A stretch of 64,000 nucleotides of DNA from a bacterium. Lineage in GTDB: Bacteria > UBA10199 > 2-02-FULL-44-16 > JAAZCA01. Both the position numbers and the translations under genes were made by a program. Below the pieces are notes generated by a model. That model ran no database searches. It was not told the DNA's origin and worked only from the letters and a program-made list of their open reading frames with translations. The DNA is taken from assembly GCA_963674695.2 (NCBI GenBank), contig CAXXGI010000003.1:1013064-1077063 (forward strand), written 5' to 3'. Shown here piece by piece: positions 1 through 64,000 of the stretch; positions within the stretch are counted from its first letter, which is position 1, and the number at the start of each line of letters is the position of its first letter.

Positions 1-1128
1 CTGCACGGCCGCCACGACGGCATTGCCCAGATCGCCGCCGCCGGAGACGGTCAGATCATCGACGATCACATCGGACCCACCCGAGATGCCGACGCCCTGC
101 AAGAGACGCTCGGCACCGTCCGGGGCGAATGCGACGCGGCTCGCAGAGCCCACGGTGACGTTCGTGCTGCCCATAACGCCGACGGCCGCATAGCGCTCGC
201 ATCGGCCGCTGTTGGCAAACTGCGCACCGCGCACCGCAACATCCGCACTGTCCTCAACAATGAGATCCACACAGGAGGCACCGCTTCTCCCATCGGTCAC
301 AAACCGCACGTCCTCGATCACCACCGCATGAGCGTTCGACAAGCGAAGCCCACAGGGGGCATTGCCCACGTCTCCGCCCTCGAAGCGCATGCGCTGGAGC
401 GTCACGTTTGAAACGCTCTGCCCCTGCACGGCGCAGGCACTTCCCTCGGGAGCAGCGAGCGTTGTATCGATTTCGCCCAGGACCGGTTCGCCCGTATCGG
501 TAAAACTGTCCACACCGCCGACGAGCGTCAGTCCATCGGCGAGCGCCACCCCTTGGGCGTAGCGACCGTTCATTATATAGATCGTCGTAAATCCACGACC
601 GCCCGCAAGTGTGATCGCACGGGCTATCGAGGCCACCGGATCGAGCCAGGTGCCGCGCCGATCGACGGCATCGCTGCCTGCGGTAGAGACGACGACCGCT
701 TCGAAACCAGCGGTCGGATCGACCTCGGGAGGAGTAATGATGGAGAGCACCACGCCATTGACGATGAGGATCTCGACGCGTGCCGGAAGGCTCACGCGAT
801 CGTCATCATCGGTAACGGTGAGCGTGAAGACGAGTTCATCGGTCGTGTTGGGCACTTCGAAGCGAACGCGCATCTCGCTCTCGTAGGTGAGTTCCACCGC
901 CGTGCCACCAGTCTGCTCCCAGACAAAATTCGTGATGACCTCGCCATCGACCGGATGCGAAGCGCTCCCATCCATAATGATGCGCGCGGGGATAACGGTG
1001 TCGTCGACTTCCGTCTCGATCATGGCGACCGGCAACAGAACGGAGATGTCCGTCTCGATCTGGCCGCTGCCGCCGTGACAACCGAAGACAAACCAGGCCA
1101 TGCCGATCGCCCCCAGCAGAGAGGCCAT
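1..1128 (-). CDS. Lipoprotein with parallel beta-helix-like repeats (N-terminal part; gene runs off the left edge)
   Basis: Uninterrupted minus-strand frame from position 1 to ATG at 1128 (GGAG 7 nt upstream; in-frame alternative ATG at 1164). N-terminus MASLLGAIGMAWFVFGC gives a signal peptide plus lipobox Cys. Downstream there are repeated short beta-strand/Gly-Asn-Asp segments (VVIEDVRFV, VIVDDLTVSGGGDLGNA). Absent from the ORF track because there is no stop in the window. Confidence 0.6.
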   Translation of the reverse strand, partial: MASLLGAIGMAWFVFGCHGGSGQIETDISVLLPVAMIETEVDDTVIPARIIMDGSASHPVDGEVITNFVWEQTGGTAVELTYESEMRVRFEVPNTTDELVFTLTVTDDDDRVSLPARVEILIVNGVVLSIITPPEVDPTAGFEAVVVSTAGSDAVDRRGTWLDPVASIARAITLAGGRGFTTIYIMNGRYAQGVALADGLTLVGGVDSFTDTGEPVLGEIDTTLAAPEGSACAVQGQSVSNVTLQRMRFEGGDVGNAPCGLRLSNAHAVVIEDVRFVTDGRSGASCVDLIVEDSADVAVRGAQFANSGRCERYAAVGVMGSTNVTVGSASRVAFAPDGAERLLQGVGISGGSDVIVDDLTVSGGGDLGNAVVAAVQ

Positions 1129-1375
1129 CCTTACTCCCCATCGATGCACGCGATGATCCGTCATGAGACCAACTCCTTGCAGACGTTATGCGACGATTAC
1201 AGTCCGTCGCTCATGACATACTATCGTCACCGACACAATAAAGTTGCTCTGTTTTTATGAATAATATCACAGTGTTAGGCTAACATGGCGACCGTGACGA
1301 AATGTCACAACGCAATCATCACGGCACGCATTCCCATTGCAAAGTGAACGAGTTGCACATAGAGGACATCCCCTC

Positions 1376-4219
1376 ATGCGACACGATGCCATCGTCATCC
1401 GCGGCGCGCGGATGCATAACCTCAAAGATATCGACGTCACGATCCCGAAGAACAAACTCGTGGTCGTGACGGGGCTGTCCGGCTCGGGCAAATCCTCGCT
1501 CGCCTTCGACACGGTCTATGCGGAGGGACAGCGGCGCTATGTCGAATCGCTCTCGGCGTATGCGCGTCAATTCCTCATGCAGATGGACAAGCCCGACGTC
1601 GACTCGATCGAGGGTTTGAGCCCCGCCATCTCCATCGAGCAGCGAACCGCGAGCCGCAATCCGCGCTCGACGGTCGGCACCTCGACCGAAATTTGGGATT
1701 ACCTGCGCCTGCTCTTCGCACGCGCAGGACAGGTGCACTGCCCGGGCTGTGGACGGCTCATCGCCGGACAGAGCGCGTCACAGATCGTCGATCAGGTCAT
1801 GGGGGATATCCCCGAGGGCAGCCGCATCACCGTGCTGGCCCCGGTCATCTCGGGTCGCAAGGGCGAACACGTCAAGGAATTGAAACGCCTGACGCGCGAG
1901 GGCTTCGTGCGCGCACGTATCGACGGCGCCATCGTCGAACTGGCATCTCCTCCCGCGCTGGACAAGAAGCGCAAACACGACATCGACCTGATCGTCGACC
2001 GTCTCGTCGTCAAACCCAGCGCGCGCCAGCGACTGGCCGACTCAATCGAAACCGCCCTGAAATTCGGGGATGGAATGGTGAAGATCACCACGGGTCACGA
2101 CAACGAGTTGCTCTTCTCGGAGAAAAACGCCTGCGCCTATTGCCACATCAGCATGCCGGAGGTCACCCCGCAGCTCTTCAGCTTCAACTCGCCCAAGGGG
2201 GCCTGCCCCGACTGCGATGGCTTAGGCATGCGGCGCTACTTCGACGCAGACCTGATTATCCCCAATCATCACCTCTCGCTGCGCGAAGGCGCGATCGCGC
2301 CCTGGCAGAAGAAATCACCGACGGCGATGGTGGAGCTCTTTCAGGCGCTGGCCAAACACTATTCCTTCGACATCCGCACGCCATTTGGAGAACTGCCACA
2401 GCGCGCGCGCGAAGTCATCCTGCACGGATCCGGAAGCGAATCGATTCGATTCTCCTATGACAGCGGCGATGAACGGCGCCAGATCTATAAGCAAGCGTTC
2501 GAAGGAGTCATCCCTTTCCTCGAACGACGTCTTCGGGAGACGAGTTCCGATTACATCCGGTGGGATATCGAACGCTACATGAACATGCGTCCCTGCCCCA
2601 CCTGCATGGGCACGCGGCTGAAACCCGAGAGCCTCTGCGTCCTCGTGGGTGGCAAGACCATCGCTGAGATCGCCGCGCTGCCCATCTGCGATTGCGAGCG
2701 ATTCTTCGCAACCCTCAAGATGACCCGAAAGGAACGGGCGATCGCCAAGCGCCTGCTCAAGGAGATCCGCGAACGCCTCTCCTTTCTCGCCAAGGTGGGG
2801 CTCGACTACCTCACGCTCGATCGCGCCAGCGGCACGCTCGCCGGCGGCGAAGACCAACGCATACGGCTGGCCACCCAGATCGGTTCGGCACTCACCGGCG
2901 TGCTCTATGTCCTCGACGAGCCCTCCATCGGGCTGCACCAGCGCGACAACGATCGGCTGCTCGAAACGCTCATGCGCCTGCGCGACCTGGGCAATACGGT
3001 GCTCGTGGTCGAACACGACCGCGACACCATGCTCGCAGCCGACCATATCATCGACCTCGGTCCCGGCGCCGGTATTCACGGAGGCAAGATCGTCGCCTGC
3101 GGCACGCCGGATGAGATCATGGCGGATCCCAACTCCATCACGGGACAGCACCTCTCGGGAAAGCGTTCGATCGAAACGCCGACACATCGCCGCACGCTGG
3201 GAACCGAATGGCTCACCATCGAAGGCGCGACCGAACACAACCTGAAAAACATCGATGTCGCCTTTCCCCTCGGGTGTTTCATCGCCATCACGGGGGTATC
3301 CGGTTCCGGAAAATCGACGCTCGTGAGCGACACGCTGCTGGCCGGACTCAAGCAACGCCTGCTCAAATCGAAGATCCAGGCCGGCGCTATGCGCGACATG
3401 AAGGGGTTCGATCGCATCCGCAAGGTGATCGACATCGATCAGAACCCGATCGGGCGCACGCCGCGCTCGAACCCTGCCACCTATACGGGAATCTTCACGC
3501 CGATTCGCCAGCTCTTCGCCGAGCTTCCTGAATCGCGCGCGCGCGGCTACAAGCCGGGACGGTTCTCCTTCAACGTGAAAGGCGGTCGGTGTGAAGCCTG
3601 CGAAGGCGATGGCATCATCAAGATCGAGATGCACTTTCTGCCCGACGTCTACGTCGAGTGCGAAGTCTGTGAGGGAAAACGCTTCAACCGCGAGACCCTC
3701 GACATTCACTATAAAGGCGCCTCGATCTCCGATGTGCTCCACATGACGATCAATCAGGCACACCGCTTCTTCGAAAACGTCCCCGCCGTTGCCAACAAAC
3801 TCGAGACGCTCATTGAGGTGGGGCTGGGCTATATCGAGTTGGGACAGGCGGCCACCACCCTCTCGGGCGGTGAAGCGCAACGCATCAAGTTGTCACGCGA
3901 GCTCTCCCGCCGCCCGGCGATCCCCGTCGAAGAGGGGGGCAGCGGACGCACGCTCTATATCCTGGATGAACCGACCACGGGCCTGCACTTCGAGGATATT
4001 CAAAAACTGCTCGACGTCCTCGACCGCCTGGTCGACGCGGGCAACACCGTGATCGTCATCGAGCACAACCTCGATGTCATCAAACACGCCGACCACTGCA
4101 TCGACCTCGGTCCCGAGGGGGGCGCGGCCGGCGGCGAAATCGTCGCCATCGGAACGCCCGAGGAGCTGGCCCGGCACAAGACATCCTTCACCGGAAAATA
4201 TCTGAAGGATGTGTTGTAG
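1376..4219 (+). CDS. uvrA: Excinuclease ABC subunit A
   Basis: 947 aa. Two ABC ATPase modules ([41 protein letters not shown] signatures), Zn-finger Cys pairs, and the start [17 protein letters not shown] typical of UvrA. ATG 1376 with AGAGGA upstream is preferred over the TTG at 1337 in the ORF track. Confidence 0.97.
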
Positions 4220-4245
4220 ACTGATCTCCATCCATCATGAGCTGC

Positions 4246-4301
4246 CGCGAGGGGAAACCTTGTACGTCTGGAACAAGCTTCATCTCAGCGTGATGACAAG
4301 G
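4246..4301. repeat. Palindromic element, copy a of the CGTCTGGAACAAGCTTCATCT hairpin family
   Basis: The core CGTCTGGAACAAGCTTCATCT (4265-4285) is identical to the cores in the copies at 16850-16938 and 34276-34353. It is flanked here by the stem CCTTGT/ACAAGG. Confidence 0.7.
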
Positions 4302-4311
4302 CCTTGTTTTT

Positions 4312-4409
4312 TGTCATCCCCGTGAAAACGGGGATCTCGACCTCCTGTAACAAGCGAGATTCCCGCTGGAGCCTGCCCCCGAACGATTGAATCGGGGGCG
4401 GGAATGACA
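4312..4409. repeat. REP/MITE-like double-hairpin element (TGTCATCCCCG...CGGGGATCTCGA ... GAGATTCCCGC...GCGGGAATGACA), copy 1
   Basis: Shares both hairpin modules with the element at 30010-30164. The 60-aa ORF 4285-4467 (minus) is its translation artefact (..PVFTGMTKNK..). Confidence 0.75.
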
Positions 4410-4540
4410 AGCTCCAATTTTCGATAAAGCTCATCCGAAACTCACTTTTTGAAACACCAATCGCCATTTAACCGTTGGATTTTTTCCCTCGTTTCCCCTA
4501 TGCTGCCTCCCACACCATCATTATATGGGAGGATTTCATC

Positions 4541-5614
4541 ATGGCTCTGCGCCGCTTCTTCTTCGCCCTCTTGTCGCTGACCCTGCTCGTCCCCGCCATG
4601 GCCGTCTCTGCACCGACCGAAGCCCGGGATGAGTCAAGCCCTTCGACCTCGGCGCTGCAGCGCCGCCAATTCGATGCGCAGGCAACGCTCGCGACGAACC
4701 TGCCGATGTCGATCACGATCATCGCCACGACCGCAGGCGAGGGGCAGGCGCATGCGGCCATGTCCTCGGCGATCACGCGCGCGGCCGCCCTTGCGGGAGA
4801 ACTCATCGGGCCGGGGGGGTTGCAGGAGAAACTCAACCAGATCGGCGCGGGCAAGAGCATCGCGCTCTCGCCGGATGCCTTCGCCTTCTTTAAAAAAGCA
4901 AAACTGCTGGCGGCACAGACCAACGGCTGGTTCGACATCGCCGCCCCTTCCCCTCGCGGATGGTTTGTGCAGCGCGACTGGCGTCGCATCCATCTCAACC
5001 CAATCGATCGCACCGTGAGTCTCAAGAGCTCCGACATGCGCTTCGATCTCACGCGGTTTGCGGAAGGCTTCTTGACCGACATCGCCCTCGATGCGCTGCG
5101 TTCACACGGCATTACGAACGCGCAGGTCATGATCGGGTGGGCACAGCGCAACATCGGCAACGATATCTTCACGCCCTGGACGGTGCGCATCGACTTCGGC
5201 GCACAGGGCGAAGCGAAGTTCGCCTCACGAGCACTGAGCTATTCGCTGCCGAACGTGGCGACCGCGACGGTCACCCCCAGCGGTTTGGGGCGCGATCTCA
5301 TCGATGCCCATAATCGCAAACCGATCCTGAACAGCGATGTCCGAAGCGTGACCACCATCGCCGCCGATGCGGCATCCGCCGTTGCCAACGGCATCGCCGT
5401 CTATACCCTCGGAGCCAAGAACGGCGTCAAATACCTCATCTCCCATGCCTCGGTGAAGGGAATCGTCGTCGCGGGTGACGGCGCCCTCTATGCCTCCGCG
5501 GGACTCGACGCTGCTACGGCCAAACGAGCCTCATCGGAAAAGCCACGCATCAGCGGGGATGGAGGATCGAATGACCTCCGCCAGAAGGAGCGCGAAGAAT
5601 CGGAGGGGCTCTAA
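4541..5614 (+). CDS. Secreted ApbE-like (FAD:protein FMN transferase fold) protein with degenerate motifs
   Basis: ATG 4541 is preceded by GGGAGGA. The signal peptide is MALRRFFFALLSLTLLVPAMAVSA. ApbE-like blocks are present but altered: GWFDIAAP (canonical GAFDPT), DLTRFAEGFLTD (canonical DLGGIAKGY..D), DLIDAHNRKP (canonical HIIDPRTG). Confidence 0.6.
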   Translation: MALRRFFFALLSLTLLVPAMAVSAPTEARDESSPSTSALQRRQFDAQATLATNLPMSITIIATTAGEGQAHAAMSSAITRAAALAGELIGPGGLQEKLNQIGAGKSIALSPDAFAFFKKAKLLAAQTNGWFDIAAPSPRGWFVQRDWRRIHLNPIDRTVSLKSSDMRFDLTRFAEGFLTDIALDALRSHGITNAQVMIGWAQRNIGNDIFTPWTVRIDFGAQGEAKFASRALSYSLPNVATATVTPSGLGRDLIDAHNRKPILNSDVRSVTTIAADAASAVANGIAVYTLGAKNGVKYLISHASVKGIVVAGDGALYASAGLDAATAKRASSEKPRISGDGGSNDLRQKEREESEGL

Positions 5615-5618
5615 TCCC

Positions 5619-6491
5619 ATGCGCCTTCTTTCGATTGTCATTTGCATCATCACCCTCGCGCTGAGCGCACCCGCATTTGCGCAGGGCGTGCAGATCTTTC
5701 AACGCCAAACCACCATCGGTGGCCACCAAGCGGCCCTGCTCATCGTCGGCTGGCAGAAGGACGCTGCCGCCGTCCAGAAGCTCTTCGACCTGGTCGTGCA
5801 ACAGGGCGCCGCATCATATGCGCGCCTGGACTGGCGCAATCCCGCCAGCGAAGTGGCCCGCATCAACGCAGCCGCAGGCACGGATGCGATACGCGTTTCT
5901 AAGGACGTGCGCGCGGCGTTCGAAGCGGCGGAAAAAGTTTCAAGTTGGACCAAGGGCGCATTTGACATCGTCTCCGGCGGCAGTTGGAAAGACCTGAAGG
6001 TAGGCGGCAGCGTGAAGCTCAAGCGCGCCGGCGCACAGGTTCGATTCGATCCGATCATCGAAGGATTTTTGGCCGACCTGATGCTCACGCTCATCTACAA
6101 TTCCAACATGCAAAATGCGATGGTGAAGGTCGGAAACATCTTTCGCGGAACCGGGCAAAGCATTCGGGGCCCGTGGAAGATTCAGGTTCAGGACGATGAG
6201 GGAACTTTTGCGCGCCATGCCATCAACCTGATCGTGCGCAACACGGGGGTCGCCACCGTGAGCGCCAGCCAGTTTCGCGCCCAAGGGCTCATCGATCCCA
6301 GGTCGGGAAGACCCATCGCCCCGCCCTGCAAGGGCGTGGTCGTGGTCAGCACCAGCGCGGCGCTCGCCCAGGGTTTGGCCCGCGGCATCTTCGTCCTCGG
6401 GCCACAAAAAGGTATGGAGCTTCTCAAAAGCCACGCCCGCGGCATGATCGTCGATAACGCCGGCAAGTTCCTCCGCTCACCTGGGTTTTAA
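5619..6491 (+). CDS. Secreted ApbE-like protein, second divergent paralogue
   Basis: ATG 5619 lies 4 nt after the upstream stop. The signal peptide is MRLLSIVICIITLALSAPAFAQG. Blocks seen: GAFDIVSGG, FDPIIEGFLADL, GLIDPRSGRP. The 48-aa N-terminal extension in the ORF track overlaps the upstream gene and is not credible. Confidence 0.6.
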   Translation: MRLLSIVICIITLALSAPAFAQGVQIFQRQTTIGGHQAALLIVGWQKDAAAVQKLFDLVVQQGAASYARLDWRNPASEVARINAAAGTDAIRVSKDVRAAFEAAEKVSSWTKGAFDIVSGGSWKDLKVGGSVKLKRAGAQVRFDPIIEGFLADLMLTLIYNSNMQNAMVKVGNIFRGTGQSIRGPWKIQVQDDEGTFARHAINLIVRNTGVATVSASQFRAQGLIDPRSGRPIAPPCKGVVVVSTSAALAQGLARGIFVLGPQKGMELLKSHARGMIVDNAGKFLRSPGF

Positions 6492-6502
6492 TGCCGTACG
6501 TT

Positions 6503-6616
6503 GGTTCGTCGGTTCGATAGTTCGACGGTTCGTCGGTTACGGCAGTTCAACTACATGTTATAGCGATCAAGATCGATCGAACCATCGAACCATCGAACCA
6601 TCGAACCATCGAACCA
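6503..6616. repeat. Inverted 8-nt word arrays: (GGTTCGNN)x5 ... (CGAACCAT)x5
   Basis: 6503-6541 reads ggttcgtc ggttcgat agttcgac ggttcgtc. 6578-6616 carries 5 tandem cgaaccat units ending 2 nt before the ATG of the next gene. The two blocks are reverse complements. Confidence 0.9.
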
Positions 6617-6618
6617 AC

Positions 6619-7173
6619 ATGAACAATTACCACACGCTCTTGAATAAAGTAGACCACTTCGTCGCTGAGATCCGTGCACGGCATCCGGAATCGTTCGTGT
6701 GCGCACCCGGATGTGCCGAGTGTTGTGTAGCGGGCATCACCGTCTGGCGCATCGAGTTCGAGTCTGTGCGTCTCGCGTCTCGCGATGCGCGTCTGACGAA
6801 AGCCCCTCCTTCCCGCTGCCCCCTCCTCGACTCCGATGGTCGCTGCACCATCTATGACGCGCGTCCCATCGTCTGCCGCCTCTGGGGCGCGCCGCTCCTC
6901 TTCCCCTCCGACATCGACCGGAACGACAACACGTCGCTGCACCATGCAAACGAAACCCGCCTCGATTCGGATGATGCCACACTCACCTGCTGCCGCCTCA
7001 ACTTCACCGAACCGCCGACGCTCGCCCAACTGCTCCCCTCCGACCTCATCAACGTCGAGACGGTGCTCACGACACTGGCGGCGATCAACCACGTCTACTG
7101 TCGGAAAAAGGGATTCGATCCGAACGAACGCCTCGCGCTGAACGCCCTCGATGCAGCTCCATTCCCATCCTGA
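6619..7173 (+). CDS. YkgJ-family (UPF0153) cysteine-cluster protein
   Basis: CAPGCAECC...CPLLDSDGRCTIYDARPIVCRLW matches the CxxCxxCC / C-x-I-Y-x-x-RP-x-x-CR signature of the YkgJ Zn/Fe-chelating family. Confidence 0.8.
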   Translation: MNNYHTLLNKVDHFVAEIRARHPESFVCAPGCAECCVAGITVWRIEFESVRLASRDARLTKAPPSRCPLLDSDGRCTIYDARPIVCRLWGAPLLFPSDIDRNDNTSLHHANETRLDSDDATLTCCRLNFTEPPTLAQLLPSDLINVETVLTTLAAINHVYCRKKGFDPNERLALNALDAAPFPS

Positions 7174-7335
7174 TGCCAGCTTTTTGACGAAGACGGGTTT
7201 TTCTCCACCCTGGCGTCTTTTCTACCTGACAGCCAAGCAGAATTATACCAATAAAATCAATGGCGTATACCACACCCCACTTTGCATTTTCTGGCATGAT
7301 CCTTGCTCTCTCAAGGGGTGAAAGAGGGGGCATTC

Positions 7336-9303
7336 ATGCGCCGTCGCATCACCCAGATTGGAATTCCCATCGTCGCCGCCCTGGCGCTTTGCGCCTGTTC
7401 GGCTGGCATCGTCGCGCCGACGAGTTCGACGACGACCATCACCACGCTCCCGACGATCGCCTCGACGGGTCTGGTCTTCCCCGATGGCAGCACGAAGGCT
7501 ATGAGCACCACGCCGCTGCCGCGCATGACCGGTATCGCGCTGAACTTCGCCGATTGCATCGATATCGACGATGAGGCGCTGGCCGAGCGCATGGCGGGCG
7601 TGACCGTCGTCGATGTGGATGGCGCAGCGTTTCCGTTCACCTATGTCGTCGGCACATGCGACGAAGCCTCCGGGATCCTCACGGTAACCGCAACGCCAAT
7701 CGCCCCGCTCGATTATGACGGCACCTATTCGATCCTCGTCGACGGCGAAGCATTGGCCAGCGTCGCCAAGGCCGCGGGGGATATCGACGACAGCTTCTCC
7801 GTCCAGGCCGAATATGATCACGATGGCGACGGCAATCCCGACTTCGGTGCGTTCGCCCGCCTCGAAGGGGCCAACCCGATCGCCGCTGCCCAACACGACG
7901 AGCTCTTCGCCACCGACGGTGGTATGCCAATCGTCCAGATCTATAGCGGCGCAGATGAATCGGAACTAGCCACCTTTCGCGGACGGCTGCCCTGGTCGTC
8001 GACCAACAACAACGGCTTCGGACACAGCTATGTCCAGGCCGATTTCAATGCCGATGGCTATGATGATATCGCCATCTCCAATACCATCCTGGGTCGCATC
8101 TCGATCTTTTTCGGAACCGGAGTTGCCGAGGATCGCAACGAACTGGAAGCCGACATCAAGGTCGTCTACCACCCCGGCATCCCCTATGACCAGGTCCTGG
8201 AGGAGCAACTCACCCTCTATTTCGGCAAGATGATGGCAGCTGGCTTCATCGATCAAGATGGCTATGCGGATCTGGTCGTCGCCGCAACGGTGGATGGCGA
8301 TACCGACCGACTCTACTTTATCTCTGGAGCAACGCTCCTGCAGGAAGGCATCGAGCGACAGGCCGTCCCCGACTATGCCACCTCCGTCGACGTCGACACG
8401 CTCGTCGCCCTGGAGGTCGCCGACTGGTCGCTGGCCGCGAGCGCGGAGACATCGATCAACGCCATGATTGCCGTCGACGGCGAGATGCCTTCGGTGGCCC
8501 TGCAAGGCGCGGTGGCGGTCTCGGCAAGTTCCCTGGAGATCTTCGGCATCGACGGCACCCAGCGCGCCGTCCAAACGTTCGACACAACGCAGCGTGATGT
8601 CGTCGTCCTCAACATCGGACAGATGGGCGTCCTGGGCGAAGACGGCACCATCACCATATTCGACAGCAACCCGACGCTCCAACTGATCGACCAGTATGAA
8701 CAGCCGGGAGCACTCACTATCGAACGCGACAACGAGGACAACATCTTCGTCCTCACCGCGGAGGCGGAGAACAGCTTCGGCCTCGGCTATGTCTGCCGGT
8801 TGTTCACGACCGACCGAAACTGCCAGCGTATCGAAGGTGGATTCACCGGCGCCGACTTTCGCGCGCTGAACAAGAAGGGCGGAAAGAGAATCATCATCGC
8901 GATGAGCATGGAGGGTTCATCCATCTGGGAGGACGGCGAAACGACGGATCTCGACGGCATTTTCGGCGGCAACGGTTCACAGGGAAGGAAGATCGCGAAG
9001 GACTATGACGGCTGTTTCGATGCCGAGGGCAACCACGCCGACGACTACGACGCATGTGTCGCCGCCTGCGTGACGGATCGCACCACCTGTCTGGCCGTGG
9101 GCGTCAGCAGCGAGCGGATGTGTTATCTGAGCTACGGCGAGTGCATGCTGGGCAACACCTGCGCTAGCTGCATCTCACGAAACGGATCGACCATCGGCAC
9201 GCTCGATCAGTATCCCTACTTCAGCAATTGGGATGCCATCTGCGGCATCACGGCCGGATCGGAACACCAGGTCTGCCCGGCCTATGCCGAGGCGGTGGAA
9301 TAA
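7336..9303 (+). CDS. Lipoprotein with FG-GAP-like repeats and Cys-rich C-terminal domain
   Basis: ATG 7336 after AGAGGGGG. The lipobox is IVAALALCACSAG, followed by a Thr-rich linker. FG-GAP-like Ca-binding motifs are present (DFNADGYDDIAISN, GFIDQDGYADLVVAA, DHDGDGNPD). There are 10 Cys in the last ~100 aa. Confidence 0.8.
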   Translation: MRRRITQIGIPIVAALALCACSAGIVAPTSSTTTITTLPTIASTGLVFPDGSTKAMSTTPLPRMTGIALNFADCIDIDDEALAERMAGVTVVDVDGAAFPFTYVVGTCDEASGILTVTATPIAPLDYDGTYSILVDGEALASVAKAAGDIDDSFSVQAEYDHDGDGNPDFGAFARLEGANPIAAAQHDELFATDGGMPIVQIYSGADESELATFRGRLPWSSTNNNGFGHSYVQADFNADGYDDIAISNTILGRISIFFGTGVAEDRNELEADIKVVYHPGIPYDQVLEEQLTLYFGKMMAAGFIDQDGYADLVVAATVDGDTDRLYFISGATLLQEGIERQAVPDYATSVDVDTLVALEVADWSLAASAETSINAMIAVDGEMPSVALQGAVAVSASSLEIFGIDGTQRAVQTFDTTQRDVVVLNIGQMGVLGEDGTITIFDSNPTLQLIDQYEQPGALTIERDNEDNIFVLTAEAENSFGLGYVCRLFTTDRNCQRIEGGFTGADFRALNKKGGKRIIIAMSMEGSSIWEDGETTDLDGIFGGNGSQGRKIAKDYDGCFDAEGNHADDYDACVAACVTDRTTCLAVGVSSERMCYLSYGECMLGNTCASCISRNGSTIGTLDQYPYFSNWDAICGITAGSEHQVCPAYAEAVE

Positions 9304-9318
9304 ATCGGAGGGAGAAGG

Positions 9319-11442
9319 ATGAAGGGTTTGCGCACAACACGACTGATCGTCATCGCCCTGTTGGCCGTCTTTGCTGCCGCCTGCGGTGCGGGCACGGGTC
9401 TGCCGACCGAGGATGGCGCGGGCAGCTCGGGCGGCGGCAGCTCTGATGCCTGCGGCGCCACGCCGACGATCAGCGCCGTCTCGATTCTCACGGGTGACGG
9501 TACGGAGCTGGCCATCGATGCCACGCCGCTGCCGGCGATCCTGAGTGTGAAGGCGACCTTTCCCAACTGCAGCAATTGGGATGCAACCGCACTGGCAACG
9601 CGTTTGGCCGATATCAGCATCGTCGACGGCGGCGACACCGCCGTGGCTGCGACCGCATCGGTCGCTGCAGACTTGAGCTACGGACTCGTGACGCCGGATG
9701 CCTTCCTCGACTATGACTCGACCTATTCGATCCTCGACGGAGGGGGCCCCCTCTCCGCGAGCGTGGCCAAAGCCGACGGCGAGGCAACATCTGCCTTCAG
9801 CATCGGAACACGCAATGACATGAACGGCGACGGCGTGCCGGAGCTGGTGCGTTCATTCACCGAGGCCGCGGAGGAAGGCACCTCGTTCAGTTACATGCGT
9901 CCGAGCTTCGATGAACCGCGCGATGTGGACATCGCCTCCTACTCCGGCATCGTGGTCCTCGACGGTGCGACGTTCACGCCGATCATGAAGATCTATGATT
10001 CGATCCCCGACACGGATGATTTTGAACGCTATGTCTCCCCGGTGATGGCACACGAAGCGCTCCTCTTCGACGATGGCTCAGGAAACTTCGCCCTGCTCGT
10101 GCCCCAGCCAATCACCGCGAGCGTGCATCTCTTCTCAGCACCGGCGGCCGATGCAACGCTGCCCGTGGTCCTCACGACCCTCGAATCGGATGCACAGTTC
10201 GAACTCTTTCCGAACATGGCGGCGACCGACACGCTCCAGATTGCCATCAACTGGGAACTCGATTTTGGCAGCGCCATCGCCGCACACTTTGACGGACAAG
10301 CGCTGCATGTCGCCGCACAGGTCAGGGGAACCGGGAAACATGGAAGTGAACGAGAAGGCGCCATCGTCACCTTCTCGAGCGAGAACAATACCGTCTCGGC
10401 ATTTCCGCTCGCAAACACCGAGGGAAATACCTTCGTCTCGCTCGGGTTCGTCGGGCTCGAAAACCACATGGATGCGAGCGCCGCAACGAGCATGCCCGAC
10501 CTGATCGTCCTGGAATCCGGCGATGTCACCCAGGATACCAATGGACACATCTGGCGCATTCAACCGGATGCCGCAGGAACCGCTGGGACAGGAGACGACC
10601 TCAACTTCCGCACCTCACAGCAGGAAGACCTGGTCGAAGACTATCTCTTCACGCTCTCCATCGGAAAGCTCGTCGCCGCGGAGGAGATCGCTCTCTCGCG
10701 CTATGCAATCGATGCCAACATCGTCGACGGACGTCTGGCCGTCATCGCCGATGACGACGAAGTCGTGGTCTACGACGGCAGCCTCGATATTGAGGCTCAG
10801 CTCGCGGCACCGGCGGGCCGAAACCTACGCAAGGTGCAACTCGCTCCTGCCGGCGGCGATGCCTATGATCTGATCACGCTCGATCATCTGGGCGCACTCG
10901 GAATGAAGAGCGGCTCGGCCATCTCCACCATCAGCGGCGCTTCATCGCTGGGACAGGCTCGGGGCTTCATCGCTTCTCCGACGAATGGTCAGCTGCGCAT
11001 CGTCAGTCGCTTCACCGACGCCACGAACGTCTTCGCCCTGAGCCGCGACGGCACGCTGGGCACGGCGAGCAGTCCGACCGCGCTCAACGGCGATGATGAA
11101 CCCTTCGACACGGAACGAATCATTGTGCCCTCCGATCCTGCGCGCGAGAACGAGCCGGGCTGCTACGTCCAGCCCTCCTTCTATGGGGACTATACCAACG
11201 GAGACGATACCGATGAAGCCTCGTGTAAAACCGATATCTGCCAGAGCACCTTTTCGACCTGTGGCACAGAGACCTGTGGCTCCTCGGGAAAAACCAGCGA
11301 GGCCAACGTCGGCACCTGCATCGGAAGCTGCATCGAGCAGTATAATCGATGCCGCTATGGCACGACCTGCATGAGCTGCATCACCGGTTGCGGAGCTGAC
11401 CAGAACTGCCAGAGTGCCTGCGATTGCCCCTCCGAATACTGA
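9319..11442 (+). CDS. Lipoprotein, paralogue of 7336-9303, with Cys-rich C-terminal domain
   Basis: The lipobox is LLAVFAAACGAG. The N-terminal module aligns with the upstream gene (DYDSTYSIL..SASVAKADGEATSAFSI vs DYDGTYSILVDGEALASVAKAAGDIDDSFSV; NDMNGDGVPE vs DHDGDGNPD). There are 14 Cys in the last ~95 aa, including the shared T-C-x-S-C-I motif. Confidence 0.8.
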   Translation: MKGLRTTRLIVIALLAVFAAACGAGTGLPTEDGAGSSGGGSSDACGATPTISAVSILTGDGTELAIDATPLPAILSVKATFPNCSNWDATALATRLADISIVDGGDTAVAATASVAADLSYGLVTPDAFLDYDSTYSILDGGGPLSASVAKADGEATSAFSIGTRNDMNGDGVPELVRSFTEAAEEGTSFSYMRPSFDEPRDVDIASYSGIVVLDGATFTPIMKIYDSIPDTDDFERYVSPVMAHEALLFDDGSGNFALLVPQPITASVHLFSAPAADATLPVVLTTLESDAQFELFPNMAATDTLQIAINWELDFGSAIAAHFDGQALHVAAQVRGTGKHGSEREGAIVTFSSENNTVSAFPLANTEGNTFVSLGFVGLENHMDASAATSMPDLIVLESGDVTQDTNGHIWRIQPDAAGTAGTGDDLNFRTSQQEDLVEDYLFTLSIGKLVAAEEIALSRYAIDANIVDGRLAVIADDDEVVVYDGSLDIEAQLAAPAGRNLRKVQLAPAGGDAYDLITLDHLGALGMKSGSAISTISGASSLGQARGFIASPTNGQLRIVSRFTDATNVFALSRDGTLGTASSPTALNGDDEPFDTERIIVPSDPARENEPGCYVQPSFYGDYTNGDDTDEASCKTDICQSTFSTCGTETCGSSGKTSEANVGTCIGSCIEQYNRCRYGTTCMSCITGCGADQNCQSACDCPSEY

Positions 11443-11522
11443 TGAACCGACCATGCAACCCCCTGAAAACAAATTGACGCCCTTTTGCGCCTCCCCTATC
11501 GTGTCCCCCACCAGGAGGCTCT

Positions 11523-12479
11523 ATGAAGAAAAAAGGCGGCATCGTTATCGCACTGGGCGGAAACGCCATCTCCAAGCCGGGGCTGCGCGGAACCATCCAG
11601 GAGCAGTTCGCCTCCACGCGCGAGAGCATGGAACACGTCGCTGAGCTCTACCTCGAAGGATTTCCCAATATCCTCATCACCCACGGCAACGGCCCGCAGG
11701 TGGGAGCCGCTATCCTGCGCAGCGAGATCGCGGCCAAGACCGTCTATCCGCTCCCCATGGATATCTCGGTCGCCGACACGCAGGGCGGCATGGGCTATAT
11801 GATCCAACAGACGCTCACCAACGCGCTGCGCTCACGCGGAATAAAACTCCCGGTGGTCACCGCTATCACACGCGCCGTGGTCGATGTGCACGACCCGGCC
11901 TTCGATGCCCCCAACAAACCCGTTGGCATGTTCTACACGGAGCAGGAAGCACGCCAGCTGATGGCGGGCCGCGGTTGGAGCATGCGCGAGGACGCTGGCC
12001 GCGGCTGGCGTCGCGTGGTTCCCAGCCCCAAACCCGTGCGCGTCCTGGAGGCCGAAGCGATCAGGGCGATGTTCGACAAGGGCTATATCGTCATCGCCGG
12101 CGGCGGCGGCGGTGTGCCCGTGGGACTCAACCGCCACAATCATTTTTATGGAATGGAAGCGGTCGTCGACAAGGATCGCACCAGCGCGATCCTCGCCAGC
12201 GATATCGGTGCCGACACGCTCGTTATCATGACCGCTGTCGAATTCGCCTTCGTCGACTTCGGCGGACCCAACCAACGCGCGCTGACCGACATGACCGCCG
12301 AGGAGATGCAGCGACACCTCGAACACGGCGAATTCGCCGACGGCAGCATGCGCCCCAAGATCGAGGCAGCGCTCAATTTCATTGCGCGCGGAGGCCGGGA
12401 GGCCATCATCACCTCAATTCCGAACTGTCTCGCAGCGTTGCGCGGAAAGACCGGCACCCACATTCGATCGCAACCCTGA
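11523..12479 (+). CDS. arcC: Carbamate kinase
   Basis: GGAGG RBS. IVIALGGNAIS...ITHGNGPQVG...AGGGGGVPV are signature blocks of carbamate kinase (amino-acid kinase family). Length is 318 aa. Confidence 0.9.
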   Translation: MKKKGGIVIALGGNAISKPGLRGTIQEQFASTRESMEHVAELYLEGFPNILITHGNGPQVGAAILRSEIAAKTVYPLPMDISVADTQGGMGYMIQQTLTNALRSRGIKLPVVTAITRAVVDVHDPAFDAPNKPVGMFYTEQEARQLMAGRGWSMREDAGRGWRRVVPSPKPVRVLEAEAIRAMFDKGYIVIAGGGGGVPVGLNRHNHFYGMEAVVDKDRTSAILASDIGADTLVIMTAVEFAFVDFGGPNQRALTDMTAEEMQRHLEHGEFADGSMRPKIEAALNFIARGGREAIITSIPNCLAALRGKTGTHIRSQP

Positions 12480-12589
12480 CCAGCACCCCCTCTAACCCCA
12501 TGAATCCTATTGCATTATTTCGCATTGACAACGCTATCCGACGTCGATAGCAGAGCTGCGAAGAGCCTGCCCCTGCGGAGGATGCACTC

Positions 12590-12745
12590 ATGACCGATAT
12601 CGACACCCTGAACTTCGACAATCCCGAGACATGTCCCAACTGCGGGCAATTCGTCGATGGCGATTCCGGCTGCCCGAACTGTGGCGCCATCCTCTGCGAA
12701 GAAGACGGTCTGGACGTCTTCGACGATGACGGCGGCCTCGATTAA
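12590..12745 (+). CDS. Small zinc-ribbon protein (51 aa) with acidic tail
   Basis: Not in the ORF track (below 60 aa). GGAGG lies 8 nt upstream of ATG 12590. Sequence: MTDIDTLNFDNPETCPNCGQFVDGDSGCPNCGAILCEEDGLDVFDDDGGLD. It has two CPNCG knuckles, and codon usage looks like the neighbouring genes. Confidence 0.5.
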   Translation: MTDIDTLNFDNPETCPNCGQFVDGDSGCPNCGAILCEEDGLDVFDDDGGLD

Positions 12746-12852
12746 GGCTAGCAAAAAAGAAAGAATAATTCCGTTGAACCGCACGGGGCTCCATGATAGG
12801 AGCCCCCATCTTTTTGTTCATTTGAAACAAACGTTTGAGGATTTTTTCATCT

Positions 12853-12936
12853 GCGACCGTGGCGGAATTGGCAGACGCGCTAGCTTCAGGAGCTAGTGGG
12901 AGCAATCTCGTCCCGGTTCGAGTCCGGGCGGTCGCA
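12853..12936 (+). tRNA. tRNA-Leu (anticodon CAG)
   Basis: Cloverleaf by hand. Acceptor GCGACCG/CGGTCGC plus discriminator A; anticodon stem CTAGC/GCTAG with loop TTCAGGA (CAG); long variable arm; T arm CCCGG-TTCGAGT-CCGGG. No encoded CCA. Confidence 0.9.
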
Positions 12937-12995
12937 CAGGAAACCAGCTAAAGAGCATGATCGCTCAATAGCTACATGGCTTCATAGCTTCCCTT

Positions 12996-15671
12996 ATGAC
13001 GCATCCGCTCATCACTCACCTCCTCCTCATCTTCCGGGGTAGCGTGCGCCTGTTCAAATTCCTGTTCAGCATCACCGCTGGTATTATCCTCATCGCCACC
13101 GTAGCGGGACTCAGCATCTACTTTTATTTCGCGCGCGACCTGCCTGACATCCGAACGCTCGAGGATTATCGCCCTCCCGTCATCAGCGAGGCCTATTCTA
13201 ATGATGACACCAAGATCGGCGAATTCTGGACTGAATGCCGCATCTTCGTCCCCTTCGATAAGATCCCAAAGCGGGTCATGCAGGCCTTCATCGATTCTGA
13301 AGATGCGCGTTTCTTCGAGCACAAGGGCGTGGATATGCGCTCGATCTTTCGCGCTTTCGTCGCCAACTTGAAGGCCGGCGAAATCACGCAGGGGGGCTCC
13401 ACCATCACGCAGCAGATCACGCGCTCGCTCTTGCTCTCGCGCGAACGCACGGTCACCCGCAAGATTCGTGAAGCAATCCTCGCCACGCGCCTGGAGCGGC
13501 ACCTCAGCAAGGAACAGATCCTGACGCTCTACCTCAACCAGATCTACCTCGGAAACCGCTCCTACGGGGTCGCCTCCGCAGCGCGCAACTACTTCCATCT
13601 CGATGTCGATGAACTCTCGCTCGCCCAGATTGCGCTCATCGCCGGACTTCCCACCGCGCCCACAACCTTCTCGCCCATCAACAGTCCGATCGAGGCGAGA
13701 AAACGCCAGATGCATGTCTTGGGTCGCATGGTCGAGGAGGGGCACATCACGCCGGAAGAGGCTACAGCAGCAGCGGATGCACATTTTCCCATCTTCACCG
13801 CCGGCATCGATAAGACCTTCATCGACAAGGATGCCGCCTACTTCACCGAACACGTGCGCCGCATCGTGAAGGAGCGCTATGGCGACGAAGTGCTCTATCA
13901 CAAGGGGCTCAAGATCTACACGACCGTCGACCTGCCGATGCAACGCGCAGCAACGGCGGCCCTGCGCGCAGGCGTGGAAAAACTCGACCGGCGACATGGT
14001 TGGCGCGGGCCGATCGCCCACATCGAACGCGATCAGATCGCGGCGCGTGCGAAACAAATCGAAGCCGCTCTCATGAGCGAGCAGCTCGGCGGACGCCTCA
14101 TCAGCTGGCCTCCAAGCGCCACGCATCAGGCGACGTCCATCCAATTCAAACCCGGGCAGATCTACGAAGCGATCGTCACGGATTTCCAGGGCAAGGACAC
14201 CTTCATCCAGATCGGAAACGTCTCCGGCGTCATCAAGCATGCGGGGCTGAAATGGGCCCGTAAACATTCGACCGGATGGCTCGGCTATGAAGGCAATAGC
14301 TACGTCAGCGATCCCAAAAAACTGCTCAGCGTAGGCGACGTGGTTCTCGCGCGACGCCTCGAAGATGGCACCTTCCAGCTCGCACAGATTCCCGGCGTTC
14401 AGAGCGCGCTGATCGCCGCAACCCCTCAGACCGGCGCCATTCGCGCCATGGTCGGCGGCTATGACTTCGCTCAGTCGGAATTCAACCGTGCCACACAGGC
14501 GCTTCGTCAGCCCGGCTCCTCGTTCAAACCCTTCGTCTATGCCGCTGCCCTCGACAAGGGATATACCTTCGACACGACCATCGTCGACGAACCGGTGGTC
14601 TATCAGGTCGGCCGAAACTCATTTTGGAGTCCAAAGAACTACGGCGGGAAACACAAAGGGCCGACGCCGTTCCGAAATTGCCTCACCTTCTCGCGCAACG
14701 TTCCGACGGTGAAGATCACCTTCGACATCGGCACGCACTACCTCACCGCCTTCGAACGCAAGATGGGCATCACCTCTCAGGTCGATAAATATCTCTCGAT
14801 GGCACTTGGCGCCAACTCCGTCTACCTCCAAGAGATGGTTCAGGCCTATACCATCTTCGTCAACCACGGCCGATTCTCACCGCTCATCGCCATCACGAGG
14901 ATCGAAGATGCCCACGGAAACATCCTGGAATCGGCCGAGCTGCCGAAGGAGACGCCGATCGCTTCATCACTGCTCAAGGGAATTTCTGAAGCCGATCGTG
15001 CCAAACAACAGGAGATCCTCGCCCAGCAACTGGCCGAGCGGCAGAACGTCAATGCTGACGAACTCAACACCGAACTCTTTGAGCTCGGCGTGAAGCATAT
15101 CGCCGAGGACAGCCTCATCCTCACCGACCTGGAACTCAAGACGCTCTATGGCGCGCAGATTCCGGAAGGGCACGTCATGACTCCGCAGACGGCCTACCTC
15201 ATGGTCCAACTCCTCAAAGGCGTGGTGGAGGGCGGAACGGGCGCGCGGGTGCGCGCGCTCGGGAAACCAGCGGGGGGGAAGACCGGAACGACAAACGATG
15301 AAACCGACGTCTGGTTCATCGGCTTCGTGCCGGACCTGGTCGCTGGCGTCTGGGTCGGATTCGACGAACTCAAGAAGATCGGCCGCGGCATCGCCGGAGG
15401 CAACACCGCCGCCCCCATATTTCTCGACTTCATGAAGGTCGCCACCGAGGGGTGGGAGGCCAAAGACTTTCCCAAGCCAGACAGCTTTCCTCACGGTGCC
15501 ATCGCCTCGATGACCGGCGGTTCCGCCATCTTCGGCGCACGCCCCACTCAGTCCTTCGGACCACATGGGGGCACTGATCGCGCGGGCGAATTCTTCGAAG
15601 AGGACCTCGAATACTTCGATGAACCGCCGGCGGGCTATGATGAACCGGCCGCCATCCCCCTAATTCAGTAA
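12996..15671 (+). CDS. mrcA: Penicillin-binding protein 1A (bifunctional transglycosylase/transpeptidase)
   Basis: N-terminal TM helix; GT51 motifs EDARFFEHKGVD and GGSTITQQ; transpeptidase motifs SSFKP and KTGTTND. Length is 891 aa. Confidence 0.95.
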   Translation: MTHPLITHLLLIFRGSVRLFKFLFSITAGIILIATVAGLSIYFYFARDLPDIRTLEDYRPPVISEAYSNDDTKIGEFWTECRIFVPFDKIPKRVMQAFIDSEDARFFEHKGVDMRSIFRAFVANLKAGEITQGGSTITQQITRSLLLSRERTVTRKIREAILATRLERHLSKEQILTLYLNQIYLGNRSYGVASAARNYFHLDVDELSLAQIALIAGLPTAPTTFSPINSPIEARKRQMHVLGRMVEEGHITPEEATAAADAHFPIFTAGIDKTFIDKDAAYFTEHVRRIVKERYGDEVLYHKGLKIYTTVDLPMQRAATAALRAGVEKLDRRHGWRGPIAHIERDQIAARAKQIEAALMSEQLGGRLISWPPSATHQATSIQFKPGQIYEAIVTDFQGKDTFIQIGNVSGVIKHAGLKWARKHSTGWLGYEGNSYVSDPKKLLSVGDVVLARRLEDGTFQLAQIPGVQSALIAATPQTGAIRAMVGGYDFAQSEFNRATQALRQPGSSFKPFVYAAALDKGYTFDTTIVDEPVVYQVGRNSFWSPKNYGGKHKGPTPFRNCLTFSRNVPTVKITFDIGTHYLTAFERKMGITSQVDKYLSMALGANSVYLQEMVQAYTIFVNHGRFSPLIAITRIEDAHGNILESAELPKETPIASSLLKGISEADRAKQQEILAQQLAERQNVNADELNTELFELGVKHIAEDSLILTDLELKTLYGAQIPEGHVMTPQTAYLMVQLLKGVVEGGTGARVRALGKPAGGKTGTTNDETDVWFIGFVPDLVAGVWVGFDELKKIGRGIAGGNTAAPIFLDFMKVATEGWEAKDFPKPDSFPHGAIASMTGGSAIFGARPTQSFGPHGGTDRAGEFFEEDLEYFDEPPAGYDEPAAIPLIQ

Positions 15672-15844
15672 TTCCCCGTATTTTCTCATCTTTCAGGCTC
15701 CCCCCCACTTTCTCCCCCATCGGGAGCGGCTTCAGTGCTATAATTTCTGTGATGAGAAGAGACCTTCATTCGAAACGGATACGGTGGATCGCGATCGACA
15801 GGGTTTCGTGATTCACCGTTTTCCTTTGCCGCAAGGGAGGCATT

Positions 15845-16054
15845 ATGCGTTTCGCACGGTCGCTCCGGAGACAGAAGGAAAACACCCACAAACGGCATGC
15901 AGAATCTGAAGGGAAGGCGCACTCGCAGAAAGGATGGAGCGGCCCCGACGAGGAGAGCGTCAAGCGCAAGAGCGAGTCAACGATGGAACATCAACAACAC
16001 CTCTCGCGCGGCATCGGCCACCACCCGGCGAGGTCGATTAAGGGACACTCGTAA
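15845..16054 (+). CDS. Hypothetical small, highly basic protein (69 aa)
   Basis: GGGAGG lies 4 nt before the ATG, and a TATAAT box is at about 15740. The product is rich in K/R/H/E/S with no recognisable domain. It could instead be a non-coding leader. Confidence 0.3.
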   Translation: MRFARSLRRQKENTHKRHAESEGKAHSQKGWSGPDEESVKRKSESTMEHQQHLSRGIGHHPARSIKGHS

Positions 16055-16058
16055 CGCC

Positions 16059-16190
16059 CCGAAGGGTGAAGGGTGACCGCCACCTTCGGTGGCTCAGACG
16101 AAGGGTGAAACAACAAAAACCCCCGACAGCGGATGCTGTCGGGGGTTCGTTGTTTCGCCCTTCACCCTTCGGTTTATATCACCCTTCGGT
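16059..16190. terminator. Long palindrome / bidirectional terminator built from CGAAGGGTGA words
   Basis: The central hairpin is AAAAACCCCCGACAGC-GGAT-GCTGTCGGGGGTT (about 16116-16148). It is flanked by cgaagggtga x3 on the left and tcacccttcg copies on the right. It lies between convergent genes. Confidence 0.7.
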
Positions 16191-16193
16191 TTT

Positions 16194-16820
16194 TCACTCC
16201 GCCTTCACCTCGATCGTTTCGATCACATCGCCCTGGCGAATACTCTCGACGACATCCATCCCTTCGGTCACCTGGCCGAAGACGGTGTAGGCGTTATCGA
16301 GAAACGGGGTCGGCTCGAGCGTGATGTAGAACTGCGAGCCGCTGTTGCGCCGCTCGGGGTTGACCTCGTCGCCCGTGCGTGCCCAGGCCAGCGCTCCCTT
16401 TGGATGCGGACGCTTGATCTCGGCGGGCGTGGTGTAGCCGGGGCCACCGGAGCCGGTCGCGGTGGGGTCGCCCCCCTGAATCACAAACCCCGGGACGACG
16501 CGGTGAAAGCTGAGCCCTTTATAATACCCCCCATCAGCCAGCTGCTTGAAGTTGGTCACCGAGATCGGCGCATCCGTCGCATAGAGCTCGCAGACGACCT
16601 TGCCCTTGTTCGTCGTGATGACCGTCGTATACGTTTTGCCCGCCTCGACTGCGGCCTCCTTCGGCTCCGTAAATGTCTTCGTCTCTTTCTCCGCCATCAC
16701 TGCCTCCTCCTGTTGTTGGACCGTCGCCGCAGGTTTCGCCTCGGGCTCAGCCACTTTTTTCTCGCATCCGATCGCGACCACCATAGTCGACATCATGATC
16801 AGCATTAGCATTGTCTTCAT
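16194..16820 (-). CDS. Cyclophilin-type peptidyl-prolyl cis-trans isomerase, lipoprotein
   Basis: The lipobox is MSTMVVAIGC. Cyclophilin blocks are present: FHRVVPGFVIQGGDP, QFYITL, VFGQVTEGMDVV. Confidence 0.92.
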   Translation of the reverse strand: MKTMLMLIMMSTMVVAIGCEKKVAEPEAKPAATVQQQEEAVMAEKETKTFTEPKEAAVEAGKTYTTVITTNKGKVVCELYATDAPISVTNFKQLADGGYYKGLSFHRVVPGFVIQGGDPTATGSGGPGYTTPAEIKRPHPKGALAWARTGDEVNPERRNSGSQFYITLEPTPFLDNAYTVFGQVTEGMDVVESIRQGDVIETIEVKAE

Positions 16821-16849
16821 CGTTCCTCCTCCAAAGAAAAAACATTCAG

Positions 16850-16938
16850 GAATCTACCGCCGTGAGGGGAAATCATTTGCGTCTGGAACAAGCTTCATCT
16901 GTGAAGATGCAAATGATTTCCCCGGGAGGCGGTAGATT
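16850..16938. repeat. Palindromic element, copy b of the CGTCTGGAACAAGCTTCATCT hairpin family
   Basis: GAATCTACCGCC..GGGGAAATCATTTGC-[GTCTGGAACAAGCTTCATCTGTGAAGAT]-GCAAATGATTTCCCC..GGCGGTAGATTC. It fills the whole spacer between two minus-strand genes. Confidence 0.85.
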
Positions 16939-17883
16939 CTACATGGCACCCACCATCTCCTCGAGTTGAGCCTCCGCGCACTCGCGCGTGGCCCCGAGAT
17001 CATAGCCCCCTTCGAGCACCACGGCCAGGCGACCATCGCAGCACTCGCCCGCGAGTTGCACCAGATCGCGCATCATCAGGCGATAGCCCTTCGTCGTCAC
17101 GCGCATCCCGCCGATGGGATCTTCGACGTGAGAATCGAAACCCGCCGATGAGAGGATGAACTCCGGCTTATACTTCACGACTGAGGGAATGACCTGCTCC
17201 TCGAAGGCACGGCGATACTCCTCATCCCCCGCCCCCCCGCTGAAGGGGATGTTGAGCGTATACCCCTGCCCCTCGCCGAGGCCCACCTCTTCAGCCGCAC
17301 CCGTTCCGGGGAAGAAGGGATGGCGATGGATCGAAGCGAAGAAGACGTCGGGACGACGCTCAAAGGCGTGCTGCGTGCCGTTGCCGTGATGCACATCGAA
17401 GTCGACGATCGCCACGCGGGAGAGCCCCTTCTCGCGAATAAGCCACTCGGCCGCGATGGCGATGTTGTTGAAGAAGCAAAACCCCATGGCGTGATCACGT
17501 TCGGCGTGATGCCCGGGCGGGCGCACGAAGGCGAAGGCGTTCTTCGCCCTCCCCTCCAGGACCTCCTCGGTACAACGAAGCGTTCCGCCGGCGGCGAAGG
17601 CCGCTGCCTCCCAGGTGTGAGCATTGGCGCTGGTATCCGGATCGAGGATCGTGCGTTCGATCCCCGCGGTGGCCGCGATGCGCTCGATATAGCGCTCGTC
17701 GTGAATGAAGGCCAGTTCGTCGCGCGTCGCCTCGCGCGGATCGATCCGTTCGACCTCGCGCCCCACGCCGTCACCATCGAGAACCGTCTGAACGGCCCCG
17801 AGCCGACGCGGCGTCTCCGGATGCATGATGCCCATCTCGTGTCGGGTATAGCGCTCATCCAGAATAACAGCGGTGCGAGTCAT
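16939..17883 (-). CDS. Histone deacetylase-family (AcuC/arginase-deacetylase fold) protein
   Basis: RPPGHHAE, DFDVHHGNGTQ and the GGYD block are typical of class II HDAC / acetoin utilisation deacetylases. Length is 314 aa. Confidence 0.9.
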   Translation of the reverse strand: MTRTAVILDERYTRHEMGIMHPETPRRLGAVQTVLDGDGVGREVERIDPREATRDELAFIHDERYIERIAATAGIERTILDPDTSANAHTWEAAAFAAGGTLRCTEEVLEGRAKNAFAFVRPPGHHAERDHAMGFCFFNNIAIAAEWLIREKGLSRVAIVDFDVHHGNGTQHAFERRPDVFFASIHRHPFFPGTGAAEEVGLGEGQGYTLNIPFSGGAGDEEYRRAFEEQVIPSVVKYKPEFILSSAGFDSHVEDPIGGMRVTTKGYRLMMRDLVQLAGECCDGRLAVVLEGGYDLGATRECAEAQLEEMVGAM

Positions 17884-18094
17884 GAATCCTCCGAGTCCGA
17901 CCTCCTAATCGCCCCTCGAAAAAAAATCAACTCTTCCATTATTTTCATATAGCTCCGACCGCAAACCTGCGTTCAGAATAGATTTGCTGAGGATGAAAAT
18001 GCCTTGCATTGGTCCTCCGTTTGCATATGATGCGGCTCCTTTTCATCGGAACAACAATCATTTTTTTCCTGCACCGTCGACAAAAGGAGCAGCC

Positions 18095-19135
18095 ATGGCG
18101 GCAAAAACCCTCAGCAAGGAACAGTTTCAGACATTCACCGACAACCTCATCGCGGCCGGCCGTGTGGTCGGCGTAAAGCGCAAAGAGAACAAATTTGCCT
18201 TCGGCGATCTGACCTCTGCCAGCGAATTGACGCTCGACTACGACGTCACGCTGCGCAGCCCGCGGGTCTTCTTCCAGCCCCCGACCGAGGAGCTCATCTC
18301 CTTTACGACGGGCGATACGACCACAGCTGCGGCCACGATCCCGGCGACCGAGCCCTTCGTCCTGCTGGGCGTCCACACCTACGACCTGATCGCGCTCAAT
18401 CAGATGGATCGCATCTGGAACGAGGACAACGCCGACCAGAACTATGAAGCCCGTCGCAAGGCCGCCACCGTCATCGCGCTTGAGCCGATCAAGGCCTCGA
18501 AGTGGTCCTTCTGGGCCTCGATGGGTGCCACCAAGGTGGAAAAGGGCTTCGACCTCCTACTCACCGATATTGGCGGAAAATACGTCATCGAGATCGGCAC
18601 CGAAGCGGGCAAGAAGCTCATCAGCGCGCACGCCGCAGATGCAAAAGAAGCCTCCGCCGACGACCTGGCCGCGCGCGACCGTGTGCGCAAGGAACTGCCC
18701 TCCTACTGCAAGGCCGACCGCAAGGTGAACGCCTCGGTGGAAGAGCTTCCCACGCTCATCAAGTCAAACTACGAAAACCCCATCTGGGAAAAGAACGCTG
18801 AAAAGTGCTACAGCTGCGGCGCCTGCAATCTGGTCTGCCCCACCTGCTATTGCTTCGACGTCCACGACGACATCGAACTCGACCTCAAACACGGCACACG
18901 CACCCGCACGTGGGACGGCTGCCTGCTCGAGGCGTTCGCGCACGTCGGCTCGGGTGAAAACTTCCGTGAACACCGCGGCGACCGTTTCCGTCACCGCATC
19001 TTCCGCAAAACGGTCTATATGCCGGAGAAGATCAATGAGCTCGCCTGCGTCGGCTGCGGGCGCTGCTCGGAAGTCTGTCTCCCCGACATCACCGATCCCG
19101 TGAAGATCATCAACACGATCAAGGAGGGCAACTGA
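18095..19135 (+). CDS. hyhB: Group 3b [NiFe]-hydrogenase (sulfhydrogenase) beta subunit, 4Fe-4S protein
   Basis: ATG 18095 after AAAGGAG (the ORF-track start at 17984 has no RBS). Two ferredoxin-type clusters: CYSCGACNLVCPTCYC and CVGCGRCSEVC. It resembles AsrA, and its operon position is before the gamma, delta and alpha subunits. Confidence 0.8.
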   Translation: MAAKTLSKEQFQTFTDNLIAAGRVVGVKRKENKFAFGDLTSASELTLDYDVTLRSPRVFFQPPTEELISFTTGDTTTAAATIPATEPFVLLGVHTYDLIALNQMDRIWNEDNADQNYEARRKAATVIALEPIKASKWSFWASMGATKVEKGFDLLLTDIGGKYVIEIGTEAGKKLISAHAADAKEASADDLAARDRVRKELPSYCKADRKVNASVEELPTLIKSNYENPIWEKNAEKCYSCGACNLVCPTCYCFDVHDDIELDLKHGTRTRTWDGCLLEAFAHVGSGENFREHRGDRFRHRIFRKTVYMPEKINELACVGCGRCSEVCLPDITDPVKIINTIKEGN

Positions 19136-19971
19136 TGGCCACCGCATCGAATGAACAGTCCCTGTACCTGCCGGAGCTTGCCACCGTCACCGATGTCAAG
19201 ACGATGACCGAGACCGAGAAGTACTTCAAGATCAAGCTCAACAACGGCAAGGCCCTCGGACACAAGCCGGGCCAGTTCGTCGAGGTCTCGATCTTCGGCA
19301 TCGGCGAGGCACCGATCTCCGTCTCCAGCTCCCCGACACAGACCGATGGCTTCGAACTGGTCGTGCGCAAGGTGGGCAACGTCACGGGCGCCATGCACAC
19401 GCTGGAAGACGGCGCCACCGTCGGCATCCGTGGCCCCTTTGGCACCGATTTTCCGTATGAAGGAACCAAGGGACGCGACATCATGGTCGTGGCCGGCGGC
19501 ATCGGCCTGGTTCCCGCGCGTTCCTTCATCAACTATGTGCTCGCCAACCGGAAGGACTATGGGCGTCTCATCATCCTCTTCGGCGCGCGCTCACCTTCCG
19601 AGCGGCTCTTCACCGATGAGCTGGCCGATTGGGCCAAGCGCGACGACGTGGAATTCTTAGAGACGGTCGACAAAGGCGATGACACCTGGAAGGGCAATGT
19701 CGGCGTCATCACGACCCTCATGCCGAAGGTCAAAATCGATCCCGCAAAGACCACCTGTGTGGTGGTGGGCCCTCCGATCATGTATCGCTTCGTCATCATG
19801 GAAGCGAAGAAGATGGACCTGGCCGACAAGGATATCGTCGTCTCCTTGGAGCGCCGGATGAAGTGCGGCGTCGGCAAATGCGGTCACTGCCAGATCAACG
19901 ATAAGTATTGCTGCCAGGATGGCCCGGTCTTCACCTACGAAGAGATCAAACCGATGCCGGAAGCGTTATAA
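19135..19971 (+). CDS. hyhG: Group 3b [NiFe]-hydrogenase gamma subunit (FAD/NAD(P)-binding, 2Fe-2S)
   Basis: The start overlaps the upstream stop (TGATG). It has a ferredoxin-reductase-like fold (GIGEAPIS, VAGGIGLVP) and a C-terminal CGVGKCGHCQ 2Fe-2S motif, as in PyrK/AsrB-like proteins. Confidence 0.85.
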   Translation: MATASNEQSLYLPELATVTDVKTMTETEKYFKIKLNNGKALGHKPGQFVEVSIFGIGEAPISVSSSPTQTDGFELVVRKVGNVTGAMHTLEDGATVGIRGPFGTDFPYEGTKGRDIMVVAGGIGLVPARSFINYVLANRKDYGRLIILFGARSPSERLFTDELADWAKRDDVEFLETVDKGDDTWKGNVGVITTLMPKVKIDPAKTTCVVVGPPIMYRFVIMEAKKMDLADKDIVVSLERRMKCGVGKCGHCQINDKYCCQDGPVFTYEEIKPMPEAL

Positions 19972-19973
19972 AT

Positions 19974-20009
19974 TCGTTCGATGGTTCGTCGGTTCGATTG
20001 TTCGATGGT
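19974..20009. repeat. (GTTCGATG)-type 8-nt word array inside the hydrogenase operon spacer
   Basis: The sequence is ttcgttcgatggttcgtcggttcgattgttcgatgg, directly after the hyhG stop. Confidence 0.85.
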
Positions 20010-20043
20010 ATAAACGGATAAACGAGTCCCAAGGAGAGCACTG

Positions 20044-20784
20044 ATGTCAAAACCAAGAATCGCATTTTTTGATTTCGCCAGCTGTGAGGGCTGCCAGCTG
20101 ACCGTCGTCAACCTCGAAGAGGCATTACTCGACGTCCTCCAGCATGTCGAAATCGTCAGCTTCCGCGAAGCGATGAAGGAACACTCCGACGACTACGACA
20201 TCGCCTTCATCGAAGGTTCCTGCACGCGCGCATCGGACGAGGAACGCCTCAAGAAGATCCGCGGCAACGCCAAGATCGTCGTCGCCATCGGCGCCTGTGC
20301 CACCATGGGCGGCATCAATGCGCTCAAGAATACGCGGCCGCTCGAAACGGTGCGCAAAGAGGTCTACGGCGACAAGTGGGAGCTCTTCGACACCTATCGC
20401 GCCCGCGGCGTCGACGAGGTGATCACGGTCGACTATAAGGTGAATGGCTGCCCGATGACCCAGAGCGAATTCGTGAAGGTCGTCAAAGCGCTCCTCACCG
20501 CGACCACGCCCGACATCCCCACCTATCCGATCTGCGTCGAGTGCAAGCAGAACGGCAACGTCTGCGTCTTTGAAAAGGGCGAGACCTGTGTCGGCCCGAT
20601 CACACGCGCCGGCTGTGGTGCCTGCTGCGTCAATGAGGGCGCGGTCTGCTGGGGCTGCCGCGGACTCATCGATGATCCGAACGTCGACGCCCACAAGGAA
20701 GTCATGGAAAAATACGGCCTGACGGTCGATGAGCTGAAGAACAAACTGAACCTCTACTTCACAAATGCAAACCTGACGAAATGA
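20044..20784 (+). CDS. hyhS: Group 3b [NiFe]-hydrogenase small (delta) subunit
   Basis: MSKPRIAFFDFASCEGCQL..., GACATMGGI and a C-terminal Cys-rich FeS region. There is no Tat signal, which is consistent with a cytoplasmic group 3 enzyme. Confidence 0.9.
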   Translation: MSKPRIAFFDFASCEGCQLTVVNLEEALLDVLQHVEIVSFREAMKEHSDDYDIAFIEGSCTRASDEERLKKIRGNAKIVVAIGACATMGGINALKNTRPLETVRKEVYGDKWELFDTYRARGVDEVITVDYKVNGCPMTQSEFVKVVKALLTATTPDIPTYPICVECKQNGNVCVFEKGETCVGPITRAGCGACCVNEGAVCWGCRGLIDDPNVDAHKEVMEKYGLTVDELKNKLNLYFTNANLTK

Positions 20785-20796
20785 CATCGCTTCTGA

Positions 20797-20842
20797 TGTC
20801 ATCCTGAGCGAAACACCGAAGGTGTTTCTGTCGAAGGATCTC
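20797..20842. repeat. Short palindromic element TGTCATCCTGAGCGAAACACCGAAGGTGTTTC..CGAAGGATC
   Basis: The hairpin is GAAACACC-GAA-GGTGTTTC, framed by the GTCATCCTGAGCGAA / CGAAGGATC motif. It lies between hyhS and hyhL. Confidence 0.6.
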
Positions 20843-20855
20843 CGAGGAGGATGGA

Positions 20856-22160
20856 ATGGCGAACGCAAATCTCAATATCGATCTCCACTACGTGACCCGC
20901 GTCGAGGGTCATGGCAACATCGTGGTCAATGCCAAGGATGGCAAGTTGGAAAAGGTGCAGTGGCAGGTCCCTGAGGCACCCCGCTACTTCGAAGCCATGG
21001 TCATCGGCCAGAAGTGGGATGTTCTCCACCACATCACGAGTCGCATCTGCGGCATCTGTTCCATCGGGCACACGCTGGCCTCCTTAAAAACGACCGAAGC
21101 GGCGATGGGGATCACGATCTCCGAGCAGTCACAGCTCTTGCGCAGGCTCGCGATCAACGCCGAGAACCTGCAGAGCCACACGCTGCATGTCGGCTATCTG
21201 GCCCTTCCCGATCTCGTGGGCGCCGGTTCCGTGATTCCGCTGGCCAGCTCCCATCCGGATGAGGTGGCGCTCGTCATCCGTCTGCATCGCTTGTCAAACG
21301 AGATGAGCGACATGATCTGCGGCCGCACCACGCATCCGCAGCGCCTCATCCCCGGCGGCTTCACCAAGGTCCCGACGGCCGAAGAGCTCAAGACCCTGCG
21401 CACGCGCCTGGACGATGGCTTCGCCGACGTGGATGCTTTCGGCAACCTGCTCGTGGCTCTCGCACCGAATTTCCCGAACTTCACGCGCGAGACCGAATAC
21501 ATCTCGATCACCGACAAGAACGAATACGCCTTCTACGACGGCGAACTCTGTTCGAGCCTGGGCGACACCGCGCCGATCACCGATTACCTGGCCTGGACCA
21601 ACGAGTTCATCGTGCCGCAATCGACGGCCAAGTATACGAAGCGCAAACGCGACTCGCTCATGGTGGGTGCGCTGGCCCGCTTCAACAACAACCACACGCA
21701 GCTCCTGCCGAAGGCAGCCGCCTGGGCGAAGAAATTGGGGCTCATCGCTCCCTGTTACAACCCCTATTACAACAACGTCGCCCAGTTCGTCGAGGTCGTG
21801 CACAACATCGAGGATTCGATCATCCAGATCGACAAGCTCCTCGCGGCCGGCATCAAGGACGAGAAGCCAGATGTAACGCCGAAGGCAGGACACGGCATCG
21901 GCACGGTGGAGGTCCCGCGCGGCATCCTGCACCACGACTACACCTATGATGACAAGGGTGTCTGCACGAAGGCCAACTGCATCATCCCGACCAACCAGAA
22001 CCACAACAACATCCAGAAGGACATGGAAGCGCTCGTCCCGACGATCCTGGACAAGCCGCAGGCCGAGGTGGAGCTGATCCTCGAGATGCTCGTTCGCGCC
22101 TACGACCCCTGCATCTCCTGCTCGACACATTATCTGAAGGTGAATTTTAAGAACTCGTGA
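20856..22160 (+). CDS. hyhL: Group 3b [NiFe]-hydrogenase large (alpha) subunit
   Basis: N-terminal Ni-binding motif RICGICSIGH and C-terminal DPCISCSTH, followed by a short extension (YLKVNFKNS) for endopeptidase cleavage. Length is 434 aa. Confidence 0.93.
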   Translation: MANANLNIDLHYVTRVEGHGNIVVNAKDGKLEKVQWQVPEAPRYFEAMVIGQKWDVLHHITSRICGICSIGHTLASLKTTEAAMGITISEQSQLLRRLAINAENLQSHTLHVGYLALPDLVGAGSVIPLASSHPDEVALVIRLHRLSNEMSDMICGRTTHPQRLIPGGFTKVPTAEELKTLRTRLDDGFADVDAFGNLLVALAPNFPNFTRETEYISITDKNEYAFYDGELCSSLGDTAPITDYLAWTNEFIVPQSTAKYTKRKRDSLMVGALARFNNNHTQLLPKAAAWAKKLGLIAPCYNPYYNNVAQFVEVVHNIEDSIIQIDKLLAAGIKDEKPDVTPKAGHGIGTVEVPRGILHHDYTYDDKGVCTKANCIIPTNQNHNNIQKDMEALVPTILDKPQAEVELILEMLVRAYDPCISCSTHYLKVNFKNS

Positions 22161-22195
22161 TTCGTGAGATAGTGAGATAGCTGAATCGCAAGATG
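22158..22195. repeat. (GTGAGATAG/CTGAAT)-type word array at the hyhL stop
   Basis: The sequence is gtgattcgtgagatagtgagatagctgaatcgcaagatgg. The same words occur at 35027-35144 and 46664-46730. Confidence 0.8.
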
Positions 22196-22220
22196 GCTTA
22201 ACGACAACAAACACGTCAAG

Positions 22221-22252
22221 ACGGCGGGGCTTTTGGCCCCGCCGTTTTTTTT
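22221..22252 (+). terminator. Rho-independent terminator
   Basis: ACGGCGGGGC-TTTTG-GCCCCGCCGT followed by T8. The sequence is identical to the terminator at 24114-24146. Confidence 0.85.
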
Positions 22253-22407
22253 ATGGGGCGCACCGTACGGGATTACATTTATTCCATAATACCACAGCGT
22301 TGGACGTGCTCATTTGTGAACGGTATTTACCCTTCCAGCGCACCTTCTCCCCCTTCCCCGACCGATAATGGAATGAGACAACACACCACAACCGCGAGGA
22401 GAGCATC

Positions 22408-24090
22408 ATGAAACACATCATTATAACACTCATCGGCATCCTCTTTCTTGCCAGCGCAACTCCGGGATTGGCCCAGGTAGCATCTTCAGCACAACTCCAG
22501 GCGCCACCCTTGAACGAGGCACGCATGGACATTCCGAGCCTGATCGACGGTGGCTTCTTCGTCAGCGCGATTCCGGTCGATATCTGCGTCGTTTCGGCGA
22601 CCACGAGCATCGTCACGCCGGCAGCGCCTAAAGCGGCCATCGCTTCACAGAGACCAACCCCGCAGCGTGCCTGTCTCCACCGCTATGCAGCGGGCATCCC
22701 ACTAGGACTCCTCTTCGATGACAACAAGAGCTTTGCTTTTGTCACACCCGCCTCGCTCGACATCGGCATCTGGGGAGCGCCTCAATCCGGACGAGAAAGC
22801 GATGCGACGACTGGCGGGAGCTACGGCGCTGATGGCGACCTCGAACGCCTGCCTGATATCATGATAACGGACGGCGTCAGCCTCAGCGCTGATGATCCTG
22901 CCGACACGACGGAACACGACGAGGAGATCGCGCTGACCATCGAAGCGATCGATCGGGACAACATTCTCGTCAACGGACAGTACTTCATCCGGACGGATGC
23001 CAACATCGATGTGAGCGATGTCGCCCGCAGCGAACTGTATGAGACGCTTCTGGGAAACGCCGATCCCTTCAACGCTGACCTGGGAGGAATCTTCGAAGCC
23101 CTCGTCTCCGAAAGTGATATCGGCATCGTCTTCAGCGAGATCGCCTTCCGTGCCTTCGACCTCGATCGCCTCCTGCTCGACCAGTTCTTCACGCGCTGGG
23201 CGATGCACGCTCGCGACTTTGGCGAATTCACTGCGGGCGATTTCGAGGGAATGTTCGGTTCCTGGCGCGGCAACGGCGGCTGGGGCATGTGGAACAGCTT
23301 CGACGACATCTTCGGCGCCGGCGGTGAAGGATTTGGGAACAGCGGCGCGGGCATGGACGGCATCGGCCGCACGCACGGCGGCTTCGGCGGCATGGGCGGA
23401 AATGGAAACGGCATGGGCTGGATGGACGACTTTGGCGCCGGCGGGAGCGCCTTCGGCCAGGGTGGCGGCTTTGCCGGCAATGCCGGCTGGATGGGCGGCG
23501 GGATGCAAAATGGCCTCGGCAACATGGGCAACTTCGGCGGCGCGAGCTGGTTCAATCGCGGCAACCCGAATGGGGGCAGACCTGCGGGATATGGGCAAGA
23601 CATGAATCGAGGAGACATGAAGGGCAAGGGCAAGGGCACGGATATCGATCTCTGCTATATTGATGAGAATGGAAAGTTTCACTCTAATAACGGCAATGTG
23701 AAAAGCGTTCAGCCAACCAAATGGGACAATAAAGGTTACATGCCGAAGCCAAAAACCAAAACAAACGCAGACGATATTCAACTGCATGAAGCTGAAGACA
23801 ACAACGATCTGCCTAAACGTGTTACCCCGTACAATCCGGCAGGCATAGGCGATAAAGTCGATGATAGCGGTCCCGGCCTCCCCTTCGCGCGAACGGATGC
23901 GACGCCCTACGAGGATGGCGGTGAAGAAGGCCCCGGCCATATCTTCACAACGGACGAGGCGACACCGTATGAGGATGGCGGAGAGGAAGGCCCCGGCCAC
24001 GTCTTCACAACGGACGAGGCGACACCGTATGAGGATGGTGGAGAGGAAGGCCCTGGCCACGTCTTCATCACCGATGAAACAGCAAACTGA
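22408..24090 (+). CDS. Secreted hypothetical protein with Gly/Met/Asn/Phe-rich low-complexity core and C-terminal 20-aa repeats
   Basis: GAGGAG RBS. The signal peptide is MKHIIITLIGILFLASATPGLAQ. About 140 aa have G/M/N/F-rich composition (GGFGGMGGNGNGMGWMDDFGAGG...). The C-terminus has 3x TDEATPYEDGGEEGPGHVFT. Confidence 0.75.
   Translation: MKHIIITLIGILFLASATPGLAQVASSAQLQAPPLNEARMDIPSLIDGGFFVSAIPVDICVVSATTSIVTPAAPKAAIASQRPTPQRACLHRYAAGIPLGLLFDDNKSFAFVTPASLDIGIWGAPQSGRESDATTGGSYGADGDLERLPDIMITDGVSLSADDPADTTEHDEEIALTIEAIDRDNILVNGQYFIRTDANIDVSDVARSELYETLLGNADPFNADLGGIFEALVSESDIGIVFSEIAFRAFDLDRLLLDQFFTRWAMHARDFGEFTAGDFEGMFGSWRGNGGWGMWNSFDDIFGAGGEGFGNSGAGMDGIGRTHGGFGGMGGNGNGMGWMDDFGAGGSAFGQGGGFAGNAGWMGGGMQNGLGNMGNFGGASWFNRGNPNGGRPAGYGQDMNRGDMKGKGKGTDIDLCYIDENGKFHSNNGNVKSVQPTKWDNKGYMPKPKTKTNADDIQLHEAEDNNDLPKRVTPYNPAGIGDKVDDSGPGLPFARTDATPYEDGGEEGPGHIFTTDEATPYEDGGEEGPGHVFTTDEATPYEDGGEEGPGHVFITDETAN
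23893..24069 (+). repeat. Three tandem 57-60-nt coding repeats
   Basis: The units are 23893-23949, 23950-24009 and 24010-24069. They are nearly identical at the DNA level, and units 2 and 3 differ only at a few third positions. Confidence 0.9.
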
Positions 24091-24113
24091 TCGCCGAGCA
24101 GAGAGACAAGAGG

Positions 24114-24146
24114 ACGGCGGGGCTTTTGGCCCCGCCGTTTTTTTTG
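24114..24146 (+). terminator. Rho-independent terminator (second copy)
   Basis: Same stem-loop and T-tract as 22221-22252. It may act bidirectionally, because argR converges on it. Confidence 0.85.
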
Positions 24147-24153
24147 CGTACTG

Positions 24154-24606
24154 TCATCCCTGGATCGCGGTCTCGATCGCGGCTTTCGCCTGTGCGATGG
24201 TACGAATGGATTTTGGTACGACGAAGATCGTGTCGTCGCCAGCGATCGTGCCGAGGAGATCGGGCAAACGCGCGTGATCGAGGAACTCGGCGACGAAGGA
24301 GGCGGATCCCGGGACGGTGTGGATGACGATCGTCGATTCGTTCGCCTCGATGGAGCGAACCAAGGTATCGAGCGCCCCCGAATAGCGTGTGAACCCCGCC
24401 TGCTGGGGGAGGCGATAAACCACGCCCCCCTCCTCCAATGATTTGACCGCCCCGAGTTTGCGCAGTGTGCGCGAAACGGTCGACTGATTGACGACGAACC
24501 CCTGCCCTCCCAGTGCCTCACAGAGATCCTCCTGCGTCCCCGAAAAGCCATCCTCGAGAAGGGCGCGGATCGCCCGCCCCAAATCGCTTCGTCTTGCCCG
24601 CTCCAT
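24154..24606 (-). CDS. argR: Arginine repressor
   Basis: Winged-helix N-terminus (RALLEDGFSGTQEDLCEALGGQGFVVNQSTVSRTLRKLG) and C-terminal oligomerisation/Arg-binding domain (GTIAGDDTIFVV). ATG 24606 after GGAGGTGG is preferred to the ATG at 24636. Confidence 0.9.
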   Translation of the reverse strand: MERARRSDLGRAIRALLEDGFSGTQEDLCEALGGQGFVVNQSTVSRTLRKLGAVKSLEEGGVVYRLPQQAGFTRYSGALDTLVRSIEANESTIVIHTVPGSASFVAEFLDHARLPDLLGTIAGDDTIFVVPKSIRTIAQAKAAIETAIQG

Positions 24607-24618
24607 GACCACCTCCGA

Positions 24619-24700
24619 TAATGCATATTTATGCATGAAATGAAATATTTAGCAACTTTTTATTGAATATACCGAATAGTTATGCAATTGATCGCATATA
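24619..24700. promoter_or_regulatory. Putative ARG-box operators in the divergent argR / argG control region
   Basis: There is an AT-rich palindrome AATGCATATTTATGCAT (24620-24636), plus TTGAATATACCGAATA and ATGCAATTGATCGCAT. TGCAT/TGAAT half-sites separated by AT-rich spacers resemble ARG boxes. Confidence 0.4.
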
Positions 24701-24732
24701 CAGTCATCGCAACGCATATCTGAAGGAGGCTT

Positions 24733-25941
24733 ATGATGGACAAGAAAACGATTCTACTCGCCTACTCCGGCGGCCTCGACACCTCGGCGATTATCCCCTG
24801 GTTGATCGACACCTACGACGCCGAGGTCATCGCCTATTGCTCCGACCTGGGCAACGCGCCGGACGGGGAGTGGCTTGCGAAACGCGCCAAGGAGTTGGGG
24901 GCGAAGGAATTCATCTTCGAAGATCTCAAGGAAGCGTTGACGAAGGACTACGTCTTCCCCGCGATTCGTGCCGGCGCGATCTATCAGGATGACTACCTGC
25001 TCGGCACCGCGCTCGGCCGGCCGCTGATCGCCGAACGCATCGCCGCCCTCGCCAAGGAATACCATGCCTTCGCCATCGCGCACGGCGCCACCGGCAAGGG
25101 CAACGACCAGATTCGCTTCGAGCGGGCCTGGGCCTACCTCGTTCCGGAGATCGAGATCATCGCGCCGTGGAAGATCTGGGACTTCACGGGACGCAGCGAC
25201 CTGGTCGCCTATCTCAATGCAAAGGGGTTCGACGCCTACGACAACGAGACGCGCTACAGCGAAGACGTCAACCTCCTGCACCGCTCCTGCGAAGGCGGCA
25301 TCCTCGAAGAACTCGAAAAACCGTTCGACGCCGATGAGGTCTATAAGTGGACGAAGCCGCAGGATGCCTGCACCAACGATGCGCTGACGATCAGCGTGCA
25401 ATTTATCGAGGGCATCCCCACAGCCATCGATGGCAAGGCCCTCTCCCCTGCCACGCTGCTGGCCGCTCTCAACGCAATCGGGGGCGAGCACGGCATCGGC
25501 GTCGCCGACCTCGTGGAGGAGCGCACCAATGGGATCAAGAGCCGCGGCATCTACGAGACGCCGGGCGGAACGATTCTGCACAAATGTGGCAAGGTCCTCA
25601 AACACCTCTGTTGGGATCGGCCGACGCTCAAGATCGCCTCTCAGATCAGCACCGAATATGCCGACCTCGTCTATGACGGGCTCTGGCACTCCGACGCGCG
25701 CAAAGCGATGGATGCCTTCTTTGGCGAGGCCGCAAAAGTCCTGACCGGAACCATCTCGCTCCAGCTCCAGAATGGGCACATCGTCATCACCGGACGTGAA
25801 TCCCCCTTTTCGCTTTACGGAAAGGAGCTGGTGAGTTTTGAAGAGGACGAACATGGGCTCAACAAGGCCGCGCATGGATTCTGCCGGACCTTGAGCTTCC
25901 GGCAGAGCCAGTGTGGGAAGAGAAACAGCACGATGACATGA
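24733..25941 (+). CDS. argG: Argininosuccinate synthase
   Basis: AYSGGLDTS ATP-PPase motif, the GATGKGNDQ.RFE block, and a length of 402 aa. Confidence 0.96.
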   Translation: MMDKKTILLAYSGGLDTSAIIPWLIDTYDAEVIAYCSDLGNAPDGEWLAKRAKELGAKEFIFEDLKEALTKDYVFPAIRAGAIYQDDYLLGTALGRPLIAERIAALAKEYHAFAIAHGATGKGNDQIRFERAWAYLVPEIEIIAPWKIWDFTGRSDLVAYLNAKGFDAYDNETRYSEDVNLLHRSCEGGILEELEKPFDADEVYKWTKPQDACTNDALTISVQFIEGIPTAIDGKALSPATLLAALNAIGGEHGIGVADLVEERTNGIKSRGIYETPGGTILHKCGKVLKHLCWDRPTLKIASQISTEYADLVYDGLWHSDARKAMDAFFGEAAKVLTGTISLQLQNGHIVITGRESPFSLYGKELVSFEEDEHGLNKAAHGFCRTLSFRQSQCGKRNSTMT

Positions 25942-25954
25942 TGGAGCAGACGCC

Positions 25955-27346
25955 ATGAATGTCTTGAAGACAACGATCAACAAGAACACCGAATCAGCAC
26001 TCTTTGCCTTCACGGGCGGAATCGAATGGGACCAGAGACTCGCCCCTTTTGAAATCGCCGTGCAGAAGGCATGGGTGACAGCACTCACAGAAGCGAACTA
26101 TCTGAGTCCTGAAGAATGCACGACGGCGCTCACGCTCTTAGATACGGCGCGCTGCACCATGGCAGATGGCACCTTCGATTGGCGCATCGAGGACGAGGAC
26201 ATCCACATGAACATCGAGCGCTTCCTCACCGCTGAGGGGGGTGAGATCGGCCGAAAGATTCATGCGGGGCGTTCGCGAAACGATCTGATCGCCACGACGC
26301 TGCGACTCTTCGTCCATACCACGACCGAGGGCATCTCGAATCAGGTGGCGAATCTGGCCACGGCGCTCTGCGACCTAGCGACCTCTACTGTCGAAATTAT
26401 CGTGCCGGGCACCACGCATCTACAGCACGGGCAACCGGTCTCCTTCGGCCATATCGCCGCCGCTCATGCACAGAACCTCTCCGGCGATCTGCGCAGACTT
26501 ACCCGTGCGAGCACGCAGTGCCGAGAGCAGATGCCGATGGGTTCGGCGGCCCTTTCCGGCACCCCGCTCGAAATCGACCTCGACGCCCTGGCGGAAAACC
26601 TCGGCTTTGAGACGCCCGCTCCAAACAGCTATGCGGCCGTCGGCGATCGGGATTTCATGATCGAAGCGATGGATGCCTTTGCCTCCGTCGCCGTGCACAT
26701 CGGACGGCTCTGCACGGATATCATCCACTGGTCCTCCACCGCCGTCGGACTCGTGCACCTTCCGCACGATTGGTCGACGGGCAGCTCGATCATGCCGAAC
26801 AAGCGCAACCCGGACATCGCGGAGCTGGCCCGGGCACGGTCCGCGCGAGTCATCTCGCTTGCGCATGAAGCACATGCGATCCTCGCATCGGTCCCCACCA
26901 GCTATGGCAGCGACCTGCATGAGCTAAAAAAAACATTCATGATGGCAAGCGATGAGATCGAGGCGATCCTGAGCGCCTGCACTCCCTTCGTCGCCGGGCT
27001 CACCGTCGATGTCGTGCGGGCCAACGAACTGCTCGAGCGCGGACACATCCTCGCCACCGAGATCGCCGATGCACTGACCGCGCAGGGAACCTCCTTCCGC
27101 GAAGCCTATCGCATAACGGCCGCCCTCGTCGCGATGGCCGACGCACAGGGCGTGCAGGTGCATGCGCTCACGCCGGAGGCATTTCGCTCCCTGCTGCCGG
27201 AACACGATCTCGCCTTTCTCGATGATCTCTCCTTCGCGTCGGCGATCGCCAAACGCCATCAGCCCGGCGGCACCGCCATCGTCCAGGTTCAGACCCAGAT
27301 CGCTGGTCTGCGAAAGGCGATCCAGACCGCCCGCCTCCGACCGTGA
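25955..27346 (+). CDS. argH: Argininosuccinate lyase
   Basis: Fumarate-lyase superfamily signature GSSIMPNKRNPD; HAGRSRNDL; 463 aa; follows argG. Confidence 0.95.
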   Translation: MNVLKTTINKNTESALFAFTGGIEWDQRLAPFEIAVQKAWVTALTEANYLSPEECTTALTLLDTARCTMADGTFDWRIEDEDIHMNIERFLTAEGGEIGRKIHAGRSRNDLIATTLRLFVHTTTEGISNQVANLATALCDLATSTVEIIVPGTTHLQHGQPVSFGHIAAAHAQNLSGDLRRLTRASTQCREQMPMGSAALSGTPLEIDLDALAENLGFETPAPNSYAAVGDRDFMIEAMDAFASVAVHIGRLCTDIIHWSSTAVGLVHLPHDWSTGSSIMPNKRNPDIAELARARSARVISLAHEAHAILASVPTSYGSDLHELKKTFMMASDEIEAILSACTPFVAGLTVDVVRANELLERGHILATEIADALTAQGTSFREAYRITAALVAMADAQGVQVHALTPEAFRSLLPEHDLAFLDDLSFASAIAKRHQPGGTAIVQVQTQIAGLRKAIQTARLRP

Positions 27347-27450
27347 CGCCCTTTGGCGACCACCGTCATGCCGATCGCCCCATCCTTGCAACCGAGAGGC
27401 GCGAGCGGTATCCTCCGATCGTTCGAACAGGATAAGGAATTGATACCACC

Positions 27451-28269
27451 ATGAAAAAATCACTCAAATACCGGGAACTGATTCCCGAAGCCAGGCGGGT
27501 CGTGGTCAAGATCGGAAGCCGGGTCCTCGTTCAAAAGACAGGCCGGCCGGATGTGCGCCGCATACGCAGCCTCACCACGGAGCTCGCACAGCTCCGAAAA
27601 AACGGCTTTGAAATCGTCGTCGTCACCTCCGGGGCCATCGGCGCCGGCATGGAGGCGCTCGGCATGAAGGAGAAACCGAAGGGGCTCCCCGATCTGCAGA
27701 TGGCGGCCGCGGTCGGACAGACCCGGCTCATGTGCCGCTACTCGGACCTCTTCGCCCGAGCCGGATGCACGATCGGACAGGTCCTGCTCACGCACGACGA
27801 CTTTCATCACAAGATTCGGATGACCAACATCCGCCGCACGATGGAGAGCCTCCTCCGCAACGGAATCATTCCGGTCGTCAATGAGAACGACGTGGTGGCC
27901 GACGAAGAGATCCGCGCCGACCTCTCGCTCGGGGACAACGACAACCTCGCCTCGCTGCTGGTGAAACTCATTCGCGCCGACCTCCTCATCATGCTCACCA
28001 CGGTCGATGGCGTGCGGCAGAAGGAAACGAACGGACGGACGCGTCGCATGCGCTACATCGAGACCATCACGAAGGAGACCTTCTCGCACATCTCGCCGGG
28101 AAAGTCGGCGCTCTCCAAGGGGGGCATGGCCTCCAAGCTCAAGGCCGCGCAGTCGATCTCAAAATCGGGCTGTTCGACCGTCATCGCCGATGGACGCGAG
28201 CGGGGCACGCTGGATCGAATCATGAAGGGGAATGATGTGGGGACACTCATCCTGGCCATGGGCACTTAG
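27451..28269 (+). CDS. proB: Glutamate 5-kinase (short form without PUA domain)
   Basis: Amino-acid kinase fold: VVKIGSRVL, VVTSGAIGAG, VVNENDVV, DNDNLASL. At 272 aa it ends before where a PUA domain would be. Confidence 0.92.
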   Translation: MKKSLKYRELIPEARRVVVKIGSRVLVQKTGRPDVRRIRSLTTELAQLRKNGFEIVVVTSGAIGAGMEALGMKEKPKGLPDLQMAAAVGQTRLMCRYSDLFARAGCTIGQVLLTHDDFHHKIRMTNIRRTMESLLRNGIIPVVNENDVVADEEIRADLSLGDNDNLASLLVKLIRADLLIMLTTVDGVRQKETNGRTRRMRYIETITKETFSHISPGKSALSKGGMASKLKAAQSISKSGCSTVIADGRERGTLDRIMKGNDVGTLILAMGT

Positions 28270-28301
28270 ACGGTCGCCCAACGAATGCTGAGGAATTATT
28301 T

Positions 28302-29555
28302 ATGGGATTACATGAAGAGATGCTCGCGATCGGTCAGCAGGCGCTGGCGGCTTCGCGCGCGATCAACCTGCTCAGCACGGCGCAGAAAAATGCCATCCTC
28401 AATGGCATGGCCGACGGCATCATGGCCGATCGTGTGGCGATTCTTGAAGCGAATGCCGCCGATCTGAAGGCAGGAGAAGAGGCAGGGCTGTCGAGAGCCA
28501 TGCTCGATCGCCTCGCGCTCGACGAGGCCCGTATCGACGGTATTGCCAAAGGATTGAATGACGTCGCCGCCCTCCCCGATCCGGTGGGCGAGGAGATCGA
28601 GCGCAATGTTCGCCCCAACGGCCTCATCATCATGAAGCAGCGCGTGCCGATCGGCGTCATCGGCATGATCTATGAATCGCGTCCGAACGTCACCGCCGAC
28701 ACCGCGGGGCTCTGCCTCAAGTCTTCGAATGCGGTCATTCTCCGCGGCGGCAAGGAGGCGATGCGATCCAATGCCGCGATCTGCGATGCGCTCGTCGCGG
28801 GCGGCATGAAGGCCGGGATGCCAAAAAACGCGGTGCAGCTCATCCGCACGACCGATCGCGATGCCGTTCGAGAGCTCGTGCAGCTCGAGGGCCTCGTCGA
28901 TCTCGTCATTCCGCGCGGCGGCGAGTCGCTCGTCCGTGCCGTCACCGAACAGGCGCGCGTCCCCGTCATCAAGCACTACAAGGGCGTCTGCCACACCTAT
29001 GTCGATGCCTCCGCCGACATCGACATGGCGCTGGCCATCGCCAAAAACGCCAAGTGTCAGCGACCGGGCGTCTGCAACGCCATGGAGACGCTGCTCGTGC
29101 ATGTCGACATCGCCGACGCCTTCCTGCCGAAACTCGCCGACCTTCTCATCCCACAGGGTGTCGAATTGAGGGGGGATGCAGCAACGCGTGCGATCATCGC
29201 CCAGGCAGTAGAGGCCTCAGAACAGGATTGGTCTGCGGAATATCTCGACCTGATCCTGGCGATCCGAGTCGTCGGTTCGGTTACGGAGGCCGTGGAACAC
29301 ATCAATCGATACGGGTCGAGGCACTCCGATGCGATCATCGCAGCGGATACAGATTCCCAACGGATCTTCACCCAGAGGGTCGATTCCTCCTCCGTCTATG
29401 TCAATGCCTCGACCCGCTTCACCGACGGAGGGGAATTCGGCATGGGCGCGGAGATCGGCATCAGCACCGACAAACTCCATGCCCGCGGCCCGATGGGGCT
29501 CGAGGGACTGACCACCTACAAATATATCATTCTCGGCGAAGGACAGATCCGATGA
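28302..29555 (+). CDS. proA: Glutamate-5-semialdehyde dehydrogenase
   Basis: 417 aa aldehyde-dehydrogenase fold with the CNAMETLLVH catalytic Cys block typical of ProA. It follows proB. Confidence 0.95.
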   Translation: MGLHEEMLAIGQQALAASRAINLLSTAQKNAILNGMADGIMADRVAILEANAADLKAGEEAGLSRAMLDRLALDEARIDGIAKGLNDVAALPDPVGEEIERNVRPNGLIIMKQRVPIGVIGMIYESRPNVTADTAGLCLKSSNAVILRGGKEAMRSNAAICDALVAGGMKAGMPKNAVQLIRTTDRDAVRELVQLEGLVDLVIPRGGESLVRAVTEQARVPVIKHYKGVCHTYVDASADIDMALAIAKNAKCQRPGVCNAMETLLVHVDIADAFLPKLADLLIPQGVELRGDAATRAIIAQAVEASEQDWSAEYLDLILAIRVVGSVTEAVEHINRYGSRHSDAIIAADTDSQRIFTQRVDSSSVYVNASTRFTDGGEFGMGAEIGISTDKLHARGPMGLEGLTTYKYIILGEGQIR

Positions 29556-30013
29556 AAGAACCAAAACCGATCGTCATCATCGGCGTTGGAAACTTCCTGA
29601 TGGGGGATGAGGGCGCTGGCGTCCATGCGATCAAACGACTCGAGCAGGAGTCCTGGCCCGATACGGTGGAACTCATCGATGGCGGAACGCCGGGAATGAA
29701 CCTGATGTATATGATCGAAAACCGCCGACTCGCCGTTCTCATCGACTGCGCCGATTTCGGCGCCGAACCCGGTGCGATCGACGTCTTCGACCCCGACGAT
29801 CTTAAGCGCGACGAACGCAGCGAGATCAGCCTGCACGCCACGGATCTCCTCTCCGCGCTGGAACTGGCCCGCCGTCTGGGACATTACCCCGAGGCCGTGC
29901 GCATCGTCGGCATCCAGCCGAAAGCAATCGCCATGACGACGACGCTGAGCGATACGCTCACCGCAGCACTCGAAAAGCTCCCCGAAACGATTACTAAACT
30001 CATCACACTCTAG
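29552..30013 (+). CDS. [NiFe]-hydrogenase maturation endopeptidase (HycI/HoxW/HyaD family)
   Basis: 153 aa. IVIIGVGNFLMGDEGAGVHA..., DGGT..., and the ..H..D.. metal ligand pattern are typical of the family. The ATG overlaps the proA stop (ATGA). The upstream part of ORF 29054-30013 is an out-of-frame shadow of proA. Confidence 0.88.
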   Translation: MKEPKPIVIIGVGNFLMGDEGAGVHAIKRLEQESWPDTVELIDGGTPGMNLMYMIENRRLAVLIDCADFGAEPGAIDVFDPDDLKRDERSEISLHATDLLSALELARRLGHYPEAVRIVGIQPKAIAMTTTLSDTLTAALEKLPETITKLITL

Positions 30014-30164
30014 GGCGTGTCCTCATTTGACCATAACCCCTTATAACAAAAGGGGGTCTTTGTTTTTGTCATCCCCGCGCAAGCGGGGATCTCGATTGAC
30101 CCCTCATAAGCGAGATTCCCGCTTTCGCGGGAATGACACCTTACCAAATGAGGACGTGCCCTAG
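30010..30164. repeat. REP/MITE-like element, copy 2, with 20-bp terminal inverted repeats
   Basis: The outer arms are CTAGGGCGTGTCCTCATTTG (30010-30029) and CAAATGAGGACGTGCCCTAG (30145-30164), with 2 mismatches. Inside are the modules TGTCATCCCCGCGCAAGCGGGGATCTCGA and GAGATTCCCGCTTTCGCGGGAATGACA. It fills the spacer between convergent genes. Confidence 0.8.
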
Positions 30165-30169
30165 GATAA

Positions 30170-30793
30170 TCAGCTTTTCTGCTTGAGGGCGATCTTGAGA
30201 TCGGCCACGGCGGTGTTGACCGCATCGCAGACCGCGCGGGAGGAGATGGTGGCGCCGGTGATGGCGTCGATCGTGCCGCCGTCTTTCTGGACCTTCACCG
30301 GAGCCTTCTTGCCATCGAACTGCACCTGGAACCAGGGACGCAACCCCTGTTCATCCGGGCTCGTTCCGGTGAGGATCGTCCACCAGGTCTTCTTCGAGAG
30401 GATCTCATCGACCTTGTCACCGAGACCAGGCGTCTCCTTCTGATAGAGCACCTTGATCCCCTGAAGGTCGAATTGTTTGTTCACGCCGGCCATAACCTGC
30501 AAAACGCTCGAATAGCCGGTGGCGTGTCCTTCGGCGACATACCCAATGACCTCACTCCCCTTCTTCGCGATGCGATAGGTGAAGGGTTTGCCCTGTGCCG
30601 TCGCTTCTTTCACCTCGAAGTCAGTCGCCTCCGGCATCACGATTTTGAGCGCGGCCTGCGTCCGCTCGGCCTGAATCGCGAGCTTCTTCGGGAGGGTCAC
30701 CGCATAGAGCGCCGCGAGCGACGCCGCCGAGATGGCGGTGACGATCATGAGCACCAACGGAAAGCGAATCCAGTCAGGCAGTCCTTTTGCCAT
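30170..30793 (-). CDS. rnfG: Rnf electron transport complex subunit G (FMN-binding)
   Basis: N-terminal TM helix and the C-terminal FMN-attachment motif DAITGATISSRAV. ATG at 30793 (TTG at 30808 is possible). It overlaps the rnfD end. Confidence 0.9.
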   Translation of the reverse strand: MAKGLPDWIRFPLVLMIVTAISAASLAALYAVTLPKKLAIQAERTQAALKIVMPEATDFEVKEATAQGKPFTYRIAKKGSEVIGYVAEGHATGYSSVLQVMAGVNKQFDLQGIKVLYQKETPGLGDKVDEILSKKTWWTILTGTSPDEQGLRPWFQVQFDGKKAPVKVQKDGGTIDAITGATISSRAVCDAVNTAVADLKIALKQKS

Positions 30794-31838
30794 GAGAAAC
30801 AGCTCCAAAAAAGCGCGGTACGGTTATGCGATCGATCAACCAGACCGCGGTATTCATCAAGAGGATTGAATAGCAGACCCCCTCAGGGTATCCGCCGTAG
30901 AGACGAATGATCGCCACCAGCACGCCACAGCCAACTCCATAGAAGACCTGCCCCTTCGAAGTGAGGGGGCTCGTCACCATGTCGGTCGCCATGAAGAAGG
31001 CACCGAGCATCAGACCGCCGGCGAAGGCCTGCGCGACCGAACGCATGACGACCATCATCGGATCGGCCCAGAAACCGGCCTGCCAAAACCCAACGATCCG
31101 ACCGCCGTCCGATATCGGCAACAGCACGACGAGGACCATCACGGTAGCGATATAGGCAAACGGCAGGCGCCAGTTGATATAGCCCTTCCCGATGAGGTAG
31201 AGCGCACCGAGACCGAGGGCAACCACCGACGTCTCGCCGAGCGAACCCGGGACCCGCCCCAAGACCAATTCGGTGAGCGAATAGTGTTCGAAAAAGAGCG
31301 TCGGATTGGCCTTGAGCACCGCCAGCGGCGTGGCCTTCGTGACCGCATCGACGGTGAGAATATTTCCGATCCAGGGCATCTTGAGGATCGGCCACTTGGT
31401 CATGACGATCGCACCGGAATAGGCCGCGAGCAAAAAGGCGCGTCCGGCCAGCGCCGGGTTCCAGATGTTGCACCCCAGGCCACCGAAGGCATGCTTGGCA
31501 ATGCCGATCGCAAAGACCGAACCGATCACCGGAACGTACAGCGCAACGTTCGGGGGAAGACAGTAGGCCAAGAGCATCCCCGTCAGGACCGCGGAACCAT
31601 CGCCGACGGTGATGGGAACGCCGCGAAAACGTTGAATGGCCGCCTCGCTCAACACCGCTGCGAGCACGGAGACGAGCACCACGGCCAAAGCATAGAACCC
31701 GAAGTTGAGCACCGCGACGATGAGCTGCGGCACGAGCGCGATCACCACGCTCCACATGATGCGCGAAATGGAATCGGACGTGCCCAAATGCGGCGCCGGC
31801 CCGACGACCAGTTTATTTGGAAAAAGTGTCTCTGCCAT
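30774..31838 (-). CDS. rnfD: Rnf complex subunit D
   Basis: Polytopic membrane protein of the NqrB/RnfD family, with the FMN site context MATDMVTSP. ATG 31838 (MAETLFP). The 30-aa extension in the ORF track is read from the repeat array. Confidence 0.92.
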   Translation of the reverse strand: MAETLFPNKLVVGPAPHLGTSDSISRIMWSVVIALVPQLIVAVLNFGFYALAVVLVSVLAAVLSEAAIQRFRGVPITVGDGSAVLTGMLLAYCLPPNVALYVPVIGSVFAIGIAKHAFGGLGCNIWNPALAGRAFLLAAYSGAIVMTKWPILKMPWIGNILTVDAVTKATPLAVLKANPTLFFEHYSLTELVLGRVPGSLGETSVVALGLGALYLIGKGYINWRLPFAYIATVMVLVVLLPISDGGRIVGFWQAGFWADPMMVVMRSVAQAFAGGLMLGAFFMATDMVTSPLTSKGQVFYGVGCGVLVAIIRLYGGYPEGVCYSILLMNTAVWLIDRITVPRFFGAVSHGKRTA

Positions 31839-31844
31839 AAAAGT

Positions 31845-31944
31845 CCGTGACTCGTAATTCGTGACTCGTAACTGGCAACTCGAAAACCATAACCCGTGAC
31901 CCGGAAAACCTGAAATTGATTCCCTCATTACGAGTTACGAGTTA
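31845..31944. repeat. Inverted (GTGACTCG/GTAACTCG) word blocks in the rnfC-rnfD spacer
   Basis: The left block is ccgtgactcgtaattcgtgactcgtaactggcaactcg. The right block is ttacgagttacgagttacg, which is its reverse complement and includes the rnfC stop. Confidence 0.85.
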
Positions 31945-33273
31945 CGTCTTCTCTTTATGTTTCTGCTCCGCCTTCCAGGCCGCCAGTTCCGCCTTGGCGC
32001 GTTTGACATAGTGCACGATCGGCCGCTGCGACGGGCACGCAAAGGTACAGGTGCCGCACTCCATGCAGTCGAGCACGTGCAGGTGTTCATATTTTTCGAC
32101 CTCGCCCGCCTCGATCGCCGCGACCATCTCGGCGGCCATCCCGCGCAGCGGACAGACTTCGATGCATTTTCCGCAGCGCAGACAGGGCCCGGGCAGATAG
32201 CGTGGAATCTTCGTCAACGCCAGCACCCCGCTGGTCCCCTTCACCACCGGGATGTCGGGATCGGGGACGGCGATCCCCATCATCGGGCCACCGAGGATCA
32301 GCTTTTTGGTCTTCGGGCTCACGCCTTGACGCACGAGCAGATCCCGAATCGAGGTTCCCAGCGGGACGATCAGGTTGGCCGGGCGTTCGATCCCTTCGCC
32401 GGTCACCGTCACCGGACGCGCGATCAGCGGCATCGATTTCGACACCGCCTCGAAGATCGCATGCGCGGTGGCGACATTGTGAACGACAACGCCCACATCG
32501 AGCGGCAAACGCCCGGGCGGAACCTCGCGGCCGGCGAGCGCATCGATGAGCTGTTTCTCCGCGCCCTGCGGATATTTGACCGTGAGGAGCGAAACCGAAA
32601 TGCCCGCGTCATCCTTGGTCGCCGCAACCATCGCCTCATAGGCATCGGGCTTATTCGCCTCGATACCGATGATGGCGCGCTCGACCCCCAACGCCTTCAT
32701 GATGAGGCGCAGACCCGCGACGACATCGCCCGCGCGCTCGAGCATCAACCGGTGATCGCAGGTGAGATACGGCTCACACTCCACCCCATTGAGCAGGACC
32801 AGGTCGATCGGCCGATCATCAGGGGGAGAGAGTTTGACGTGCGTGGGAAAAGCCGCGCCGCCCATGCCGACGATCCCGGCATCGCGCACGATTGCCTTGA
32901 TCTGCTTCGGAGAGACATTCGTCACATCGCGCGCCTCGCCAACGCCCTCGGCCAGGCGATCCTCGCCATCGTTTTCGATGATGATGTGATCGCAGACCTT
33001 TCCGAGCGGCGTTGTGCGCTGCTCGATCGCCTTCACCTTCCCGGAGACGGAGGCATGCACCGGCACCGAGACGAAGCCATTGGCCTCGGCGATGACTTGT
33101 CCCTTGGCCACGACATCGCCGACCGCGACGATGGTCTTGGCCGGTGCCCCGATGTGCTGGGAGACGGGCAAGACCACCAGCTCCGGCGCCTCGACGCGCT
33201 CGAGCGCCATCTTCTCCGAGAGCTGCTTCATCTCGGGGGGATGCACACCACCTGTTCGAAATGTCTTCATCAT
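31942..33273 (-). CDS. rnfC: Rnf complex subunit C (NADH-binding, 2x 4Fe-4S)
   Basis: 443 aa. GMGGAAFPTHVK, CLRCGKCIEVCP and CMECGTCTFACP are typical RnfC blocks. Confidence 0.95.
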   Translation of the reverse strand: MMKTFRTGGVHPPEMKQLSEKMALERVEAPELVVLPVSQHIGAPAKTIVAVGDVVAKGQVIAEANGFVSVPVHASVSGKVKAIEQRTTPLGKVCDHIIIENDGEDRLAEGVGEARDVTNVSPKQIKAIVRDAGIVGMGGAAFPTHVKLSPPDDRPIDLVLLNGVECEPYLTCDHRLMLERAGDVVAGLRLIMKALGVERAIIGIEANKPDAYEAMVAATKDDAGISVSLLTVKYPQGAEKQLIDALAGREVPPGRLPLDVGVVVHNVATAHAIFEAVSKSMPLIARPVTVTGEGIERPANLIVPLGTSIRDLLVRQGVSPKTKKLILGGPMMGIAVPDPDIPVVKGTSGVLALTKIPRYLPGPCLRCGKCIEVCPLRGMAAEMVAAIEAGEVEKYEHLHVLDCMECGTCTFACPSQRPIVHYVKRAKAELAAWKAEQKHKEKT

Positions 33274-33283
33274 AAGACCACTA

Positions 33284-33366
33284 TTCGTGAACCGTAAACC
33301 GTGAACCGTGAACAGTAAGCAAAATCGTGTTAATCTTCACCGTTCACCGTTCACCGTTTTCACCGG
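33284..33366. repeat. Inverted (GTGAACCG)/(CACCGTTC) word blocks in the rnfB-rnfC spacer
   Basis: The sequence is ttcgtgaaccgtaaaccgtgaaccgtgaacagtaa ... cttcaccgttcaccgttcaccgttttcaccgg. The right block encodes the last residues of RnfB (PVKTVNGER). Confidence 0.85.
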
Positions 33367-34167
33367 CCATATTCCCAGCTTCTTTCGCATCGGCCGATAG
33401 TTGATAATGGTTCCGGTCGGGCACTCCTTCACACACTTCCCGCAGGAGGTGCACTTTTCATAGTCGAAGATCGCAATGTTATTCTCGATGCGCACCGCAT
33501 CAAATGGGCAGACCTTCTCGCACTTCTTGCAGCCGATGCACCCGACCGCACAGGCCTTGCGCGTGACCGCGCCCTTATCACGAGAGACGCAGCGCACATG
33601 GACGAGCTTGCCCAGGGGGATCAAGTCGAAGAGTCCCTTCGGGCACGCCTTCACACACTTCCCGCACGCGGTGCACTTGGCCTCATCGACGACCGGAAAC
33701 CCATCGACCATGTGCAAGGCATCGAAGGGACAGACATCCGCGCAATCGCCAAATCCGATACAGCCGTAGGTGCAGAGCTTCGGCCCGCCCTGAAGGAGGT
33801 TCGCGGCAAAGCAGGTGCGCACGCCCTCATAGATATAGCGATCCTCGACATCGCGCCCGTTGCAATGCAGCACGGCAACCTCTTTATCCGTCTGCGCCGC
33901 CTCCACGCCCATCACATCGGCGATGAGGTCTGCCACGCTCTGCCCACCCGGAATGCAGGCGGTCACCTCAGCCGAGCCGTGAACGATCGCCTTCGCGAGC
34001 GCCCCGCATCCGCCCAGACCACACGCGCCGCAGTTCGACCCGGGCAGCGCATGCTCGATGCGAGAGATGCGCGCGTCGATGTGCACGCGAAAGACGCGCG
34101 AAGCGACATAGAGCCCCAACCCAAAGAGGAGCCCCAAAAAACCCAGAATGAGAAGCGGTGGGAACAT
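33337..34167 (-). CDS. rnfB: Rnf complex subunit B (polyferredoxin)
   Basis: ATG 34167 (MFPPLLILGFLG.. TM helix). It has the CGACGLGGCGA cluster followed by several CxxCxxCxxxCP motifs. The ORF-track N-terminus (..SYESRVTSHELRVTSYELRVTSHELRVT..) is a translated repeat array. Confidence 0.92.
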   Translation of the reverse strand: MFPPLLILGFLGLLFGLGLYVASRVFRVHIDARISRIEHALPGSNCGACGLGGCGALAKAIVHGSAEVTACIPGGQSVADLIADVMGVEAAQTDKEVAVLHCNGRDVEDRYIYEGVRTCFAANLLQGGPKLCTYGCIGFGDCADVCPFDALHMVDGFPVVDEAKCTACGKCVKACPKGLFDLIPLGKLVHVRCVSRDKGAVTRKACAVGCIGCKKCEKVCPFDAVRIENNIAIFDYEKCTSCGKCVKECPTGTIINYRPMRKKLGIWPVKTVNGER

Positions 34168-34173
34168 AAAATC

Positions 34174-34261
34174 CGTAACTCGTAACTCGTGACTCGTAAC
34201 TCGTAACTCGTAACTCGTGACTCGTAACTCGTGACTCGTGACTCGTGACTCGTAACTCGTA
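34174..34261. repeat. 11 tandem 8-nt units (CGTAACTC / GTGACTC)
   Basis: 88 nt of alternating gtaactc/gtgactc words lie immediately upstream of the rnfB start. Confidence 0.92.
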
Positions 34262-34275
34262 AAACCGAAGATCGT

Positions 34276-34353
34276 GTCGCCGCGAGGGGGAATCATCTGC
34301 GTCTGGAACAAGCTTCATCTGTGAAGATGCAGATGATTCCCCCGGAAGGCGAC
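34276..34353. repeat. Palindromic element, copy c of the CGTCTGGAACAAGCTTCATCT hairpin family
   Basis: GTCGCC..GGGGGAATCATCTGC-[GTCTGGAACAAGCTTCATCTGTGAAGAT]-GCAGATGATTCCCCC..GGCGAC. The stem differences from copy b are compensated on both arms. Confidence 0.85.
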
Positions 34354-34364
34354 CTGGTCGCTTG

Positions 34365-35015
34365 TCATTCGTGTCCCAGGCCGGCAAAGCCCATGAAGGC
34401 CAGCGCCATGAGCGCCGCACAGATAAAGGCAATCGGTGCTCCCTTGAGCGCCGGCGGAACATCCGTTCGGTCGAGCCGCTCACGGATGCCGCTCATGAGG
34501 AGAATCACCAGCATAAAGCCAGCGCCCCCGCCGAACCCCTGCAACACGGTCTTGGCAAAGCTCTCGCCCGGATCGTGCAGCATGCCGAAATCTTTAATAT
34601 TCAAAAGCGCCACGCCCATCACGGCGCAGTTGGTCGTAATCAGCGGCAAGTAAATCCCAAGCGCATCGTAGAGCGGCGGGACAACCTTCATGAGAAACAT
34701 TTCGACGAGCTGCACGAGCGTCGCAATCACCAGGATGAAGACGACGGTCGTCAGGAACGTATAGTCGTGTGAGGCGACGTCGCCGCCGAACCAACGAAAG
34801 AAGAGGTTCGACTCGGTCGGGGCGAGCAACCAGTGGTTGACCACCCACGTCACGGCGGAAGCCATGGTCATCACGAAGATGACCGCGGCGCCCATACCGA
34901 TCGACTGGCTGATCCGCTTCGAGACACCGATGAACGGGCACAAGCCCAAAAACTTCGCGAGGACGAAGTTATTGACCAGGACGATCGAGATAAAGAGAAG
35001 GATGTAGTCGCTCAT
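34365..35015 (-). CDS. rnfA: Rnf complex subunit A
   Basis: MSDYILLFISIVLVNNFVLAKFLGLCPFIGVSK is almost the canonical RnfA/NqrE N-terminus. It is 216 aa and polytopic. Confidence 0.95.
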   Translation of the reverse strand: MSDYILLFISIVLVNNFVLAKFLGLCPFIGVSKRISQSIGMGAAVIFVMTMASAVTWVVNHWLLAPTESNLFFRWFGGDVASHDYTFLTTVVFILVIATLVQLVEMFLMKVVPPLYDALGIYLPLITTNCAVMGVALLNIKDFGMLHDPGESFAKTVLQGFGGGAGFMLVILLMSGIRERLDRTDVPPALKGAPIAFICAALMALAFMGFAGLGHE

Positions 35016-35026
35016 ATGTTCGTTAG

Positions 35027-35144
35027 ATCGTGAGATAGCTAAATAGCTTGATCGCTTAATCGTTCGTGAGATCGTGAGATCGCTAAATGGTGAGATGGCT
35101 AAAACCTATTTATGATCGAGCTATCTCACGATTGAGCCATTCAG
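35027..35144. repeat. Inverted (GTGAGATAGCT / GCTAAATGG) word blocks in the rnfE-rnfA spacer
   Basis: The sequence is cgtgagatagctaaatagc..cgtgagatcgtgagatcgctaaatggtgagatggctaaa ... gagctatctcacgattgagccattcagctattcagc. The right part is the reverse complement of the left words. Confidence 0.85.
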
Positions 35145-35786
35145 CTATTCAGCCAGCAGTGCCAATGACTTGACGCGCTGCGCCTCCTGCTTGCGTGTGC
35201 GCCACCAGTTGATGAATCCGATGATCAGCCCGATCACGACGAACGCGCCCGGTGCCATCACCATGACCGCCGCGGGTTCAATGGTTCCGCCTGGGGAATA
35301 GAAGCTCCCGATCGTAATACCCCAAATCCGCCCGGAGCCGGTCACCTCTCGAATGAACGAGATGATGAGCAGCGCTATCGTAAATCCCGCGCCCATGCCG
35401 AGGGCATCGAGAATCGATGGCAAAAACCGATTGCGCGAAGCGAATGCCTCGGCGCGCCCCAAAATGATGCAGTTGACGACGATGAGCGGGATGAAGATGC
35501 CCAGCGAATCACCCAGCGCGGGGAGATAGGCCGCCATCACCATCTCGACGATCGAAACAAATGTCGCAATCACGACGATAAAACAGGGGATGCGAATCTT
35601 CGAGGGGATGAAGCGATTGGTGAGCGAAATGATGCTGTTCGATCCCAACAGGACGAAGGTCGCCGCGACCCCCATGCCGACGGCATTTTGCAGCGAGACC
35701 GAAACGGCCAAAAAGGGACAGAGCCCCAGCATCAGGACGAAGATGGGATTTTCCCGGAAGAGGCCTTTTGCAAATTCACGCAGCAT
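35145..35786 (-). CDS. rnfE: Rnf complex subunit E
   Basis: ATG 35786 (MLREFAKGLFRENPIFVLMLGLCPFLAVS). It belongs to the RnfE/NqrD family and is polytopic. Confidence 0.92.
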   Translation of the reverse strand: MLREFAKGLFRENPIFVLMLGLCPFLAVSVSLQNAVGMGVAATFVLLGSNSIISLTNRFIPSKIRIPCFIVVIATFVSIVEMVMAAYLPALGDSLGIFIPLIVVNCIILGRAEAFASRNRFLPSILDALGMGAGFTIALLIISFIREVTGSGRIWGITIGSFYSPGGTIEPAAVMVMAPGAFVVIGLIIGFINWWRTRKQEAQRVKSLALLAE

Positions 35787-35870
35787 CGTTGTCCTGCTTC
35801 TTCTGTTCGAGGAGATGGACTGAAATTCCCCTGAATGAGGCATGCGGTATTACAGGAATGACGATGGATA

Positions 35871-36938
35871 TCAAGTACTTTCCGGGATTTTCGGGCCGGA
35901 ACCAAACAGGTGCACGCGATCGGCCCAGTCCTTTGTGAACGTGAGCTTGGGCATGAGGTCAGGCGAAACCCAGACTTCCATGCCTGTTTCCGTCTGCTCG
36001 ATGAGGACCGCCTCAAACCCCGAAAGCCGCTGCACGATTTCAACTCCCTTGTGCAACCCCAGGACCATCACCGCCGTGGCCAGCGCATCGGCATCGGCGC
36101 CGTTGCCGCCCACGATCGTGGCGCTGAGCAGATGATTCGACACCGGCCGCCCCGTTCGCGGATCGATGATATGCGGATAGCGTTTCCCCTCGATCTCGGA
36201 ATAGCGACGATAGGTTCCAGAGGTGACCACCGCCCCCCCATCGATCGTGACCCGCGCGACGAGCGCATTCCCCTCCTGTGTCGGGTCCTGAATGCCGAAG
36301 GCAAACGACTCGCTGCCGAAGGCATAGGCATCGCCGCCAGCCTCGATCAACCCCCCCGCAACGCCGCGATCCTTGAGGACGGCTATCGCCGCATCGACGA
36401 TAAACCCCTTGGCGATCGCGCCGAAATCGAGCGACATCCCCTTGTGGGGCAAGAGGATCTTACCGCTGTTGCTCACAAGCACGTGTTTCATCCCGACGAG
36501 CTCTCGCGCCTGCGCAATGGCCACATCGGAGGGAAGCACCTGGGTCTTGGCCGCTTCTTTCCAGAGTTCGACGAGCGGTCCAATTGTCGGATCGAACGCC
36601 CCATCGCTCTCCGACGACCAGTGCCTCGAGAGCACGACCATGCGCTCCATCGTGGCACTCATGGCCATCGGCGCCCCGCCCGCATCGGCGTTGATGCGGC
36701 TGATCTCACTCGTCTCGCGATGCCGATCGAAGACCTTCTCCAACTCGGCCACGCGCGCCTCGACCGCGCTCACATCCTCGTCGAACTCGAAGAGATTGCG
36801 CCCATAGACCACGATCTTCGTGGGAATGCCCCCCATGGGATAGATCGTCGCATCATACCGCCGCGGCCGCAAAACGATGATCGCCGCCGCAATGACAACG
36901 ACCACCACGAGAATGATGAAGGTCTTGAGATGTTTCAT
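35871..36938 (-). CDS. apbE: FAD:protein FMN transferase (canonical ApbE)
   Basis: N-terminal TM anchor. Canonical motifs are present: YPMGG, GAFDPTIGPLVELW, LDFGAIAKGFIVD, TSGTYRRY, HIIDPRTGRP. It is the first gene of the rnf operon. Confidence 0.93.
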   Translation of the reverse strand: MKHLKTFIILVVVVVIAAAIIVLRPRRYDATIYPMGGIPTKIVVYGRNLFEFDEDVSAVEARVAELEKVFDRHRETSEISRINADAGGAPMAMSATMERMVVLSRHWSSESDGAFDPTIGPLVELWKEAAKTQVLPSDVAIAQARELVGMKHVLVSNSGKILLPHKGMSLDFGAIAKGFIVDAAIAVLKDRGVAGGLIEAGGDAYAFGSESFAFGIQDPTQEGNALVARVTIDGGAVVTSGTYRRYSEIEGKRYPHIIDPRTGRPVSNHLLSATIVGGNGADADALATAVMVLGLHKGVEIVQRLSGFEAVLIEQTETGMEVWVSPDLMPKLTFTKDWADRVHLFGSGPKIPEST

Positions 36939-36953
36939 GATTCCTCCGAAAAT

Positions 36954-36987
36954 CCGTGACTCGTGACTCGTGACTCGTGACTCGTAA
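36954..36987. repeat. (GTGACTCG)x4 word array upstream of apbE
   Basis: The sequence is ccgtgactcgtgactcgtgactcgtgactcgtaag, starting 16 nt upstream of the apbE ATG. Confidence 0.9.
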
Positions 36988-37102
36988 GAACGTTTTCCCC
37001 GGGAGGCGGCCTTGAAATCGGTGACCCGTAAATCTCTCCTTGATCGATGATTGTCAACACACTATAGGGCGAGCCTCATTCAAACACAACGCGGGAGTAC
37101 AT

Positions 37103-37492
37103 ATGCATGAGATGGCCATCGGAGAGACGATCCTCAAGGTAATCGACGAACAGGCACAGAAGAACCACTTCACGGTCGTGCGCAGCGCCACGCTCCGGCT
37201 CGGCCGGATGAACGCCTTCGAGCGCAAGAACCTCGAGCTCTGCCTGAAGACCTACAAGGAGGGCGTCTTCGCCCAGACCCGCTTCGACATCGAAGCCGTT
37301 CCGGTCGGCCTTGAGTGCCCTTCCTGCGCCCATCAGTATGAAGATGAACGCTTCGACGATTTCGACTTCGCCCACCGCACCGCCCACGCCCCGGGGCTCT
37401 ATGTCCCCCCCGCCTGCCCCAAGTGCGGCACCAAAGGCGCCACGATCGTCTCCGGCCAGGAAATGGAACTGGTCTCGATCGAAGGGGAATAG
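37103..37492 (+). CDS. hypA: Hydrogenase nickel incorporation protein HypA
   Basis: MHEMAIGETIL start with GGGAG RBS, and the Zn motif CPSC...CPKCG. Length is 129 aa. Confidence 0.9.
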   Translation: MHEMAIGETILKVIDEQAQKNHFTVVRSATLRLGRMNAFERKNLELCLKTYKEGVFAQTRFDIEAVPVGLECPSCAHQYEDERFDDFDFAHRTAHAPGLYVPPACPKCGTKGATIVSGQEMELVSIEGE

Positions 37493-37496
37493 TGCT

Positions 37497-37531
37497 GTTC
37501 GATGGTTCGATAGTTCGTCGGTTCGATGGTT
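37497..37531. repeat. (GTTCGATG)-type word array after hypA
   Basis: The sequence is gttcgatggttcgatagttcgtcggttcgatggtt, beginning 5 nt after the hypA stop. Confidence 0.85.
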
Positions 37532-37541
37532 TTCGTACCGT

Positions 37542-37741
37542 ATCGCTGCGCACGGGGAGGGGGTGTGTGCATGGCGACGTTATGACCGGAGCCGTATGAC
37601 GAACAAAAAGAGCGACTGGGTTCGCGAATTGCGAGCCGAAAACGAAGGATCCGCAATTCGCGTTTTTGAACCCAGCGCTCTTTTCGTGAGGAATAGGCGG
37701 AGGGAAGGCGCAGCACACACCCCCTCCCCGTGCGCAGCGAT
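37542..37741. mobile_element. 200-bp MITE-like / structured element with perfect 29-bp terminal inverted repeats
   Basis: ATCGCTGCGCACGGGGAGGGGGTGTGTGC (37542-37570) pairs with GCACACACCCCCTCCCCGTGCGCAGCGAT (37713-37741). An inner imperfect palindrome is AAAAGAGCGACTGGGTTCGCGAATTGCG / CGCAATTCGCGTTTTTGAACCCAGCGCTCTTTT. CCGT is found on both outer flanks. There is no coding capacity. Confidence 0.6.
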
Positions 37742-37891
37742 GCCGTGCAGGGCGTGCAAGCGGAGCGGACGCGCACAGATGAGGCCTGCCAACCGCTTGA
37801 ATCTCTTGCTGATCTCCAACTCTTCCGCGGTAATTCACCAGCCGAGGAACACCTTGACAGATGCCGTGTTCGGCCCGTAGAGTCGCGCCCC

Positions 37892-40267
37892 ATGAGCATT
37901 TGCGGCCGAAACCAGATTGTTGTCACGGGCACCGTCCAGGGGGTCGGGTTTCGTCCGTTTATCGCGCGGACCGCAACGACACTTGGGCTCGCAGGCTTTG
38001 TGACCAACACCCCTGAGGGCGTGCAGATCGAGGTTCAGGGGCCACCTGAACGGCTGGAGGCATTCCTCGAAGCGCTGCGCCAATCGCCGCCGCCGCTGGC
38101 GCGCATCCAATCGATCGAGAGCAAATCGATTGCGATCCTCGACGAAGCGAGTTTCGTCATCGCCCCCAGCCGATCCGGAGCGGGGACCACCACGATGATC
38201 TCGCCCGACATTGCCCCGTGCGCCGCCTGTGCCGCCGAACTGCTCGACCCGCAGGATCGACGCCATCGCTACCCCTTCATCAACTGCACCGATTGCGGCC
38301 CGCGCTATTCCATCATCCAGGGCCTGCCCTATGACCGCCCGCAGACGACCATGAAGCCCTTTGCGATGTGCGAGGCCTGCGCGACCGAATATGCCGACCC
38401 GACCGATCGTCGGTTTCACGCGCAGCCGGATGCGTGTGAGACGTGTGGACCGAAGATCTCCTTCGTGGTCTCGCAAGATCGTGGTCTCGTGGTCTCGCAC
38501 GACCCCCTTCATGATACCATCGCAGCGCTCGACGAAGGAGCGATCGTTGCGATCAAGGGGGTGGGCGGTTTTCACCTGGCCTGTGATGCACAGAGCGATG
38601 CGGCTGTATGCGAACTGCGTCGCCGCAAACGGCGGGATGAGAAGCCCTTCGCCCTGATGGTGAAAGACCTCGATGCCGCACGCGCCATTTGTCACGTCGA
38701 TGAAACCGAGGCGCAACTGCTGACATCGCCCGAGCGACCGATTGTCCTGCTGCGCAAACGCGACGCCATCCCGGTCGCGCAATCGGTCGCGCCCGGCAAC
38801 CAGAGACTCGGCGTCATGCTTCCCTCCTCCCCCCTGCATCACCTGCTTTTTCACGGGTCACGAGTTACGAGTTACGAGTCACGGATTTTCGTCATGACCA
38901 GCGCCAACATCTCCGATGAGCCGATCGTTCACACCAACGATGAGGCGTGCAGCAAACTGGCCGACATCGCCGATGCGTTTCTCATGCACGACCGCGACAT
39001 CCACGTCCGCATCGACGATTCGATCGCGCGCACGATGAATGGCCGTGCCCTCCTGATGCGTCGCGCACGCGGGTTCGTCCCCGCGCCCATACGGATGAAA
39101 CGCCCGATGCCGCCGATCCTCGCCACCGGCGCCGATCTCAAGGGGGCCATCTGCGTCACGCGCGGCCACAACGCGATCCTCTCGCAACACCTGGGCGACC
39201 TACAAAACGCCGAGGCCCATCGCGGATTCGAAGAAACGGTGGAGCACCTCACCACGCTCTTCGCGGTCCGTCCGGAGATCATCGCCTGCGACCTGCACCC
39301 CGATTATTTCAGCACCCGCTTCGCTGAAACGATCTCACGCTCTCTCGATCTTACGAAACCACGAGACCACGAGACCACGATCTCACGAGTACAACACCAC
39401 CACGCCCATATCGCCAGCTGCATGGCGGAGAACGATCTGCCCAACGAACCGGTCATCGGAATCGCGCTCGATGGCACCGGTTTTGGCACCGATGGCACCA
39501 TCTGGGGGGGCGAGCTGCTCATCGCCGACTACGAGGGGTTCACCCGCGCAGCGCGTTTCAAACCCGTGCCGATGCCGGGCGGCGATGCCGCTGCACGCGA
39601 ACCCTGGCGCATGGCGCTGGCGTACCTTCGGACCACGGACCATGGACCATGGACCAAAAACCAAAACCTCTTCCCATCGGTTCCGCGGGAGAAGATCGAC
39701 CTCGTTCGACAGGTGCTCGAGAAACGCATCAACTGCCCGATGACGTCGAGCTGCGGACGACTTTTCGATGCGATAGCCGCGCTCATCGGCCTGCGCACCG
39801 TGAACACGTTCGAGGGACAGGCCGCCATGGAGCTGGAACAAATTGCCGCGGATCATTGTGATGAAGCATACCCGTATACGATTGAGACACGAGACTCGAG
39901 ACACGAGACTCGAGACCACCCCCCTCTTCAGATAGGCTTTGAGAGAATGATCGAGCAGATCGTCAATGACGCGGTCGCAGGCATATCGCCATCGATCATC
40001 AGCGCCCGCTTCCACAACACCCTCATCGAGACCATCTCCGACGCTTGTCGCCGTATCCGTTCACGGTTCACGGTTCACGGTTCACGAGTGTGCCTCTCCG
40101 GCGGCTGTTTTCAAAACGCGTGCCTTGCGGAGGGACTCAAGAAAAAGCTTGTGGATCAAGGATTTACCGTCTATACGCATGCGCTCGTTCCGCCCAATGA
40201 CGGCGGCATCGCCCTGGGCCAGACCATCGTCGCGGCCCACCGGGCAGAGAGGCAGCAACGACCATGA
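37892..40267 (+). CDS. hypF: Carbamoyltransferase HypF
   Basis: Acylphosphatase domain (VTGTVQGVGFRPF), four CxxC Zn-finger pairs, YrdC-like block (IVAIKGVGGFHLACDA), and Kae1-like block (VQHHHAH, LSGGCFQN). ATG at 37892. It contains six repeat-word insertions (see findings). Confidence 0.95.
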   Translation: MSICGRNQIVVTGTVQGVGFRPFIARTATTLGLAGFVTNTPEGVQIEVQGPPERLEAFLEALRQSPPPLARIQSIESKSIAILDEASFVIAPSRSGAGTTTMISPDIAPCAACAAELLDPQDRRHRYPFINCTDCGPRYSIIQGLPYDRPQTTMKPFAMCEACATEYADPTDRRFHAQPDACETCGPKISFVVSQDRGLVVSHDPLHDTIAALDEGAIVAIKGVGGFHLACDAQSDAAVCELRRRKRRDEKPFALMVKDLDAARAICHVDETEAQLLTSPERPIVLLRKRDAIPVAQSVAPGNQRLGVMLPSSPLHHLLFHGSRVTSYESRIFVMTSANISDEPIVHTNDEACSKLADIADAFLMHDRDIHVRIDDSIARTMNGRALLMRRARGFVPAPIRMKRPMPPILATGADLKGAICVTRGHNAILSQHLGDLQNAEAHRGFEETVEHLTTLFAVRPEIIACDLHPDYFSTRFAETISRSLDLTKPRDHETTISRVQHHHAHIASCMAENDLPNEPVIGIALDGTGFGTDGTIWGGELLIADYEGFTRAARFKPVPMPGGDAAAREPWRMALAYLRTTDHGPWTKNQNLFPSVPREKIDLVRQVLEKRINCPMTSSCGRLFDAIAALIGLRTVNTFEGQAAMELEQIAADHCDEAYPYTIETRDSRHETRDHPPLQIGFERMIEQIVNDAVAGISPSIISARFHNTLIETISDACRRIRSRFTVHGSRVCLSGGCFQNACLAEGLKKKLVDQGFTVYTHALVPPNDGGIALGQTIVAAHRAERQQRP

Positions 40268-40737
40268 TACATCCCGGATTGATCATGCTGCTCATCATCG
40301 CCATCACCCTCATCATTGCCCCCTACGCCATGGCCTGGCGATTGGGTCGGCTGGGAAGGGCGATGCAGAAGAACACACCGGTGGCGACCACTCCGGTTCG
40401 ATTTCAGTCCTGGGTGACGGTGAAGGGAAACCGGGCGCTCACGCGGCAGAGCATCATCTGTCACATGATGCTTGTTGGAGAGACGCTTTCGTTCCGCCTC
40501 TTGTGGGGACCGCCCCGCACGCTACCACTGACCGCGTGCGTGCGCGCCGAAATCCTGACACGCGGCAAACGAGCGACGACCCTGCGCCTCGTCCCGCGCC
40601 ATCCCGATGATCTCGACACGCTCACCATCTCCGGCATCATCGATCTCCCGAAACTGGGCGAAATACTTCAGGCGGCGAACATCGACGTACAGCAGATGGC
40701 CGACGACCGCGGCGCACTGGACCTCATTCGAAACTGA
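40264..40737 (+). CDS. Hypothetical membrane-anchored protein encoded between hypF and hypC
   Basis: The ATG overlaps the hypF stop (ATGA). It has an N-terminal TM helix (GLIMLLIIAITLIIAPYAMAW) followed by a ~120-aa soluble domain with no motif I recognise. GC and codon usage look native. Confidence 0.6.
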   Translation: MIHPGLIMLLIIAITLIIAPYAMAWRLGRLGRAMQKNTPVATTPVRFQSWVTVKGNRALTRQSIICHMMLVGETLSFRLLWGPPRTLPLTACVRAEILTRGKRATTLRLVPRHPDDLDTLTISGIIDLPKLGEILQAANIDVQQMADDRGALDLIRN

Positions 40738-40752
40738 AATTAGGAGTGAATT

Positions 40753-40983
40753 ATGTGCCTGGCCGTACCCATGCAGATCACTGAAATCTCCGGCGACACG
40801 GCAACCGTGAACGTCTCGGGACTGAGCCAGTCGGCAAACGTCTCGCTCATCGACACCCCTGCCATCGGCGATTACGTCCTCATCCATGCGGGATTTGCCA
40901 TCCAACGCATCGATGAAGACGAGGCGTTCAAGACGGCCGAGTTGCTCAATAAGATGGCCTCATTCGTAAACGGTGAACAGTAA
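40753..40983 (+). CDS. hypC: Hydrogenase assembly chaperone HypC
   Basis: MCLAVPMQI N-terminus (essential Cys2). Length is 76 aa. Confidence 0.93.
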   Translation: MCLAVPMQITEISGDTATVNVSGLSQSANVSLIDTPAIGDYVLIHAGFAIQRIDEDEAFKTAELLNKMASFVNGEQ

Positions 40984-40987
40984 ACAG

Positions 40988-41048
40988 TTCACGGTTCACA
41001 GTTCACGGTTCACGGTTCACAGTTCACGGTTCACAGTTCACGGTTCAC
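40988..41048. repeat. (TTCACGGT/TTCACAGT) 8-nt word array, about 7.5 units, in the hypC-hypD spacer
   Basis: The sequence is ttcacggttcacagttcacggttcacggttcacagttcacggttcacagttcacggttcac, ending 2 nt before the hypD ATG. The ORF-track N-terminus of hypD (FTVHSSRFTVHSSRFTVHGS) is its translation. Confidence 0.9.
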
Positions 41049-41050
41049 AT

Positions 41051-42136
41051 ATGAAATACATCACCGAATATCGCGACCGCAATCACGCCAAGGCCCTGGT
41101 CGAAGCGATTGCGCGCGCGGCGAATGATCGTCCCATGACCTTCATGGAGGTCTGCGGCACGCACACGATGTCGCTCGGGCGCTTCGGCATCCGCGAATTG
41201 CTTCCGGAAAACATCCGGCTGATCTCGGGGCCGGGCTGCCCCGTATGCGTCACCCCCAACGCCTATCTCGACCATGCCATCGCGCTGGCGCGCCAGCCAA
41301 AGACGACCATCTGCACCTTCGGCGACATGATGCGCGTGCCCGGCTCCACCTCGAGCCTCGAAAAGGAGCGAAGCCAAGGGGCGGACATCCGTATCGTCTT
41401 CTCGACGCTCGATGCGCTGGCCATTGCGCGCGAACATCCCGATCGACAGATCGTCTTCCTCGGCGTCGGATTCGAAACGACCGCCCCCACGGTCGCCACG
41501 GCGATCAAGACGGCCGCCAACGAGAGGATCCCCAACTTCTCCGTCCTGTGCGCGCACAAGCTGGTCATGCCGGCACTCGAAGCGCTGCTGGCCGGAGAGG
41601 TTCAGCTCGACGGTTTTCTCCTTCCGGGACATGTGAGCGCCATCATCGGCGCGAAGGCCTACCGTCCACTTCTCTCACGCCACCGTATCGCCGGCGCCAT
41701 CGCCGGTTTTGAACCGACCGACATCCTCGAAGCCCTCTTCGAGCTGATTGGGCAGATCACCCATGACGATCCGAAGCTGACGACCGCATACGTGCGCGCC
41801 GTCACCGAGGAGGGCAACCAGCGCGCACGTGCCCTGATGGAGGAGATCTTCGAACCAACCGATGCCGAATGGCGCGGCCTGGGAACGATTCCCGCAAGTG
41901 GCCTAAACATCCGAAAACGTTATTCATCCTTCGATGCGGCAGAGCGTTTCACGATCGAAGTCGAACCGATGCGCGAACCGAAGGGGTGCCGCTGCGGCGA
42001 GATCCTGCAGGGCCGAATTGCGCCAACAGACTGCCCCCTCTTTGGAAAGAATTGCACGCCGACGCATCCGGTGGGTGCCTGCATGGTCTCCAGCGAAGGA
42101 ACGTGTGCGGCGTATTATAAATACCGTGACGCGTAA
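41051..42136 (+). CDS. hypD: Hydrogenase maturation protein HypD
   Basis: MKYITEYRD start. It has the CGTH, GPGCPVCV and GFETT motifs and a C-terminal Cys-rich FeS region. Length is 361 aa. Confidence 0.95.
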   Translation: MKYITEYRDRNHAKALVEAIARAANDRPMTFMEVCGTHTMSLGRFGIRELLPENIRLISGPGCPVCVTPNAYLDHAIALARQPKTTICTFGDMMRVPGSTSSLEKERSQGADIRIVFSTLDALAIAREHPDRQIVFLGVGFETTAPTVATAIKTAANERIPNFSVLCAHKLVMPALEALLAGEVQLDGFLLPGHVSAIIGAKAYRPLLSRHRIAGAIAGFEPTDILEALFELIGQITHDDPKLTTAYVRAVTEEGNQRARALMEEIFEPTDAEWRGLGTIPASGLNIRKRYSSFDAAERFTIEVEPMREPKGCRCGEILQGRIAPTDCPLFGKNCTPTHPVGACMVSSEGTCAAYYKYRDA

Positions 42137-42158
42137 CTCGTGACTCGTGACTCGTGAC
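42125..42158. repeat. (GTGACTCG) word array at the hypD stop
   Basis: The sequence is cgtgacgcgtaactcgtgactcgtgactcgtgac and includes the hypD TAA. Confidence 0.85.
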
Positions 42159-42211
42159 ATGAAAGGACGTAAATCACACGGGCGACAATCGAAACATCAA
42201 CCCTGCCATTT

Positions 42212-42371
42212 TACCGCCATAGCAGTAATTATAGCCATTCCCATCGACACATTCCCACTTTCCATCGAAAAATAGAAATATTTACTGCTGTAGCAGTATT
42301 TTATGTTGAACACCTCATACATAAGGCGTAGACTTACGATATACACAGATATTTTTACTGCTATCGCGGCA
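42212..42371. promoter_or_regulatory. Putative HipB operators (three TACTGCT-N2-AGCAGTA-like palindromes) in an AT-rich promoter region
   Basis: The three sites are TACCGCCATAGCAGTA (42212-42227), TACTGCTGTAGCAGTA (42283-42298, 7-bp perfect arms) and TACTGCTATCGCGGCA (42356-42371). They sit upstream of the HTH gene. Confidence 0.45.
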
Positions 42372-42379
42372 AAAAAGGA

Positions 42380-42613
42380 ATGATTATGGGTAGATCTCTC
42401 GCACATCTCATACGGTCTCATCGGAAAAAGAGCGGTCTCACACAAGCCCAACTCGCAACGATGGCCGGGGTCGGCAAGACCGTCGTCTTTGATGTCGAAC
42501 ATGGCAAGAAGACGATCATATTCGCGACGATTCAGAAGATGCTCAAGGTCCTCAACATTCACCTCATCGCCCAGAGCCCGCTCGAGGGAAACGTCACCAT
42601 TGAGGAGATCTGA
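42380..42613 (+). CDS. hipB: XRE-family HTH protein, HipB-like
   Basis: LRSHRKKSGLTQAQLATMAGVGKTVVFDVEHGK is a Cro/C1-type HTH. It is 77 aa and the first gene of a three-gene module. Confidence 0.85.
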   Translation: MIMGRSLAHLIRSHRKKSGLTQAQLATMAGVGKTVVFDVEHGKKTIIFATIQKMLKVLNIHLIAQSPLEGNVTIEEI

Positions 42614-42614
42614 C

Positions 42615-42923
42615 ATGAAAAAGGCTGCCATTTTCTTTCAGGCAATCAGAGCGGGGACGTTGGAGCAACGCGACGACGGTTCATGTCGCTTCTCCTACGA
42701 ACCGTCGTATGAAGGCCAACCGATCTCACTGACGATGCCAACAGCACAGGCCCACTACGACTTCGACGCCTTCCCCCCCTTCTTCGAAGGCCTCCTCCCC
42801 GAGGGAATACAACTCGAGGCCCTGCTCAAACAACGGAAGATCGATCGCAACGACCCCTTCTCCCAGCTCGTCGCGGTAGGCGCAGATCTCGTGGGAGCTG
42901 TCACGGTCGAGGAGATCGCATGA
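42615..42923 (+). CDS. hipS: HipS-like protein (stand-alone HipA N-terminal subdomain)
   Basis: GAGGAG RBS, 102 aa. It aligns with the first ~105 aa of E. coli HipA (..FFEGLLPEG.., ..LVAVGADLVGAVTV.. vs ..FFDNLLPDS.., ..LSEIGRDSVGAVTL..). Confidence 0.8.
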   Translation: MKKAAIFFQAIRAGTLEQRDDGSCRFSYEPSYEGQPISLTMPTAQAHYDFDAFPPFFEGLLPEGIQLEALLKQRKIDRNDPFSQLVAVGADLVGAVTVEEIA

Positions 42924-43849
42924 GACGCTGTCCGATCACCTATGAACAGATTGCGGAAGACGAGCGCTACTCGAGCGCAGGGCTGAAGCAGCTCTCGCGC
43001 ACCCTCACCGACATCGCCCCCCTCCCCTTTACCGAAGCGGAACAGATTCACGAAGCGATGGCGCGCGCCGACAAGATGTCGATCCAGGGCGTGCAGCCGA
43101 AGCTCAGCGCCGTCCTTCGCGTCAAGGAGGGTCGTTTCGACATCGTCGACCGTGGCGGAACCTACATCCTCAAGCCACAGATTCGATATCCCGAAGTTCC
43201 GGAGAACGAAGCGATAACGATGACGCTCGCGGCATCGCTCGGCATTGACGTCCCTGTGCACGGCCTCGTCGAAGGTCGTGACAAGCATTGGACCTACTTC
43301 ATCAAACGCTTCGATCGTCTGGGGAAGGGACGCAAGCTCCCCGTCGAAGATTTCGCACAGCTGGCCGGAGCGACGCGCGAAACGAAATATCGCAGCTCGA
43401 TGGAACAGGTCGCCAGGATCGTCGAAACCCATTGCACCTTCCCCATGATCGAGCTCCGCAAGCTCTTTGTACGCACGCTCTTCAATTTCCTCACCGGCAA
43501 CGAGGATATGCACCTCAAGAACTTCTCCCTCATCACGCGCGATGGAAAGGTGGAACTCACCCCCGCCTACGACTTCCTCAATTCGACAATCGCGCTTCCG
43601 AATCCGATGGAAGAGCTCGCACTTCCCCTCAAAGGAAAAAAGGCGAGGCTCACGCGTAAGTACCTCATCGCATACTACGGTGAAGAACGACTGGAGTTGA
43701 ACAAGAAGGTCATCGGTGATGTCCTGGGGAACATACAGCGAGTCATTCCATTCTGGAGAGAACTCATCGACAGGAGCTTTCTCTCGGCGAAAATGAAGGA
43801 GCGGTATACGATGGTATTGGACAGGCGTCTCAAAACACTTGGGCTGTGA
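42920..43849 (+). CDS. hipT: HipT-like Ser/Thr kinase toxin (HipA core kinase lacking the N-terminal subdomain)
   Basis: The start overlaps the hipS stop. It has the Gly-rich loop MSIQGVQPKLS, the FIKRFDR block, and the catalytic motif GNEDMHLKNFS (HipA: GATDGHAKNFS), followed by LTPAYDF. Length is 309 aa. Confidence 0.85.
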   Translation: MRRCPITYEQIAEDERYSSAGLKQLSRTLTDIAPLPFTEAEQIHEAMARADKMSIQGVQPKLSAVLRVKEGRFDIVDRGGTYILKPQIRYPEVPENEAITMTLAASLGIDVPVHGLVEGRDKHWTYFIKRFDRLGKGRKLPVEDFAQLAGATRETKYRSSMEQVARIVETHCTFPMIELRKLFVRTLFNFLTGNEDMHLKNFSLITRDGKVELTPAYDFLNSTIALPNPMEELALPLKGKKARLTRKYLIAYYGEERLELNKKVIGDVLGNIQRVIPFWRELIDRSFLSAKMKERYTMVLDRRLKTLGL

Positions 43850-43852
43850 TTA

Positions 43853-45544
43853 TCACTCGATATCCGACGGCGGTTTCACGCCGGTGCAGGCCTCGGCGCT
43901 CCCCCCCTCCAGGAAGCACTTCACGACACCTCTCAACTCAGGTCCGGCGTAGCTCCACAAACCCGGCTTCTCGAAAAGCTGCGCAAACCACTCGATGGGA
44001 GTTTCTCCGACATCCGAAAAATCGGTCCAGAGAGGATATCTGACCCATTGCAGGGAACCTTCGACACAAGCATTCATTCGATGCGCGCGCTCACCATTCA
44101 AGGTAAATCTCCAAAAAGCTCCCTTGATCGGGTTTTGACACATCTCTGACAGCAATCCAATTCTGAAAGACGTCAGGCTATTTCGATCCCCATGGACAAG
44201 GAAGTCGTCGATGCTATGGCCGAGTTCATGCCGCGCAACCTTATACTGAAGCTCCAGCGTAGGAAGCACTCCTGTGCCAAAGCGATTCGCAAAGGGATTA
44301 TAGACCGCCGCTGCCTTGCACGGATAGCCAAAAAGGGATTCCATAAGAGAGGCGATATCATCCGAAGCAAGCGTCGGAGGACGCTCGGTTTCTGGATCGA
44401 TGCCGATAAATGTAAGTCCTCGTTCATCACCCTCGCCCTGGGCCCAGCGACGGACCATATGCGGCCCGAACGAGCGCATCGCCTCGCCGATCGCGAAGAG
44501 GCGTTTGGCGAAAGCATTCGGACCACCCTGGAGAATCACCGCTTCTTCGCCGAGCTCCGCCGGGAGCGCAATCTCGAAGAGATGTCCGTTCACCGAGATA
44601 CGTCCGTTTTTCGGATCAACTTTCGTCAATTGATCGATCACCGGCTTCAGCTGACGCCGTTCATCCTCCGTCAGCGCACCGGAGCGGTGAAAGAGCGCAA
44701 AGGCATGCCATGCCTCTTCGACCGAGGAGAGACGATCATCGTCCTCAACATCGAGACGCGCTCGCAAATCGGGCGACATCGGCTGCGGAAACGCGACACT
44801 CCGATAAAAGGGAAGAGGTGCCTCCGGATACTCGGAGATGGGATCGAATTCGACCCGAACCAACGCGTTTCGAGTAGAGTCAATAACGTTCTCGGCATTG
44901 ATTTTCAGCAACGTCGAGAACCTTTCCGGCGATTGACGAAAGAGTTCAATCGCACTTGTTTCTATGATAAACTCTCGTTGGTCGAAGTTGATCTCCACAG
45001 TACTCGTCGACCAAAGCAGCTGCAAGCCGTACCGGCGAATAAGATCCTCCATCATCCACCGCACCTCCGGCGTCTCGAACGTCAGATGGTCGGCCATGTC
45101 TGATTGCACCTTCATTCGCTCGCAGACATCGAGACTCGAACACTCCATCTCCAGATGTGCAATGTCACCTTCCATTTCGCGAATATCGAAATCGACATTC
45201 CACTTTCCATTCCGTGCCCAACGAATAACATGAATGGACTCCACCGGTTGATGCAAGAGCAACTCAAGGCGTTCCTCTATCGATGCGCGATAGGTGTCGA
45301 CGAGCTCTTCATCGTTGCCACAGGCGCGCCGTTCAAGCTTCGCGCCCGCCTCGGTGACCACCCCTGAACAATGCGCGGGACCGGCCTCGCCGCGATCGAA
45401 ACTCACGTCGATCTGCCGCTCACCGCTCTCGTCTTGCCGTTCGGAATAGCGATAGATATCCTCACAGACGAGATTCTCCGGAGGCGAAGCACTGCCCTTC
45501 TGTTTTTCCAGAACGGTCCCCATCGCACACTCCTTCTCCTTCAT
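43853..45544 (-). CDS. Orphan cytoplasmic protein with C-terminal HExxH (HELGH) motif
   Basis: 563 aa from ATG 45544 (GGAG 6 nt upstream). An ATG at 45523 and a TTG at 45604 are also possible. It has no signal peptide or TM helix. The only recognisable motif is VARHELGHSIDDF. GC looks lower than in flanking genes. The overlapping plus-strand ORF 44192-45103 is Arg-rich shadow. Confidence 0.7.
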   Translation of the reverse strand: MKEKECAMGTVLEKQKGSASPPENLVCEDIYRYSERQDESGERQIDVSFDRGEAGPAHCSGVVTEAGAKLERRACGNDEELVDTYRASIEERLELLLHQPVESIHVIRWARNGKWNVDFDIREMEGDIAHLEMECSSLDVCERMKVQSDMADHLTFETPEVRWMMEDLIRRYGLQLLWSTSTVEINFDQREFIIETSAIELFRQSPERFSTLLKINAENVIDSTRNALVRVEFDPISEYPEAPLPFYRSVAFPQPMSPDLRARLDVEDDDRLSSVEEAWHAFALFHRSGALTEDERRQLKPVIDQLTKVDPKNGRISVNGHLFEIALPAELGEEAVILQGGPNAFAKRLFAIGEAMRSFGPHMVRRWAQGEGDERGLTFIGIDPETERPPTLASDDIASLMESLFGYPCKAAAVYNPFANRFGTGVLPTLELQYKVARHELGHSIDDFLVHGDRNSLTSFRIGLLSEMCQNPIKGAFWRFTLNGERAHRMNACVEGSLQWVRYPLWTDFSDVGETPIEWFAQLFEKPGLWSYAGPELRGVVKCFLEGGSAEACTGVKPPSDIE

Positions 45545-45647
45545 TATCGTCTCCACGATGGGGAGAAGTTGCCGACATATGTAGATTGTCGCTGCCAAGG
45601 GCAATTTTTCAGTGCGAACAGGGCGTCATTCTGATAGGGCAACCGCC

Positions 45648-46664
45648 ATGTCTCCTCCATCCGAACACATCCTGATGGCCCACGGCGCTGGCGGCACGCA
45701 GAGTCGTGAGCTGGTCGCTGAGCTCTTCGCCCGACATTTTTCCAACCCCACATTGGAGGCGATGAACGATGCCGCCATTATCGACGCGCCAACGGGAAAG
45801 ATCGCGCTGACCACCGACGCCTATGTCGTCCGTCCGCTCTTCTTTCCGGGGGGCAACATCGGAAAACTCTCGATCTGCGGAACGGTGAACGACCTGGCCG
45901 TATCGGGCGCAGCCCCCGTGGCGCTGACCGCCTCGTTTGTCATTCAGGAGGGTTTTTCGATCGAAGAACTCGAACGGATTGTCATCTCGATGGCCCAAAC
46001 CGCACGCGATGCGGGCGTCGCTATCGTCGCGGGTGATACGAAGGTGGTCGAACACGCCGGTATCGACGGACTCACGATCACGACCGCGGGTCTGGGACGA
46101 CTGGTGACCGAAGAGCCGCTGATGAGTTCGCGCATCGAGGCAGGCGATGTCGTCCTGATCAATGGGAACATCGCCGATCACGGCATGGCCATCATGGCGC
46201 AGCGCGAAGGGCTCTCCTTTACGACGACGATCGAGAGCGACTGCGCCTGCCTCTGGCCTCTCGTTGAATCACTCCTGACCACCGTACCGAACGTGCGCTT
46301 CATGCGCGATGCCACCCGCGGGGGCTTGGCCGCGGTCCTCAACGAATGTTGTGAACACAATCCCTTTGGCCTCGATATCGATGAAACCGCCATTCCGCTG
46401 AATGAAACGACGGCCGCCGCTTGCGAAATCGTCGGTCTCGACCCGCTGGCGGTCGCCAACGAGGGAAAGCTCATAGCGGTCGTTCCGGCATCCGACGCCC
46501 AGCGAGCCCTCGACGTCATGCGCGGACACCCCCTCGGCACGGATGCCGCCATCATCGGGCAGGCCACCGCCGAGGATGCCGGGCGTGTTCGCCTGCGCAC
46601 AGCCGTGGGAAGCACGCGCCTGGTCGCCATGCCCTCAGGCGAGCTGCTGCCGAGGATATGTTGA
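45648..46664 (+). CDS. hypE: Hydrogenase maturation protein HypE
   Basis: AIR-synthase-like fold (MAHGAGG, DDAA, GDTKV) and the diagnostic C-terminal ..LPRIC. ATG at 45648. Confidence 0.93.
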   Translation: MSPPSEHILMAHGAGGTQSRELVAELFARHFSNPTLEAMNDAAIIDAPTGKIALTTDAYVVRPLFFPGGNIGKLSICGTVNDLAVSGAAPVALTASFVIQEGFSIEELERIVISMAQTARDAGVAIVAGDTKVVEHAGIDGLTITTAGLGRLVTEEPLMSSRIEAGDVVLINGNIADHGMAIMAQREGLSFTTTIESDCACLWPLVESLLTTVPNVRFMRDATRGGLAAVLNECCEHNPFGLDIDETAIPLNETTAAACEIVGLDPLAVANEGKLIAVVPASDAQRALDVMRGHPLGTDAAIIGQATAEDAGRVRLRTAVGSTRLVAMPSGELLPRIC

Positions 46665-46730
46665 CTCGTGAGATGGTGAGATGGCTGAATGGTGAGATGG
46701 CGAAATCGGGAGATCGCGTGATCGCTCAAT
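46664..46730. repeat. (GTGAGATGG/CTGAATGG) word array after hypE
   Basis: The sequence is tgactcgtgagatggtgagatggctgaatggtgagatggcgaaatcgggagatcgcgtgatcgctcaatcg and includes the hypE stop. Confidence 0.85.
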
Positions 46731-46779
46731 CGAAAGAACGTATTTGTCTCGTCTGCCTCGCTCTGGTATAGGCCCCTCT

Positions 46780-47550
46780 ATGCTGAAGAGATCCCTCATT
46801 ATCGTGCTTTTACTCGTCGCCGTTCCCGTTGCGGCATGGGCGGCGTTTCCGAAACCGACCGGGTTTGTGAACGATTTTGCAAAGGTCCTGCCGGTCCCGA
46901 TGAAGGCAAAGCTGAATACGCTCCTGGGTAACTTCGAACGACAAACGGGCATCGAGGTGGCCGTGGCCACCCTGCCGACGCTGAATGACGAACCGATCGA
47001 GAACGTCGCGGTGACTCTCTTCGCCCAATGGGGCATCGGAAAGAAGGGGAAGGATAACGGCGTCCTCTTCCTCGTCGTGCCGAGCGAGAAACGCATGCGC
47101 ATCGAGGTGGGCTACGACCTCGAAGGGGCGATCAATGATGCCCTCGCCGGCCGCATCCTCGACGAGGTCGTCATCCCGCGTTTTCGCGCCGGCAACATCC
47201 CGAACGGCATCGCTGCAGGGACACTGGCCATCGTCGACACGATCAATCGCAAAGAGAATCTGGGCTTCGATGTAAAGGCAGCGGCCAGCGCCCTTCCGAT
47301 CTCACGTGCGCCCGTGCGCAAAAAGAGCGGGCCGTTGCAAACGGCCGGAAAAGTCCTGGTACTGTTGGTCCTAGCCTTTCTCTTCATCCGACATCCTCGG
47401 CTCCTGCTCCTGTTGATGCTCTTCGGCGGCGGCAGAGGTTCAGGACGCGGTTTTGGTGGCGGGGGATCCGGCGGCTTCGGCGGTGGTGGTGGTTTCGGCG
47501 GCTTTGGCGGCGGGCTCTCCGGCGGCGGCGGCGCGTCGAGGGGATGGTAG
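46780..47550 (+). CDS. TPM-domain (YgcG-like) membrane protein with Gly-rich tail
   Basis: Signal/TM segment, then FVNDFAKVL..., GIEVAVATLPTL and GVLFLVVPSEKRMRIEVGYDLEG, which are typical TPM blocks. The C-terminus has a TM helix and a (GGGF)n tail. Confidence 0.85.
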   Translation: MLKRSLIIVLLLVAVPVAAWAAFPKPTGFVNDFAKVLPVPMKAKLNTLLGNFERQTGIEVAVATLPTLNDEPIENVAVTLFAQWGIGKKGKDNGVLFLVVPSEKRMRIEVGYDLEGAINDALAGRILDEVVIPRFRAGNIPNGIAAGTLAIVDTINRKENLGFDVKAAASALPISRAPVRKKSGPLQTAGKVLVLLVLAFLFIRHPRLLLLLMLFGGGRGSGRGFGGGGSGGFGGGGGFGGFGGGLSGGGGASRGW

Positions 47551-48281
47551 AAAGGGGAATGACGATGACTCCGTATGATCTTACACATGAACTCGAACGC
47601 CTCTACGGCGATGACCTCCGGGCGGTGGTCCTCTATGGCGCCGATACCGGCAGCACCGCCAAGAAGAAAACCCGTTTTTCCGACAGCAATATCTTCTGCG
47701 TGCTCTCCGACCCCTCCCCCGCCATGCTCGCGCGCGCGAATCCGGTGCTCAAAAAATGGGCCCGCAAGGGCAACCGCCTGCCGCACTTCTTCGGGCCTAC
47801 GCACATCGAGACCTCGCTCGATATCTTCCCGCTCGACTTCCTCGAGATCCAGGATCGGCACGAGGTCCTGCTGGGGCAGGATCCGTTGGCAGCGATCGAA
47901 GTCGACGCCCAGAACCTGCGGCATCAGTGCGAGAGCGAGCTGAAGGGAAAGCTCATCCATCTGCGCGCCTTCTATGCCGGCAACTACCATAAACCAAAGC
48001 GCGTTGCCGAGCTGATGGCCCAATCCTTCTCCGACTTCATCGCCGCCTTTCGGGGCATACTGCGCCTGCTGCAGGAGACGCCGCCGAAGGACGACCGCGC
48101 CGTCATCGACCGTCTCTCCCAGCAACTTGACTTCAACCCCGAGATCTTTTTTGATGTCCTGGCCCTGCGTGACGGCGAAACGCCGCTGCCACGCGGAGAT
48201 GATGCCCTCTCAGCATTTGAACGCTACATCACCGAAATCGAAGCGATCACGACGTATGTGGATCAATTGACCGTTCGATAG
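47544..48281 (+). CDS. Hypothetical protein, possibly degenerate Pol-beta-type nucleotidyltransferase fold
   Basis: LRAVVLYGADTG...SDSNIFCVL loosely resembles the GS-x(n)-D-x-D NTase motif, but the acidic residues are not conserved. A start at 47565 (RBS GGGGA) is equally possible. The last codons and the stop lie in a repeat array. Confidence 0.55.
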   Translation: MVERGMTMTPYDLTHELERLYGDDLRAVVLYGADTGSTAKKKTRFSDSNIFCVLSDPSPAMLARANPVLKKWARKGNRLPHFFGPTHIETSLDIFPLDFLEIQDRHEVLLGQDPLAAIEVDAQNLRHQCESELKGKLIHLRAFYAGNYHKPKRVAELMAQSFSDFIAAFRGILRLLQETPPKDDRAVIDRLSQQLDFNPEIFFDVLALRDGETPLPRGDDALSAFERYITEIEAITTYVDQLTVR

Positions 48282-48307
48282 TTCGATGGTTCGTCAGTTC
48301 GATGGTT
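48273..48307. repeat. (GTTCGATG)x4 word block
   Basis: The sequence is gttcgatagttcgatggttcgtcagttcgatggtt. It is the reverse complement of the array at 48349-48472. Confidence 0.9.
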
Positions 48308-48348
48308 TTATGGAACTTGACTTTTGTCGTGCAGAGTTGATCCTTCGT

Positions 48349-48472
48349 AACCATCGAACCATCGAACCATCGAACCATCGAACCATCGAACCATCGAACC
48401 ATCGAACCATCGAACCATCGAACCATCGAACCATCGAACCATCGAACCATCGAACCATCGAACCATCGAACC
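48349..48472. repeat. Perfect tandem array, 15.5 x AACCATCG (8-nt unit)
   Basis: 124 nt with no interruption. It ends directly at the GGAGG RBS of lemA (ATG 48483). Confidence 0.97.
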
Positions 48473-48482
48473 GGAGGAACAC

Positions 48483-49121
48483 ATGAAAAAAACACTCATC
48501 GTCATCGGTATCATCGTCTTTATCATCCTGGCCATCGGCTCGAGCTTCGCGGGCAAATACAACGGGCTCGTCTCGCTGCGCGAAAACGTCACCACCTCCT
48601 GGGCACAGGTCGAGAACGTCCTGCAGCGGCGTAACGACCTGATCCCGAACCTCGTGAACACCGTCAAGGGGTATGCGGCGCACGAGCAGAAGGTCTTCAT
48701 CGACGTCACCAAGGCGCGTGCGCGCGTTGGCGGAGCCACCACGATCCCGGAGAAGGTCGCGGCGAACAACCAGCTCACCGCTGCCCTGGGGCGACTGCTC
48801 GTCGTCTCGGAGCGCTATCCGGAGCTCAAGGCCAATCAGAACTTCCTGGCCCTGCAGGACGAACTGGCCGGGACGGAGAACCGCATCGCGGTGGAGCGCC
48901 GCCGCTATAACGAAGCGGTGCGCGCCTACAACACCTCGGTGCAGGTCTTCCCCACCAACGTCATCGCCGGCATCTTTGGGTTTGAGCGCCAGAGCGTCTA
49001 CTTCAAGGCGGATGAAGCGGCAAAGACCGCACCCAAGGTCGATTTCAACACGGCACCGCCTCCGACCCAGCCCGCCCCCGAACAGCCGGCCGCGGCACCG
49101 GCCGCACCACCTGCGGAATAA
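48483..49121 (+). CDS. lemA: LemA family protein
   Basis: N-terminal TM helix, then YNGLVSLRENVTTSWAQVENVLQRRNDLIPNLV and ELKANQNF..LQDEL, which are canonical LemA blocks. Confidence 0.92.
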   Translation: MKKTLIVIGIIVFIILAIGSSFAGKYNGLVSLRENVTTSWAQVENVLQRRNDLIPNLVNTVKGYAAHEQKVFIDVTKARARVGGATTIPEKVAANNQLTAALGRLLVVSERYPELKANQNFLALQDELAGTENRIAVERRRYNEAVRAYNTSVQVFPTNVIAGIFGFERQSVYFKADEAAKTAPKVDFNTAPPPTQPAPEQPAAAPAAPPAE

Positions 49122-49125
49122 ATAC

Positions 49126-49156
49126 AAAAGCCGGGGCGCATCGCCCCGGCTTTTTC
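49126..49156. terminator. Bidirectional rho-independent terminator
   Basis: AAAAGCCGGGGCG-CAT-CGCCCCGGCTTTTT, between convergent genes. Confidence 0.85.
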
Positions 49157-49175
49157 GCATTCATCTCTTCATCCC

Positions 49176-50747
49176 CTACAGATCATCGCGCTCATATCCG
49201 CGTTTGAAGAACAACTGACAGTTATCGGCCGCCGTATAATCCAGCGGATCTTCAACTTCCGCCGTATTATCACAGCGAATGGTCAGCAGCGTACTCTTCC
49301 CGCCATTGATGGTCGCGATGCAGGTGTTCTGGCCCGAAACACCGTTAAATGATCCCGAGAGCGTCGAGGTCAAATTGTACATCGGAACGATCCCCGGTTC
49401 CGCCATGTAAGGGAGGCAGGGGTCCTCGAAGACCTTCTCCCCGTCTTCATCATAGAAACAGACATCGTTCTCGCGCACGACCAACGAGATATACTCCGGA
49501 ATCGTATCGTAGGTCATGCCGTTGATCGAAACACCCCTCAAGGCCTCCGGCTGATCCAATGCAATGCAGAACGGCGGCCCATTCTCGAATTCCTCGTCGC
49601 CCCACTCCTCATAGTACATGTTGTCCTCATCATAGACGCCGTAGTCGCTGAAGTAGTGAAGCTTTTCCGTATCTCCCCACTCCGCCGGGAACGGCCCGCT
49701 GAGACGGCCGTACTGTTCCTCTTCAAAGTATTCCTCGGGCGTCGGATAGGCCTCGTCACAGCCATAGGCCTCCTGCTTCCAGACCAGATTTCCGCTCACC
49801 TCGACATCCCCTTCACCCATATTGATCGTTCCGCTGCAGGCAACCGTGATCGTCTCGTCGGCAAGTCCTGTAAGCGCCCCTTCCTGCGGCGTGCACGAGA
49901 GTTCAAAGGACTCGTCATCGACATAGACGTTCAGATCATCCATCCGCGAGAGCTCATGATTGCGCGCATCGAAGTAGAGGACCGTCGTCAGCGTCAACGT
50001 GGATGTATAGCTGAGCGGCTGGGACATCTCATAGACCACGCGCAGCTCAAGCGAACCATCATCCCCCTCGACCCAGGTCATGTCGTCCTCAATATCGAGA
50101 CAGATATCATGCGTATCGTCGATATCCGAATCGGAGACCGACGGCATCACCGCCGTCGAACCCAGAAGACCGGAAAACACGCTCGAAAGATTCGCGCGCA
50201 TGGTGATAGCCGGGCGAATGGAAAGCACATCGCTGCAATCGGAGTCGACCTCCATGACGAGCGAGCAGCTCGCATCCCCCTCGGCGAGTGCAAAGGTCAC
50301 CTGATCCCCATCCTCGACCGCCTCCTTCGCCAGCAGCTCGTCGGTCCAGCTCAGCACCGCGCTCTCGAACGAGGCCGTATCCGACGGCCCCAGCGTGAAC
50401 GTCGGCGAATCCATGGAGACCGTCTGACCGCTCACGTTGAGCAGACCCGAATGCACATTGCCCCAGGTGATGGAGTAGCTCGCATCATCGACGGCCGCAA
50501 CGGTGGCACACTGCTGCGCGGGTGCCACGGTGAGCCCCGAACAGGTGCTGCTCACATAGCGCACCACGCCGCTGATGCTCGGGATGGAGCTGGGATCGGT
50601 CGTCCCGCCGGTCGTTCCCCCCGAGGTGGTCGTTCCGGCTCCAACGATTCCCGCACTACAGCCGGAGAAGAGAAATCCCACCAACAGCATCAGCACCCAT
50701 GCCGATTTCATCCATCGCTGTCTCATAGACATCCTCCTCTTTTTCAT
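49176..50747 (-). CDS. Acidic Cys-containing lipoprotein, family member 1
   Basis: The lipobox is LLVGFLFSGCSAG, followed by a Thr/Gly linker. I recognise no known domain. The likely true start is ATG 50726 (GAGGAGG 6 nt upstream). It is a paralogue of the next gene. Confidence 0.75.
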   Translation of the reverse strand: MKKRRMSMRQRWMKSAWVLMLLVGFLFSGCSAGIVGAGTTTSGGTTGGTTDPSSIPSISGVVRYVSSTCSGLTVAPAQQCATVAAVDDASYSITWGNVHSGLLNVSGQTVSMDSPTFTLGPSDTASFESAVLSWTDELLAKEAVEDGDQVTFALAEGDASCSLVMEVDSDCSDVLSIRPAITMRANLSSVFSGLLGSTAVMPSVSDSDIDDTHDICLDIEDDMTWVEGDDGSLELRVVYEMSQPLSYTSTLTLTTVLYFDARNHELSRMDDLNVYVDDESFELSCTPQEGALTGLADETITVACSGTINMGEGDVEVSGNLVWKQEAYGCDEAYPTPEEYFEEEQYGRLSGPFPAEWGDTEKLHYFSDYGVYDEDNMYYEEWGDEEFENGPPFCIALDQPEALRGVSINGMTYDTIPEYISLVVRENDVCFYDEDGEKVFEDPCLPYMAEPGIVPMYNLTSTLSGSFNGVSGQNTCIATINGGKSTLLTIRCDNTAEVEDPLDYTAADNCQLFFKRGYERDDL

Positions 50748-50761
50748 GCCCCACTCATCCC

Positions 50762-52363
50762 CTACAGATCGCTGCGATCGTAGCCGCGCTTGTAATGCAG
50801 GACACAGTTGCTCGCCCGCGCCTTATCCGTTGCGTCCTCCGCATCGTCATCGTTATTGTCACAGTAGATTTTCAACAGCGTATTCGCTCCCCCATCGATG
50901 ACGAGCAGACAGGTATTCTCCCCCGTGATCCCGACCGCGGCGAACGTCCCCGCGAGTTCCGTCTGCATCGTGTACATCGGAACGACCTCGGGCACGACGA
51001 CGAAGTCGATACAGGCGTCGGTGAAGATTTTTTCGCCATTCTCATCATAGACACAGACGTCACTCTCACGGACAGTGAAGGAGATGAATTCCGGAATCGT
51101 AGCGTAGCCCATTCCCGCAACGACACTGGACCTGAGATGTTCTTCTTCTTCACCCTCGACATCGGGGGGCTGATCCTCCGGGATACAGAACGTCATTCCA
51201 CGCTCATCCGCGAAATCCTCTTCGAAGAACTCGGAATAGTACATATTATCCTGATCCGGTATGCCGTAGCTCTCGTAATACTCATATTTGGCGTCATTGT
51301 ACGCGACATCATCCCATCCCTCCGGAAACGGCCCGCCGAGGCGACCATACATCTCCGCCTCGAAGTATTCCTCGGGAGATGGATAGGTTTCCGCACAGGA
51401 ATAGGCTTCCTGTTCCCAGACCATCGTCCCGCTCACCTCTATAGGGCCCTCTTCTTCGTCGAGAAGAAATTCCCCCGCGCACATGACGGTGATCTGCTCA
51501 TCGGCGAGTCCGGAAAGGAGCCCCTCCTGCGGCGTGCACTGCATATCGAATGTCTGCTCCCCCGTCTCGACATGGAGATCATCCATCCGCGAGAGCTGAT
51601 GATTTCGGGCATCGAAATAGAGGACGGTGGTGATGTGCAGATACTCCGTATCGTGGAGCGGTGCAGAGATTTCATACACCACACGCAGCTCAAGCGAACC
51701 ATCGTCCCCCTCGACCCAGGTCATCTCGTCCTCGATATCGAGACAGACGTCATGCGTGTCATCGATGTCCGTATCGGAGATCGAAGGCATCACCGCTACC
51801 GAACTCTCGAGAAACGCCGCCATGATGGTCGAGAGATTCGCGCGCATCGTAATGGCCGGGCGAATGGAGAGCACATCGCTGCAATCGGAGTCGACCTCCA
51901 TGACGAGCGAACAGCTCTCGCCCTCTTGGCTGAGTGCGAAGGTCACCTGATCCCCATCCTCGACCGCCTCCTTGGCGAGCAGCTCGTCGGTCCAGCTCAG
52001 CACCGCGCTCTCGAACGAGGCCGTATCCGACGGCCCCAGCGTGAACGTCGGTGAATCCATGGAGACCGTCTGGCCGCTCACGTTGAGCAGACCCGAATGC
52101 ACATTGCCCCAGGTGATGGAGTAGCTCGAGTCATCGACGGCCGCGACGGTGGCACACTGCTGTGCGGGCGCCACGGTGAGCCCCGAACAGGTGCTGCTCA
52201 CATAGCGCACCACGCCGCTGATGCTCGGGATGGAGGTGGGATCGGTCGCGCCCCCCGAACTCGTCGTCGTCCCGGCTCCAACGATTCCCGCACTACAGCC
52301 GGAGAAGAGAAACCCCGCCAACAGCATCAGCACCCATGCCGATTTCATCGATCTCCGTTTCAT
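50762..52363 (-). CDS. Acidic Cys-containing lipoprotein, family member 2
   Basis: ATG 52363 after GGGAGAG. The lipobox is LLAGFLFSGCSAG. The N-terminal ~150 mature residues are almost identical to member 1, and the C-terminal two thirds are divergent. Confidence 0.75.
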   Translation of the reverse strand: MKRRSMKSAWVLMLLAGFLFSGCSAGIVGAGTTTSSGGATDPTSIPSISGVVRYVSSTCSGLTVAPAQQCATVAAVDDSSYSITWGNVHSGLLNVSGQTVSMDSPTFTLGPSDTASFESAVLSWTDELLAKEAVEDGDQVTFALSQEGESCSLVMEVDSDCSDVLSIRPAITMRANLSTIMAAFLESSVAVMPSISDTDIDDTHDVCLDIEDEMTWVEGDDGSLELRVVYEISAPLHDTEYLHITTVLYFDARNHQLSRMDDLHVETGEQTFDMQCTPQEGLLSGLADEQITVMCAGEFLLDEEEGPIEVSGTMVWEQEAYSCAETYPSPEEYFEAEMYGRLGGPFPEGWDDVAYNDAKYEYYESYGIPDQDNMYYSEFFEEDFADERGMTFCIPEDQPPDVEGEEEEHLRSSVVAGMGYATIPEFISFTVRESDVCVYDENGEKIFTDACIDFVVVPEVVPMYTMQTELAGTFAAVGITGENTCLLVIDGGANTLLKIYCDNNDDDAEDATDKARASNCVLHYKRGYDRSDL

Positions 52364-52656
52364 AGGCTCTCTCCCTTTCTGACTTCCTCTCCCGATAGAA
52401 ATGCAATCCACATGCCATCACGATGGATACATAACCCACTGTTTCCTTTAGATCTTTTTTGGAACGCCCGCAGGGGGGAGGTTCGAATTGACCCATATCA
52501 ATCCGATAGCGGAGGGGGGACGAACAACTTTTCCTTAAAATACAGGGAGTTACCGGCGCAATCCTGTTCACCCGTTCTCTACCCGGTTGAGAAATGCGTC
52601 AATGAATTGACAAGAAAAAGACAAGGAAAGTCAATGGGATATGAAATGCGTCCCAA

Positions 52657-53268
52657 TCAGAGGTGTTTTGAAATCGCGCTCAAGAGGTCCTGCCGATGGA
52701 TGAAGTCCTCGAGGTAATCGACGCGCTCCGTCGAGATCTCCAGGATCGGCGAGCGTATATAGCGGGCGATCCATCGACGATACGAGCGCTCGAGTCGCTT
52801 CAGGTATGCATCCGGAATGTTTCGCTCGATCGAGCGACCGCGACCGGCGATGCGTTTTTTGAGGGTACGCAGAGGGCAGTGCAGAAAGAGGAGCAGATCG
52901 GGCGGACGAATGACCTCGACCATCGCCTCGTAGAGGTCGCGATAGGTGCGATATTCCTCGCGGGTCATGTACTTCTGGCGATACAGATTGTGGGCAAAGA
53001 TCTCGGCATCCTCATAGAGGGAACGATCCTGAACGACCGTTCCGGGGAAACGATCGAGCTCCTGATGGATACGAAACTTCTGCGTAAGAAAATGCATCTG
53101 CGAATGAAAGGCCCAACGCTTCATGTCTTTATAGAAGAGCGAGAGAAAGGGATTGATGTCGTTCGGTTCGAAGAAGGGCTTGAGATCGAAATGTCGACAG
53201 AGAAAATCGACCAGCGAGGATTTCCCCGAACCCATATTTCCCGCGATGGCGATATATTTCGTGGCCAT
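52657..53268 (-). CDS. Deoxynucleoside kinase (dAK/dGK/dCK family)
   Basis: P-loop IAIAGNMGSGKSS, the FFEP and DRS..ED motifs, and the arginine-rich lid (RIAGRGRSIER). Length is 203 aa. Confidence 0.88.
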   Translation of the reverse strand: MATKYIAIAGNMGSGKSSLVDFLCRHFDLKPFFEPNDINPFLSLFYKDMKRWAFHSQMHFLTQKFRIHQELDRFPGTVVQDRSLYEDAEIFAHNLYRQKYMTREEYRTYRDLYEAMVEVIRPPDLLLFLHCPLRTLKKRIAGRGRSIERNIPDAYLKRLERSYRRWIARYIRSPILEISTERVDYLEDFIHRQDLLSAISKHL

Positions 53269-53286
53269 GGTATGGCTCGTTGTTCG

Positions 53287-54261
53287 TTATTCGTTATTCG
53301 TTGATCGTTGTTCGAGGATCGAAACCAGTGCCGGCACGACGGCGAAGAGATCGCCCACGATGCCGAAGTCGGCCTTCGAAAAGATCGGCGCCTCCGGATC
53401 GCTGTTGATGGCGACGACGGTCTTGGCCGAACGAATGCCCGCGATATGCTGAATGGAACCGGAGATGCCGCAGGCGATGTAGAGCTTGGGCGCGACGACA
53501 CGCCCGGTCTGGCCGACCTGATGGTCGTGTGAAATCGAACCCGCGTCGACCGCCGCCCGCGAAGCACCGACCTGTGCGCCGATGGCCTCGGCCAAACCTG
53601 CCAGGAGACCAAACCCCTCCACGCTCCCGACCGGCCGCCCGCCGGCGACGATGCGATCGGCCTCCGCCAGATCCTGAAGCCCCGCCTCGGTTTCGATCAC
53701 CTCGGCGACGCTCGCACGCGTTTCCCGGGGTGCCGTCTCGATGCGATCCACCGTACACAGGCTCCCGGTCGTCTCGGGCACGGGAAAGGCATTCGGGCGA
53801 AATGTCGCCACGATCGGCGTGCCGGTGAGCGCAAACGACACGACGACGTTTCCGCCATACTGCGACCTCCGACCGGAAAACCCCTCCTCGGTGAACGCTC
53901 CATCGAGACAGGCGGTCGCCATCCCCGTATCGAGACAGGCGGCCAGGCGCGCCAAGGCATCGTGTCCCAACGGCGTCTCGGTGGCGACGATCGCATCTAC
54001 GGACAATCGACCGACGAGTTCGGCGACGAAGGGTGCGGCCGTCTCGCCCGTGAGGCGATCGGGATCGGCAGCAACCGCAACGAAGGCACGATCCACGCCA
54101 ACCCCGCCCAGCTGCGCCGCACACCCCTCGGCATCGCCGAAGAGGAGGGCTGTCACCTCACCGTCGACTCCCGCAAACGCCCGCGCCTTCCCCGCCAACT
54201 CCAACGAGGCACGCTTGAGCGTTCCCCCTTCATGCTCTGCGATGAGAAGAATTTTTTTCAT
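53287..54261 (-). CDS. etfA: Electron transfer flavoprotein subunit alpha
   Basis: ATG 54261 (MKKILLIAEH). The C-terminal FAD-binding block is LYIACGISGSIQHIAGI..AINSDPEAPIF. The last residues (EQRSTNNE) are encoded by a ttcgttat-type repeat. Confidence 0.93.
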   Translation of the reverse strand: MKKILLIAEHEGGTLKRASLELAGKARAFAGVDGEVTALLFGDAEGCAAQLGGVGVDRAFVAVAADPDRLTGETAAPFVAELVGRLSVDAIVATETPLGHDALARLAACLDTGMATACLDGAFTEEGFSGRRSQYGGNVVVSFALTGTPIVATFRPNAFPVPETTGSLCTVDRIETAPRETRASVAEVIETEAGLQDLAEADRIVAGGRPVGSVEGFGLLAGLAEAIGAQVGASRAAVDAGSISHDHQVGQTGRVVAPKLYIACGISGSIQHIAGIRSAKTVVAINSDPEAPIFSKADFGIVGDLFAVVPALVSILEQRSTNNE

Positions 54262-54392
54262 ACCTTCCTTCAGGAGGCGCCTCGAGCACATGCGCCGCGA
54301 GGGGACAAACGGAGCTATTTTTACAGGTTCACGTGAAAAATGGTTTCGTTTTTCCCCGGGAGGCGCCCTGGCACTTGCGCCATCAGGGGGAC

Positions 54393-55175
54393 CTACAGCA
54401 GATCCTCATCTCGAAGCATGCGCACAAGTTCGGCAGCCGCCTCGGCGGGCTCCCCCGCGATCATCCGACAGGGGTCACGCTCGGGCGGCGCCTCAAAACG
54501 CGTGGGGCGAAAAGATGCAACCATCTCATCTGACAGCTCCGCACCGGGACGAACATCGAGCGGCTTGCGCTTGGCCTTCATCATCCCAGGGAGCGAAACA
54601 AACCGCGGCTCATTGAGCCCCTTCTCACACGCGATGAGGATCGGCAGGGTCGATTCGATGCGCTGTTTGGTACTGCCCGCCGTCGGACGGGTGAGACGAA
54701 CCGTCCTGCCCTCATCATCGATGGAAAATTCCTCCACGGGGGAAACATGCGGCCATCTCAAACGTTCGGCCACACCGGCGGGCACCGCCGCCTGTTCGTC
54801 ATCGACGGCCATCTTTCCGGCAAAGAGGATGTCGAAGGATTCCGGAACAGAAACAGCCGCGAGAAGACGCGCCGTCAAAGCGGCATCGAGCACATTCGCC
54901 TCGACATCGATCCGAATGGCGCGATCGGCACCCATCGCCATCGCCTTGCGCAGGGCATCGTCGGCGCGCACAGGACCCGCCGTGATGACCACGACCTCGC
55001 CGCCGAGCTTCTCCTTCAGGCGCAGGGCTTCCTCGATGGCATATTCATCATACGGATTGATCGCCCAGGAGACACAGGACTCCTCGATGCCGGAGCCATC
55101 CGACCTGACGTGAACCGGCACCTCGGTGTCGGGAACTTGTTTGATGAGCACACCGATTTTCACACGAAACCCCAA
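54393..55175 (-). CDS. etfB: Electron transfer flavoprotein subunit beta
   Basis: The IGVLIKQVPD start block and AGKMAVDDEQAAVP are typical of EtfB. Length is 260 aa. Confidence 0.92.
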   Translation of the reverse strand: MGFRVKIGVLIKQVPDTEVPVHVRSDGSGIEESCVSWAINPYDEYAIEEALRLKEKLGGEVVVITAGPVRADDALRKAMAMGADRAIRIDVEANVLDAALTARLLAAVSVPESFDILFAGKMAVDDEQAAVPAGVAERLRWPHVSPVEEFSIDDEGRTVRLTRPTAGSTKQRIESTLPILIACEKGLNEPRFVSLPGMMKAKRKPLDVRPGAELSDEMVASFRPTRFEAPPERDPCRMIAGEPAEAAAELVRMLRDEDLL

Positions 55176-55179
55176 GAAC

Positions 55180-55365
55180 GCCAGTCAAGCCAGTCAAGCT
55201 AGTCAAGCTAGTCAAGCTAGTCAAGCTAGACAGGTTAAAACATGCCTGACTGACCTGACTAGCCTGACTGGCTTGATTCGCCTGACTGGCCTGACTGGCC
55301 TGACTGGCTTGTCTCGCCTGACTGGCCTGACCGCCTGACCGCCTGACTGGCCGTGACTGGCCTGC
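55180..55365. repeat. Two opposed 9-nt tandem arrays: (C[CT]AGTCAAG)x5-6 and (GCCTGACTG)x~13
   Basis: The left array is 55180-55231 and the right array is 55244-55365. The units are imperfect reverse complements (AGTCAAG vs CTTGACT/CCTGACT). Together they fill the whole ahcY-etfB spacer. Confidence 0.92.
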
Positions 55366-55369
55366 TTCA

Positions 55370-56773
55370 CTAGTATCGATAATGTTCCGGCTTGTACGGC
55401 CCTTCCGTCGGCACGCCGATATAGTCGGCCTGTTCAGCAGAGAGCTTCGTCAGCTTTGCGCCCAGCTTCTCCACGTGGAGACGAGCGACCTCCTCGTCGA
55501 GTTTCTTGGAGAGACAGAAGACGCCCACGTCATGCTGGTTTTGCCAGAGGTCCATCTGGGCGAGCACCTGGTTGGTGAAGGAGTTCGACATCACGAAACT
55601 CGGATGTCCCGTGGCACAACCGAGGTTGACCAGCCGCCCTTCGGCCAGCAGGTAGATCGCATTGCCATTGGAAAAGGTGTATTTGTCGACCTGCGGTTTG
55701 ACCGTGAGCTTATGCACGCCCGGCCAGGCATTGAGCTTGGAGACCTGGATCTCGTTATCGAAGTGCCCGATGTTGCAGACGATGGCCTGATCCTTCATCT
55801 TCGACATGTGCTCGGCGGTGATGACGTCGCGATTGCCGGTGGTCGTCACGAAGATATCGCCATGCTCGAGCGCCTCTTCGATCGTCATGACCTGATAGCC
55901 GGCCATGAGCGCCTGCAATGCACAGATCGGGTCGATCTCGGTGACGATCACGCGCGCATTGAGTGCCGCGAGCGACTGCGCGGAGCCCTTGCCCACATCG
56001 CCGTAGCCGCAGATTATGGCGGTCTTTCCGGCGATCATCACGTCGGTGGCGCGCTTGATGCCGTCCACGAGCGATTCGCGGCAGCCATAGACGTTGTCGA
56101 ACTTCGACTTGGTCACGGAATCGTTCACGTTGATGGCGGGCACGAGGAGATTCCCGTCGCGGGCCATTTGATAGAGGCGATGCACACCGGTGGTCGTCTC
56201 TTCGGAGACGCCCTTCCACTCCTTGGCCACCGCGTGCCAAAATTTCGGCTCGGCGGCGAGCGTCTCTTTGAGCATCGCATTGATGCACTGCACTTCATGG
56301 TTGTCGGTCGGCTCGTCGAGGATCGCCGCATTCGTCTCGGCCTCATACCCGCGATGAATGAGCAGCGTCGCATCGCCCCCATCGTCGACGATGAGATTCG
56401 GGCCCTCGCCCGTCGGCCAGGTCAGCGCCTGCTTCGTGCACCACCAATATTCTTCGAGCGACTCGCCCTTCCAGGCGAAGACGGGAACGCCACTGGCGGC
56501 GATGGCTGCCGCGGCATGATCCTGTGTGGAGAAGATGTTGCAGGAAGCCCAGCGCACATCTGCCCCGAGCTCCACGAGCGTCTCGATGAGAACCGCCGTC
56601 TGGATCGTCATGTGGAGACTGCCCGAAACGCGCGCGCCCATAAGCGGCTTCTCTTTCCCATACTTCTCGCGAATCGCCATGAGCCCCGGCATCTCCTTCT
56701 CGGCGATATCCATCTCGCGACGGCCCCAATCGGCAAGTGCGATGTCCGCCACTTTATAATCGGTTTGTGTCAT
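55370..56773 (-). CDS. ahcY: Adenosylhomocysteinase
   Basis: ATG 56773 (GGAGG 8 nt upstream) gives [35 protein letters not shown]-binding block [10 protein letters not shown]. Length is 467 aa. Confidence 0.96.
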
Positions 56774-56932
56774 GTTCTGACCTCCACAGCAGCAAGGCGC
56801 CTTCGCTTTCGCGCGCACCTCCGGTTGCGTTGACATAGAATACCCCTTCCGTTTGAGTGAGCGGCAGCTATACCGCATTGGATCGCTATTTCAAGCCTTT
56901 TCCTTCGTCTCTGGTCCATGGTCCATGGTCTA

Positions 56933-58351
56933 TCACAGGGGCTGACCATCGAGGTAAGCAGGGAGCGGTTCACCCAGGAGCGAAAGGATCGTCGGGAAAA
57001 GATCGACGGTGCGCATCGGCTCCTCGGCAAAGCGCCGATTCGTGAGAATGGGCACGCGCATATGGCTCTCATGCAACGATCCATGTGAACCATGGTGTTC
57101 GGGGTGCTCATACTTGAGACGCAGATCGAATCCGGGCGTGGCCGAGAGGAGTAGATCCCCCGATCGCGCCGCAGTGAGCAGATGCGCAATCTGAAAGGGG
57201 GCGTCGGGATAGGCCGAATTCCACGTCTGTTTGAGACAATCGCGCGAAGTCAACGCTGTCGGCATCGGCCCATATCCGAAGGGGTCCGTGCTGAGCACTT
57301 CATAGTGCAGGCGATCGCCATCGAGTCGCACGCAGGCCTCGCCCCGCCGACTGAGTACATCGGCCCCTCCCTCTTCATTCCGACAGATGACGAGATCGAT
57401 CGCGTCCTCTTGCTGCAGGGCCTCGACAAAACCGGGGCTCATCCGCTCGAGTTCACCGCGCGTCGTTCGACGCGACCAGCCATCGCTGTTTTTAAAATAC
57501 AGATGCGTCATGCCGTTGCCCGACACCATGTTCGCCGAGCGCTTGCCCTTCTTATCGAAGATGCACGGATAGAAAAATGCGGGCATGCCGCGGCCCTCGA
57601 GAAAGGTGTTCACGCAGAAATGCGCATCGGTCTTGGACAGACCGTGATCGGAGACGATGAAGAGCGAGGTGCACTCCCAGGCGCCGTCGCGTTTGAGATC
57701 CGCGACGATCTCGCCGACCGCATGGTCCAGCCACCGATAGCGTTCGATCGTCTTCGGATCGCGGGGATGGATCAGGTGTGAATATTCGTCGATGCCGGGA
57801 AAGACGGCGAAGAGAAAGCGCGGCCGACGGCGCGCAAGCACGCGGCGTATCTTGGCCAGCCCCGCCTCATCGGCAAATGCCCAGCGATCGGTGAGATGGG
57901 CATAGTACCAATACCAGATGCGACTGATGCGCGTGGCGTTGCGTCGCCCTGCCCCGCGCGCGATCGGGTTGAAGACATTCCAGGAATCGGGAACGAGTTC
58001 AAAGATCGTGCGGATCTGCTTCTGCATGTCGCCCGCCATACAGAAGCTCTCGAGCCCCACGTAAGAACGATAGCGGTCGAAGGAACGACCGGACGCGTAG
58101 AGGGTTTTATCGAACCACCGAATGCCGGGCACATTGCACGTGCCGGGAAGACAGCCGGTCAGGTAGGGCAGATAGGCCGGACCCGTCGTCGAGGGAAAGC
58201 TCGTCACCGCATCGAGGATCGACCCTGGCTCGACGAGATAACGCGCGATGTTCGGCAGATCGCCGGATGCAAGCAGCTCGCGCATCACATCGGCGCGCGC
58301 GCCGTCGGCGAGAATGGTGATAACGCGTTGAGAATGGAGATGATCCGTCAT
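56933..58351 (-). CDS. Alkaline-phosphatase superfamily protein (nucleotide pyrophosphatase/phosphodiesterase-like)
   Basis: The metal and nucleophile blocks ILADGARAD, FPSTTGPAY, VSDHG and HGSHGS are typical of type I phosphodiesterase/NPP family members. Length is 472 aa. Confidence 0.8.
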   Translation of the reverse strand: MTDHLHSQRVITILADGARADVMRELLASGDLPNIARYLVEPGSILDAVTSFPSTTGPAYLPYLTGCLPGTCNVPGIRWFDKTLYASGRSFDRYRSYVGLESFCMAGDMQKQIRTIFELVPDSWNVFNPIARGAGRRNATRISRIWYWYYAHLTDRWAFADEAGLAKIRRVLARRRPRFLFAVFPGIDEYSHLIHPRDPKTIERYRWLDHAVGEIVADLKRDGAWECTSLFIVSDHGLSKTDAHFCVNTFLEGRGMPAFFYPCIFDKKGKRSANMVSGNGMTHLYFKNSDGWSRRTTRGELERMSPGFVEALQQEDAIDLVICRNEEGGADVLSRRGEACVRLDGDRLHYEVLSTDPFGYGPMPTALTSRDCLKQTWNSAYPDAPFQIAHLLTAARSGDLLLSATPGFDLRLKYEHPEHHGSHGSLHESHMRVPILTNRRFAEEPMRTVDLFPTILSLLGEPLPAYLDGQPL

Positions 58352-58365
58352 GGTGGCTCGCGCGC

Positions 58366-59079
58366 TCAGTGTGCAGACGCGGAAGCGGCATCACCGCTCG
58401 CGTCCTTCGGCCCGCGCTTGTTCCGAATGCTGTCGAGCTTGTTGCTCATCCGGCTGACCAACTCCGGATAGCCGTGTTTCTTGATGATGCTGTTGAATTG
58501 ATAGCGATAGTTATCGACGAGGCTCGCTTCATCCACGATGACATCGTAGATCACCCAGCCATCGCCCGCCTTCTTCATGCGATAATTGAGCGTAATCGTG
58601 ATCTTCTCCGAAGGGACCGACACGCGCGTCTTCACAAACGCACGGGTCTTTTCCGCATTGAGAAAGGTATGACCGCTGTAGCTCACGGAGTACTTTCCGC
58701 CGGAGTGCTTGCTCTTCTGAATCGACTGCTCCTTGGAGAAGAGGGCCTTCTCTTCGAGGAGATCCGAGAGCAGCTTCGGAAATGCCTCGCGCTCTTGCGG
58801 TGTGCGCTCCTTCCAGTGCCTTCCGAGCGAGAGCCGTGAGAGTTCTTTTACGTCGAAGGTCCCGCTGATCACTTCGCGTTTGAGGTTCTGGTTGAAAGCC
58901 TCATCCTCCGGCGAGAGAGGCTTGCCCCCTTCGCGCACCTTGAACTGTTCGAGCTTGGTGTCGAGCGCCTTGATGGACGCGGTTGGCGTTATCGCCGCCA
59001 CACTCACAGCGGAGAGCAGCATGACCAACATCGGCAACGTCCAGACCAAGATCCTGCAGATCGCATTCCGTTTCATCAT
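58366..59079 (-). CDS. MlaC/Ttg2D-family periplasmic lipid-binding protein
   Basis: Signal peptide; FDVKELSRLSLGRHW...; WVIYDVIVDEASLVDNYRYQFNSII is the characteristic MlaC/toluene-tolerance block. Confidence 0.8.
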   Translation of the reverse strand: MMKRNAICRILVWTLPMLVMLLSAVSVAAITPTASIKALDTKLEQFKVREGGKPLSPEDEAFNQNLKREVISGTFDVKELSRLSLGRHWKERTPQEREAFPKLLSDLLEEKALFSKEQSIQKSKHSGGKYSVSYSGHTFLNAEKTRAFVKTRVSVPSEKITITLNYRMKKAGDGWVIYDVIVDEASLVDNYRYQFNSIIKKHGYPELVSRMSNKLDSIRNKRGPKDASGDAASASAH

Positions 59080-59081
59080 AT

Positions 59082-60779
59082 CTATTGTCCCCCCATCGCT
59101 CCGACTGGCTCCCCGCCTGCTCCGACGGAACCGGGCGTATCCATGTCCATGAATTGACGTCCCTCTCCCTGAATCGCGCTGCCCGCTTCTTGCTCGATGC
59201 CCGCCTCGGAGAAAACACCATTTCGTCCCGACGCCGACAGCTCATCGTGTTTGGCCTCGCCGACACGCTTGGCCAGCTCCGCCAGGGCCACATTATAACT
59301 GAATATCGCTTTATAATACTGTCCACGCGTCAGGAGCACGATCTTGAGCGCATCGGCATACTTCTGTTGATCCTCCTCCAGACCCATATCGTAATTGATC
59401 TTGGAGAGAAACATCATCTGCTGCGCCATCGACTTGGCATCCGCGGCACGATCGAGATCCTTGCGCGCGCGCTTCACATTGAGATAGGCCTTGCGCAGAT
59501 CGAGCCCCGCCGCGCGCCGCGCCAGAAGCCGTTCCACGCTCGCCTTGTAGTACTCCGCGCGCGACTTCCGGATGCGCCCAAGCGAACCATGGACATCGAT
59601 GCTCCCCTTCACCTCGATGCCAACGCCGGCGCGCGTATAGTTGAATGGGTTGTTATAGTCGTCAGTGGAAGTGATTCCACTGATCGGGCCAACAGCACGA
59701 CCAACATCGACGAAGAATCCGACACCCATGCGCGGTGCAAGCTTGAAACGTTCCAGGCGATACTGCTGGCGCTTCACCTCGACGCCGACGTCCACGAGCT
59801 TGAGCTCCGGCATGGTGTCGAGCCCCGTATCGAAATAGCGCTCGTAGGCGGCAAGATCCACATCCTCCGCCTTGAGCGATTTCATCTCGAGCTCAAGCGG
59901 TTCGTCCGGCATCAGCCCCATCTGGATGCGCAGACCCTCCCGCGCCAACTCAATGTTCTCGCGGGTCTCCGCCAGCCGGCGCTGCAAATCCGTGTGAAAG
60001 AGTTTGAGCTGCAGGTTATCATAGGGATCCATGATCTCCTCTTCCGGCAGTTCCTCACCCGCAATCTCCGCCTCGTCAAAGCGCGCCTTTTTCTCCGCCT
60101 CCCCCTTGATCTTGTTGTGCAACCGATCAGCGGCATCCGCCAAGAGCCCCTCCACCTCGCGCGCGAGCAAAATACCGTAGTAGAGTTTTTTGACCTCAGA
60201 GATCGTCTGCTCGCGCGTCTGCGCCTCACGAATACGCGCGGCCTGAACGCCCCCCGTCGCCATATTCTTCACCGCCAGCAACTGTCCGAAGGTCATGATC
60301 GGCATACCGATGCCGACGCGAATGCTCTGGAAGAGCGTCACCTCGCCATCGAAGAAGGAATTGAAGGCATTGCTCGCATCGGTGGGAACCGGCGCGACGC
60401 GGTACTTATATTCGAGGACCGGCCAGAATTGAGCATTCGCTTCCGTGAGCTGACCACGCGCGGCCTGCACCTCATAGCCCGACGCCCGAATGCGGATATT
60501 GCGATCGAGTGCGACGCGGATACAATCGTCGAGAGAAAAACTTTTCCCGGAAAAGGGATCGCTGCGCTTGGCCAGATCGCGCTCGAGAATGACGGGATCG
60601 ATCGCAAACGTAGGCGCGCTCGACTGGGCCGCTGCCGCCAACTCCGGCGAGGCCTGTACGGCCACCTCGCCGTGAACGAGGGGAGTCGACTGGGCCGACA
60701 CTCCCAAGGGCAGGGCCGCCGACAGCATTCCCGCCAGGAGCATCCACCCGCGCAAACGATGTCTCGATACATCGATCAT
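59082..60779 (-). CDS. TolC-family outer membrane efflux protein
   Basis: Signal peptide. LDDCIRVALDRNIRIRASGYEVQAARGQLTEANAQFWP is the typical OEP repeat start. There is a second repeat, and the length is 565 aa. Confidence 0.85.
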   Translation of the reverse strand: MIDVSRHRLRGWMLLAGMLSAALPLGVSAQSTPLVHGEVAVQASPELAAAAQSSAPTFAIDPVILERDLAKRSDPFSGKSFSLDDCIRVALDRNIRIRASGYEVQAARGQLTEANAQFWPVLEYKYRVAPVPTDASNAFNSFFDGEVTLFQSIRVGIGMPIMTFGQLLAVKNMATGGVQAARIREAQTREQTISEVKKLYYGILLAREVEGLLADAADRLHNKIKGEAEKKARFDEAEIAGEELPEEEIMDPYDNLQLKLFHTDLQRRLAETRENIELAREGLRIQMGLMPDEPLELEMKSLKAEDVDLAAYERYFDTGLDTMPELKLVDVGVEVKRQQYRLERFKLAPRMGVGFFVDVGRAVGPISGITSTDDYNNPFNYTRAGVGIEVKGSIDVHGSLGRIRKSRAEYYKASVERLLARRAAGLDLRKAYLNVKRARKDLDRAADAKSMAQQMMFLSKINYDMGLEEDQQKYADALKIVLLTRGQYYKAIFSYNVALAELAKRVGEAKHDELSASGRNGVFSEAGIEQEAGSAIQGEGRQFMDMDTPGSVGAGGEPVGAMGGQ

Positions 60780-60896
60780 AAAACGAAAATCATCCCGTTA
60801 TTTGATGGGTTACAGTGAGCGTGGGCTCTATCAGATGAGGTGGGTGAAAGCAAATATTTCAGCGAAGGCAACCGAATGAAGGGAATGGCAATATCA

Positions 60897-62345
60897 TCAA
60901 TTGTTTCGGGAAGTTACGGTAGTTGTCAGGGCAGGACGGCGTTCCAGGCGACGGGCGCGCTCCGTCTGGCTGAAAACAGCCGCGGGCTTGAGCGGCAACG
61001 TGAACTGAAATTCACTGCCACGCCCCTCTTTGCTCGTCAGCCACATACGCCCGCCGTGCAGTTCGACAAGCTTCTTGGAAATGGTCAGCCCTAGCCCCAT
61101 GCCCTCGTGCTCGCGCGTGATCGATCCGTCGGCCTGGCAGAACCCTTCGAAGATCATCTTCTGTTTGTTCTTGGCGATCCCCACACCCGTATCCTTGACC
61201 CGCACCTTGAGCATCTCGCCGCACTTCTCCGCATCGACCGTAATGCGTCCCTGCTTGGTGAACTTGGCCGCATTGCCCAGCAGGTGCCGCATGACCTGCG
61301 TCAGGTATTTCTCATCGCCGTAGACGCGGGGCATGTTGTCCGGCAGGTTGAGCTCCAAGCGTGTATGTTTGGTCAACGGCAGGTTGTCGGCAGCGCGCGC
61401 AGCAAGCCGCTCCATATTGATGCGCTGCACATTGAGCATGAGACAGTTCGACTCGATCTTGGAGATATCGACGAGCGCGGAGACCGTGGACAAGAGCCGC
61501 ACGCCGGAGCGATGGATCATCTCGGCATGCCGAACCTGTTCCTCCGAAACCGTTCCGTCCGCCCCCTCGAGCATGAGCTCGGAGATACCGATGATGCCGG
61601 TCAGCGGCGTGCGCAGTTCGTGCGAAACGTTGGCGAGCATCTCGGTCTTGAAGCGCGAGACCTGCTGCAGTTCGAGATTCTGCCGAACCATCGCCTGATA
61701 GAGATTGGCATTGTGAATGGCCGTTGCAAACTGCACCGCCATGAGCTTGAGCAAATCACGCGTGGCGGAATCGTAGGAACCACTCTCGCGCGAACCGATG
61801 TTGATCACGCCATAGAGCTTATCGCTGACAAAGAGCGGAATGCAGGCCTCCGCATTAAAGCGTACAAAATAGGACAGCCCCTCCGACTTCATGGCCTTGT
61901 GCCCCTTGGTCTGCACCAATTCGCGGCGAGAGATCACCTCGCGATGATTCTCAATCCAGTCCAGGAAGGGACGCACCTCATCGACATTGAAGCTGAAGGG
62001 CTTGAGCCCCTGCGTCGCCTTGATCTGGAAGGTCCCCTTCGCATCGCGAATGATAAGCGAGGCCCCGGAGGCGCCGACGACGCGACAGACCGCCCGCAGG
62101 ATGGCCGGGTAGAGCTCGCGCCGATCCTCGATCGATCCGATCCGCTCCAGATACTTCTGGAAGACGCGCCGATAATCATAGGGGGGTTGGCGGAGCAGAT
62201 ACTGCCGCAGGAGGGGGGCCAGCGTCTGCCACCGCAGGGCGATGCCGCTGGCCAACAGCAGAAAACCGACGATGCCGGCGCTGAGCATCAGCGTCGGCAT
62301 GGCTGCGGCCACAAATTGAGATGAAAGTTGCCCGAGATTCACCAT
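60897..62345 (-). CDS. Membrane-bound GAF-domain sensor histidine kinase
   Basis: TM segments, a GAF-like region, the H-box SHELRTPLTGIIG, and HATPase N/G boxes (LGNAAKFT, DTGVGI, GMGLGLTISK). There is no adjacent response regulator. Confidence 0.9.
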   Translation of the reverse strand: MVNLGQLSSQFVAAAMPTLMLSAGIVGFLLLASGIALRWQTLAPLLRQYLLRQPPYDYRRVFQKYLERIGSIEDRRELYPAILRAVCRVVGASGASLIIRDAKGTFQIKATQGLKPFSFNVDEVRPFLDWIENHREVISRRELVQTKGHKAMKSEGLSYFVRFNAEACIPLFVSDKLYGVINIGSRESGSYDSATRDLLKLMAVQFATAIHNANLYQAMVRQNLELQQVSRFKTEMLANVSHELRTPLTGIIGISELMLEGADGTVSEEQVRHAEMIHRSGVRLLSTVSALVDISKIESNCLMLNVQRINMERLAARAADNLPLTKHTRLELNLPDNMPRVYGDEKYLTQVMRHLLGNAAKFTKQGRITVDAEKCGEMLKVRVKDTGVGIAKNKQKMIFEGFCQADGSITREHEGMGLGLTISKKLVELHGGRMWLTSKEGRGSEFQFTLPLKPAAVFSQTERARRLERRPALTTTVTSRNN

Positions 62346-62576
62346 TCCCCCCGTCGAACGATAGATCTATTCCGGTATTATATGTATATTTCAAGGGGTT
62401 GGCAATCATTTGTTCACGAACACTTCATGTTTTTTCATGAAATACCTGTTCTGTAGGGAATTCTCACTTGACTCAAAAAAGCGACACACGCATCATGTCA
62501 GCCGAAAAAGCGCCATTGTGAAAGAATATCGAAGGCCTGGCGCTTGTCACCTCTCTCTGATCGAGGACCACCGACC

Positions 62577-64000
62577 ATGATCCGTCTTCGCCCTCTGCGA
62601 CCCCTCATCCGAACCAGCCGAACACACGCAGGATGGGCGCCAAAACGCGTCCTTCTCGCACTCGCGGCGACAACGATCGTAGCCCTCCTGCTGTTGGCGA
62701 GCGGACCCGCCCGCAGCGAGGCGAACCTGCAAAGCCTTACGCTCATCGATCGCACCCTGCGGGCGATCGACCGCCACTATCTCGATCCCGATCGCGTCCA
62801 ACCGGCCAAGATGCTCTCCTCTGCAATCGAGGAGATCGAACAGATGGTGCCGGAAATACTCGTCACCGACAAAGATCAACCACACTTCACCCTGACCGTC
62901 GGACTGGCGTCGAAACGCATCGCGCAGCGCCCGATGCGCACGGTGAGCGATCTCGATCGCGTGCTGCGCGAAACACTCACCTTTATCGGCAAGCAGTATC
63001 ACGGCGATGTTGAATTTGACGACATCGTCTATGCCGGCATCGACGGCATGTTGCGCATGCTTGATCCGCATTCCAATTTCCTCTCCCCCAAGGTGTACAA
63101 AGAATTTCAGGTCGGTACGCGCGGAAAATTTGGCGGTCTCGGCATTGTCGTCACGATCAAAGACGGATGGCTCACCGTCATCGCGCCGCTCGAAAATACA
63201 CCCGCGGAAAACGCGGGCATCAAGGCCGGCGATCGCATCATCCAGATCGGCGATGAATCGACGATCAATATGTCGCTCACCGATGCCGTCAACCGTCTGC
63301 GCGGTGACGTCGATACGAAGATCACCATCACCATCGAACGCGAAGGAAAATCTCCACGGGAGGTGACGCTCACGCGCGCCGTGATCAACATCGAGAGCGT
63401 GCAGCATGCCATCCTTATGCACGAAGACAAACGCATCGGGTACCTCCGGGTGAAGAGCTTTCAGGCCAACACCATCGCCGATGTGCGTACGGCGTTGGCG
63501 GCCTTCCATGCAGAAGGCAAGGCGCTCGACGGAATGGTCCTCGACATGCGCAACAATCCGGGAGGACTGCTCGGCGTCGCGGTGGAGTTGACCAACCACT
63601 TCCTGCGCAAGGGGACGATCGTCAGCACCGTCGGCGCGCACGACCGGCTGCTCGACCGGGACGTCGCCACGGCGCCGGGAACGGAACCGGACTATCCGAT
63701 CGTCGTCCTCATCAATGAAGGGAGCGCCTCAGCCTCCGAGATCGTCGCCGGCGCGCTGCAGGCTGATGATCGCGCCATCATCATGGGAGGGCGCTCCTTC
63801 GGTAAGGGCTCGGTGCAGACGATCTTCGAACTCGGACTCGATGCAGCGCTCAAGCTCACGATCGCTCAATACAAGGCGGCCGGAACCGAGTCGATCCAAC
63901 TCGTCGGCGTAACCCCCGACGTGGAGATCCTGCCCGTCGTCGTCGATGCCAAGAGCATGAACCTCAAACGCGATGTACTGACGAACGAGAGCGACCTCGA
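62577..64000 (+). CDS. ctpA: S41 carboxy-terminal processing peptidase with PDZ domain (3' end beyond window)
   Basis: Hand translation from ATG 62577. It has a TM/signal segment, a PDZ domain (GGLGIVVTIKDGWLTVIAPLENTPAENAGIKAGDRIIQIG) and catalytic blocks RNNPGGLL and GSASASEIVAGALQ..GKGSVQ. It is absent from the ORF track because no stop occurs in the window. The antisense ORF 62547-63641 is shadow. Confidence 0.9.
   Translation, partial: MIRLRPLRPLIRTSRTHAGWAPKRVLLALAATTIVALLLLASGPARSEANLQSLTLIDRTLRAIDRHYLDPDRVQPAKMLSSAIEEIEQMVPEILVTDKDQPHFTLTVGLASKRIAQRPMRTVSDLDRVLRETLTFIGKQYHGDVEFDDIVYAGIDGMLRMLDPHSNFLSPKVYKEFQVGTRGKFGGLGIVVTIKDGWLTVIAPLENTPAENAGIKAGDRIIQIGDESTINMSLTDAVNRLRGDVDTKITITIEREGKSPREVTLTRAVINIESVQHAILMHEDKRIGYLRVKSFQANTIADVRTALAAFHAEGKALDGMVLDMRNNPGGLLGVAVELTNHFLRKGTIVSTVGAHDRLLDRDVATAPGTEPDYPIVVLINEGSASASEIVAGALQADDRAIIMGGRSFGKGSVQTIFELGLDAALKLTIAQYKAAGTESIQLVGVTPDVEILPVVVDAKSMNLKRDVLTNESDL

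Follow-up and report, generated by a model that had tools for sequence, protein, structure and literature searches.

The spread and the role of the interspersed hairpin repeats that are common in bacteria are mostly unknown, and the hairpin at positions 16850 to 16938 raises the question of whether such an element, with a nearly fixed loop and stems that change in concert on both arms, is read as RNA, is read as DNA, or is not read at all. The window, by which we mean the whole stretch of 64,000 nucleotides analysed here (C3:1013064-1077063, in an assembly of three contigs, 3.03 Mb and 58.6% G+C), was described in a first-pass annotation as containing three copies of this hairpin, which were taken for a selected structure, with recognition at the level of DNA favoured over an RNA. 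The 21-nt core CGTCTGGAACAAGCTTCATCT is present without mismatch at 4265-4285, 16880-16900, and 34300-34320, in each case on the + strand, and these three matches compare with 0.01 expected from dinucleotide-preserving shuffles, so that the three core-bearing sites stand as described. Below we refer to the strand of the element that carries this core as its '+' strand, irrespective of its orientation in the assembly.

A family of interspersed hairpins

Copy b (16850..16938, + strand) and copy c (34275..34356, + strand) are full hairpins of the subfamily that we term type A, with covariance model (CM) scores of 106.5 and 107.1 bits. Each folds into one long hairpin (fold z of -10.6 and -8.4, respectively), and as RNA the + strand of the two is more stable than the - strand by 9-13 kcal/mol. 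They have the full loop in common together with compensated stem differences and distinct outer arms, exactly as had been quoted. In copy b an extension brings the outer stem to 12 bp (GAATCTACCGCC/GGCGGTAGATTC), and inward of this stem come a GTGA/GGGA internal loop, an inner stem of 19 bp, and a loop of 20 nt. The hairpin adjoins the stop codon of a deacetylase-family gene (16939-17883, -) and has a cyclophilin gene (16194-16820, -) on its other side. Copy c is linked to heptamer repeats (…AAGATCGTGTCGCC…GGCGACCTGG) and lies between an rnfA/E-like gene (34365-35015, -) and an rnfB-like gene (33337-34167, -), antisense to the operon. Its 5' 'shell' is an (ACTCGTR)n heptamer array (34175..34261, +) that extends as far as the start codon of the rnfB-like gene, which is on the other strand, and the same arrangement is found at 7 further copies in the genome. 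Copy a (4240..4301, +; 23.8 bits), 21 nt downstream of uvrA (1337-4219, +), had been said to keep the loop on an unrelated short stem. The loop is indeed kept, as far as CATCT and behind the 5' frame GCTGCCGCGAGGGGAAA, but the 3' arm is replaced by unrelated sequence and the supposed stem, CCTTGT/ACAAGG, pairs no better than shuffles do (z = -0.36), which makes this a 3'-truncated type A copy. Two related fragments, near 36995 and 54355, had also been pointed out, and both belong to the family. The latter is part of a full copy of a sister subfamily, type B (54290..54370, +; 48.6 bits with the type A model), with the frame GCGCC-GCGA-GGGG…CCCC-GGGA-GGCGCC, the inner module …CTATTTTTACAGGTTCACGTGAAAAATGG…, and ETF-domain genes on both sides. 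The former is a solo 3'-arm remnant (TTTTCCCCGGGAGGCGGC; 36993..37010, +) from which the 5' arm and the loop have been deleted, and it is fused directly to a (GTGACTC)n heptamer array.

The count of three, however, falls far short of the family, which has about 47 copies in two subfamilies on both assembly strands. A search with the core, allowing up to 4 mismatches, retrieved 22 type A copies from the genome, again on both assembly strands, with the consensus G(Y)CGCC-GCGA-GGGGAAATC-NNN-TG-CGTCTGGAACAAGCTTCATCTGTGAAGATG-CA-NNN-GATTTCCCC-GG(G/A)A-GGCG(R)C, while nhmmer and a covariance model gave about 25 copies of type B. The two subfamilies are built on the common frame GCC-GCGA-GGGG…CCCC-GGGA-GGC. 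Specifically, type B has the outer stem, the GCGA/GG(G/A)A internal loop, and the GGGGAA/TTCCCC base of type A together with an inner module of its own, …CC(A/T)TTTTT-ACAG(G/C)NTCATCGG-AAAAA(A/T)GG…, and the loop word AG(C/G)TTCATC is common to both. All 47 copies are intergenic, as judged with a crude codon-usage gene caller, in a genome that is about 85% coding. They are spread unevenly over all three contigs at a mean density of one per 64 kb.

Three outer contexts recur around the hairpins, and each of them hosts type A or type B cores. One is a shell with a 16-bp terminal inverted repeat (TIR), GGGCACCTCTAAAAAC, and apparent target duplications of 3-4 bp, which surrounds 11 of the 47 copies. 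There are about 15 such shell elements, at least 7 of which have duplications (for example AGTC, ATAA, and TTAT) as seen by eye, and the same shell also carries unrelated palindromic cores. The second context comprises the (ACTCGTR)n arrays, which extend to the start of a divergent gene, and the third consists of tandem arrangements linked by GCGCC. The other 36 cores have no shell. A small G+C-rich hairpin is inserted after TTCATC/TTCAC in the loop of three type A and two type B copies, and one nested composite (shell, type A core, and GC-hairpin insert) is identical at three loci, from which we conclude that it moved as one unit. No target duplication was seen around the hairpin core alone, the flanks of the 14 context-free copies contain no target word beyond remnants of the shell spacer, and neither a target-site motif nor a strain-level pair of empty and filled sites was found. 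The genome likewise has no autonomous insertion sequence with the shell TIR, judging from a search for TIR pairs 1-3 kb apart with up to 2 mismatches.

Among the 22 species genomes of the order, the hairpins are present in three and absent from 19. The search for the loop in related genomes that the first-pass annotation had suggested recovered type A-like hairpins only in G009 (4 matches) and type B-like hairpins only in G007 (21 matches, many at contig ends), which represent two other genera of the same family as the genome studied here (G000). The JGI contigs Ga0180429 and Ga0180430 carry the G007-like form. In G009 the recognizable parts are the shell TIR (GGGCACATCTAAAAAC), the 5' GCGA, and the loop TCTGGAGCGAGCCTTATCCGCGAAGA, and the stem is wholly different and compensated (CCGGAAAATTCACGTG / CACGTGAATTTTCCG). 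In G007 there are at least three versions of the stem, such as GCGAAAAAAAGTGCCTCC and GCCAGAATTTGAGGCCCC, all with GCGA…GGGA and TTTTTACAGNNTCATCGGAAAAA. The parts that the three genera keep unpaired are the apical loop, A(C/A)AG(C/G)TTCATC(T/G)G, and an internal loop of 4x4, GCGA/GGGA. The sites themselves are not orthologous. In G000 the orthologues (52-80% identity) of the genes that flank the G009 copies have no type A or type B copy within at least 7 kb, and the orthologous spacers contain other palindromes. Mobility of the family is indicated by its non-orthologous sites in relatives and by the composites repeated at three loci. JGI metagenome contigs, viral contigs, and plasmids gave no match to the type A loop, and matches to the type B loop in gut metagenomes and viral contigs proved to be unrelated coding sequence. 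An exact 16-mer scan of the genome-contig collection, with a pattern too short for the purpose, gave chance matches only, and a search for contigs encoding a flanking protein gave none. A mini-ORF in the '-' strand of the type B loop (ATG AAC CTG TAA) was discarded, as its ATG is not kept in G009.

Stem compensation and the strand that pairs

The first-pass annotation expected compensatory stem changes to outnumber uncompensated ones in a larger set of copies, and this is what the 18 canonical type A copies show. Over 25 pairs, 98.7% of the cells are standard pairs, compared with 89.0% after shuffling and 32-53% with the partners slid. Double-sided change affects 12 of the 25 pairs and 40 cells, against 6 cells that are unpaired, and none of 500 shuffles matched any of five covariation measures, although copies within one genome are kin and the shuffle statistics overstate their independence. 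Variation is greatest in columns 21-24, at the centre of the inner stem, and is always compensated there (ATT, ATG, AGG, GGG, AGA, and ATC). The loop, which had been called invariant, is nearly so, with T changed to C at one position in 5 of the 18 copies and two singletons. When type B and G007-like copies are aligned, 20 of 27 pairs have double-sided changes (RNAalifold), and GCGAG, GG(G/A)AG, and the loop change little or not at all. Both subfamilies fit the earlier description of a structured family, in which a conserved loop is combined with stems that covary.

The pairs that are not Watson-Crick point to one strand. On the '+' strand, the variable non-Watson-Crick cells of type A comprise 10 G·T/T·G and 0-1 A·C, in addition to one invariant G·T, and for type B the ratio of G·T to A·C is 15:8. 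Folding energies also favour the '+' strand, in 18 of 18 type A copies and in 15-16 of 21 type B copies, whether RNA or DNA parameters are used. Replication-associated mutation pressure on the C-rich strand, on which most '+' strands lie (see below), would favour G to A and would yield A·C, whereas it is G·T that is seen, and we take this as moderate evidence that pairing is maintained specifically on the '+' strand.

Selection for pairing is nevertheless not the only source of compensation. In three copies one arm is the exact reverse complement of the other, so that the asymmetric GCGA/GGGA loop is now paired; the replaced arm is the 3' one at C2:601685 and C1:869823 and the 5' one at C1:280403. 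In two copies, one of them copy b, the unique flanks have become perfect palindromes of 12 and 32 bp. Intramolecular template switching in quasipalindromes yields arm copying of just this kind, and we infer that it produced these arms. The symmetrised copies show that templated copying from arm to arm has contributed to the compensation, and since a DNA palindrome that is symmetrised in this manner compensates in a single step, a conserved loop with compensatory stems is no proof of an RNA. The opposition that had been drawn between a selected structure and a decaying repeat does not stand, as one does not rule out the other: the family is an interspersed repeat of the REP/REPIN/MITE kind, in which compensatory changes of hairpins have been documented (PMC3116915).

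Orientation with respect to genes and to replication

Relative to their flanking genes the 47 copies have no preferred direction, with 17 in sense, 17 antisense, and the remainder between divergent (8) or convergent (5) genes. With respect to replication the situation is entirely different, and the '+' strand is on the C-rich strand in 39 of the 47 copies (two-sided binomial p = 5.5e-6). Contig C1, where the skew is negative throughout, has 14 copies on + and 2 on -; the first 480 kb of C3 (positive skew) has 2 and 9; the last 450 kb of C3 (negative skew) has 9 and 0; and C2 (positive skew) has 4 and 6. The dnaA gene, at C2:46963, is exactly where the skew switches from negative to positive, which confirms the position of the origin, and it follows that the C-rich strand is the nascent lagging strand and corresponds to the leading-strand template. 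The copies in the window all point the same way because the window sits in a negative-skew replichore. The bias is seen in every context (12 of 14 copies in arrays, 8 of 8 that are heptamer-linked, 8 of 11 in shells, and 11 of 14 others) and beside genes of either orientation (16:5 for leading-strand and 12:1 for lagging-strand flanking genes). Recognition of DNA independent of transcription, which had been deduced from the common orientation of three copies, is thus borne out by the whole family, and the orientation by replichore, independent of the direction of transcription, is a new result.

Base composition does not explain this polarity, because the '+' strand, although it sits on the C-rich strand, has a G-rich sequence of its own (skew +0.10). 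Nor is it a property of hairpins in this genome at large. Among about 1,100 other inverted repeats of asymmetric stability, the G-rich strand carries the stabler form in 59-65% of the intergenic and 67-78% of the coding cases, and a REP family found beside a RAYT-like gene has no orientation bias (8 of 22). The replication polarity is therefore specific to the family and runs against both base composition and the other hairpins of the genome. In G007 the '+' strand is on the C-rich strand in 13 of 18 copies, as judged from the skew of 3-20-kb pieces, which is the same direction and not significant alone. For the JGI contigs the count is 3 of 9, from pieces of 4-15 kb whose skew is too noisy to be informative.

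We now put forward a hypothetical mechanism in which these hairpins are a new non-coding family, similar to REPINs and hairpin MITEs, that acts, spreads, or is retained as single-stranded DNA during replication and is not a dedicated RNA gene, and on balance we consider this account probable. The conserved unpaired bases would form the recognition surface for a putative strand-specific DNA-binding or DNA-cleaving protein, which would meet the folded single '+' strand at the replication fork, with HUH/Y1 transposition of the IS200/IS605 and REP-RAYT type as the model. The replichore bias could then arise through oriented insertion or through orientation-dependent retention or function, and selection for foldability and one-step templated copying between the arms of a quasipalindrome would each account for part of the stem compensation. 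Such a mechanism accounts for the conserved loops with stems that are free to change, for a polarity that is independent of genes, and for the turnover and the arm copying. A bolder version, which we regard as doubtful, is that the hairpins are the cis sites of an undescribed fork-coupled system in which a protein other than the flanked RAYTs reads GCGA/GGGA and AG(C/G)TTCATC of the folded '+' strand, either on the leading-strand template or on Okazaki fragments; if so, this protein would either copy the element onward or use it as an oriented signal on the chromosome.

An RNA function has to be weighed against this, given that the combination of covarying stems and unpaired bases that are conserved is classically taken for a sign of RNA. 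The hairpins could be cis-acting, as stabilisers of operon mRNAs, processing sites, or attenuators, as is known for some REPs, with the loops bound by an RNA-binding protein or RNase. In keeping with this, many copies closely follow a stop codon within an operon (by 4-28 nt at 11 of the 17 antisense-class sites), among them those at the rnfA/B, ETF, and deacetylase-PPIase junctions, and wobbles of the G·U type are favoured on one strand. REPs are mostly found downstream of genes and plausibly act as RNA (PMC3733652). However, the wobble-tolerant '+' strand is the transcribed sense at only about half of the co-directional sites (17:17), and in three of the three full copies of the window the mRNA carries the '-' form. 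A conserved promoter is absent, as the three upstream contexts are unrelated. No T-run follows the hairpin on either strand, and it is therefore not an intrinsic terminator. With Rfam 15 at the gathering score the sole match in the window is a tRNA, and at E up to 10 there are only generic hairpins resembling miRNA precursors, far below threshold. Above all, a purely RNA function predicts no gene-independent orientation by replichore. We do not favour an RNA role and consider it unlikely, while giving it some weight because every operon-internal copy is transcribed.

Two further explanations leave the hairpin as DNA and differ in whether it is read. If the elements are selfish MITEs, the hairpin would be the cargo of the 16-bp-TIR shell, moved by a DDE transposase with its loop unread, compensation would be due solely to template switching, and the bias would result from the deletion of stable hairpins on the lagging-strand template. 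The roughly 15 shells with their TIRs, apparent duplications, and varied palindromic cores fit this explanation, as do the identical nested composites, the symmetrised arms and extended palindromes, and the position of the stabler '+' strand off the lagging-strand template. Deletion of hairpins on the lagging-strand template was reportedly described by Trinh and Sinden in 1991. Yet the shell accounts for only 11 of 47 copies and the bias is as strong outside the shells, and the bases of the loop and the internal loop are kept in three genera despite complete turnover of the stem, unlike neutral cargo. A generic purge of stable hairpins from the lagging-strand template can be rejected as a general rule, since the other hairpins of the genome lean the opposite way, with their stabler strand more often on the G-rich strand, which is the lagging-strand template itself; within the family, too, a small strand asymmetry is not what marks the eight copies of exceptional orientation. 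Alternatively, the hairpin could be a duplex or cruciform site that is read directionally by a factor for chromosome organisation, replication, or segregation, following the logic of KOPS or Chi. In its favour are the strong polarity, which is gene-independent and counter-compositional, and the asymmetric sequence blocks kept across genera. On the other hand, some 47 uneven sites in 3 Mb, absence from 19 of the 22 genomes of the order, and non-orthologous sites between genera are unlike a core signal for chromosome maintenance, and the truncated and nested copies are typical of mobile repeats. Both explanations are less likely than recognition of single-stranded DNA at the fork, which is the best supported; we judge the selfish MITE quite unlikely and the directional duplex site improbable.

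Comparison with known systems

In many respects the family resembles REPs and REPINs. It is extragenic, has tens of copies of about 80-100 nt, often lies just downstream of genes, and occurs in a genome with RAYT-like genes, and it shares with REPINs the single long hairpin with two conserved inverted end blocks and a compensated spacer, compensatory changes being common in REPIN spacers (PMC3116915). A REP, however, is an imperfect palindrome of 20-40 nt with an unpaired GTAG or CGTC tag at one end (PMC3733652), whereas the end blocks here, GCCGCCGCGAGGGGAA and TTCCCCGGGAGGCGGC, are not self-palindromic and have neither GTAG nor CGTC at the foot; in type A, CGTC occurs solely high up in the stem, and type B lacks it. 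Moreover, the apical loop is the most conserved part here and the spacer is the least conserved part of a REPIN. No report of a replichore-locked orientation of REPs was found in the literature searched. The genome encodes four Y1/RAYT-like proteins, for which the best NCBIfam model is the REP-associated tyrosine transposase (76.6 and 56.9 bits, with a cut-off of 80). Around the single-copy RAYT-like gene there are two plus two copies of another REP (…CCACCACGAACGGCCTTCG…), and the three Y1 paralogues have other hairpins at their flanks. A filter-free CM search placed no hairpin of either subfamily closer than 1.5 kb to the four Y1 genes of G000 or the two of G009. As no Y1/RAYT gene has flanking type A or type B hairpins, a REPtron association was rejected, and with neither the tag nor a flanking cognate RAYT the canonical REP/REPIN-RAYT system was rejected too. 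Co-occurrence with Y1 genes is uninformative, since these are present in 20 of the 22 genomes of the order and the hairpins in three. Readings of the conserved blocks as IHF sites or KOPS-like motifs gave no match by eye.

Replication-oriented insertion is the hallmark of single-stranded DNA transposition by the IS200/IS605 family (PMC3971601, PMC6006769), with which, as with its non-autonomous derivatives (PATEs), our family shares an imperfect hairpin read by its structure and not by its stem sequence, and an orientation bias linked to replication. IS200/IS605 elements have two distinct subterminal hairpins, and their insertion is on the 3' side of a conserved word of 4-5 nt and makes no duplication, whereas here there is a single symmetric hairpin for which no target motif was found. 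The sign of the polarity is also unlike that of IS200/IS605, because their top strands are on the lagging-strand template and the strand selected for pairing here is on the leading-strand template. The hairpin MITEs (Correia/ERIC-like) and the intergenic palindromes of Geobacter (PMC2700814) are likewise short, intergenic, and palindromic with several families per genome, are nested in one another, and are associated with heptamer arrays, and the shell of our family has TIRs and apparent duplications; they differ in that 36 of our 47 cores are without a shell and that conservation is in the unpaired nucleotides and not in the termini. The attC sites of integrons offer a further parallel, as a folded single strand with a basal stem, a central internal loop, a second stem, and a tip, in which the structure is better conserved than the sequence and it matters which strand is involved with respect to replication. 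They were rejected as an identification, since the RYYYAAC…GTTRRRY core is absent and the copies are single and dispersed and do not form a cassette array beside an intI integrase gene; the tip is conserved and the stem variable here, and in attC it is the tip that varies.

The essence of this comparison is that three signals can be separated in a single family, namely covarying stems with conserved unpaired bases, the absence of transcriptional polarity, and a strong replication polarity. Together they argue that what is recognized at the fork is a folded single strand, with no RAYT gene next to it, and they make the family a tractable case for asking whether REP-like elements are maintained by something besides a cognate flanking transposase. 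Should the doubtful fork-coupled system with its own protein be real, the hairpins would constitute a class of single-stranded DNA element apart from REP-RAYT, IS200/IS605, and attC-integrase.

Replichore orientation and window repeats

The replication origin of the window organism's genome (three contigs, C1 to C3) is placed at ~C2:45 kb, and dnaA (C2:46963-47448) lies where the skew switches. The terminus region, of irregular skew, falls in C3 at ~480-640 kb. Where the two strands of an inverted repeat differ in stability (~1,100 cases across this genome), the G-rich strand is preferentially the more stable one. The (ACTCGTR)n heptamer arrays, found in the window at 34175-34261 and 36955-36988 with others genome-wide, are, like the type A and type B intergenic hairpins, strongly oriented by replichore, the array word ACTCGTGACTCGT being on the C-rich strand in 65/76 genomic occurrences, which are overlapping words and not independent arrays. 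These arrays sit just upstream of leading-strand gene starts, a possible source of their orientation. The window holds two further palindromic elements, at 30065-30140 and 55183-55300, one of which is a nested palindrome (GTCATCCCCGCGCAAGCGGGGATCTCGA…TCGAGATTCCCGC…GGGAATGAC) and the other is formed by two arrays of 9-mers, (CCAGTCAAG)n and (CCTGACTGG)n, that face each other as an inverted pair.

Nested elements and hairpin loops

This genome has ~15 complete copies, each of 100-170 bp (for example C2:288897-289024 and C3:32615-32742), of a MITE-like shell whose terminal inverted repeats (GGGCACCTCTAAAAAC) are 16 bp long and which shows apparent target duplications of 3-4 bp; no autonomous partner for the shell was found there. 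Inside these shells lie at least four unrelated palindromic cores, namely type A, type B, GTCATCCCCG… and GTCATCCTGAGCG…; several copies in the genome are flanked by shell-like remnants. The genome also contains ~14 copies (including C1:112819, C1:114151, and C1:748672) of a small double G+C hairpin, GCCCGCCAGAGGCGGGTCCGCCTTTGGCGG, which occurs within other palindromic elements too, as in the hairpin loops at C1:869881, C2:634304, and C3:238344. Its insertion point is identical in type A and type B loops, after TTCATC/TTCAC, and because it enters both at this one position, hairpin loops are suggested to be insertion targets. In the draft genome G007, from another genus of the same family, type B-like hairpins lie at, or ≤100 nt from, many contig ends (C46, C77, C114, C102, C60, C56, C22, C11, and C106); they probably break short-read assemblies, so that their copy number in G007 is underestimated.

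RAYT-like genes and their repeats

The single-copy RAYT-like gene (C3:157556-158281, locus L116) has a REPtron-like setting, with direct 60-nt REP-like units (…AACCACCACGAACGGCCTTCGCAGTGGTCGCC…CCACTTTT), two upstream (L116:1230-1360, C3:157366-157496) and two downstream (L116:2160-2300, C3:158296-158436). This REP has ~22 copies genome-wide, without replichore bias (8/22). Three paralogous RAYT-like genes of ~245 aa (L117, C1:749672-750421; L118, C3:279685-280422; L119, C3:474146-474919) each carry a perfect hairpin, GCCGCCATTTGCTGCAGC(T)GCTGCAAATGGCGGC, upstream and the hairpin GGGGGTGTGC…GCACACCCCC downstream, and TGCTTCGTCTGA words recur at each locus. Together with their hairpins, these paralogues look like a multicopy Y1 element that is possibly still mobile.

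Follow-up and report, generated by a model that had tools for sequence, protein, structure and literature searches.

The spacers of the apbE-rnfEABCDG operon probably hold tandem arrays of the heptameric long simple-sequence repeat class, which belong to a lineage-specific population spread through the genome of this uncultured bacterium and are generated by slippage and filtered by selection. In the window, by which we mean the whole 64,000-nucleotide stretch that was analysed, the word arrays form a window-wide population and are not peculiar to the rnf operon. By comparison with published cases, the repeat type appears to be one already known from cyanobacteria, Xanthomonas, and the giant sulfur bacteria (Beggiatoaceae).

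Array Census

The strict scan located 20 tandem arrays in the window, against a mean of 0.1 arrays in total per simulation with second-order Markov simulations (n = 20), so that they are real and far in excess of chance. The density of 3.1 arrays per 10 kb is about 15 times that in unrelated bacteria (0.20 per 10 kb; 109 unrelated loci, 1.69 Mb), the census covering 64 kb of a 1.09-Mb contig. A period of 7 nt dominates (13 of the 20 strict arrays), units of 8-9 nt being less frequent, and the copy number per array ranges from 2.7 to 15.5 (TRF). At least eight word families, unrelated to each other and with periods of 7, 8, and 9, occur within these 64 kb, and a few of them are reused at many loci. 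Being spread throughout, the arrays are therefore not a regulator specific to the rnf operon.

Arrays of the rnf Operon

The gene identities of the operon were confirmed by NCBIfam. Its arrays, all described below as located by TRF, are the following.

36955-36985, minus strand: single, partnerless pre-start block upstream of apbE, CGTGACT x4.4
35119-35153, minus strand: post-stop block in the rnfE-rnfA spacer, period 8, GCTGAATR / GTGAGATA words
35030-35082, minus strand: pre-start blocks in the rnfE-rnfA spacer, ATCTCACG words, period 8 at 35064-35082
34174-34262, minus strand: 88-nt pre-start array between rnfA and rnfB, (ACGAGTY)x12.7, found as CGTAACT x12.7 with 92% matches
33336-33358, minus strand: post-stop block at the rnfB end, (GGTGAAC)x3.3, found as TTCACCG x3.3
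33286-33313, minus strand: pre-start block of rnfC, (GTTCACG)x4, found as CGTGAAC x4
31928-31946, minus strand: post-stop block at the rnfC end, (CGTAACT)x2.7, found as TTACGAG x2.7
31846-31882, minus strand: pre-start block of rnfD, AGTYACG-type words

The earlier note had proposed that each junction carries an array of its own word with an 8-nt period. The arrays are indeed where it had placed them, but the words are not all different: those upstream of apbE, between rnfA and rnfB, and between rnfC and rnfD all belong to the GTRACTC family and share the flank AAA(A/G)TCC. Nor is the period 8 nt outside rnfE-rnfA: all other rnf-associated word arrays have a unit of 7 nt. Likewise, the array upstream of apbE, read before as (GTGACTCG)x4, is (GTGACTC)x4.4; on the sense strand it runs (ACGAGTC)x4.4 and then GGATTTTCGGAGGAATC-ATG, free of start and stop codons in every frame.

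Inverted blocks face each other in the rnfE-rnfA, rnfB-rnfC, and rnfC-rnfD spacers, as had been suggested for most junctions, but not upstream of apbE or between rnfA and rnfB. At rnfE-rnfA, the post-stop block includes the rnfE stop TAG, has stops in three frames, and pairs with the pre-start blocks; the rnfA ATG is not preceded by a Shine-Dalgarno sequence. At rnfB-rnfC, the post-stop block encodes the last seven rnfB codons and the TGA stop (21-nt overlap with the coding sequence), again with stops in three frames, and pairs with the block lying 13 nt ahead of the rnfC ATG. At rnfC-rnfD, the first block holds the rnfC TAA stop and pairs with the second, which ends GGACTTTT-ATG of rnfD. The 88-nt array is unpaired, contains neither start nor stop codons, and ends GGATTTT-ATG of rnfB. 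Two junctions had been described as array-free, and both are: rnfD and rnfG overlap by 20 nt, and no array lies in the 27-nt gap between apbE and rnfE.

Two further elements are palindromic and are not word arrays.

34270-34355, minus strand: dispersed hairpin of palindromic sequence between rnfA and rnfB, folding at -46.8 kcal/mol (z -5.6)
30014-30169, no strand assigned: nested palindrome of 156 nt separating rnfG from the hycI-like gene convergent with it, -75.3 kcal/mol, z -7.3

The first, which together with the 88-nt array makes up the rnfA-rnfB spacer as originally described, has copies at 16858-16931 (92% identity) and 4244-4285, and its substitutions are, by eye, mirrored between both stem arms. 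The second, whose presence downstream of rnfG is also borne out, is MITE-like, with inverted ends of about 17 nt and CTAG on either side, and has a partial copy at 4300-4367.

Arrays Elsewhere in the Window

Outside the rnf operon, the following were located by TRF.

6504-6616, plus strand: paired blocks, (GGTTCGWY)x4-5 and (ATCGAACC)x5.1, z -6.9
19976-20009, plus strand: single post-stop block in a sulfhydrogenase-type operon, (GTTCGATG)x4.2, z +0.6
37497-37531, plus strand: post-stop block after hypA, (GTTCGATG)x4.4
40966-41048, plus strand: two opposed blocks at the hypC-hypD junction, z -5.1
42125-42158, plus strand: post-stop block with the hypD stop inside, (CGTGACT)x4.9
46668-46725, plus strand: single post-stop block after hypE, GTGAGATG words
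48273-48472, plus strand: paired blocks, (GTTCGATR)x4.4 and (AACCATCG)x15.5, z -7.9
55180-55364, minus strand: paired 9-nt blocks between ahcY and etfB, (CAGTCAGGC)x13.6 and (AGCTTGACT)x5, -117 kcal/mol, z -9.2

The likeness claimed for the hydrogenase operon holds for 19976-20009, which is a single word block, but not for 20797-20842, a plain hairpin with no word array. In the hyp cluster the expected arrangement is present: at hypC-hypD a post-stop (GTRAACR)x3 block holds the hypC stop, and a pre-start (GTTCACR)x8.9 block stops 2 nt short of the hypD ATG. The beginning of a post-stop block similar to that of hypE lies at 22164-22180. The pair at 6504-6616 lies between an ApbE-like gene and the next gene, the counterpart of which in relatives is, by position, a CxxCxxCC-domain gene. 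At 48273-48472, (GTTCGATR)x4.4 holds the upstream stop, and (AACCATCG)x15.5 is followed by GGAGGA and the start of a LemA-family gene.

Polarity of the Arrays

The orientation of the blocks follows a rule. In the G-rich orientation, with words containing TGA, TAA, or TAG, a block lies on the stop codon of the upstream gene or directly after it. Blocks of the complementary orientation, which has no starts or stops, adjoin the downstream ATG and usually stand in for a Shine-Dalgarno sequence. The rule is kept by 19/19 blocks at 12 junctions (four word families) and on both DNA strands, rnf lying on the minus and hyp on the plus strand. The sense-strand G skew is +0.29 for post-stop and -0.13 for pre-start blocks (p = 0.0035), and 8/10 pre-start against 2/13 post-stop blocks are stop-free in every frame (p = 0.0034). 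Stop codons fall inside arrays in rnfB, rnfC, rnfE, hypC, hypD, and the gene at 47559-48281; because the period is 7 or 8, three units suffice to give a stop in all three frames. A Shine-Dalgarno core is found at 2/10 array-adjacent starts versus 25/42 other starts (p = 0.036).

Arrays within Coding Sequences

Arrays overlapping coding ends, and those in frame within hypF, had been overlooked in the earlier note. The six in-frame arrays of hypF (TRF and strict scan) are as follows.

38466-38500, plus strand: in-frame array
38851-38883, plus strand: in-frame array
39345-39390, plus strand: in-frame array
39629-39656, plus strand: in-frame array
39884-39916, plus strand: in-frame array
40059-40086, plus strand: in-frame array

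All six have the orientation without a stop codon in the reading frame and look like inserted stretches when compared with PDB 3vth; in the structure model, four of the six coincide with coil of pLDDT < 50. Copy numbers of in-gene arrays are low (3-4.7). Arrays made of different words occupy the same hypF sites in the relatives L081 and L082, and site 2 has four units at the same codon position in all three genomes. Similarly, uvrA of relatives carries in-frame arrays with genome-specific words in a loop, seen as an insertion versus homologues. The closest named relatives of the window are Desulfuromonadales (UvrA identity 65-66%).

Comparison with Relatives

In relatives, array positions are partly in common, and the words, copy numbers, and occupied junctions differ. 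A comparison of orthologous rnf operons had been proposed as a check: that of L081 is compact, with junctions of 0-22 nt and one 3-unit array, and that of L002 has arrays solely at rnfA-B and rnfD-G. It follows that Rnf stoichiometry is not under conserved control by these arrays. Spacers of 0-4 nt in relatives, such as the counterpart of the 6504-6616 junction in L116 and L117, hold repeats of 60-200 nt here.

Relation to Known Repeats

The cyanobacterial short tandemly repeated repetitive (STRR) sequences STRR1-3 have the words CCCCAGT, TTGGTCA, and CAACAGT. They resemble the arrays of the window in being genome-dispersed 7-bp tandem units of several word families, intergenic in hydrogenase and hyp operons, with opposed blocks giving hairpins between genes that are co-transcribed (here presumably so), and differ in phylum and words; the genome here has a G+C content of 59%. 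In Anabaena, Nostoc, and Lyngbya, hairpins of STRR units lie between hupS and hupL and have been proposed to stabilise the transcript or to couple translation (PMC2670836).

The GGGNATC / GGGGAYT heptamers of Xanthomonas and Nostoc (Rehm et al. 2015, PMC4692102) are, as here, over-represented in non-coding DNA between co-directional ORFs, able to form stem-loops from inverted copies, and shared in position by related species, though their length and sequence vary. Their G-rich strand is the coding strand where they overlap a stop or follow it by no more than 50 bp, and the non-coding strand in the 50 bp ahead of a start, which is the polarity of the window. Their preference for four units recurs in the GTTCGATG blocks and hypF site 2. 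The window differs in having no G-tracts, many word families rather than one, and up to 15.5 units; since its words lack G-tracts, neither the polarity nor the preference for four units can be put down to G-quadruplexes.

The TAACTGA direct repeats of marine Beggiatoaceae, some Cyanobacteria, and Bacteroidetes (MacGregor 2015, PMC4679880) are also heptamer arrays with stops in all three frames in one orientation. Like those of the window, they overlap the upstream ORF end, lie a few nucleotides from the downstream start, usually without a Shine-Dalgarno sequence, and occur inside ORFs in the reverse, stop-free orientation only (PMC4679880). The words TAACTCG and TGACTCG of the window share 5/7 bases with TAACTGA. 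In Beggiatoaceae, however, the stop-bearing orientation adjoins the start codon, whereas here its stop-free complement does, and they have a single word in 2-6 copies with almost no inverted pairs, while in the window several words are in use, arrays are longer, and inverted pairs are frequent. The novelty seen in an 8-nt architecture does not hold up: the period is 7, which typifies a repeat class already described (PMC4679880, PMC4692102).

Alternative Explanations

We have considered whether the arrays act as regulatory hairpins of the REP/BIME type, under selection in a polycistronic rnf mRNA for differential stability or translation of the subunits, as the earlier note had suggested. Long imperfect hairpins are indeed predicted wherever opposed blocks share a spacer, with energies well below those of shuffled sequences (z -3.3, -5.6, and -3.4 for rnfE-rnfA, rnfB-rnfC, and rnfC-rnfD; -3.3 to -9.2 for paired blocks window-wide). 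They are placed exactly between stop and start codons, and the hupS-hupL hairpins (PMC2670836) offer a precedent. However, 2/5 array-bearing rnf sites are unstructured, the 88-nt array (z +2.35) and the one preceding apbE (z +0.8) having less structure than the shuffles, as single blocks do in general (z > 0). Arrays of this kind are also found at unrelated genes and within coding regions, and those of rnf are not conserved in L081 or L002. The antisense strand also folds as well as the sense strand (sense favoured at three junctions, antisense at four), so that the folding points neither to selection on mRNA structure itself nor directly to an RNA-level role of the hairpins. REP/BIME/REPIN sequences of enterobacteria and pseudomonads are likewise dispersed, hairpin-forming, and intergenic, at 3' ends or between operon genes, and mRNA stabilisation has been proposed for them (PMC3116915). 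They are, however, single imperfect palindromes with a conserved head, RAYT-mobilised and strictly extragenic (PMC3116915), whereas here the tandem words are non-palindromic, without a GTAG head, unstructured as single arrays, in part coding, and accompanied by no RAYT gene in the window. We consider this explanation unlikely.

Somewhat less likely still is that the arrays offer multivalent binding to a single-strand RNA- or DNA-binding protein that acts in trans (candidates include S1-, Csp-, or CsrA-like proteins), forming a post-transcriptional regulon that replaces the Shine-Dalgarno sequence at many genes and whose co-evolving words give genome dialects. The same has been proposed for TAACTGA repeats (PMC4679880). 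The depletion of Shine-Dalgarno cores at array-adjacent starts, the words common to loci within a genome with others at orthologous loci in relatives, the TCAC(G) core recurring across the clade beside start codons on the sense strand, and the GGAYTTT tail separating GAGTYAC arrays from the ATG at four loci are consistent with it. On the other hand, it is unlikely that all of the word families, at least eight, unrelated, and with three periods, are read by one protein, and arrays are also present in the opposite orientation after stops, as well as within coding regions.

It is improbable that the blocks are non-autonomous MITE- or REPIN-like elements with an internal tandem structure, copied to gene boundaries by a transposase encoded elsewhere. 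Four GTTCGATG blocks do have the same composite layout of exactly 4 units, alike in their ends and in an internal variant unit, and 4/6 GTRACTC blocks share their flank, both of which look more like copying than independent growth; two GTGAGAT blocks have about 27 nt in common, and the expanded spacers, nearly absent in relatives, fit insertion. The arrays, however, have neither terminal inverted repeats nor target duplications, their copy numbers vary as slippage predicts, the four units of hypF site 2 point to vertical inheritance, and no transposase or RAYT gene was found within the 64-kb window.

Contingency loci, in which gain or loss of a 7-nt unit would shift the hypF frame or pre-gene spacing as a reversible on/off or graded switch, are suggested by a unit length that is not a multiple of 3, by the arrays in hypF and immediately upstream of starts, and by the phase variation caused by short repeats in pathogens (reviewed in PMC4679880, PMC4692102), but are very improbable given the low in-gene copy numbers, the conserved four units of site 2, the housekeeping or metabolic nature of the genes (phase variation was judged unlikely for Xanthomonas, PMC4692102), and the heavy mutational load of six independent switches in a single gene.

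Proposed Origin and Consequences

We favor a slippage-generated, selection-filtered array population, in which arrays would arise and turn over by replication slippage. Local slippage alone leaves the recurrence of the same words within the genome unexplained, orthologous loci in relatives using others, and some dispersal, conversion, or trans-acting constraint is needed in addition; spread and homogenisation between loci may proceed by ectopic conversion or copying. Selection would mainly filter place and orientation, admitting no premature stops within genes, no spurious starts ahead of them, and only short C-terminal extensions.

Where both orientations meet in one spacer, the base of the resulting hairpin would bring the stop codon together with the start region that follows. 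The terminating ribosome would have to melt the 5' arm, freeing the start region and so keeping the translational coupling that relatives get from overlapping stop and start codons; the hairpin could double as a barrier to 3'-exonucleases. Unpaired arrays would be unstructured leaders without a Shine-Dalgarno sequence. Array-bearing genes would be co-transcribed, coupled, and stabilised, and these hairpin and coupling effects would be generic by-products of the arrays, not a stoichiometry device specific to rnf.

Word Arrays in the rnf Operon

The apbE-rnfEABCDG operon consists of the following genes, assigned with NCBIfam.

35871-36938, minus strand, apbE
35145-35843, minus strand, rnfE
34365-35015, minus strand, rnfA
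33337-34167, minus strand, rnfB
31942-33273, minus strand, rnfC
30774-31838, minus strand, rnfD
30170-30793, minus strand, rnfG

Arrays are present at all rnf junctions where the earlier note had placed them, but the unit found by Tandem Repeats Finder is 7 nt and not 8 nt, 8-nt words occurring among the rnf spacers at rnfE-rnfA only. The program returned CGTGACT x4.4 upstream of apbE, CGTAACT x12.7 in the rnfA-rnfB spacer, CGTGAAC x4 opposite TTCACCG x3.3 at rnfB-rnfC, and CGTAACT-type words opposite TTACGAG x2.7 at rnfC-rnfD. The proposal that every junction has a different word does not hold, because one GTRACTC family serves three rnf-associated sites and a common flank accompanies 4 of the 6 GTRACTC blocks in the window. 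Four arrays in the GAGTYAC orientation also share a tail, GGAYTTT, located 0-13 nt before an ATG.

36939-36954, tail before the ATG of apbE
34168-34173, tail before the ATG of rnfB
31839-31847, tail before the ATG of rnfD
38884-38896, tail before the ATG of conserved Met335 within hypF

The GGATTTT form of this tail may contain a CsrA-like GGA site.

Downstream of rnfG, the palindromic element described earlier was recovered as a nested palindrome of 156 nt (30014-30169) that carries no word array. Its ends, GGCGTGTCCTCATTTG and CAAATGAGGACGTGCC, are inverted over about 17 nt, with CTAG on both sides; the element holds two internal GC hairpins and has a partial second copy at 4300-4367. Judging from this architecture, it may be a MITE. 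It also presents a terminator-like hairpin to the upstream plus-strand gene.

Distribution over the Window

The arrays are not peculiar to the rnf operon but are spread over the 64 kb. A strict scan of the window yields 20 arrays, compared to 0.1 in total per second-order Markov simulation; 13 have period 7, and 14 are intergenic or at gene edges. The density is 3.1 per 10 kb, compared to 0.20 per 10 kb in a baseline of 109 loci of unrelated bacteria that total 1.69 Mb; values for close relatives lie between 0 and 3.7 per 10 kb. The window-wide search with Tandem Repeats Finder places arrays in the hydrogenase (sulfhydrogenase-type) operon, in the TPM/LemA operon, at ahcY-etfB, and in the hyp cluster, where they follow hypA, hypD, and hypE and lie between hypC and hypD. 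The words include GTRACTC, GTGAACS, GTGAGATN, GTTCGATR, ACGAGACC, TGGACCA, CAGTCAGGC, and others. Within one genome the same word is found at several loci, while orthologous arrays differ in word between genomes.

Polarity, Stop Codons, and Starts

Blocks lying on or just after an upstream stop codon (post-stop) show the G-rich GTGA/GTAA/GTTCGATRG orientation on the sense strand, while blocks abutting a downstream start codon (pre-start) show the complement words GAGTCAC, GTTCACG, ATCTCACG, and ATCGAACC. Among the four word families seen in both orientations, all 19 blocks at 12 junctions keep this rule, and they do so on both DNA strands, minus at the rnf junctions and plus elsewhere. On the sense strand, post-stop blocks have a GC skew of +0.29, compared to -0.13 in pre-start blocks (p=0.0035).

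The two classes also differ in their stop codons, 8 of 10 pre-start blocks being stop-free in every frame against 2 of 13 post-stop blocks (p=0.0034). Many post-stop words include TGA, TAA, or TAG, and with a period of 7 or 8 nt, three units of such a word give stops in all three frames. Of the 13 post-stop blocks, 6 achieve this. Arrays contain the stop codons of rnfB, rnfC, rnfE, hypC, hypD, and the gene at 47559-48281, and they encode the final 7 codons of rnfB. The pre-start blocks mostly adjoin an ATG that lacks a Shine-Dalgarno sequence, the core of which is found at 2 of 10 array-adjacent starts compared to 25 of 42 other genes (p=0.036).

Opposed word blocks are found at 3'-3' junctions too: at 16059-16188, between convergent genes, a terminator-like GC hairpin is flanked by GAAGGGT words and, facing them, ACCCTTC words.

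Predicted Folding

The spacers were folded in the mRNA sense and compared with dinucleotide shuffles, z being the energy relative to the shuffles. The expectation that inverted blocks give hairpins is borne out by the rnf spacers with opposed blocks (rnfE-A, z -3.3; rnfB-C, z -5.6; rnfC-D, z -3.4), and paired junctions elsewhere are also predicted to be structured (6492-6618, z -6.9; hypC-hypD, z -5.1; 48265-48482, z -7.9; 55164-55369, z -9.2). The single arrays fold worse than their shuffles (z +0.8 upstream of apbE and z +2.35 for the 88-nt rnfA-B array).

The strong hairpin of the rnfA-rnfB spacer belongs instead to a dispersed palindromic element separate from the array, with copies at 16858-16931 and 4244-4285. 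The element spans about 80-100 nt and was located at the following positions.

34262-34364, rnfA-rnfB spacer
16830-16935, around the copy at 16858-16931
4244-4285, further copy
54292-54392, further copy

Two full copies share the conserved loop TCTTCACAGATGAAGCTTGTTCCAGACG, the full copies show by eye mirrored substitutions in both stem arms, and the element has no Rfam match at gathering score.

Sense and antisense folding were compared as a test for RNA-level selection via G·U pairs, and no direction was preferred (3 vs 4). The antisense strand folds about as well as the sense strand, and the complementarity therefore carries no signature of mRNA selection. Promoter-like sites show no excess (3 vs 2.6 in shuffles), terminator-like sites are in slight excess (12 vs 6.8±3.3 expected), and none of the latter falls on the coding strand of the rnf spacers. 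At gathering score, Rfam finds one tRNA and nothing else in the whole window, and at E<1 only chance-level matches in the rnf operon; no rRNA gene lies within the window.

Arrays inside hypF and uvrA

hypF (37892-40267, plus strand) contains six arrays with 7-8-nt units, all in frame and oriented such that no stop codon enters the reading frame. Compared with 3vth, a solved HypF structure, the arrays look like insertions, each 2-9 residues long. In an AlphaFold model of mean pLDDT 73, four of them fall on coil of pLDDT <50. The hypF genes of two related loci, L081 (9120-10286) and L082 (4548-5732), with 61-66% identity, show arrays of heptamers at these sites too, in genome-specific words. Site 2 (38851-38883 in the window) has exactly four units in all three.

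Window, GGGTCAC-GAGTTAC-GAGTTAC-GAGTCAC
L081, GGGTCAC-GTGTCAC-GGGTCAC-GGGTCAC
L082, GGTCACC x3 then GATCACG

One uvrA loop of relatives likewise holds heptamer-encoded insertions, e.g., (CGGGTCA)x4.3 and a GIGDRGS-type peptide repeat (loci L115, 10773-10802, and L117, 10736-10760; protein P0141, alignment A2 columns 241-283). The window's own uvrA is without this loop insertion.

Several other features of the region were noted. The hypA-hypF spacer, 399 nt in the window and 45 nt in L081, holds a 34-nt inverted repeat (37537-37746, 94% complementary, arms 142 nt apart) enclosing a second palindrome. A low-G+C segment (about 0.55) at 42137-45544 splits the hyp cluster between hypD and hypE; it contains two ORFs that together make up a HipA-like toxin, with a small HTH-like ORF upstream, and, on the opposite strand, an unannotated gene of 563 aa. 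Another unannotated gene, of 521 aa, ends in a 60-nt tandem repeat (23899-24067, x2.8, 91% matches), which produces a 20-residue protein repeat.

Relatives and Lineage

RnfC shares 71% and 66% identity with its nearest relatives, and UvrA is 71-75% identical to MAG proteins and 65-66% to those of Desulfuromonadales. From these identities, the source organism is therefore judged to be an uncultured, Desulfobacterota-like bacterium and not a cyanobacterium. A metagenome scan with ApbE gave no match above 35% identity, hence no close relatives, and the protein clusters of the source genome have single members.

The rnf operon of the syntenic L081, whose HypF is 66% identical, is compact; its junctions measure 0-22 nt, and a three-unit GGCTGAG block at rnfB-rnfC is the sole rnf array. 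Two other relatives have arrays at differing junctions and in differing words: paired ACGAWYC-word arrays of the same polarity at rnfA-rnfB and rnfD-rnfG in L002, and opposed 6-nt blocks at rnfB-rnfC in L001. The junction 6492-6618 measures only 0-4 nt in L116 and L117.

Relation to Known Repeat Classes

The arrays belong to the heptameric LSSR/STRR type, with units in the 5-11-nt range, at least about three copies, and an abundance above chance. Within these 64 kb of the genome they occupy many loci, mostly non-coding, and their abundance is lineage-specific; the G-rich or stop-bearing strand follows the stop, and its complement precedes the start. Length and sequence vary at the same locus between genomes of related species, word and copy number differing among the window, L081, L082, L001, and L002 at hypF sites 2, 3, and 6 and at rnfB-rnfC. 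They are members of the class and not of its named families, because no window word equals STRR1-3, TAACTGA, or GGGNATC.

Every major feature of the window arrays has precedent in the heptamer class. According to Mrazek 2007, as relayed in PMC4679880, LSSRs with 5-11-nt units are abundant in scattered lineages, heptamers being the commonest, and polymerase slippage is their proposed origin. The cyanobacterial 7-bp STRR forms hairpins between hupS and hupL, for which transcript stabilisation or translation coupling was suggested (PMC2670836). In Xanthomonas and Nostoc, GGGNATC heptamers are located between ORFs of the same direction and are mostly transcribed; their G-rich strand is the coding strand after or over a stop and the non-coding strand before a start, a polarity shared by the window arrays, and they prefer four units and recur, with variable sequence, at the same loci of related species (PMC4692102). 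The TAACTGA heptamers of Beggiatoaceae supply three-frame stops, overlap upstream ORF ends, adjoin starts without Shine-Dalgarno sequences, and occur within ORFs in reverse orientation only (PMC4679880).

Possible Origin and Roles

The best-supported reading is that of dispersed repeats generated by slippage, whose orientation and placement are filtered by coding and translation constraints. That words are common to loci within a genome yet differ between genomes could result from copying, from ectopic conversion, or from the action of a trans-acting reader.

We have also considered a more active scheme, in which each genome of the clade has its own 7-8-nt vocabulary, written and homogenised over dozens of loci, including the hypF and uvrA loops with their codon-preserving arrays, by an active process or through co-evolution with a word-reading single-strand binding protein, and in which the start-proximal codon-free arrays would constitute a Shine-Dalgarno-independent code for initiation or coupling at operon junctions. 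We regard this as quite improbable.

The arrays lack defining features of the REP/BIME elements, whose mode of action the earlier note had invoked. REP, BIME, and REPIN units are imperfect palindromes of about 20-40 nt with a strictly extragenic location, while the present units are non-palindromic and 7-9 nt, those of hypF are in frame, and others encode C-terminal tails and stops; no RAYT (IS200/IS605-like) transposase gene was found among the window's proteins. On the whole, the earlier observation is partly confirmed and its interpretation partly supported. The arrays do not resemble MITEs, since they vary in copy number and have no TIR, TSD, or fixed length. G-quadruplex formation is rejected, as no word has G-tracts, and the polarity and four-unit preference seen in words unable to form quadruplexes weaken this explanation for the class and favour a coding/translation filter. 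An assembly artefact is rejected because the reading frames are intact and the same sites recur in independent assemblies.

For slippage-generated repeats under such a filter, opposed blocks would produce hairpins running from stop to start. These plausibly keep the coupling that relatives get from overlapping stop and start codons, as a ribosome that terminates there would have to unfold the 5' arm, and they may also slow 3' decay.

The arrays matter for annotation, as they supply stops and C-terminal tails, remove Shine-Dalgarno signals, mislead ORF callers (the listed ORFs of rnfB and rnfD extend through arrays), and add 2-9 residues at the hypF and uvrA loop sites with respect to homologues. 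The known class of lineage-specific heptamers now reaches an uncultured, high-G+C, Desulfobacterota-like lineage. Junctions that have overlapping stop/start pairs in relatives are separated here by 60-200 nt of repeats, and such repeat-widened junctions constitute a natural experiment on how much insertion translational coupling tolerates.

Follow-up and report, generated by a model that had tools for sequence, protein, structure and literature searches.

Arrays of 7- and 8-nt tandem repeats in six loops of a bacterial HypF and their relation to intergenic arrays of the same genome

The hypF gene of an uncultured bacterium of the UBA10199 lineage (contig CAXXGI010000003.1) carries six arrays of tandem 7- or 8-nt units within its coding sequence. 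The window analysed, i.e. the whole stretch of DNA around hypF, comprises 64,000 nt. The best explanation of the hypF arrays is that they belong to a genome-wide population of 7–9-nt arrays that typically have about four copies. Comparison with orthologues showed that arrays at these loops go back to the common ancestor of the clade, which includes HypFs down to roughly 52–53% identity, and that the units changed lineage by lineage, while sites 2 and 6 kept their 3' boundary and codon phase. The six sites are probably long-unit simple sequence repeats (SSRs) that turn over by slippage and conversion between arrays and are filtered by selection.

The hypF product includes all five Pfam domains of HypF (Acylphosphatase, zf-HYPF, Sua5_yciO_yrdC, HypF_C and HypF_C_2) and matches PDB entry 3VTH with E = 2e-202. 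In an AF2 model of the protein (pLDDT 83.7), all six array sites fall between secondary-structure elements, and the local confidence dips at most of them, with pLDDT <50 at residues 323–327 (site 2) and 63 for the block of residues 581–590 (site 4). Site 1 lies in the loop joining the Zn-finger region to the YrdC-like domain, site 2 directly precedes the VMTSAN strand, site 3 encodes the loop preceding VQHHHAH, the site 5 loop is located between strands 663–666 and 679–682, and site 6 directly precedes VCLSGG. The sites coincide with gaps in the alignment with the solved structures 3VTH and 4G9I, which mark indel-prone points of HypF. As judged by the model, the six arrays are thus predicted to occupy variable surface loops.

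Table 1. Repeat arrays of hypF and intergenic arrays of the window (positions are those of the window).
Feature	Position	Strand	Description
hypF (carbamoyltransferase HypF)	37892..40267	+	791 aa, from translation; host of six arrays
Site 1	38465..38502	+	~5 octamer units (GTGGTCTC / GCAAGATC); encodes VVSQDRGLVVSHD, aa 192–204
Site 2	38852..38884	+	(AGTCACG/AGTTACG) × ~4; encodes GSRVTSYESR, aa 321–331
Site 3	39329..39389	+	~7.6 octamer units of ACGAGACC / ACGATCTC types; aa ~480–499
Site 4	39629..39656	+	(CGGACCA) × 4.0, 7 nt (TRF); encodes RTTDHGPWTK, aa 580–589
Site 5	39884..39916	+	(GAGACAC/GAGACTC) × 4.7, 7 nt (TRF); encodes ETRDSRHETRD, aa 665–675
Site 6	40057..40086	+	(GTTCACG) × 4.3, perfect; encodes IRSRFTVHGSR, aa 722–732
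hypC-hypD leader array	40987..41048	+	(GTTCACG/GTTCACA) × 8.9; ends 2 nt before hypD ATG; site 6 unit
apbE leader array	36955..36985	-	(AGTCACG) × 4.4, then GATTTTCGGAGGAATC-ATG of apbE; inverted copy of site 2 with its 3' flank
Array overlapping hypD stop codon	42125..42158		(CGTGACT) × 4.9; reverse complement of site 2 unit
Octamer array directly after hypA	37497..37531	+	(GTTCGATG) × 4.4
rnfB leader array	34174..34262	-	(AGTTACG/AGTCACG) × 12.7, then GATTTT-ATG (6 nt to start); site 2 unit family
GTTCACG array	33286..33313	-	× 4.0; 12 nt upstream of minus-strand ATGATG (presumed rnfC start); site 6 unit
rnfD leader array	31846..31882	-	(AGTTACG/AGTCACG) × 5.3, then GACTTTT-ATG (8 nt to start)

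The repeats in hypF had been noticed in a preliminary description, and all six DNA strings and peptides quoted there were found in their places in the gene. Over the six sites TRF gave a period of 7 or 8, 2.4–4.7 copies and 88–100% matches, and our own lag analysis agreed. The TRF calls covered 38479–97 at site 1 (8 nt × 2.4), 38860–83 at site 2 (7 nt × 3.4), 39353–80 at site 3 (8 nt × 3.5) and 40059–86 at site 6 (7 nt × 4.0), and site 5 can alternatively be read as 14 nt × 2.4. At site 3 the 8-nt periodicity extends over ~61 nt (39329–39389); the array described there is present, but the 31 nt assigned to it were too few. The array of site 1 is old and partly decayed. It had been proposed that the frame is preserved by blocks of exactly three units (24 or 21 nt). 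The frame is indeed kept, and some of the differences between orthologues amount to three units, but the arrays comprise 2.4–4.7 units, and an array length is not necessarily divisible by three.

On the sense strand no hypF array contains a stop codon. As units of 7 or 8 nt are read in each of the three frames in turn, the occurrence of stops depends on the strand alone. The antisense strand of sites 2 and 6 has stops in all three frames, and the GATCTCAC unit of site 3 is also stop-rich in antisense. Neither strand has stops in the units of sites 1, 4 and 5 or in the main unit of site 3. Use of the stop-free strand thus holds for every site, but the accompanying claim that other readings are stop-rich applies, as regards the opposite strand, only to sites 2 and 6 and the GATCTCAC unit.

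Three perfect lag-7 runs and one lag-8 run of at least 12 were observed in hypF, and none appeared in 2000 codon shuffles. Shuffling the CDSs of the whole window (57 kb of CDS) gave an expectation of 0 arrays; the runs observed in the window numbered 13 (lag 7) and 6 (lag 8). The hypF arrays are thus commoner than composition predicts, which excludes chance or composition as their origin and removes the reservation, attached to the first reading, that the words might be no more frequent than expected. Assembly artefact is likewise excluded, as the arrays are found in independent assemblies (NCBI, ENA, Logan and JGI) with ORFs intact.

Within the window, hypF is the sole gene carrying arrays. 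The statement that HypF is the only gene hit fails for the clade, where UvrA of relatives has an array loop with SRVTGHG-type peptides. The density is 1.28 arrays/kb in hypF against 0.03 arrays/kb in other CDSs of the same loci, a figure that is partly affected by the choice of loci. The tolerance of loops alone does not account for this strong enrichment. A 15-unit array apparently lies within a minus-strand ORF (48294–49160), but this ORF appears to be a spurious antisense reading, since it lacks a Pfam match and is R/G/L-rich, and since the plus-strand gene lemA begins at 48483, immediately past the array.

As proposed in the preliminary description, the hypF repeats are drawn from the intergenic array vocabulary of the genome, the same units being called by TRF in spacers. 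AGTCACG/AGTTACG and GTTCACG build spacer arrays at 31.8–42.2 kb, GTGAGATC-type octamers and TGGTCCA occur as well, and the intergenic array at 56912–56930 has the same unit as site 4 (CGGACCA). The TCACG-core family is restricted to 31.8–42.2 kb of the window. Units in this genome are many and unrelated, including GTTCACG, AGTCACG, GGACCAT, GAGACAC, GTGGTCTC, AACCATCG and 9-mers.

Most intergenic arrays stop 2–16 nt before a start codon, namely those of rnfD, rnfC, rnfB, apbE, hypD, the 6619 gene (2 nt) and lemA. The minus-strand ATGATG near the array at 33286..33313 is presumed to be the rnfC start from the gene order. By reading of the sequence, an obvious Shine-Dalgarno motif (GGAGG) is found only at apbE and lemA among these leader arrays. 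Copy numbers in the window range from 2.4 to 15.5 (TRF) and peak near 4 in intergenic arrays too, where there is no frame constraint. A G-quadruplex as the reason for four units was rejected, the units not being G-rich. Inspection of the flanks of 28 arrays revealed no common termini or target duplications, and the sole shared flank motif was the 3' GATTTT of the AGTCACG family. A MITE or another small dispersed repeat is unlikely, given the lack of termini and duplications and a copy number that is not fixed. A search of the window against Rfam at the gathering threshold gave one tRNA only, and the arrays had no matching family.

Units are more alike within than between genomes: 25% of the array pairs within a genome have no more than one mismatch between units, compared with 12% between genomes (permutation p = 0.0014). 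Several longer segments are also shared within this genome. Sites 1 and 3 are inverted copies of each other (28 nt at 93%, 22 nt exact), site 2, flank GATTTTCG included, matches the apbE-leader array in reverse complement (44 nt at 89% complementarity, 18 nt exact), and site 6 has 20 nt exactly in common with the hypC-hypD leader array. In two relatives the hypC end shares 22 nt exactly with site 6 (L085) and 27 nt exactly with site 1 (L086), variant unit included in both, as it is in the exact 22-nt and 18-nt stretches of the present genome. The hypC-hypD junction arrays of L085 and L086 are built of other units, each matching a hypF array of its own genome. A few array pairs have the same order of variant units at different loci of one genome, which is evidence that arrays are copied from one locus to another. 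The earlier suggestion of a seeding process that also hits coding DNA is therefore upheld as regards copying between loci and not as regards new hits in this genome.

Scans of genome and metagenome contigs for close relatives reached at best 50–53% identity; the closest HypF relative found has 66% aa identity, and the nearest named relatives of the UvrA of the window are Desulfuromonadales and Deltaproteobacteria. Orthologous HypFs (roughly 53–66% identity) of an uncultured clade, to which Desulfuromonadales are the closest named bacteria, carry arrays in these loops as well. The site 2 position is occupied by arrays in P0002, P0003, P0004, P0007, P0008, P0011 and L090, all of which have orthologous arrays with different units. 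At site 3, relatives have heptamer arrays (AATCACG, ATTCACG, CTCTCCA and AGCGACA), and site 5 loop arrays are found in P0004 (GACCCGA), P0007 (GGGACCA), L009, L017 and L040. When read in steps of 8 nt, the segments of P0003 and P0002 that are orthologous to site 1 have the appearance of related octamer arrays in partial decay. At sites 2 and 6 the 3' boundary and the codon phase are common to orthologues that differ in units. Most clade members have TCN-CGN at this boundary, and the conserved strand comes next; at site 6 the sequence is TCN-CGN before GTN/ATT-TGY.

In a neighbour-joining tree the window clade is monophyletic, and the array-less L083 and L088/89 are nested within it. In these array-less members the lag-7 periodicity of the gene is still highest at site 6 (14/21 and 13/21), and the decayed periodicity at site 6 of the array-less P0010 and P0014 lies at the 99.8–99.9th percentile of their own CDS. 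The repeats of array-less lineages have decayed until ordinary loop codons were left. The same-loop arrays of orthologues of roughly 53–66% identity, together with these remnants, speak against loop insertions specific to this genome, for which an alignment with orthologues had been suggested as a test.

Outside the clade, 23 of 37 HypF arrays fall in the same six loops, which make up 14% of the protein (p = 3e-11), and 12 further ones fall in a seventh HypF loop. The HypFs concerned include those of unrelated Anaerolineae. Low pLDDT, gaps relative to 3VTH and 4G9I and this recurrence in unrelated HypFs bear out the view that arrays survive only in tolerated loops.

Loop lengths differ in what they indicate for the individual sites. 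Compared with array-less HypFs, sites 2, 3 and 5 are longer by 5, 10 and 9 aa, respectively. The window HypF is 7 aa longer at site 2 than P0010, which corresponds to three heptamers, and has 27 aa at site 3 against 19 in most clade members, the 8 aa corresponding to three octamers. No net gain was observed for site 1 (30 aa versus a median of 29 in array-less HypFs) and site 4 (38 aa versus a median of 39), and it is only ~2 aa for site 6 (26 aa versus a median of 24), the loop of which kept a roughly constant length while its units changed. At sites 1, 4 and 6, therefore, deletions would have had to offset the expansions, unless a copying process replaced the loop sequence. The term insertions is thus apt for sites 2, 3 and 5 but not for the other half of the sites, where, by loop length, orthologues have homologous residues at the same positions.

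These data bear directly on an alternative in which a current seeding process drops pre-formed blocks of 21 or 24 nt into coding DNA, the hypF arrays being recent, genome-specific survivors in loops. The extra length at sites 2, 3 and 5 fits such a process, as do the units that hypF has in common with nearby intergenic arrays, the inverted copies with a shared variant order or flank, and the confinement of the TCACG-core family to 31.8–42.2 kb, which suggests local spread; the peak in array size near four units even in spacers, as in G. metallireducens and Xanthomonas, is a further point in its favour. However, recent seeding is unlikely in view of same-loop arrays in orthologues of roughly 53–66% identity, which share boundary and phase at sites 2 and 6 or have decayed remnants. 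It does not agree either with the lack of net insertion at sites 1, 4 and 6, with numbers of units that are not exactly three, or with the absence of target duplications and common termini from arrays of different families.

Turnover of old SSRs would involve three steps. Slipped-strand mispairing within an array would change the number of units, the frame being kept only by three-unit steps (7 or 8 codons). Short-patch copying between arrays of the same genome, by ectopic conversion or template switching, would spread genome-specific units and orders of variant units from locus to locus. Selection would then retain only those arrays that keep the frame, are free of stops on the strand used and lie in loops tolerant of any sequence; such a filter would explain why the same six or seven HypF loops have been colonised independently in Anaerolineae. 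About four units of 7 nt are a poor substrate for slippage, and a three-unit contraction leaves one unit, which slippage cannot re-expand. Nor does simple slippage predict the copy-number peak near 4 in intergenic arrays.

The remark that no mechanism had been described for such repeats was overstated. Long-unit SSRs with heptanucleotide units and polymerase slippage have been described (PMC4679880, PMC4692102), and arrays of about four heptamers within genes have been reported for Geobacter metallireducens (PMC2700814, Table S4). The hypF arrays probably belong with the known long-unit SSRs, the close precedents being Gmet_H4 and the TAACTGA repeats of Beggiatoaceae.

Gmet_H4, present at 49 sites in G. 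metallireducens, is made up of a heptanucleotide (GGGACCG / GGACCGG) repeated four times in tandem (Aklujkar et al. 2009, PMC2700814, Table S4, Fig. S2). It occurs between and within genes, with several copies in some (cobQ × 3, sucB × 3, cbiD × 2), is regionally clustered and was interpreted as a regulatory RNA element (PMC2700814). The hypF arrays are similar in having about four tandem heptamers, in the combination of intergenic and intragenic positions with several arrays per gene, and in the related taxon, as indicated by UvrA. Yet only site 4, GGACCA(C/T), resembles the Gmet_H4 consensus; the other sites have GTTCACG, AGTCACG, GAGACAC or octamers, and the window contains many unit families, unlike the single family of Gmet_H4. 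Whether the elements persist in orthologues, how their units turn over and how they lie relative to protein loops are not analysed in the report on Gmet_H4 (PMC2700814).

In marine Beggiatoaceae and some cyanobacteria, start codons are immediately preceded by direct repeats of TAACTGA, in most cases with no Shine-Dalgarno sequence; inside ORFs they occur in the stop-free orientation only and in mostly tolerated positions, mostly at protein termini (MacGregor 2015, PMC4679880). The intergenic arrays of the window resemble them in adjoining start codons, mostly without an obvious Shine-Dalgarno sequence, a likeness that does not apply to the arrays inside hypF. The latter are all in the stop-free orientation on the sense strand. 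The repeats of Gammaproteobacteria and cyanobacteria have a single unit and are mostly terminal inside ORFs, whereas the hypF arrays occupy six internal loops of one conserved enzyme; TAACTGA arrays are absent from the TRF table of the window.

Heptanucleotides are, according to summaries in PMC4679880 and PMC4692102 of studies by Mrazek and co-workers, the commonest class of prokaryotic long-unit SSRs (5–11 nt), which are mostly non-coding and for which polymerase slippage was proposed. The GGGAATC repeats of Xanthomonas and Nostoc prefer four units (PMC4692102). All six hypF sites conform in having head-to-tail 7- or 8-nt units, and the modal copy number is near four in both cases. As far as those summaries go, units in multiples of three are expected in coding regions, whereas hypF has in-frame 7- and 8-nt units.

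Two further systems are comparable in part. Cyanobacteria reportedly have STRR heptamers and small dispersed repeats that insert in frame into genes. Heptamer families are reused there at many loci and tiny repeats are tolerated inside conserved proteins, as here, but the phylum and the units are different and the small dispersed repeats are discrete mobile units of 21–27 nt rather than tandem ones. Phase-variable contingency loci are SSRs in coding regions of host-adapted pathogens. They have in common with hypF a unit that is not a multiple of three inside a CDS, such that a one-unit change would shift the frame. They differ from the present case of low copy numbers, six arrays per gene and environmental bacteria, in which the hypF alleles seen are all in frame, with no ON/OFF variants among the clade ORFs examined.

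A role of the arrays as functional RNA or DNA cis-elements, with the hypF copies kept perfect by selection, was also considered. They might be leader or initiation elements, binding sites of a repeat factor, pairing partners in the hyp operon RNA, or a phase-variation switch in which one unit turns hypF off, as a one-unit change in a repeat that is not a multiple of three would do. Besides the Beggiatoaceae-like position of most intergenic arrays next to start codons, the arrays flanking the hypA-hypD stretch on either end are complementary to site 2, sites 1 and 3 are complementary to each other, and some old sites hold perfect arrays (sites 6 and 4, and site 3 of L081). Such a role is improbable all the same: the many unrelated units per genome speak against a single specific binding factor, some lineages retain the gene although its arrays have decayed, and there is no Rfam match. 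A switch would in addition be slow with four copies, and all clade HypF ORFs examined are intact, with no switched-off alleles.

A dedicated enzyme system that writes or homogenises repeats and so rewrites fixed loci with genome-specific units is very unlikely. It would be consistent with units that are genome-specific and common across loci while orthologous sites differ, with loops overwritten at unchanged length and with the recurrence of ~four-unit heptamer arrays in distant phyla. However, no candidate enzyme was found among the part of the window ORFs that was scanned, the genomes are phylogenetically scattered and have no known shared system, and slippage with ectopic conversion can yield all of the observations. 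Selection of periodic peptides (e.g. SRxTxHxSR) at the protein level, suggested by the similar look of the loop peptides of HypF orthologues, and an assembly or compositional artefact are effectively refuted, the former by nucleotide-identical units read in three frames, which protein-level selection cannot produce, and the latter by the codon shuffles and the independent assemblies with intact ORFs.

Tandem repeats with a unit length not divisible by three can persist for long inside a conserved enzyme. The same few loops are recolonised repeatedly in unrelated bacteria, and the units appear to change together with those of the intergenic arrays in their own genome. Peptides such as SRVTGHGSR in HypF, UvrA or HypC tails should be annotated as repeat-derived and not as functional motifs. 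A further-reaching proposal, which we regard as doubtful, is that an active process copies 7–8-nt blocks between arrays of the same genome and overwrites fixed permissive loops without a change in length, both in this clade and independently in Anaerolineae. If so, conserved enzymes would have their loop peptides (in six or seven loops of HypF and one of UvrA) continually re-invented from sequences that also serve as translation leaders, and coding loops and intergenic leaders would undergo concerted evolution, possibly by a dedicated mechanism. The hypF arrays provide a testable system for the origin and spread of the poorly understood heptamer repeats of bacteria, for the gain of new sequence by protein loops and for the question of which loops truly lack constraint.

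The 791-aa product of hypF in the window has the complete HypF domain set (acylphosphatase, two HypF zinc fingers, YrdC-like and Kae1-like) and matches Caldanaerobacter HypF, for which a structure has been solved (3VTH), with E = 2e-202. The gene order is rnf operon, apbE, hypA, hypF, unknown ORF, hypC, hypD, hipA-like pair and hypE. The six repeat strings and peptides quoted from hypF in the preliminary description were all found in the window sequence and its translation. Tandem Repeats Finder (TRF) showed that all six sites are tandem arrays of period 7 or 8 with 88–100% matches, though with 2.4–4.7 copies and not the three units claimed for each; at site 3 the octamer periodicity spans ~61 nt. 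Perfect lag-7 and lag-8 runs of at least 12 bases number 3 and 1 in hypF and zero in 2000 codon shuffles, and shuffling of the coding sequences of the whole window gave an expectation of 0 arrays, as compared with 19 observed at lags 7 and 8. The repeat sites, thus corrected, are therefore real.

All hypF arrays keep the frame and read without stops on the strand used, as had been described. A 7- or 8-nt unit cycles through all three frames; hence, strand alone matters. Stops abound on the opposite strand only at sites 2 and 6 and in one unit type of site 3. All six sites fall on gaps in the alignment with 3VTH and 4G9I. In an AlphaFold2 model (25 homologues, mean pLDDT 83.7) each site lies between secondary-structure elements, and pLDDT dips at most of them (<50 at site 2 and ~63–78 at sites 3, 4 and 5). 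The hypF arrays are tandem, non-random and confined to loops.

Features of the window and HypF loop lengths (aa) measured between conserved anchors in 164 HypFs; medians are for array-less HypFs outside the clade of the window HypF
Feature	Position	Window loop	Median loop	Remark
uvrA	1337-4219
Leader array, CxxCxxCC-domain gene	6576-6616			Precedes start codon at 6619
ORF	22408-24090			Contains 60-nt repeat
60-nt tandem repeat	23899-24067			x2.8, 91% identity
Leader array, rnfD	31846-31882			Precedes start codon
Leader array, presumed rnfC	33286-33313			Precedes start codon
Leader array, rnfB	34174-34262			Precedes start codon
Leader array, apbE	36955-36985			Precedes start codon; GGAGG between array and ATG
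hypA-hypF hairpin	37532-37750			219 nt
Hairpin outer arms	37537-37570 / 37713-37746			34 nt, 94% complementary
hypF	37892-40267 (+)
Site 1	38465-38502	30	29
Site 2	38852-38884	14	9
Seventh loop	~39029-39058			Residues 380-389; no array in window
Site 3	39329-39389	27	17
Site 4	39629-39656	38	39
Site 5	39884-39916	57	48
Site 6	40057-40086	26	24
Leader array, hypD	40987-41048			Precedes start codon
CGTGACT array	42125-42158			Contains hypD stop
Insert between hypD and hypE	42489-45604			hipA-like pair and 583-aa ORF
Antisense ORF	48294-49160 (-)			289 aa, no Pfam match
Leader array, lemA	48349-48472			Precedes start codon; GGAGG between array and ATG
TCGTTGT array	53277-53314			Overlaps last residues of ETF subunit gene
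ETF subunit gene	53287-54291
9-nt array	55183-55229			(AGTCAAGCT) x5.2
9-nt array	55244-55364			(GCCTGACTG) x13.6
GGACCAT	56912-56930			Site 4 unit

The loop lengths uphold the earlier view of the arrays as insertions for sites 2, 3 and 5, which are longer than the array-less medians, but not for sites 1, 4 and 6, which are not net insertions and where the array stands in for loop residues present in every HypF. At site 2 the window protein exceeds the database relative P0010, which retains about one unit, by 7 aa, i.e. three units, and at site 3 it exceeds the 19 aa usual in the clade by 8 aa (three octamers).

About 21 arrays of 7–9-nt units (TRF score of at least 40) occur in the window, and those outside hypF occupy spacers or run into gene ends, including the stops of hypD and an ETF subunit gene. 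The proposed link between the hypF repeats and the intergenic arrays holds, as the units come from a common vocabulary: those of site 2 (AGTCACG/AGTTACG) and site 6 (GTTCACG) recur in seven more arrays, all at 31.8–42.2 kb, intergenic GTGAGATC-type arrays are related to the octamers at sites 1 and 3, and the site 4 unit is found once more. Two adjoining arrays upstream of an ETF beta-like gene have partly complementary 9-nt units, and 9-mers are confined to these arrays in the window. The 60-nt repeat keeps the reading frame at 20 aa per unit and has no relation to the 7–9-nt arrays.

Most spacer arrays stop 2–16 nt upstream of a start codon. By our reading, an obvious Shine-Dalgarno sequence is present only at apbE and lemA among the array-led starts, and leader arrays of the AGTCACG family are followed by GATTTT (or GACTTTT). 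The leader arrays look like an element that may replace a Shine-Dalgarno sequence. That the arrays are functional leader, RNA or phase-variation elements is considered unlikely. The location of spacer arrays near starts and across stops is an architecture described for the Beggiatoaceae TAACTGA repeats (PMC4679880). An ORF antisense to lemA and its leader reads (AACCATCG) x15.5 as (RWFDGSMV)n; it was rejected as a coding array and looks spurious because lemA starts on the + strand just past the array. Stop-free arrays can thus yield false ORFs or false N-terminal extensions, likewise at rnfB, rnfD and hypD, which calls for caution in annotation.

The hypA-hypF spacer holds a near-perfect hairpin with nested inner arms (MFE -139 kcal/mol, z = -14.6 vs shuffles), which accounts for the long 400-nt gap upstream of hypF. 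Its arm sequence occurs once in the window, and candidate identities for the hairpin are a MITE-like element, a terminator/attenuator and a structured RNA. The insert between hypD and hypE, with Couple_hipA and HipA_C domains in two adjoining ORFs and a further ORF without Pfam match, breaks the hypCDE order of four other HypF loci (L082, L083, L084 and L086).

HypF relatives in the protein database are 66% (P0002), 61% (P0003) and 52–58% (P0004-P0014) identical to the window protein, and heptamer-like peptides, such as SRVTGHGSR and NHESRIT, the latter being (AATCACG)x3, occur at matching places in the alignment. The DNA of eight relatives has ~4-unit arrays at the matching loops; arrays were located at sites 2, 3 and 6 (P0002), 1, 2 and 3 (P0003), five or six loops (P0004), all six loops (P0007), site 2 (P0008), sites 2–5 (P0011) and sites 2–4 (locus L090). 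Units vary by genome at site 2 (AGTCACG, GGTCACG, GGTCACC, ATTCACG, AGTCCCG) and site 6 (GTTCACG, AATCACG, GGTCCCG, AGTCTCG), while in most clade members both sites keep a constant 3' boundary and phase, TCN-CGN (Ser-Arg), with the conserved strand (I/V)(F/L)VMTS or VCLSGG, respectively, coming immediately after. Hence, the arrays are inherited across the clade while their units change.

In the NJ tree of 164 HypFs, the window protein and these relatives form one clade, within which two array-less branches are nested (L083 = P0010 and L088/L089 = P0014). At site 6 these retain 14/21 and 13/21 lag-7 matches, at or near the top of the whole gene (99.8–99.9th percentile), with unchanged loop length. 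The arrays therefore date from the clade ancestor and can decay to an ordinary loop, and decay follows where arrays are lost. Recent insertional seeding, a form of the seeding process suggested in the preliminary description, is improbable: a recent, genome-specific insertion is contradicted by orthologues with arrays at matching loops and by the decayed remnants at site 6.

Outside the clade, hypF-internal arrays were found in 20/153 HypF loci, mostly from Anaerolineae and other Chloroflexota, remote from the clade in the tree. Twenty-three of the 37 outside arrays map at most 3 aa from one of the six loops, which make up 14% of the protein (binomial p = 3e-11, a value inflated by phylogenetic non-independence, with the restriction to few loops still clear). 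Twelve more occupy a seventh loop, being carried there by Anaerolineae HypFs (L009, L017, L018, L019, L030, L034, L040, L053, L120 and L155); this loop links the YrdC-like domain to the Kae1-like domain. The reuse of few loops, with the alignment gaps and modelled loops, bears out the proposed survival at tolerated loops. In 14 array-rich loci, selected partly for having arrays, hypF has 1.28 arrays/kb, other long ORFs have 0.03/kb and the remaining sequence has 1.84/kb.

Judged by UvrA, the organism belongs to an uncultured lineage; its nearest named relatives, at ~63–71% identity, comprise MAGs under the labels Pseudomonadota, Proteobacteria or Deltaproteobacteria, as well as Desulfuromonadales, Geoalkalibacter among them. 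UvrA of relatives (P0126, P0129, P0138, P0141, P0143, P0144, P0148 and P0156) carries SRVTGHG-, SRVPGPE- and GSGIGDRGSG-type inserts in one loop, so loop colonisation is clade-wide and extends beyond HypF; the window UvrA has no insert at that loop. The inserts, of 7–34 aa after window-UvrA residue ~241, are heptamer-array translations (SHGSRVTGHE, TSHESRVTSHD, NPESRVPGPE, GSGTGDQGSGIGDRGSG).

The hypF arrays have sequence in common with other arrays of their own genome. Within the window clade, pairs of arrays from one genome are at most one mismatch apart in 25% of cases, as compared with 12% for pairs from different genomes (permutation p = 0.0014). Different loci of one genome also have identical stretches in common that contain a variant unit. 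The hypC-end array shares 22 nt (TCCCGGGTCTCGGGTCCCGGGT) with site 6 in L085 and 27 nt (TACGAACGTACCAACGTACGAACGTAC) with site 1 in L086. Inverted copies in the window link site 1 with site 3 (28 nt at 93%, 22 nt exact) and site 2 with the apbE-leader array (44 nt at 89%, 18 nt exact), the latter pair including the non-repeat flank GATTTTCG, which in hypF encodes the conserved Ile-Phe-Val. The window, L085 and L086 all have an array just upstream of hypD, at orthologous positions, with units GTTCAC(G/A), GGTCCCG and TACGAACG, respectively, each matching a hypF array of its own genome. Such sharing is not expected if each array evolved independently and, though seen in few pairs, speaks for short-patch copying from one array to another, through ectopic conversion or template switching. 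Arrays also supply stop codons and encode protein C-termini in these three loci, as in the HypC tails ESRIPGLGSRVS (L085, 6083-6116) and YERTNVRTYEIA (L086, 3144-3173), each ending at a stop.

The arrays would change by slippage, of which only three-unit steps would survive in coding sequence, and by copying from array to array, and selection would filter them by frame, strand and loop tolerance. This mechanism does not explain the copy-number peak near four, even in spacers, loop overwriting at constant length or the strong preference for HypF. A dedicated repeat-writing system is very improbable.

The earlier statement that no mechanism had been described does not stand, as precedents exist. 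The hypF arrays find their closest counterpart in Geobacter metallireducens, whose 49 'four heptanucleotide repeat' elements are located between and within genes, no gene having more than three (PMC2700814, text and Table S4). The TAACTGA leader repeats (PMC4679880) come near as well, as do heptanucleotide long-unit SSRs, a general class whose proposed mechanism is polymerase slippage (reviewed in PMC4679880 and PMC4692102). A copy-number peak near four is likewise known in G. metallireducens (PMC2700814), Xanthomonas and Nostoc (PMC4692102). The hypF arrays thus belong to a known, poorly understood repeat class. As compared with these three papers, and as far as found, what is new is the persistence of arrays at orthologous loops despite unit turnover, the evidence for array copying between coding sequence and leaders, and the use of one set of HypF loops in two distant lineages.
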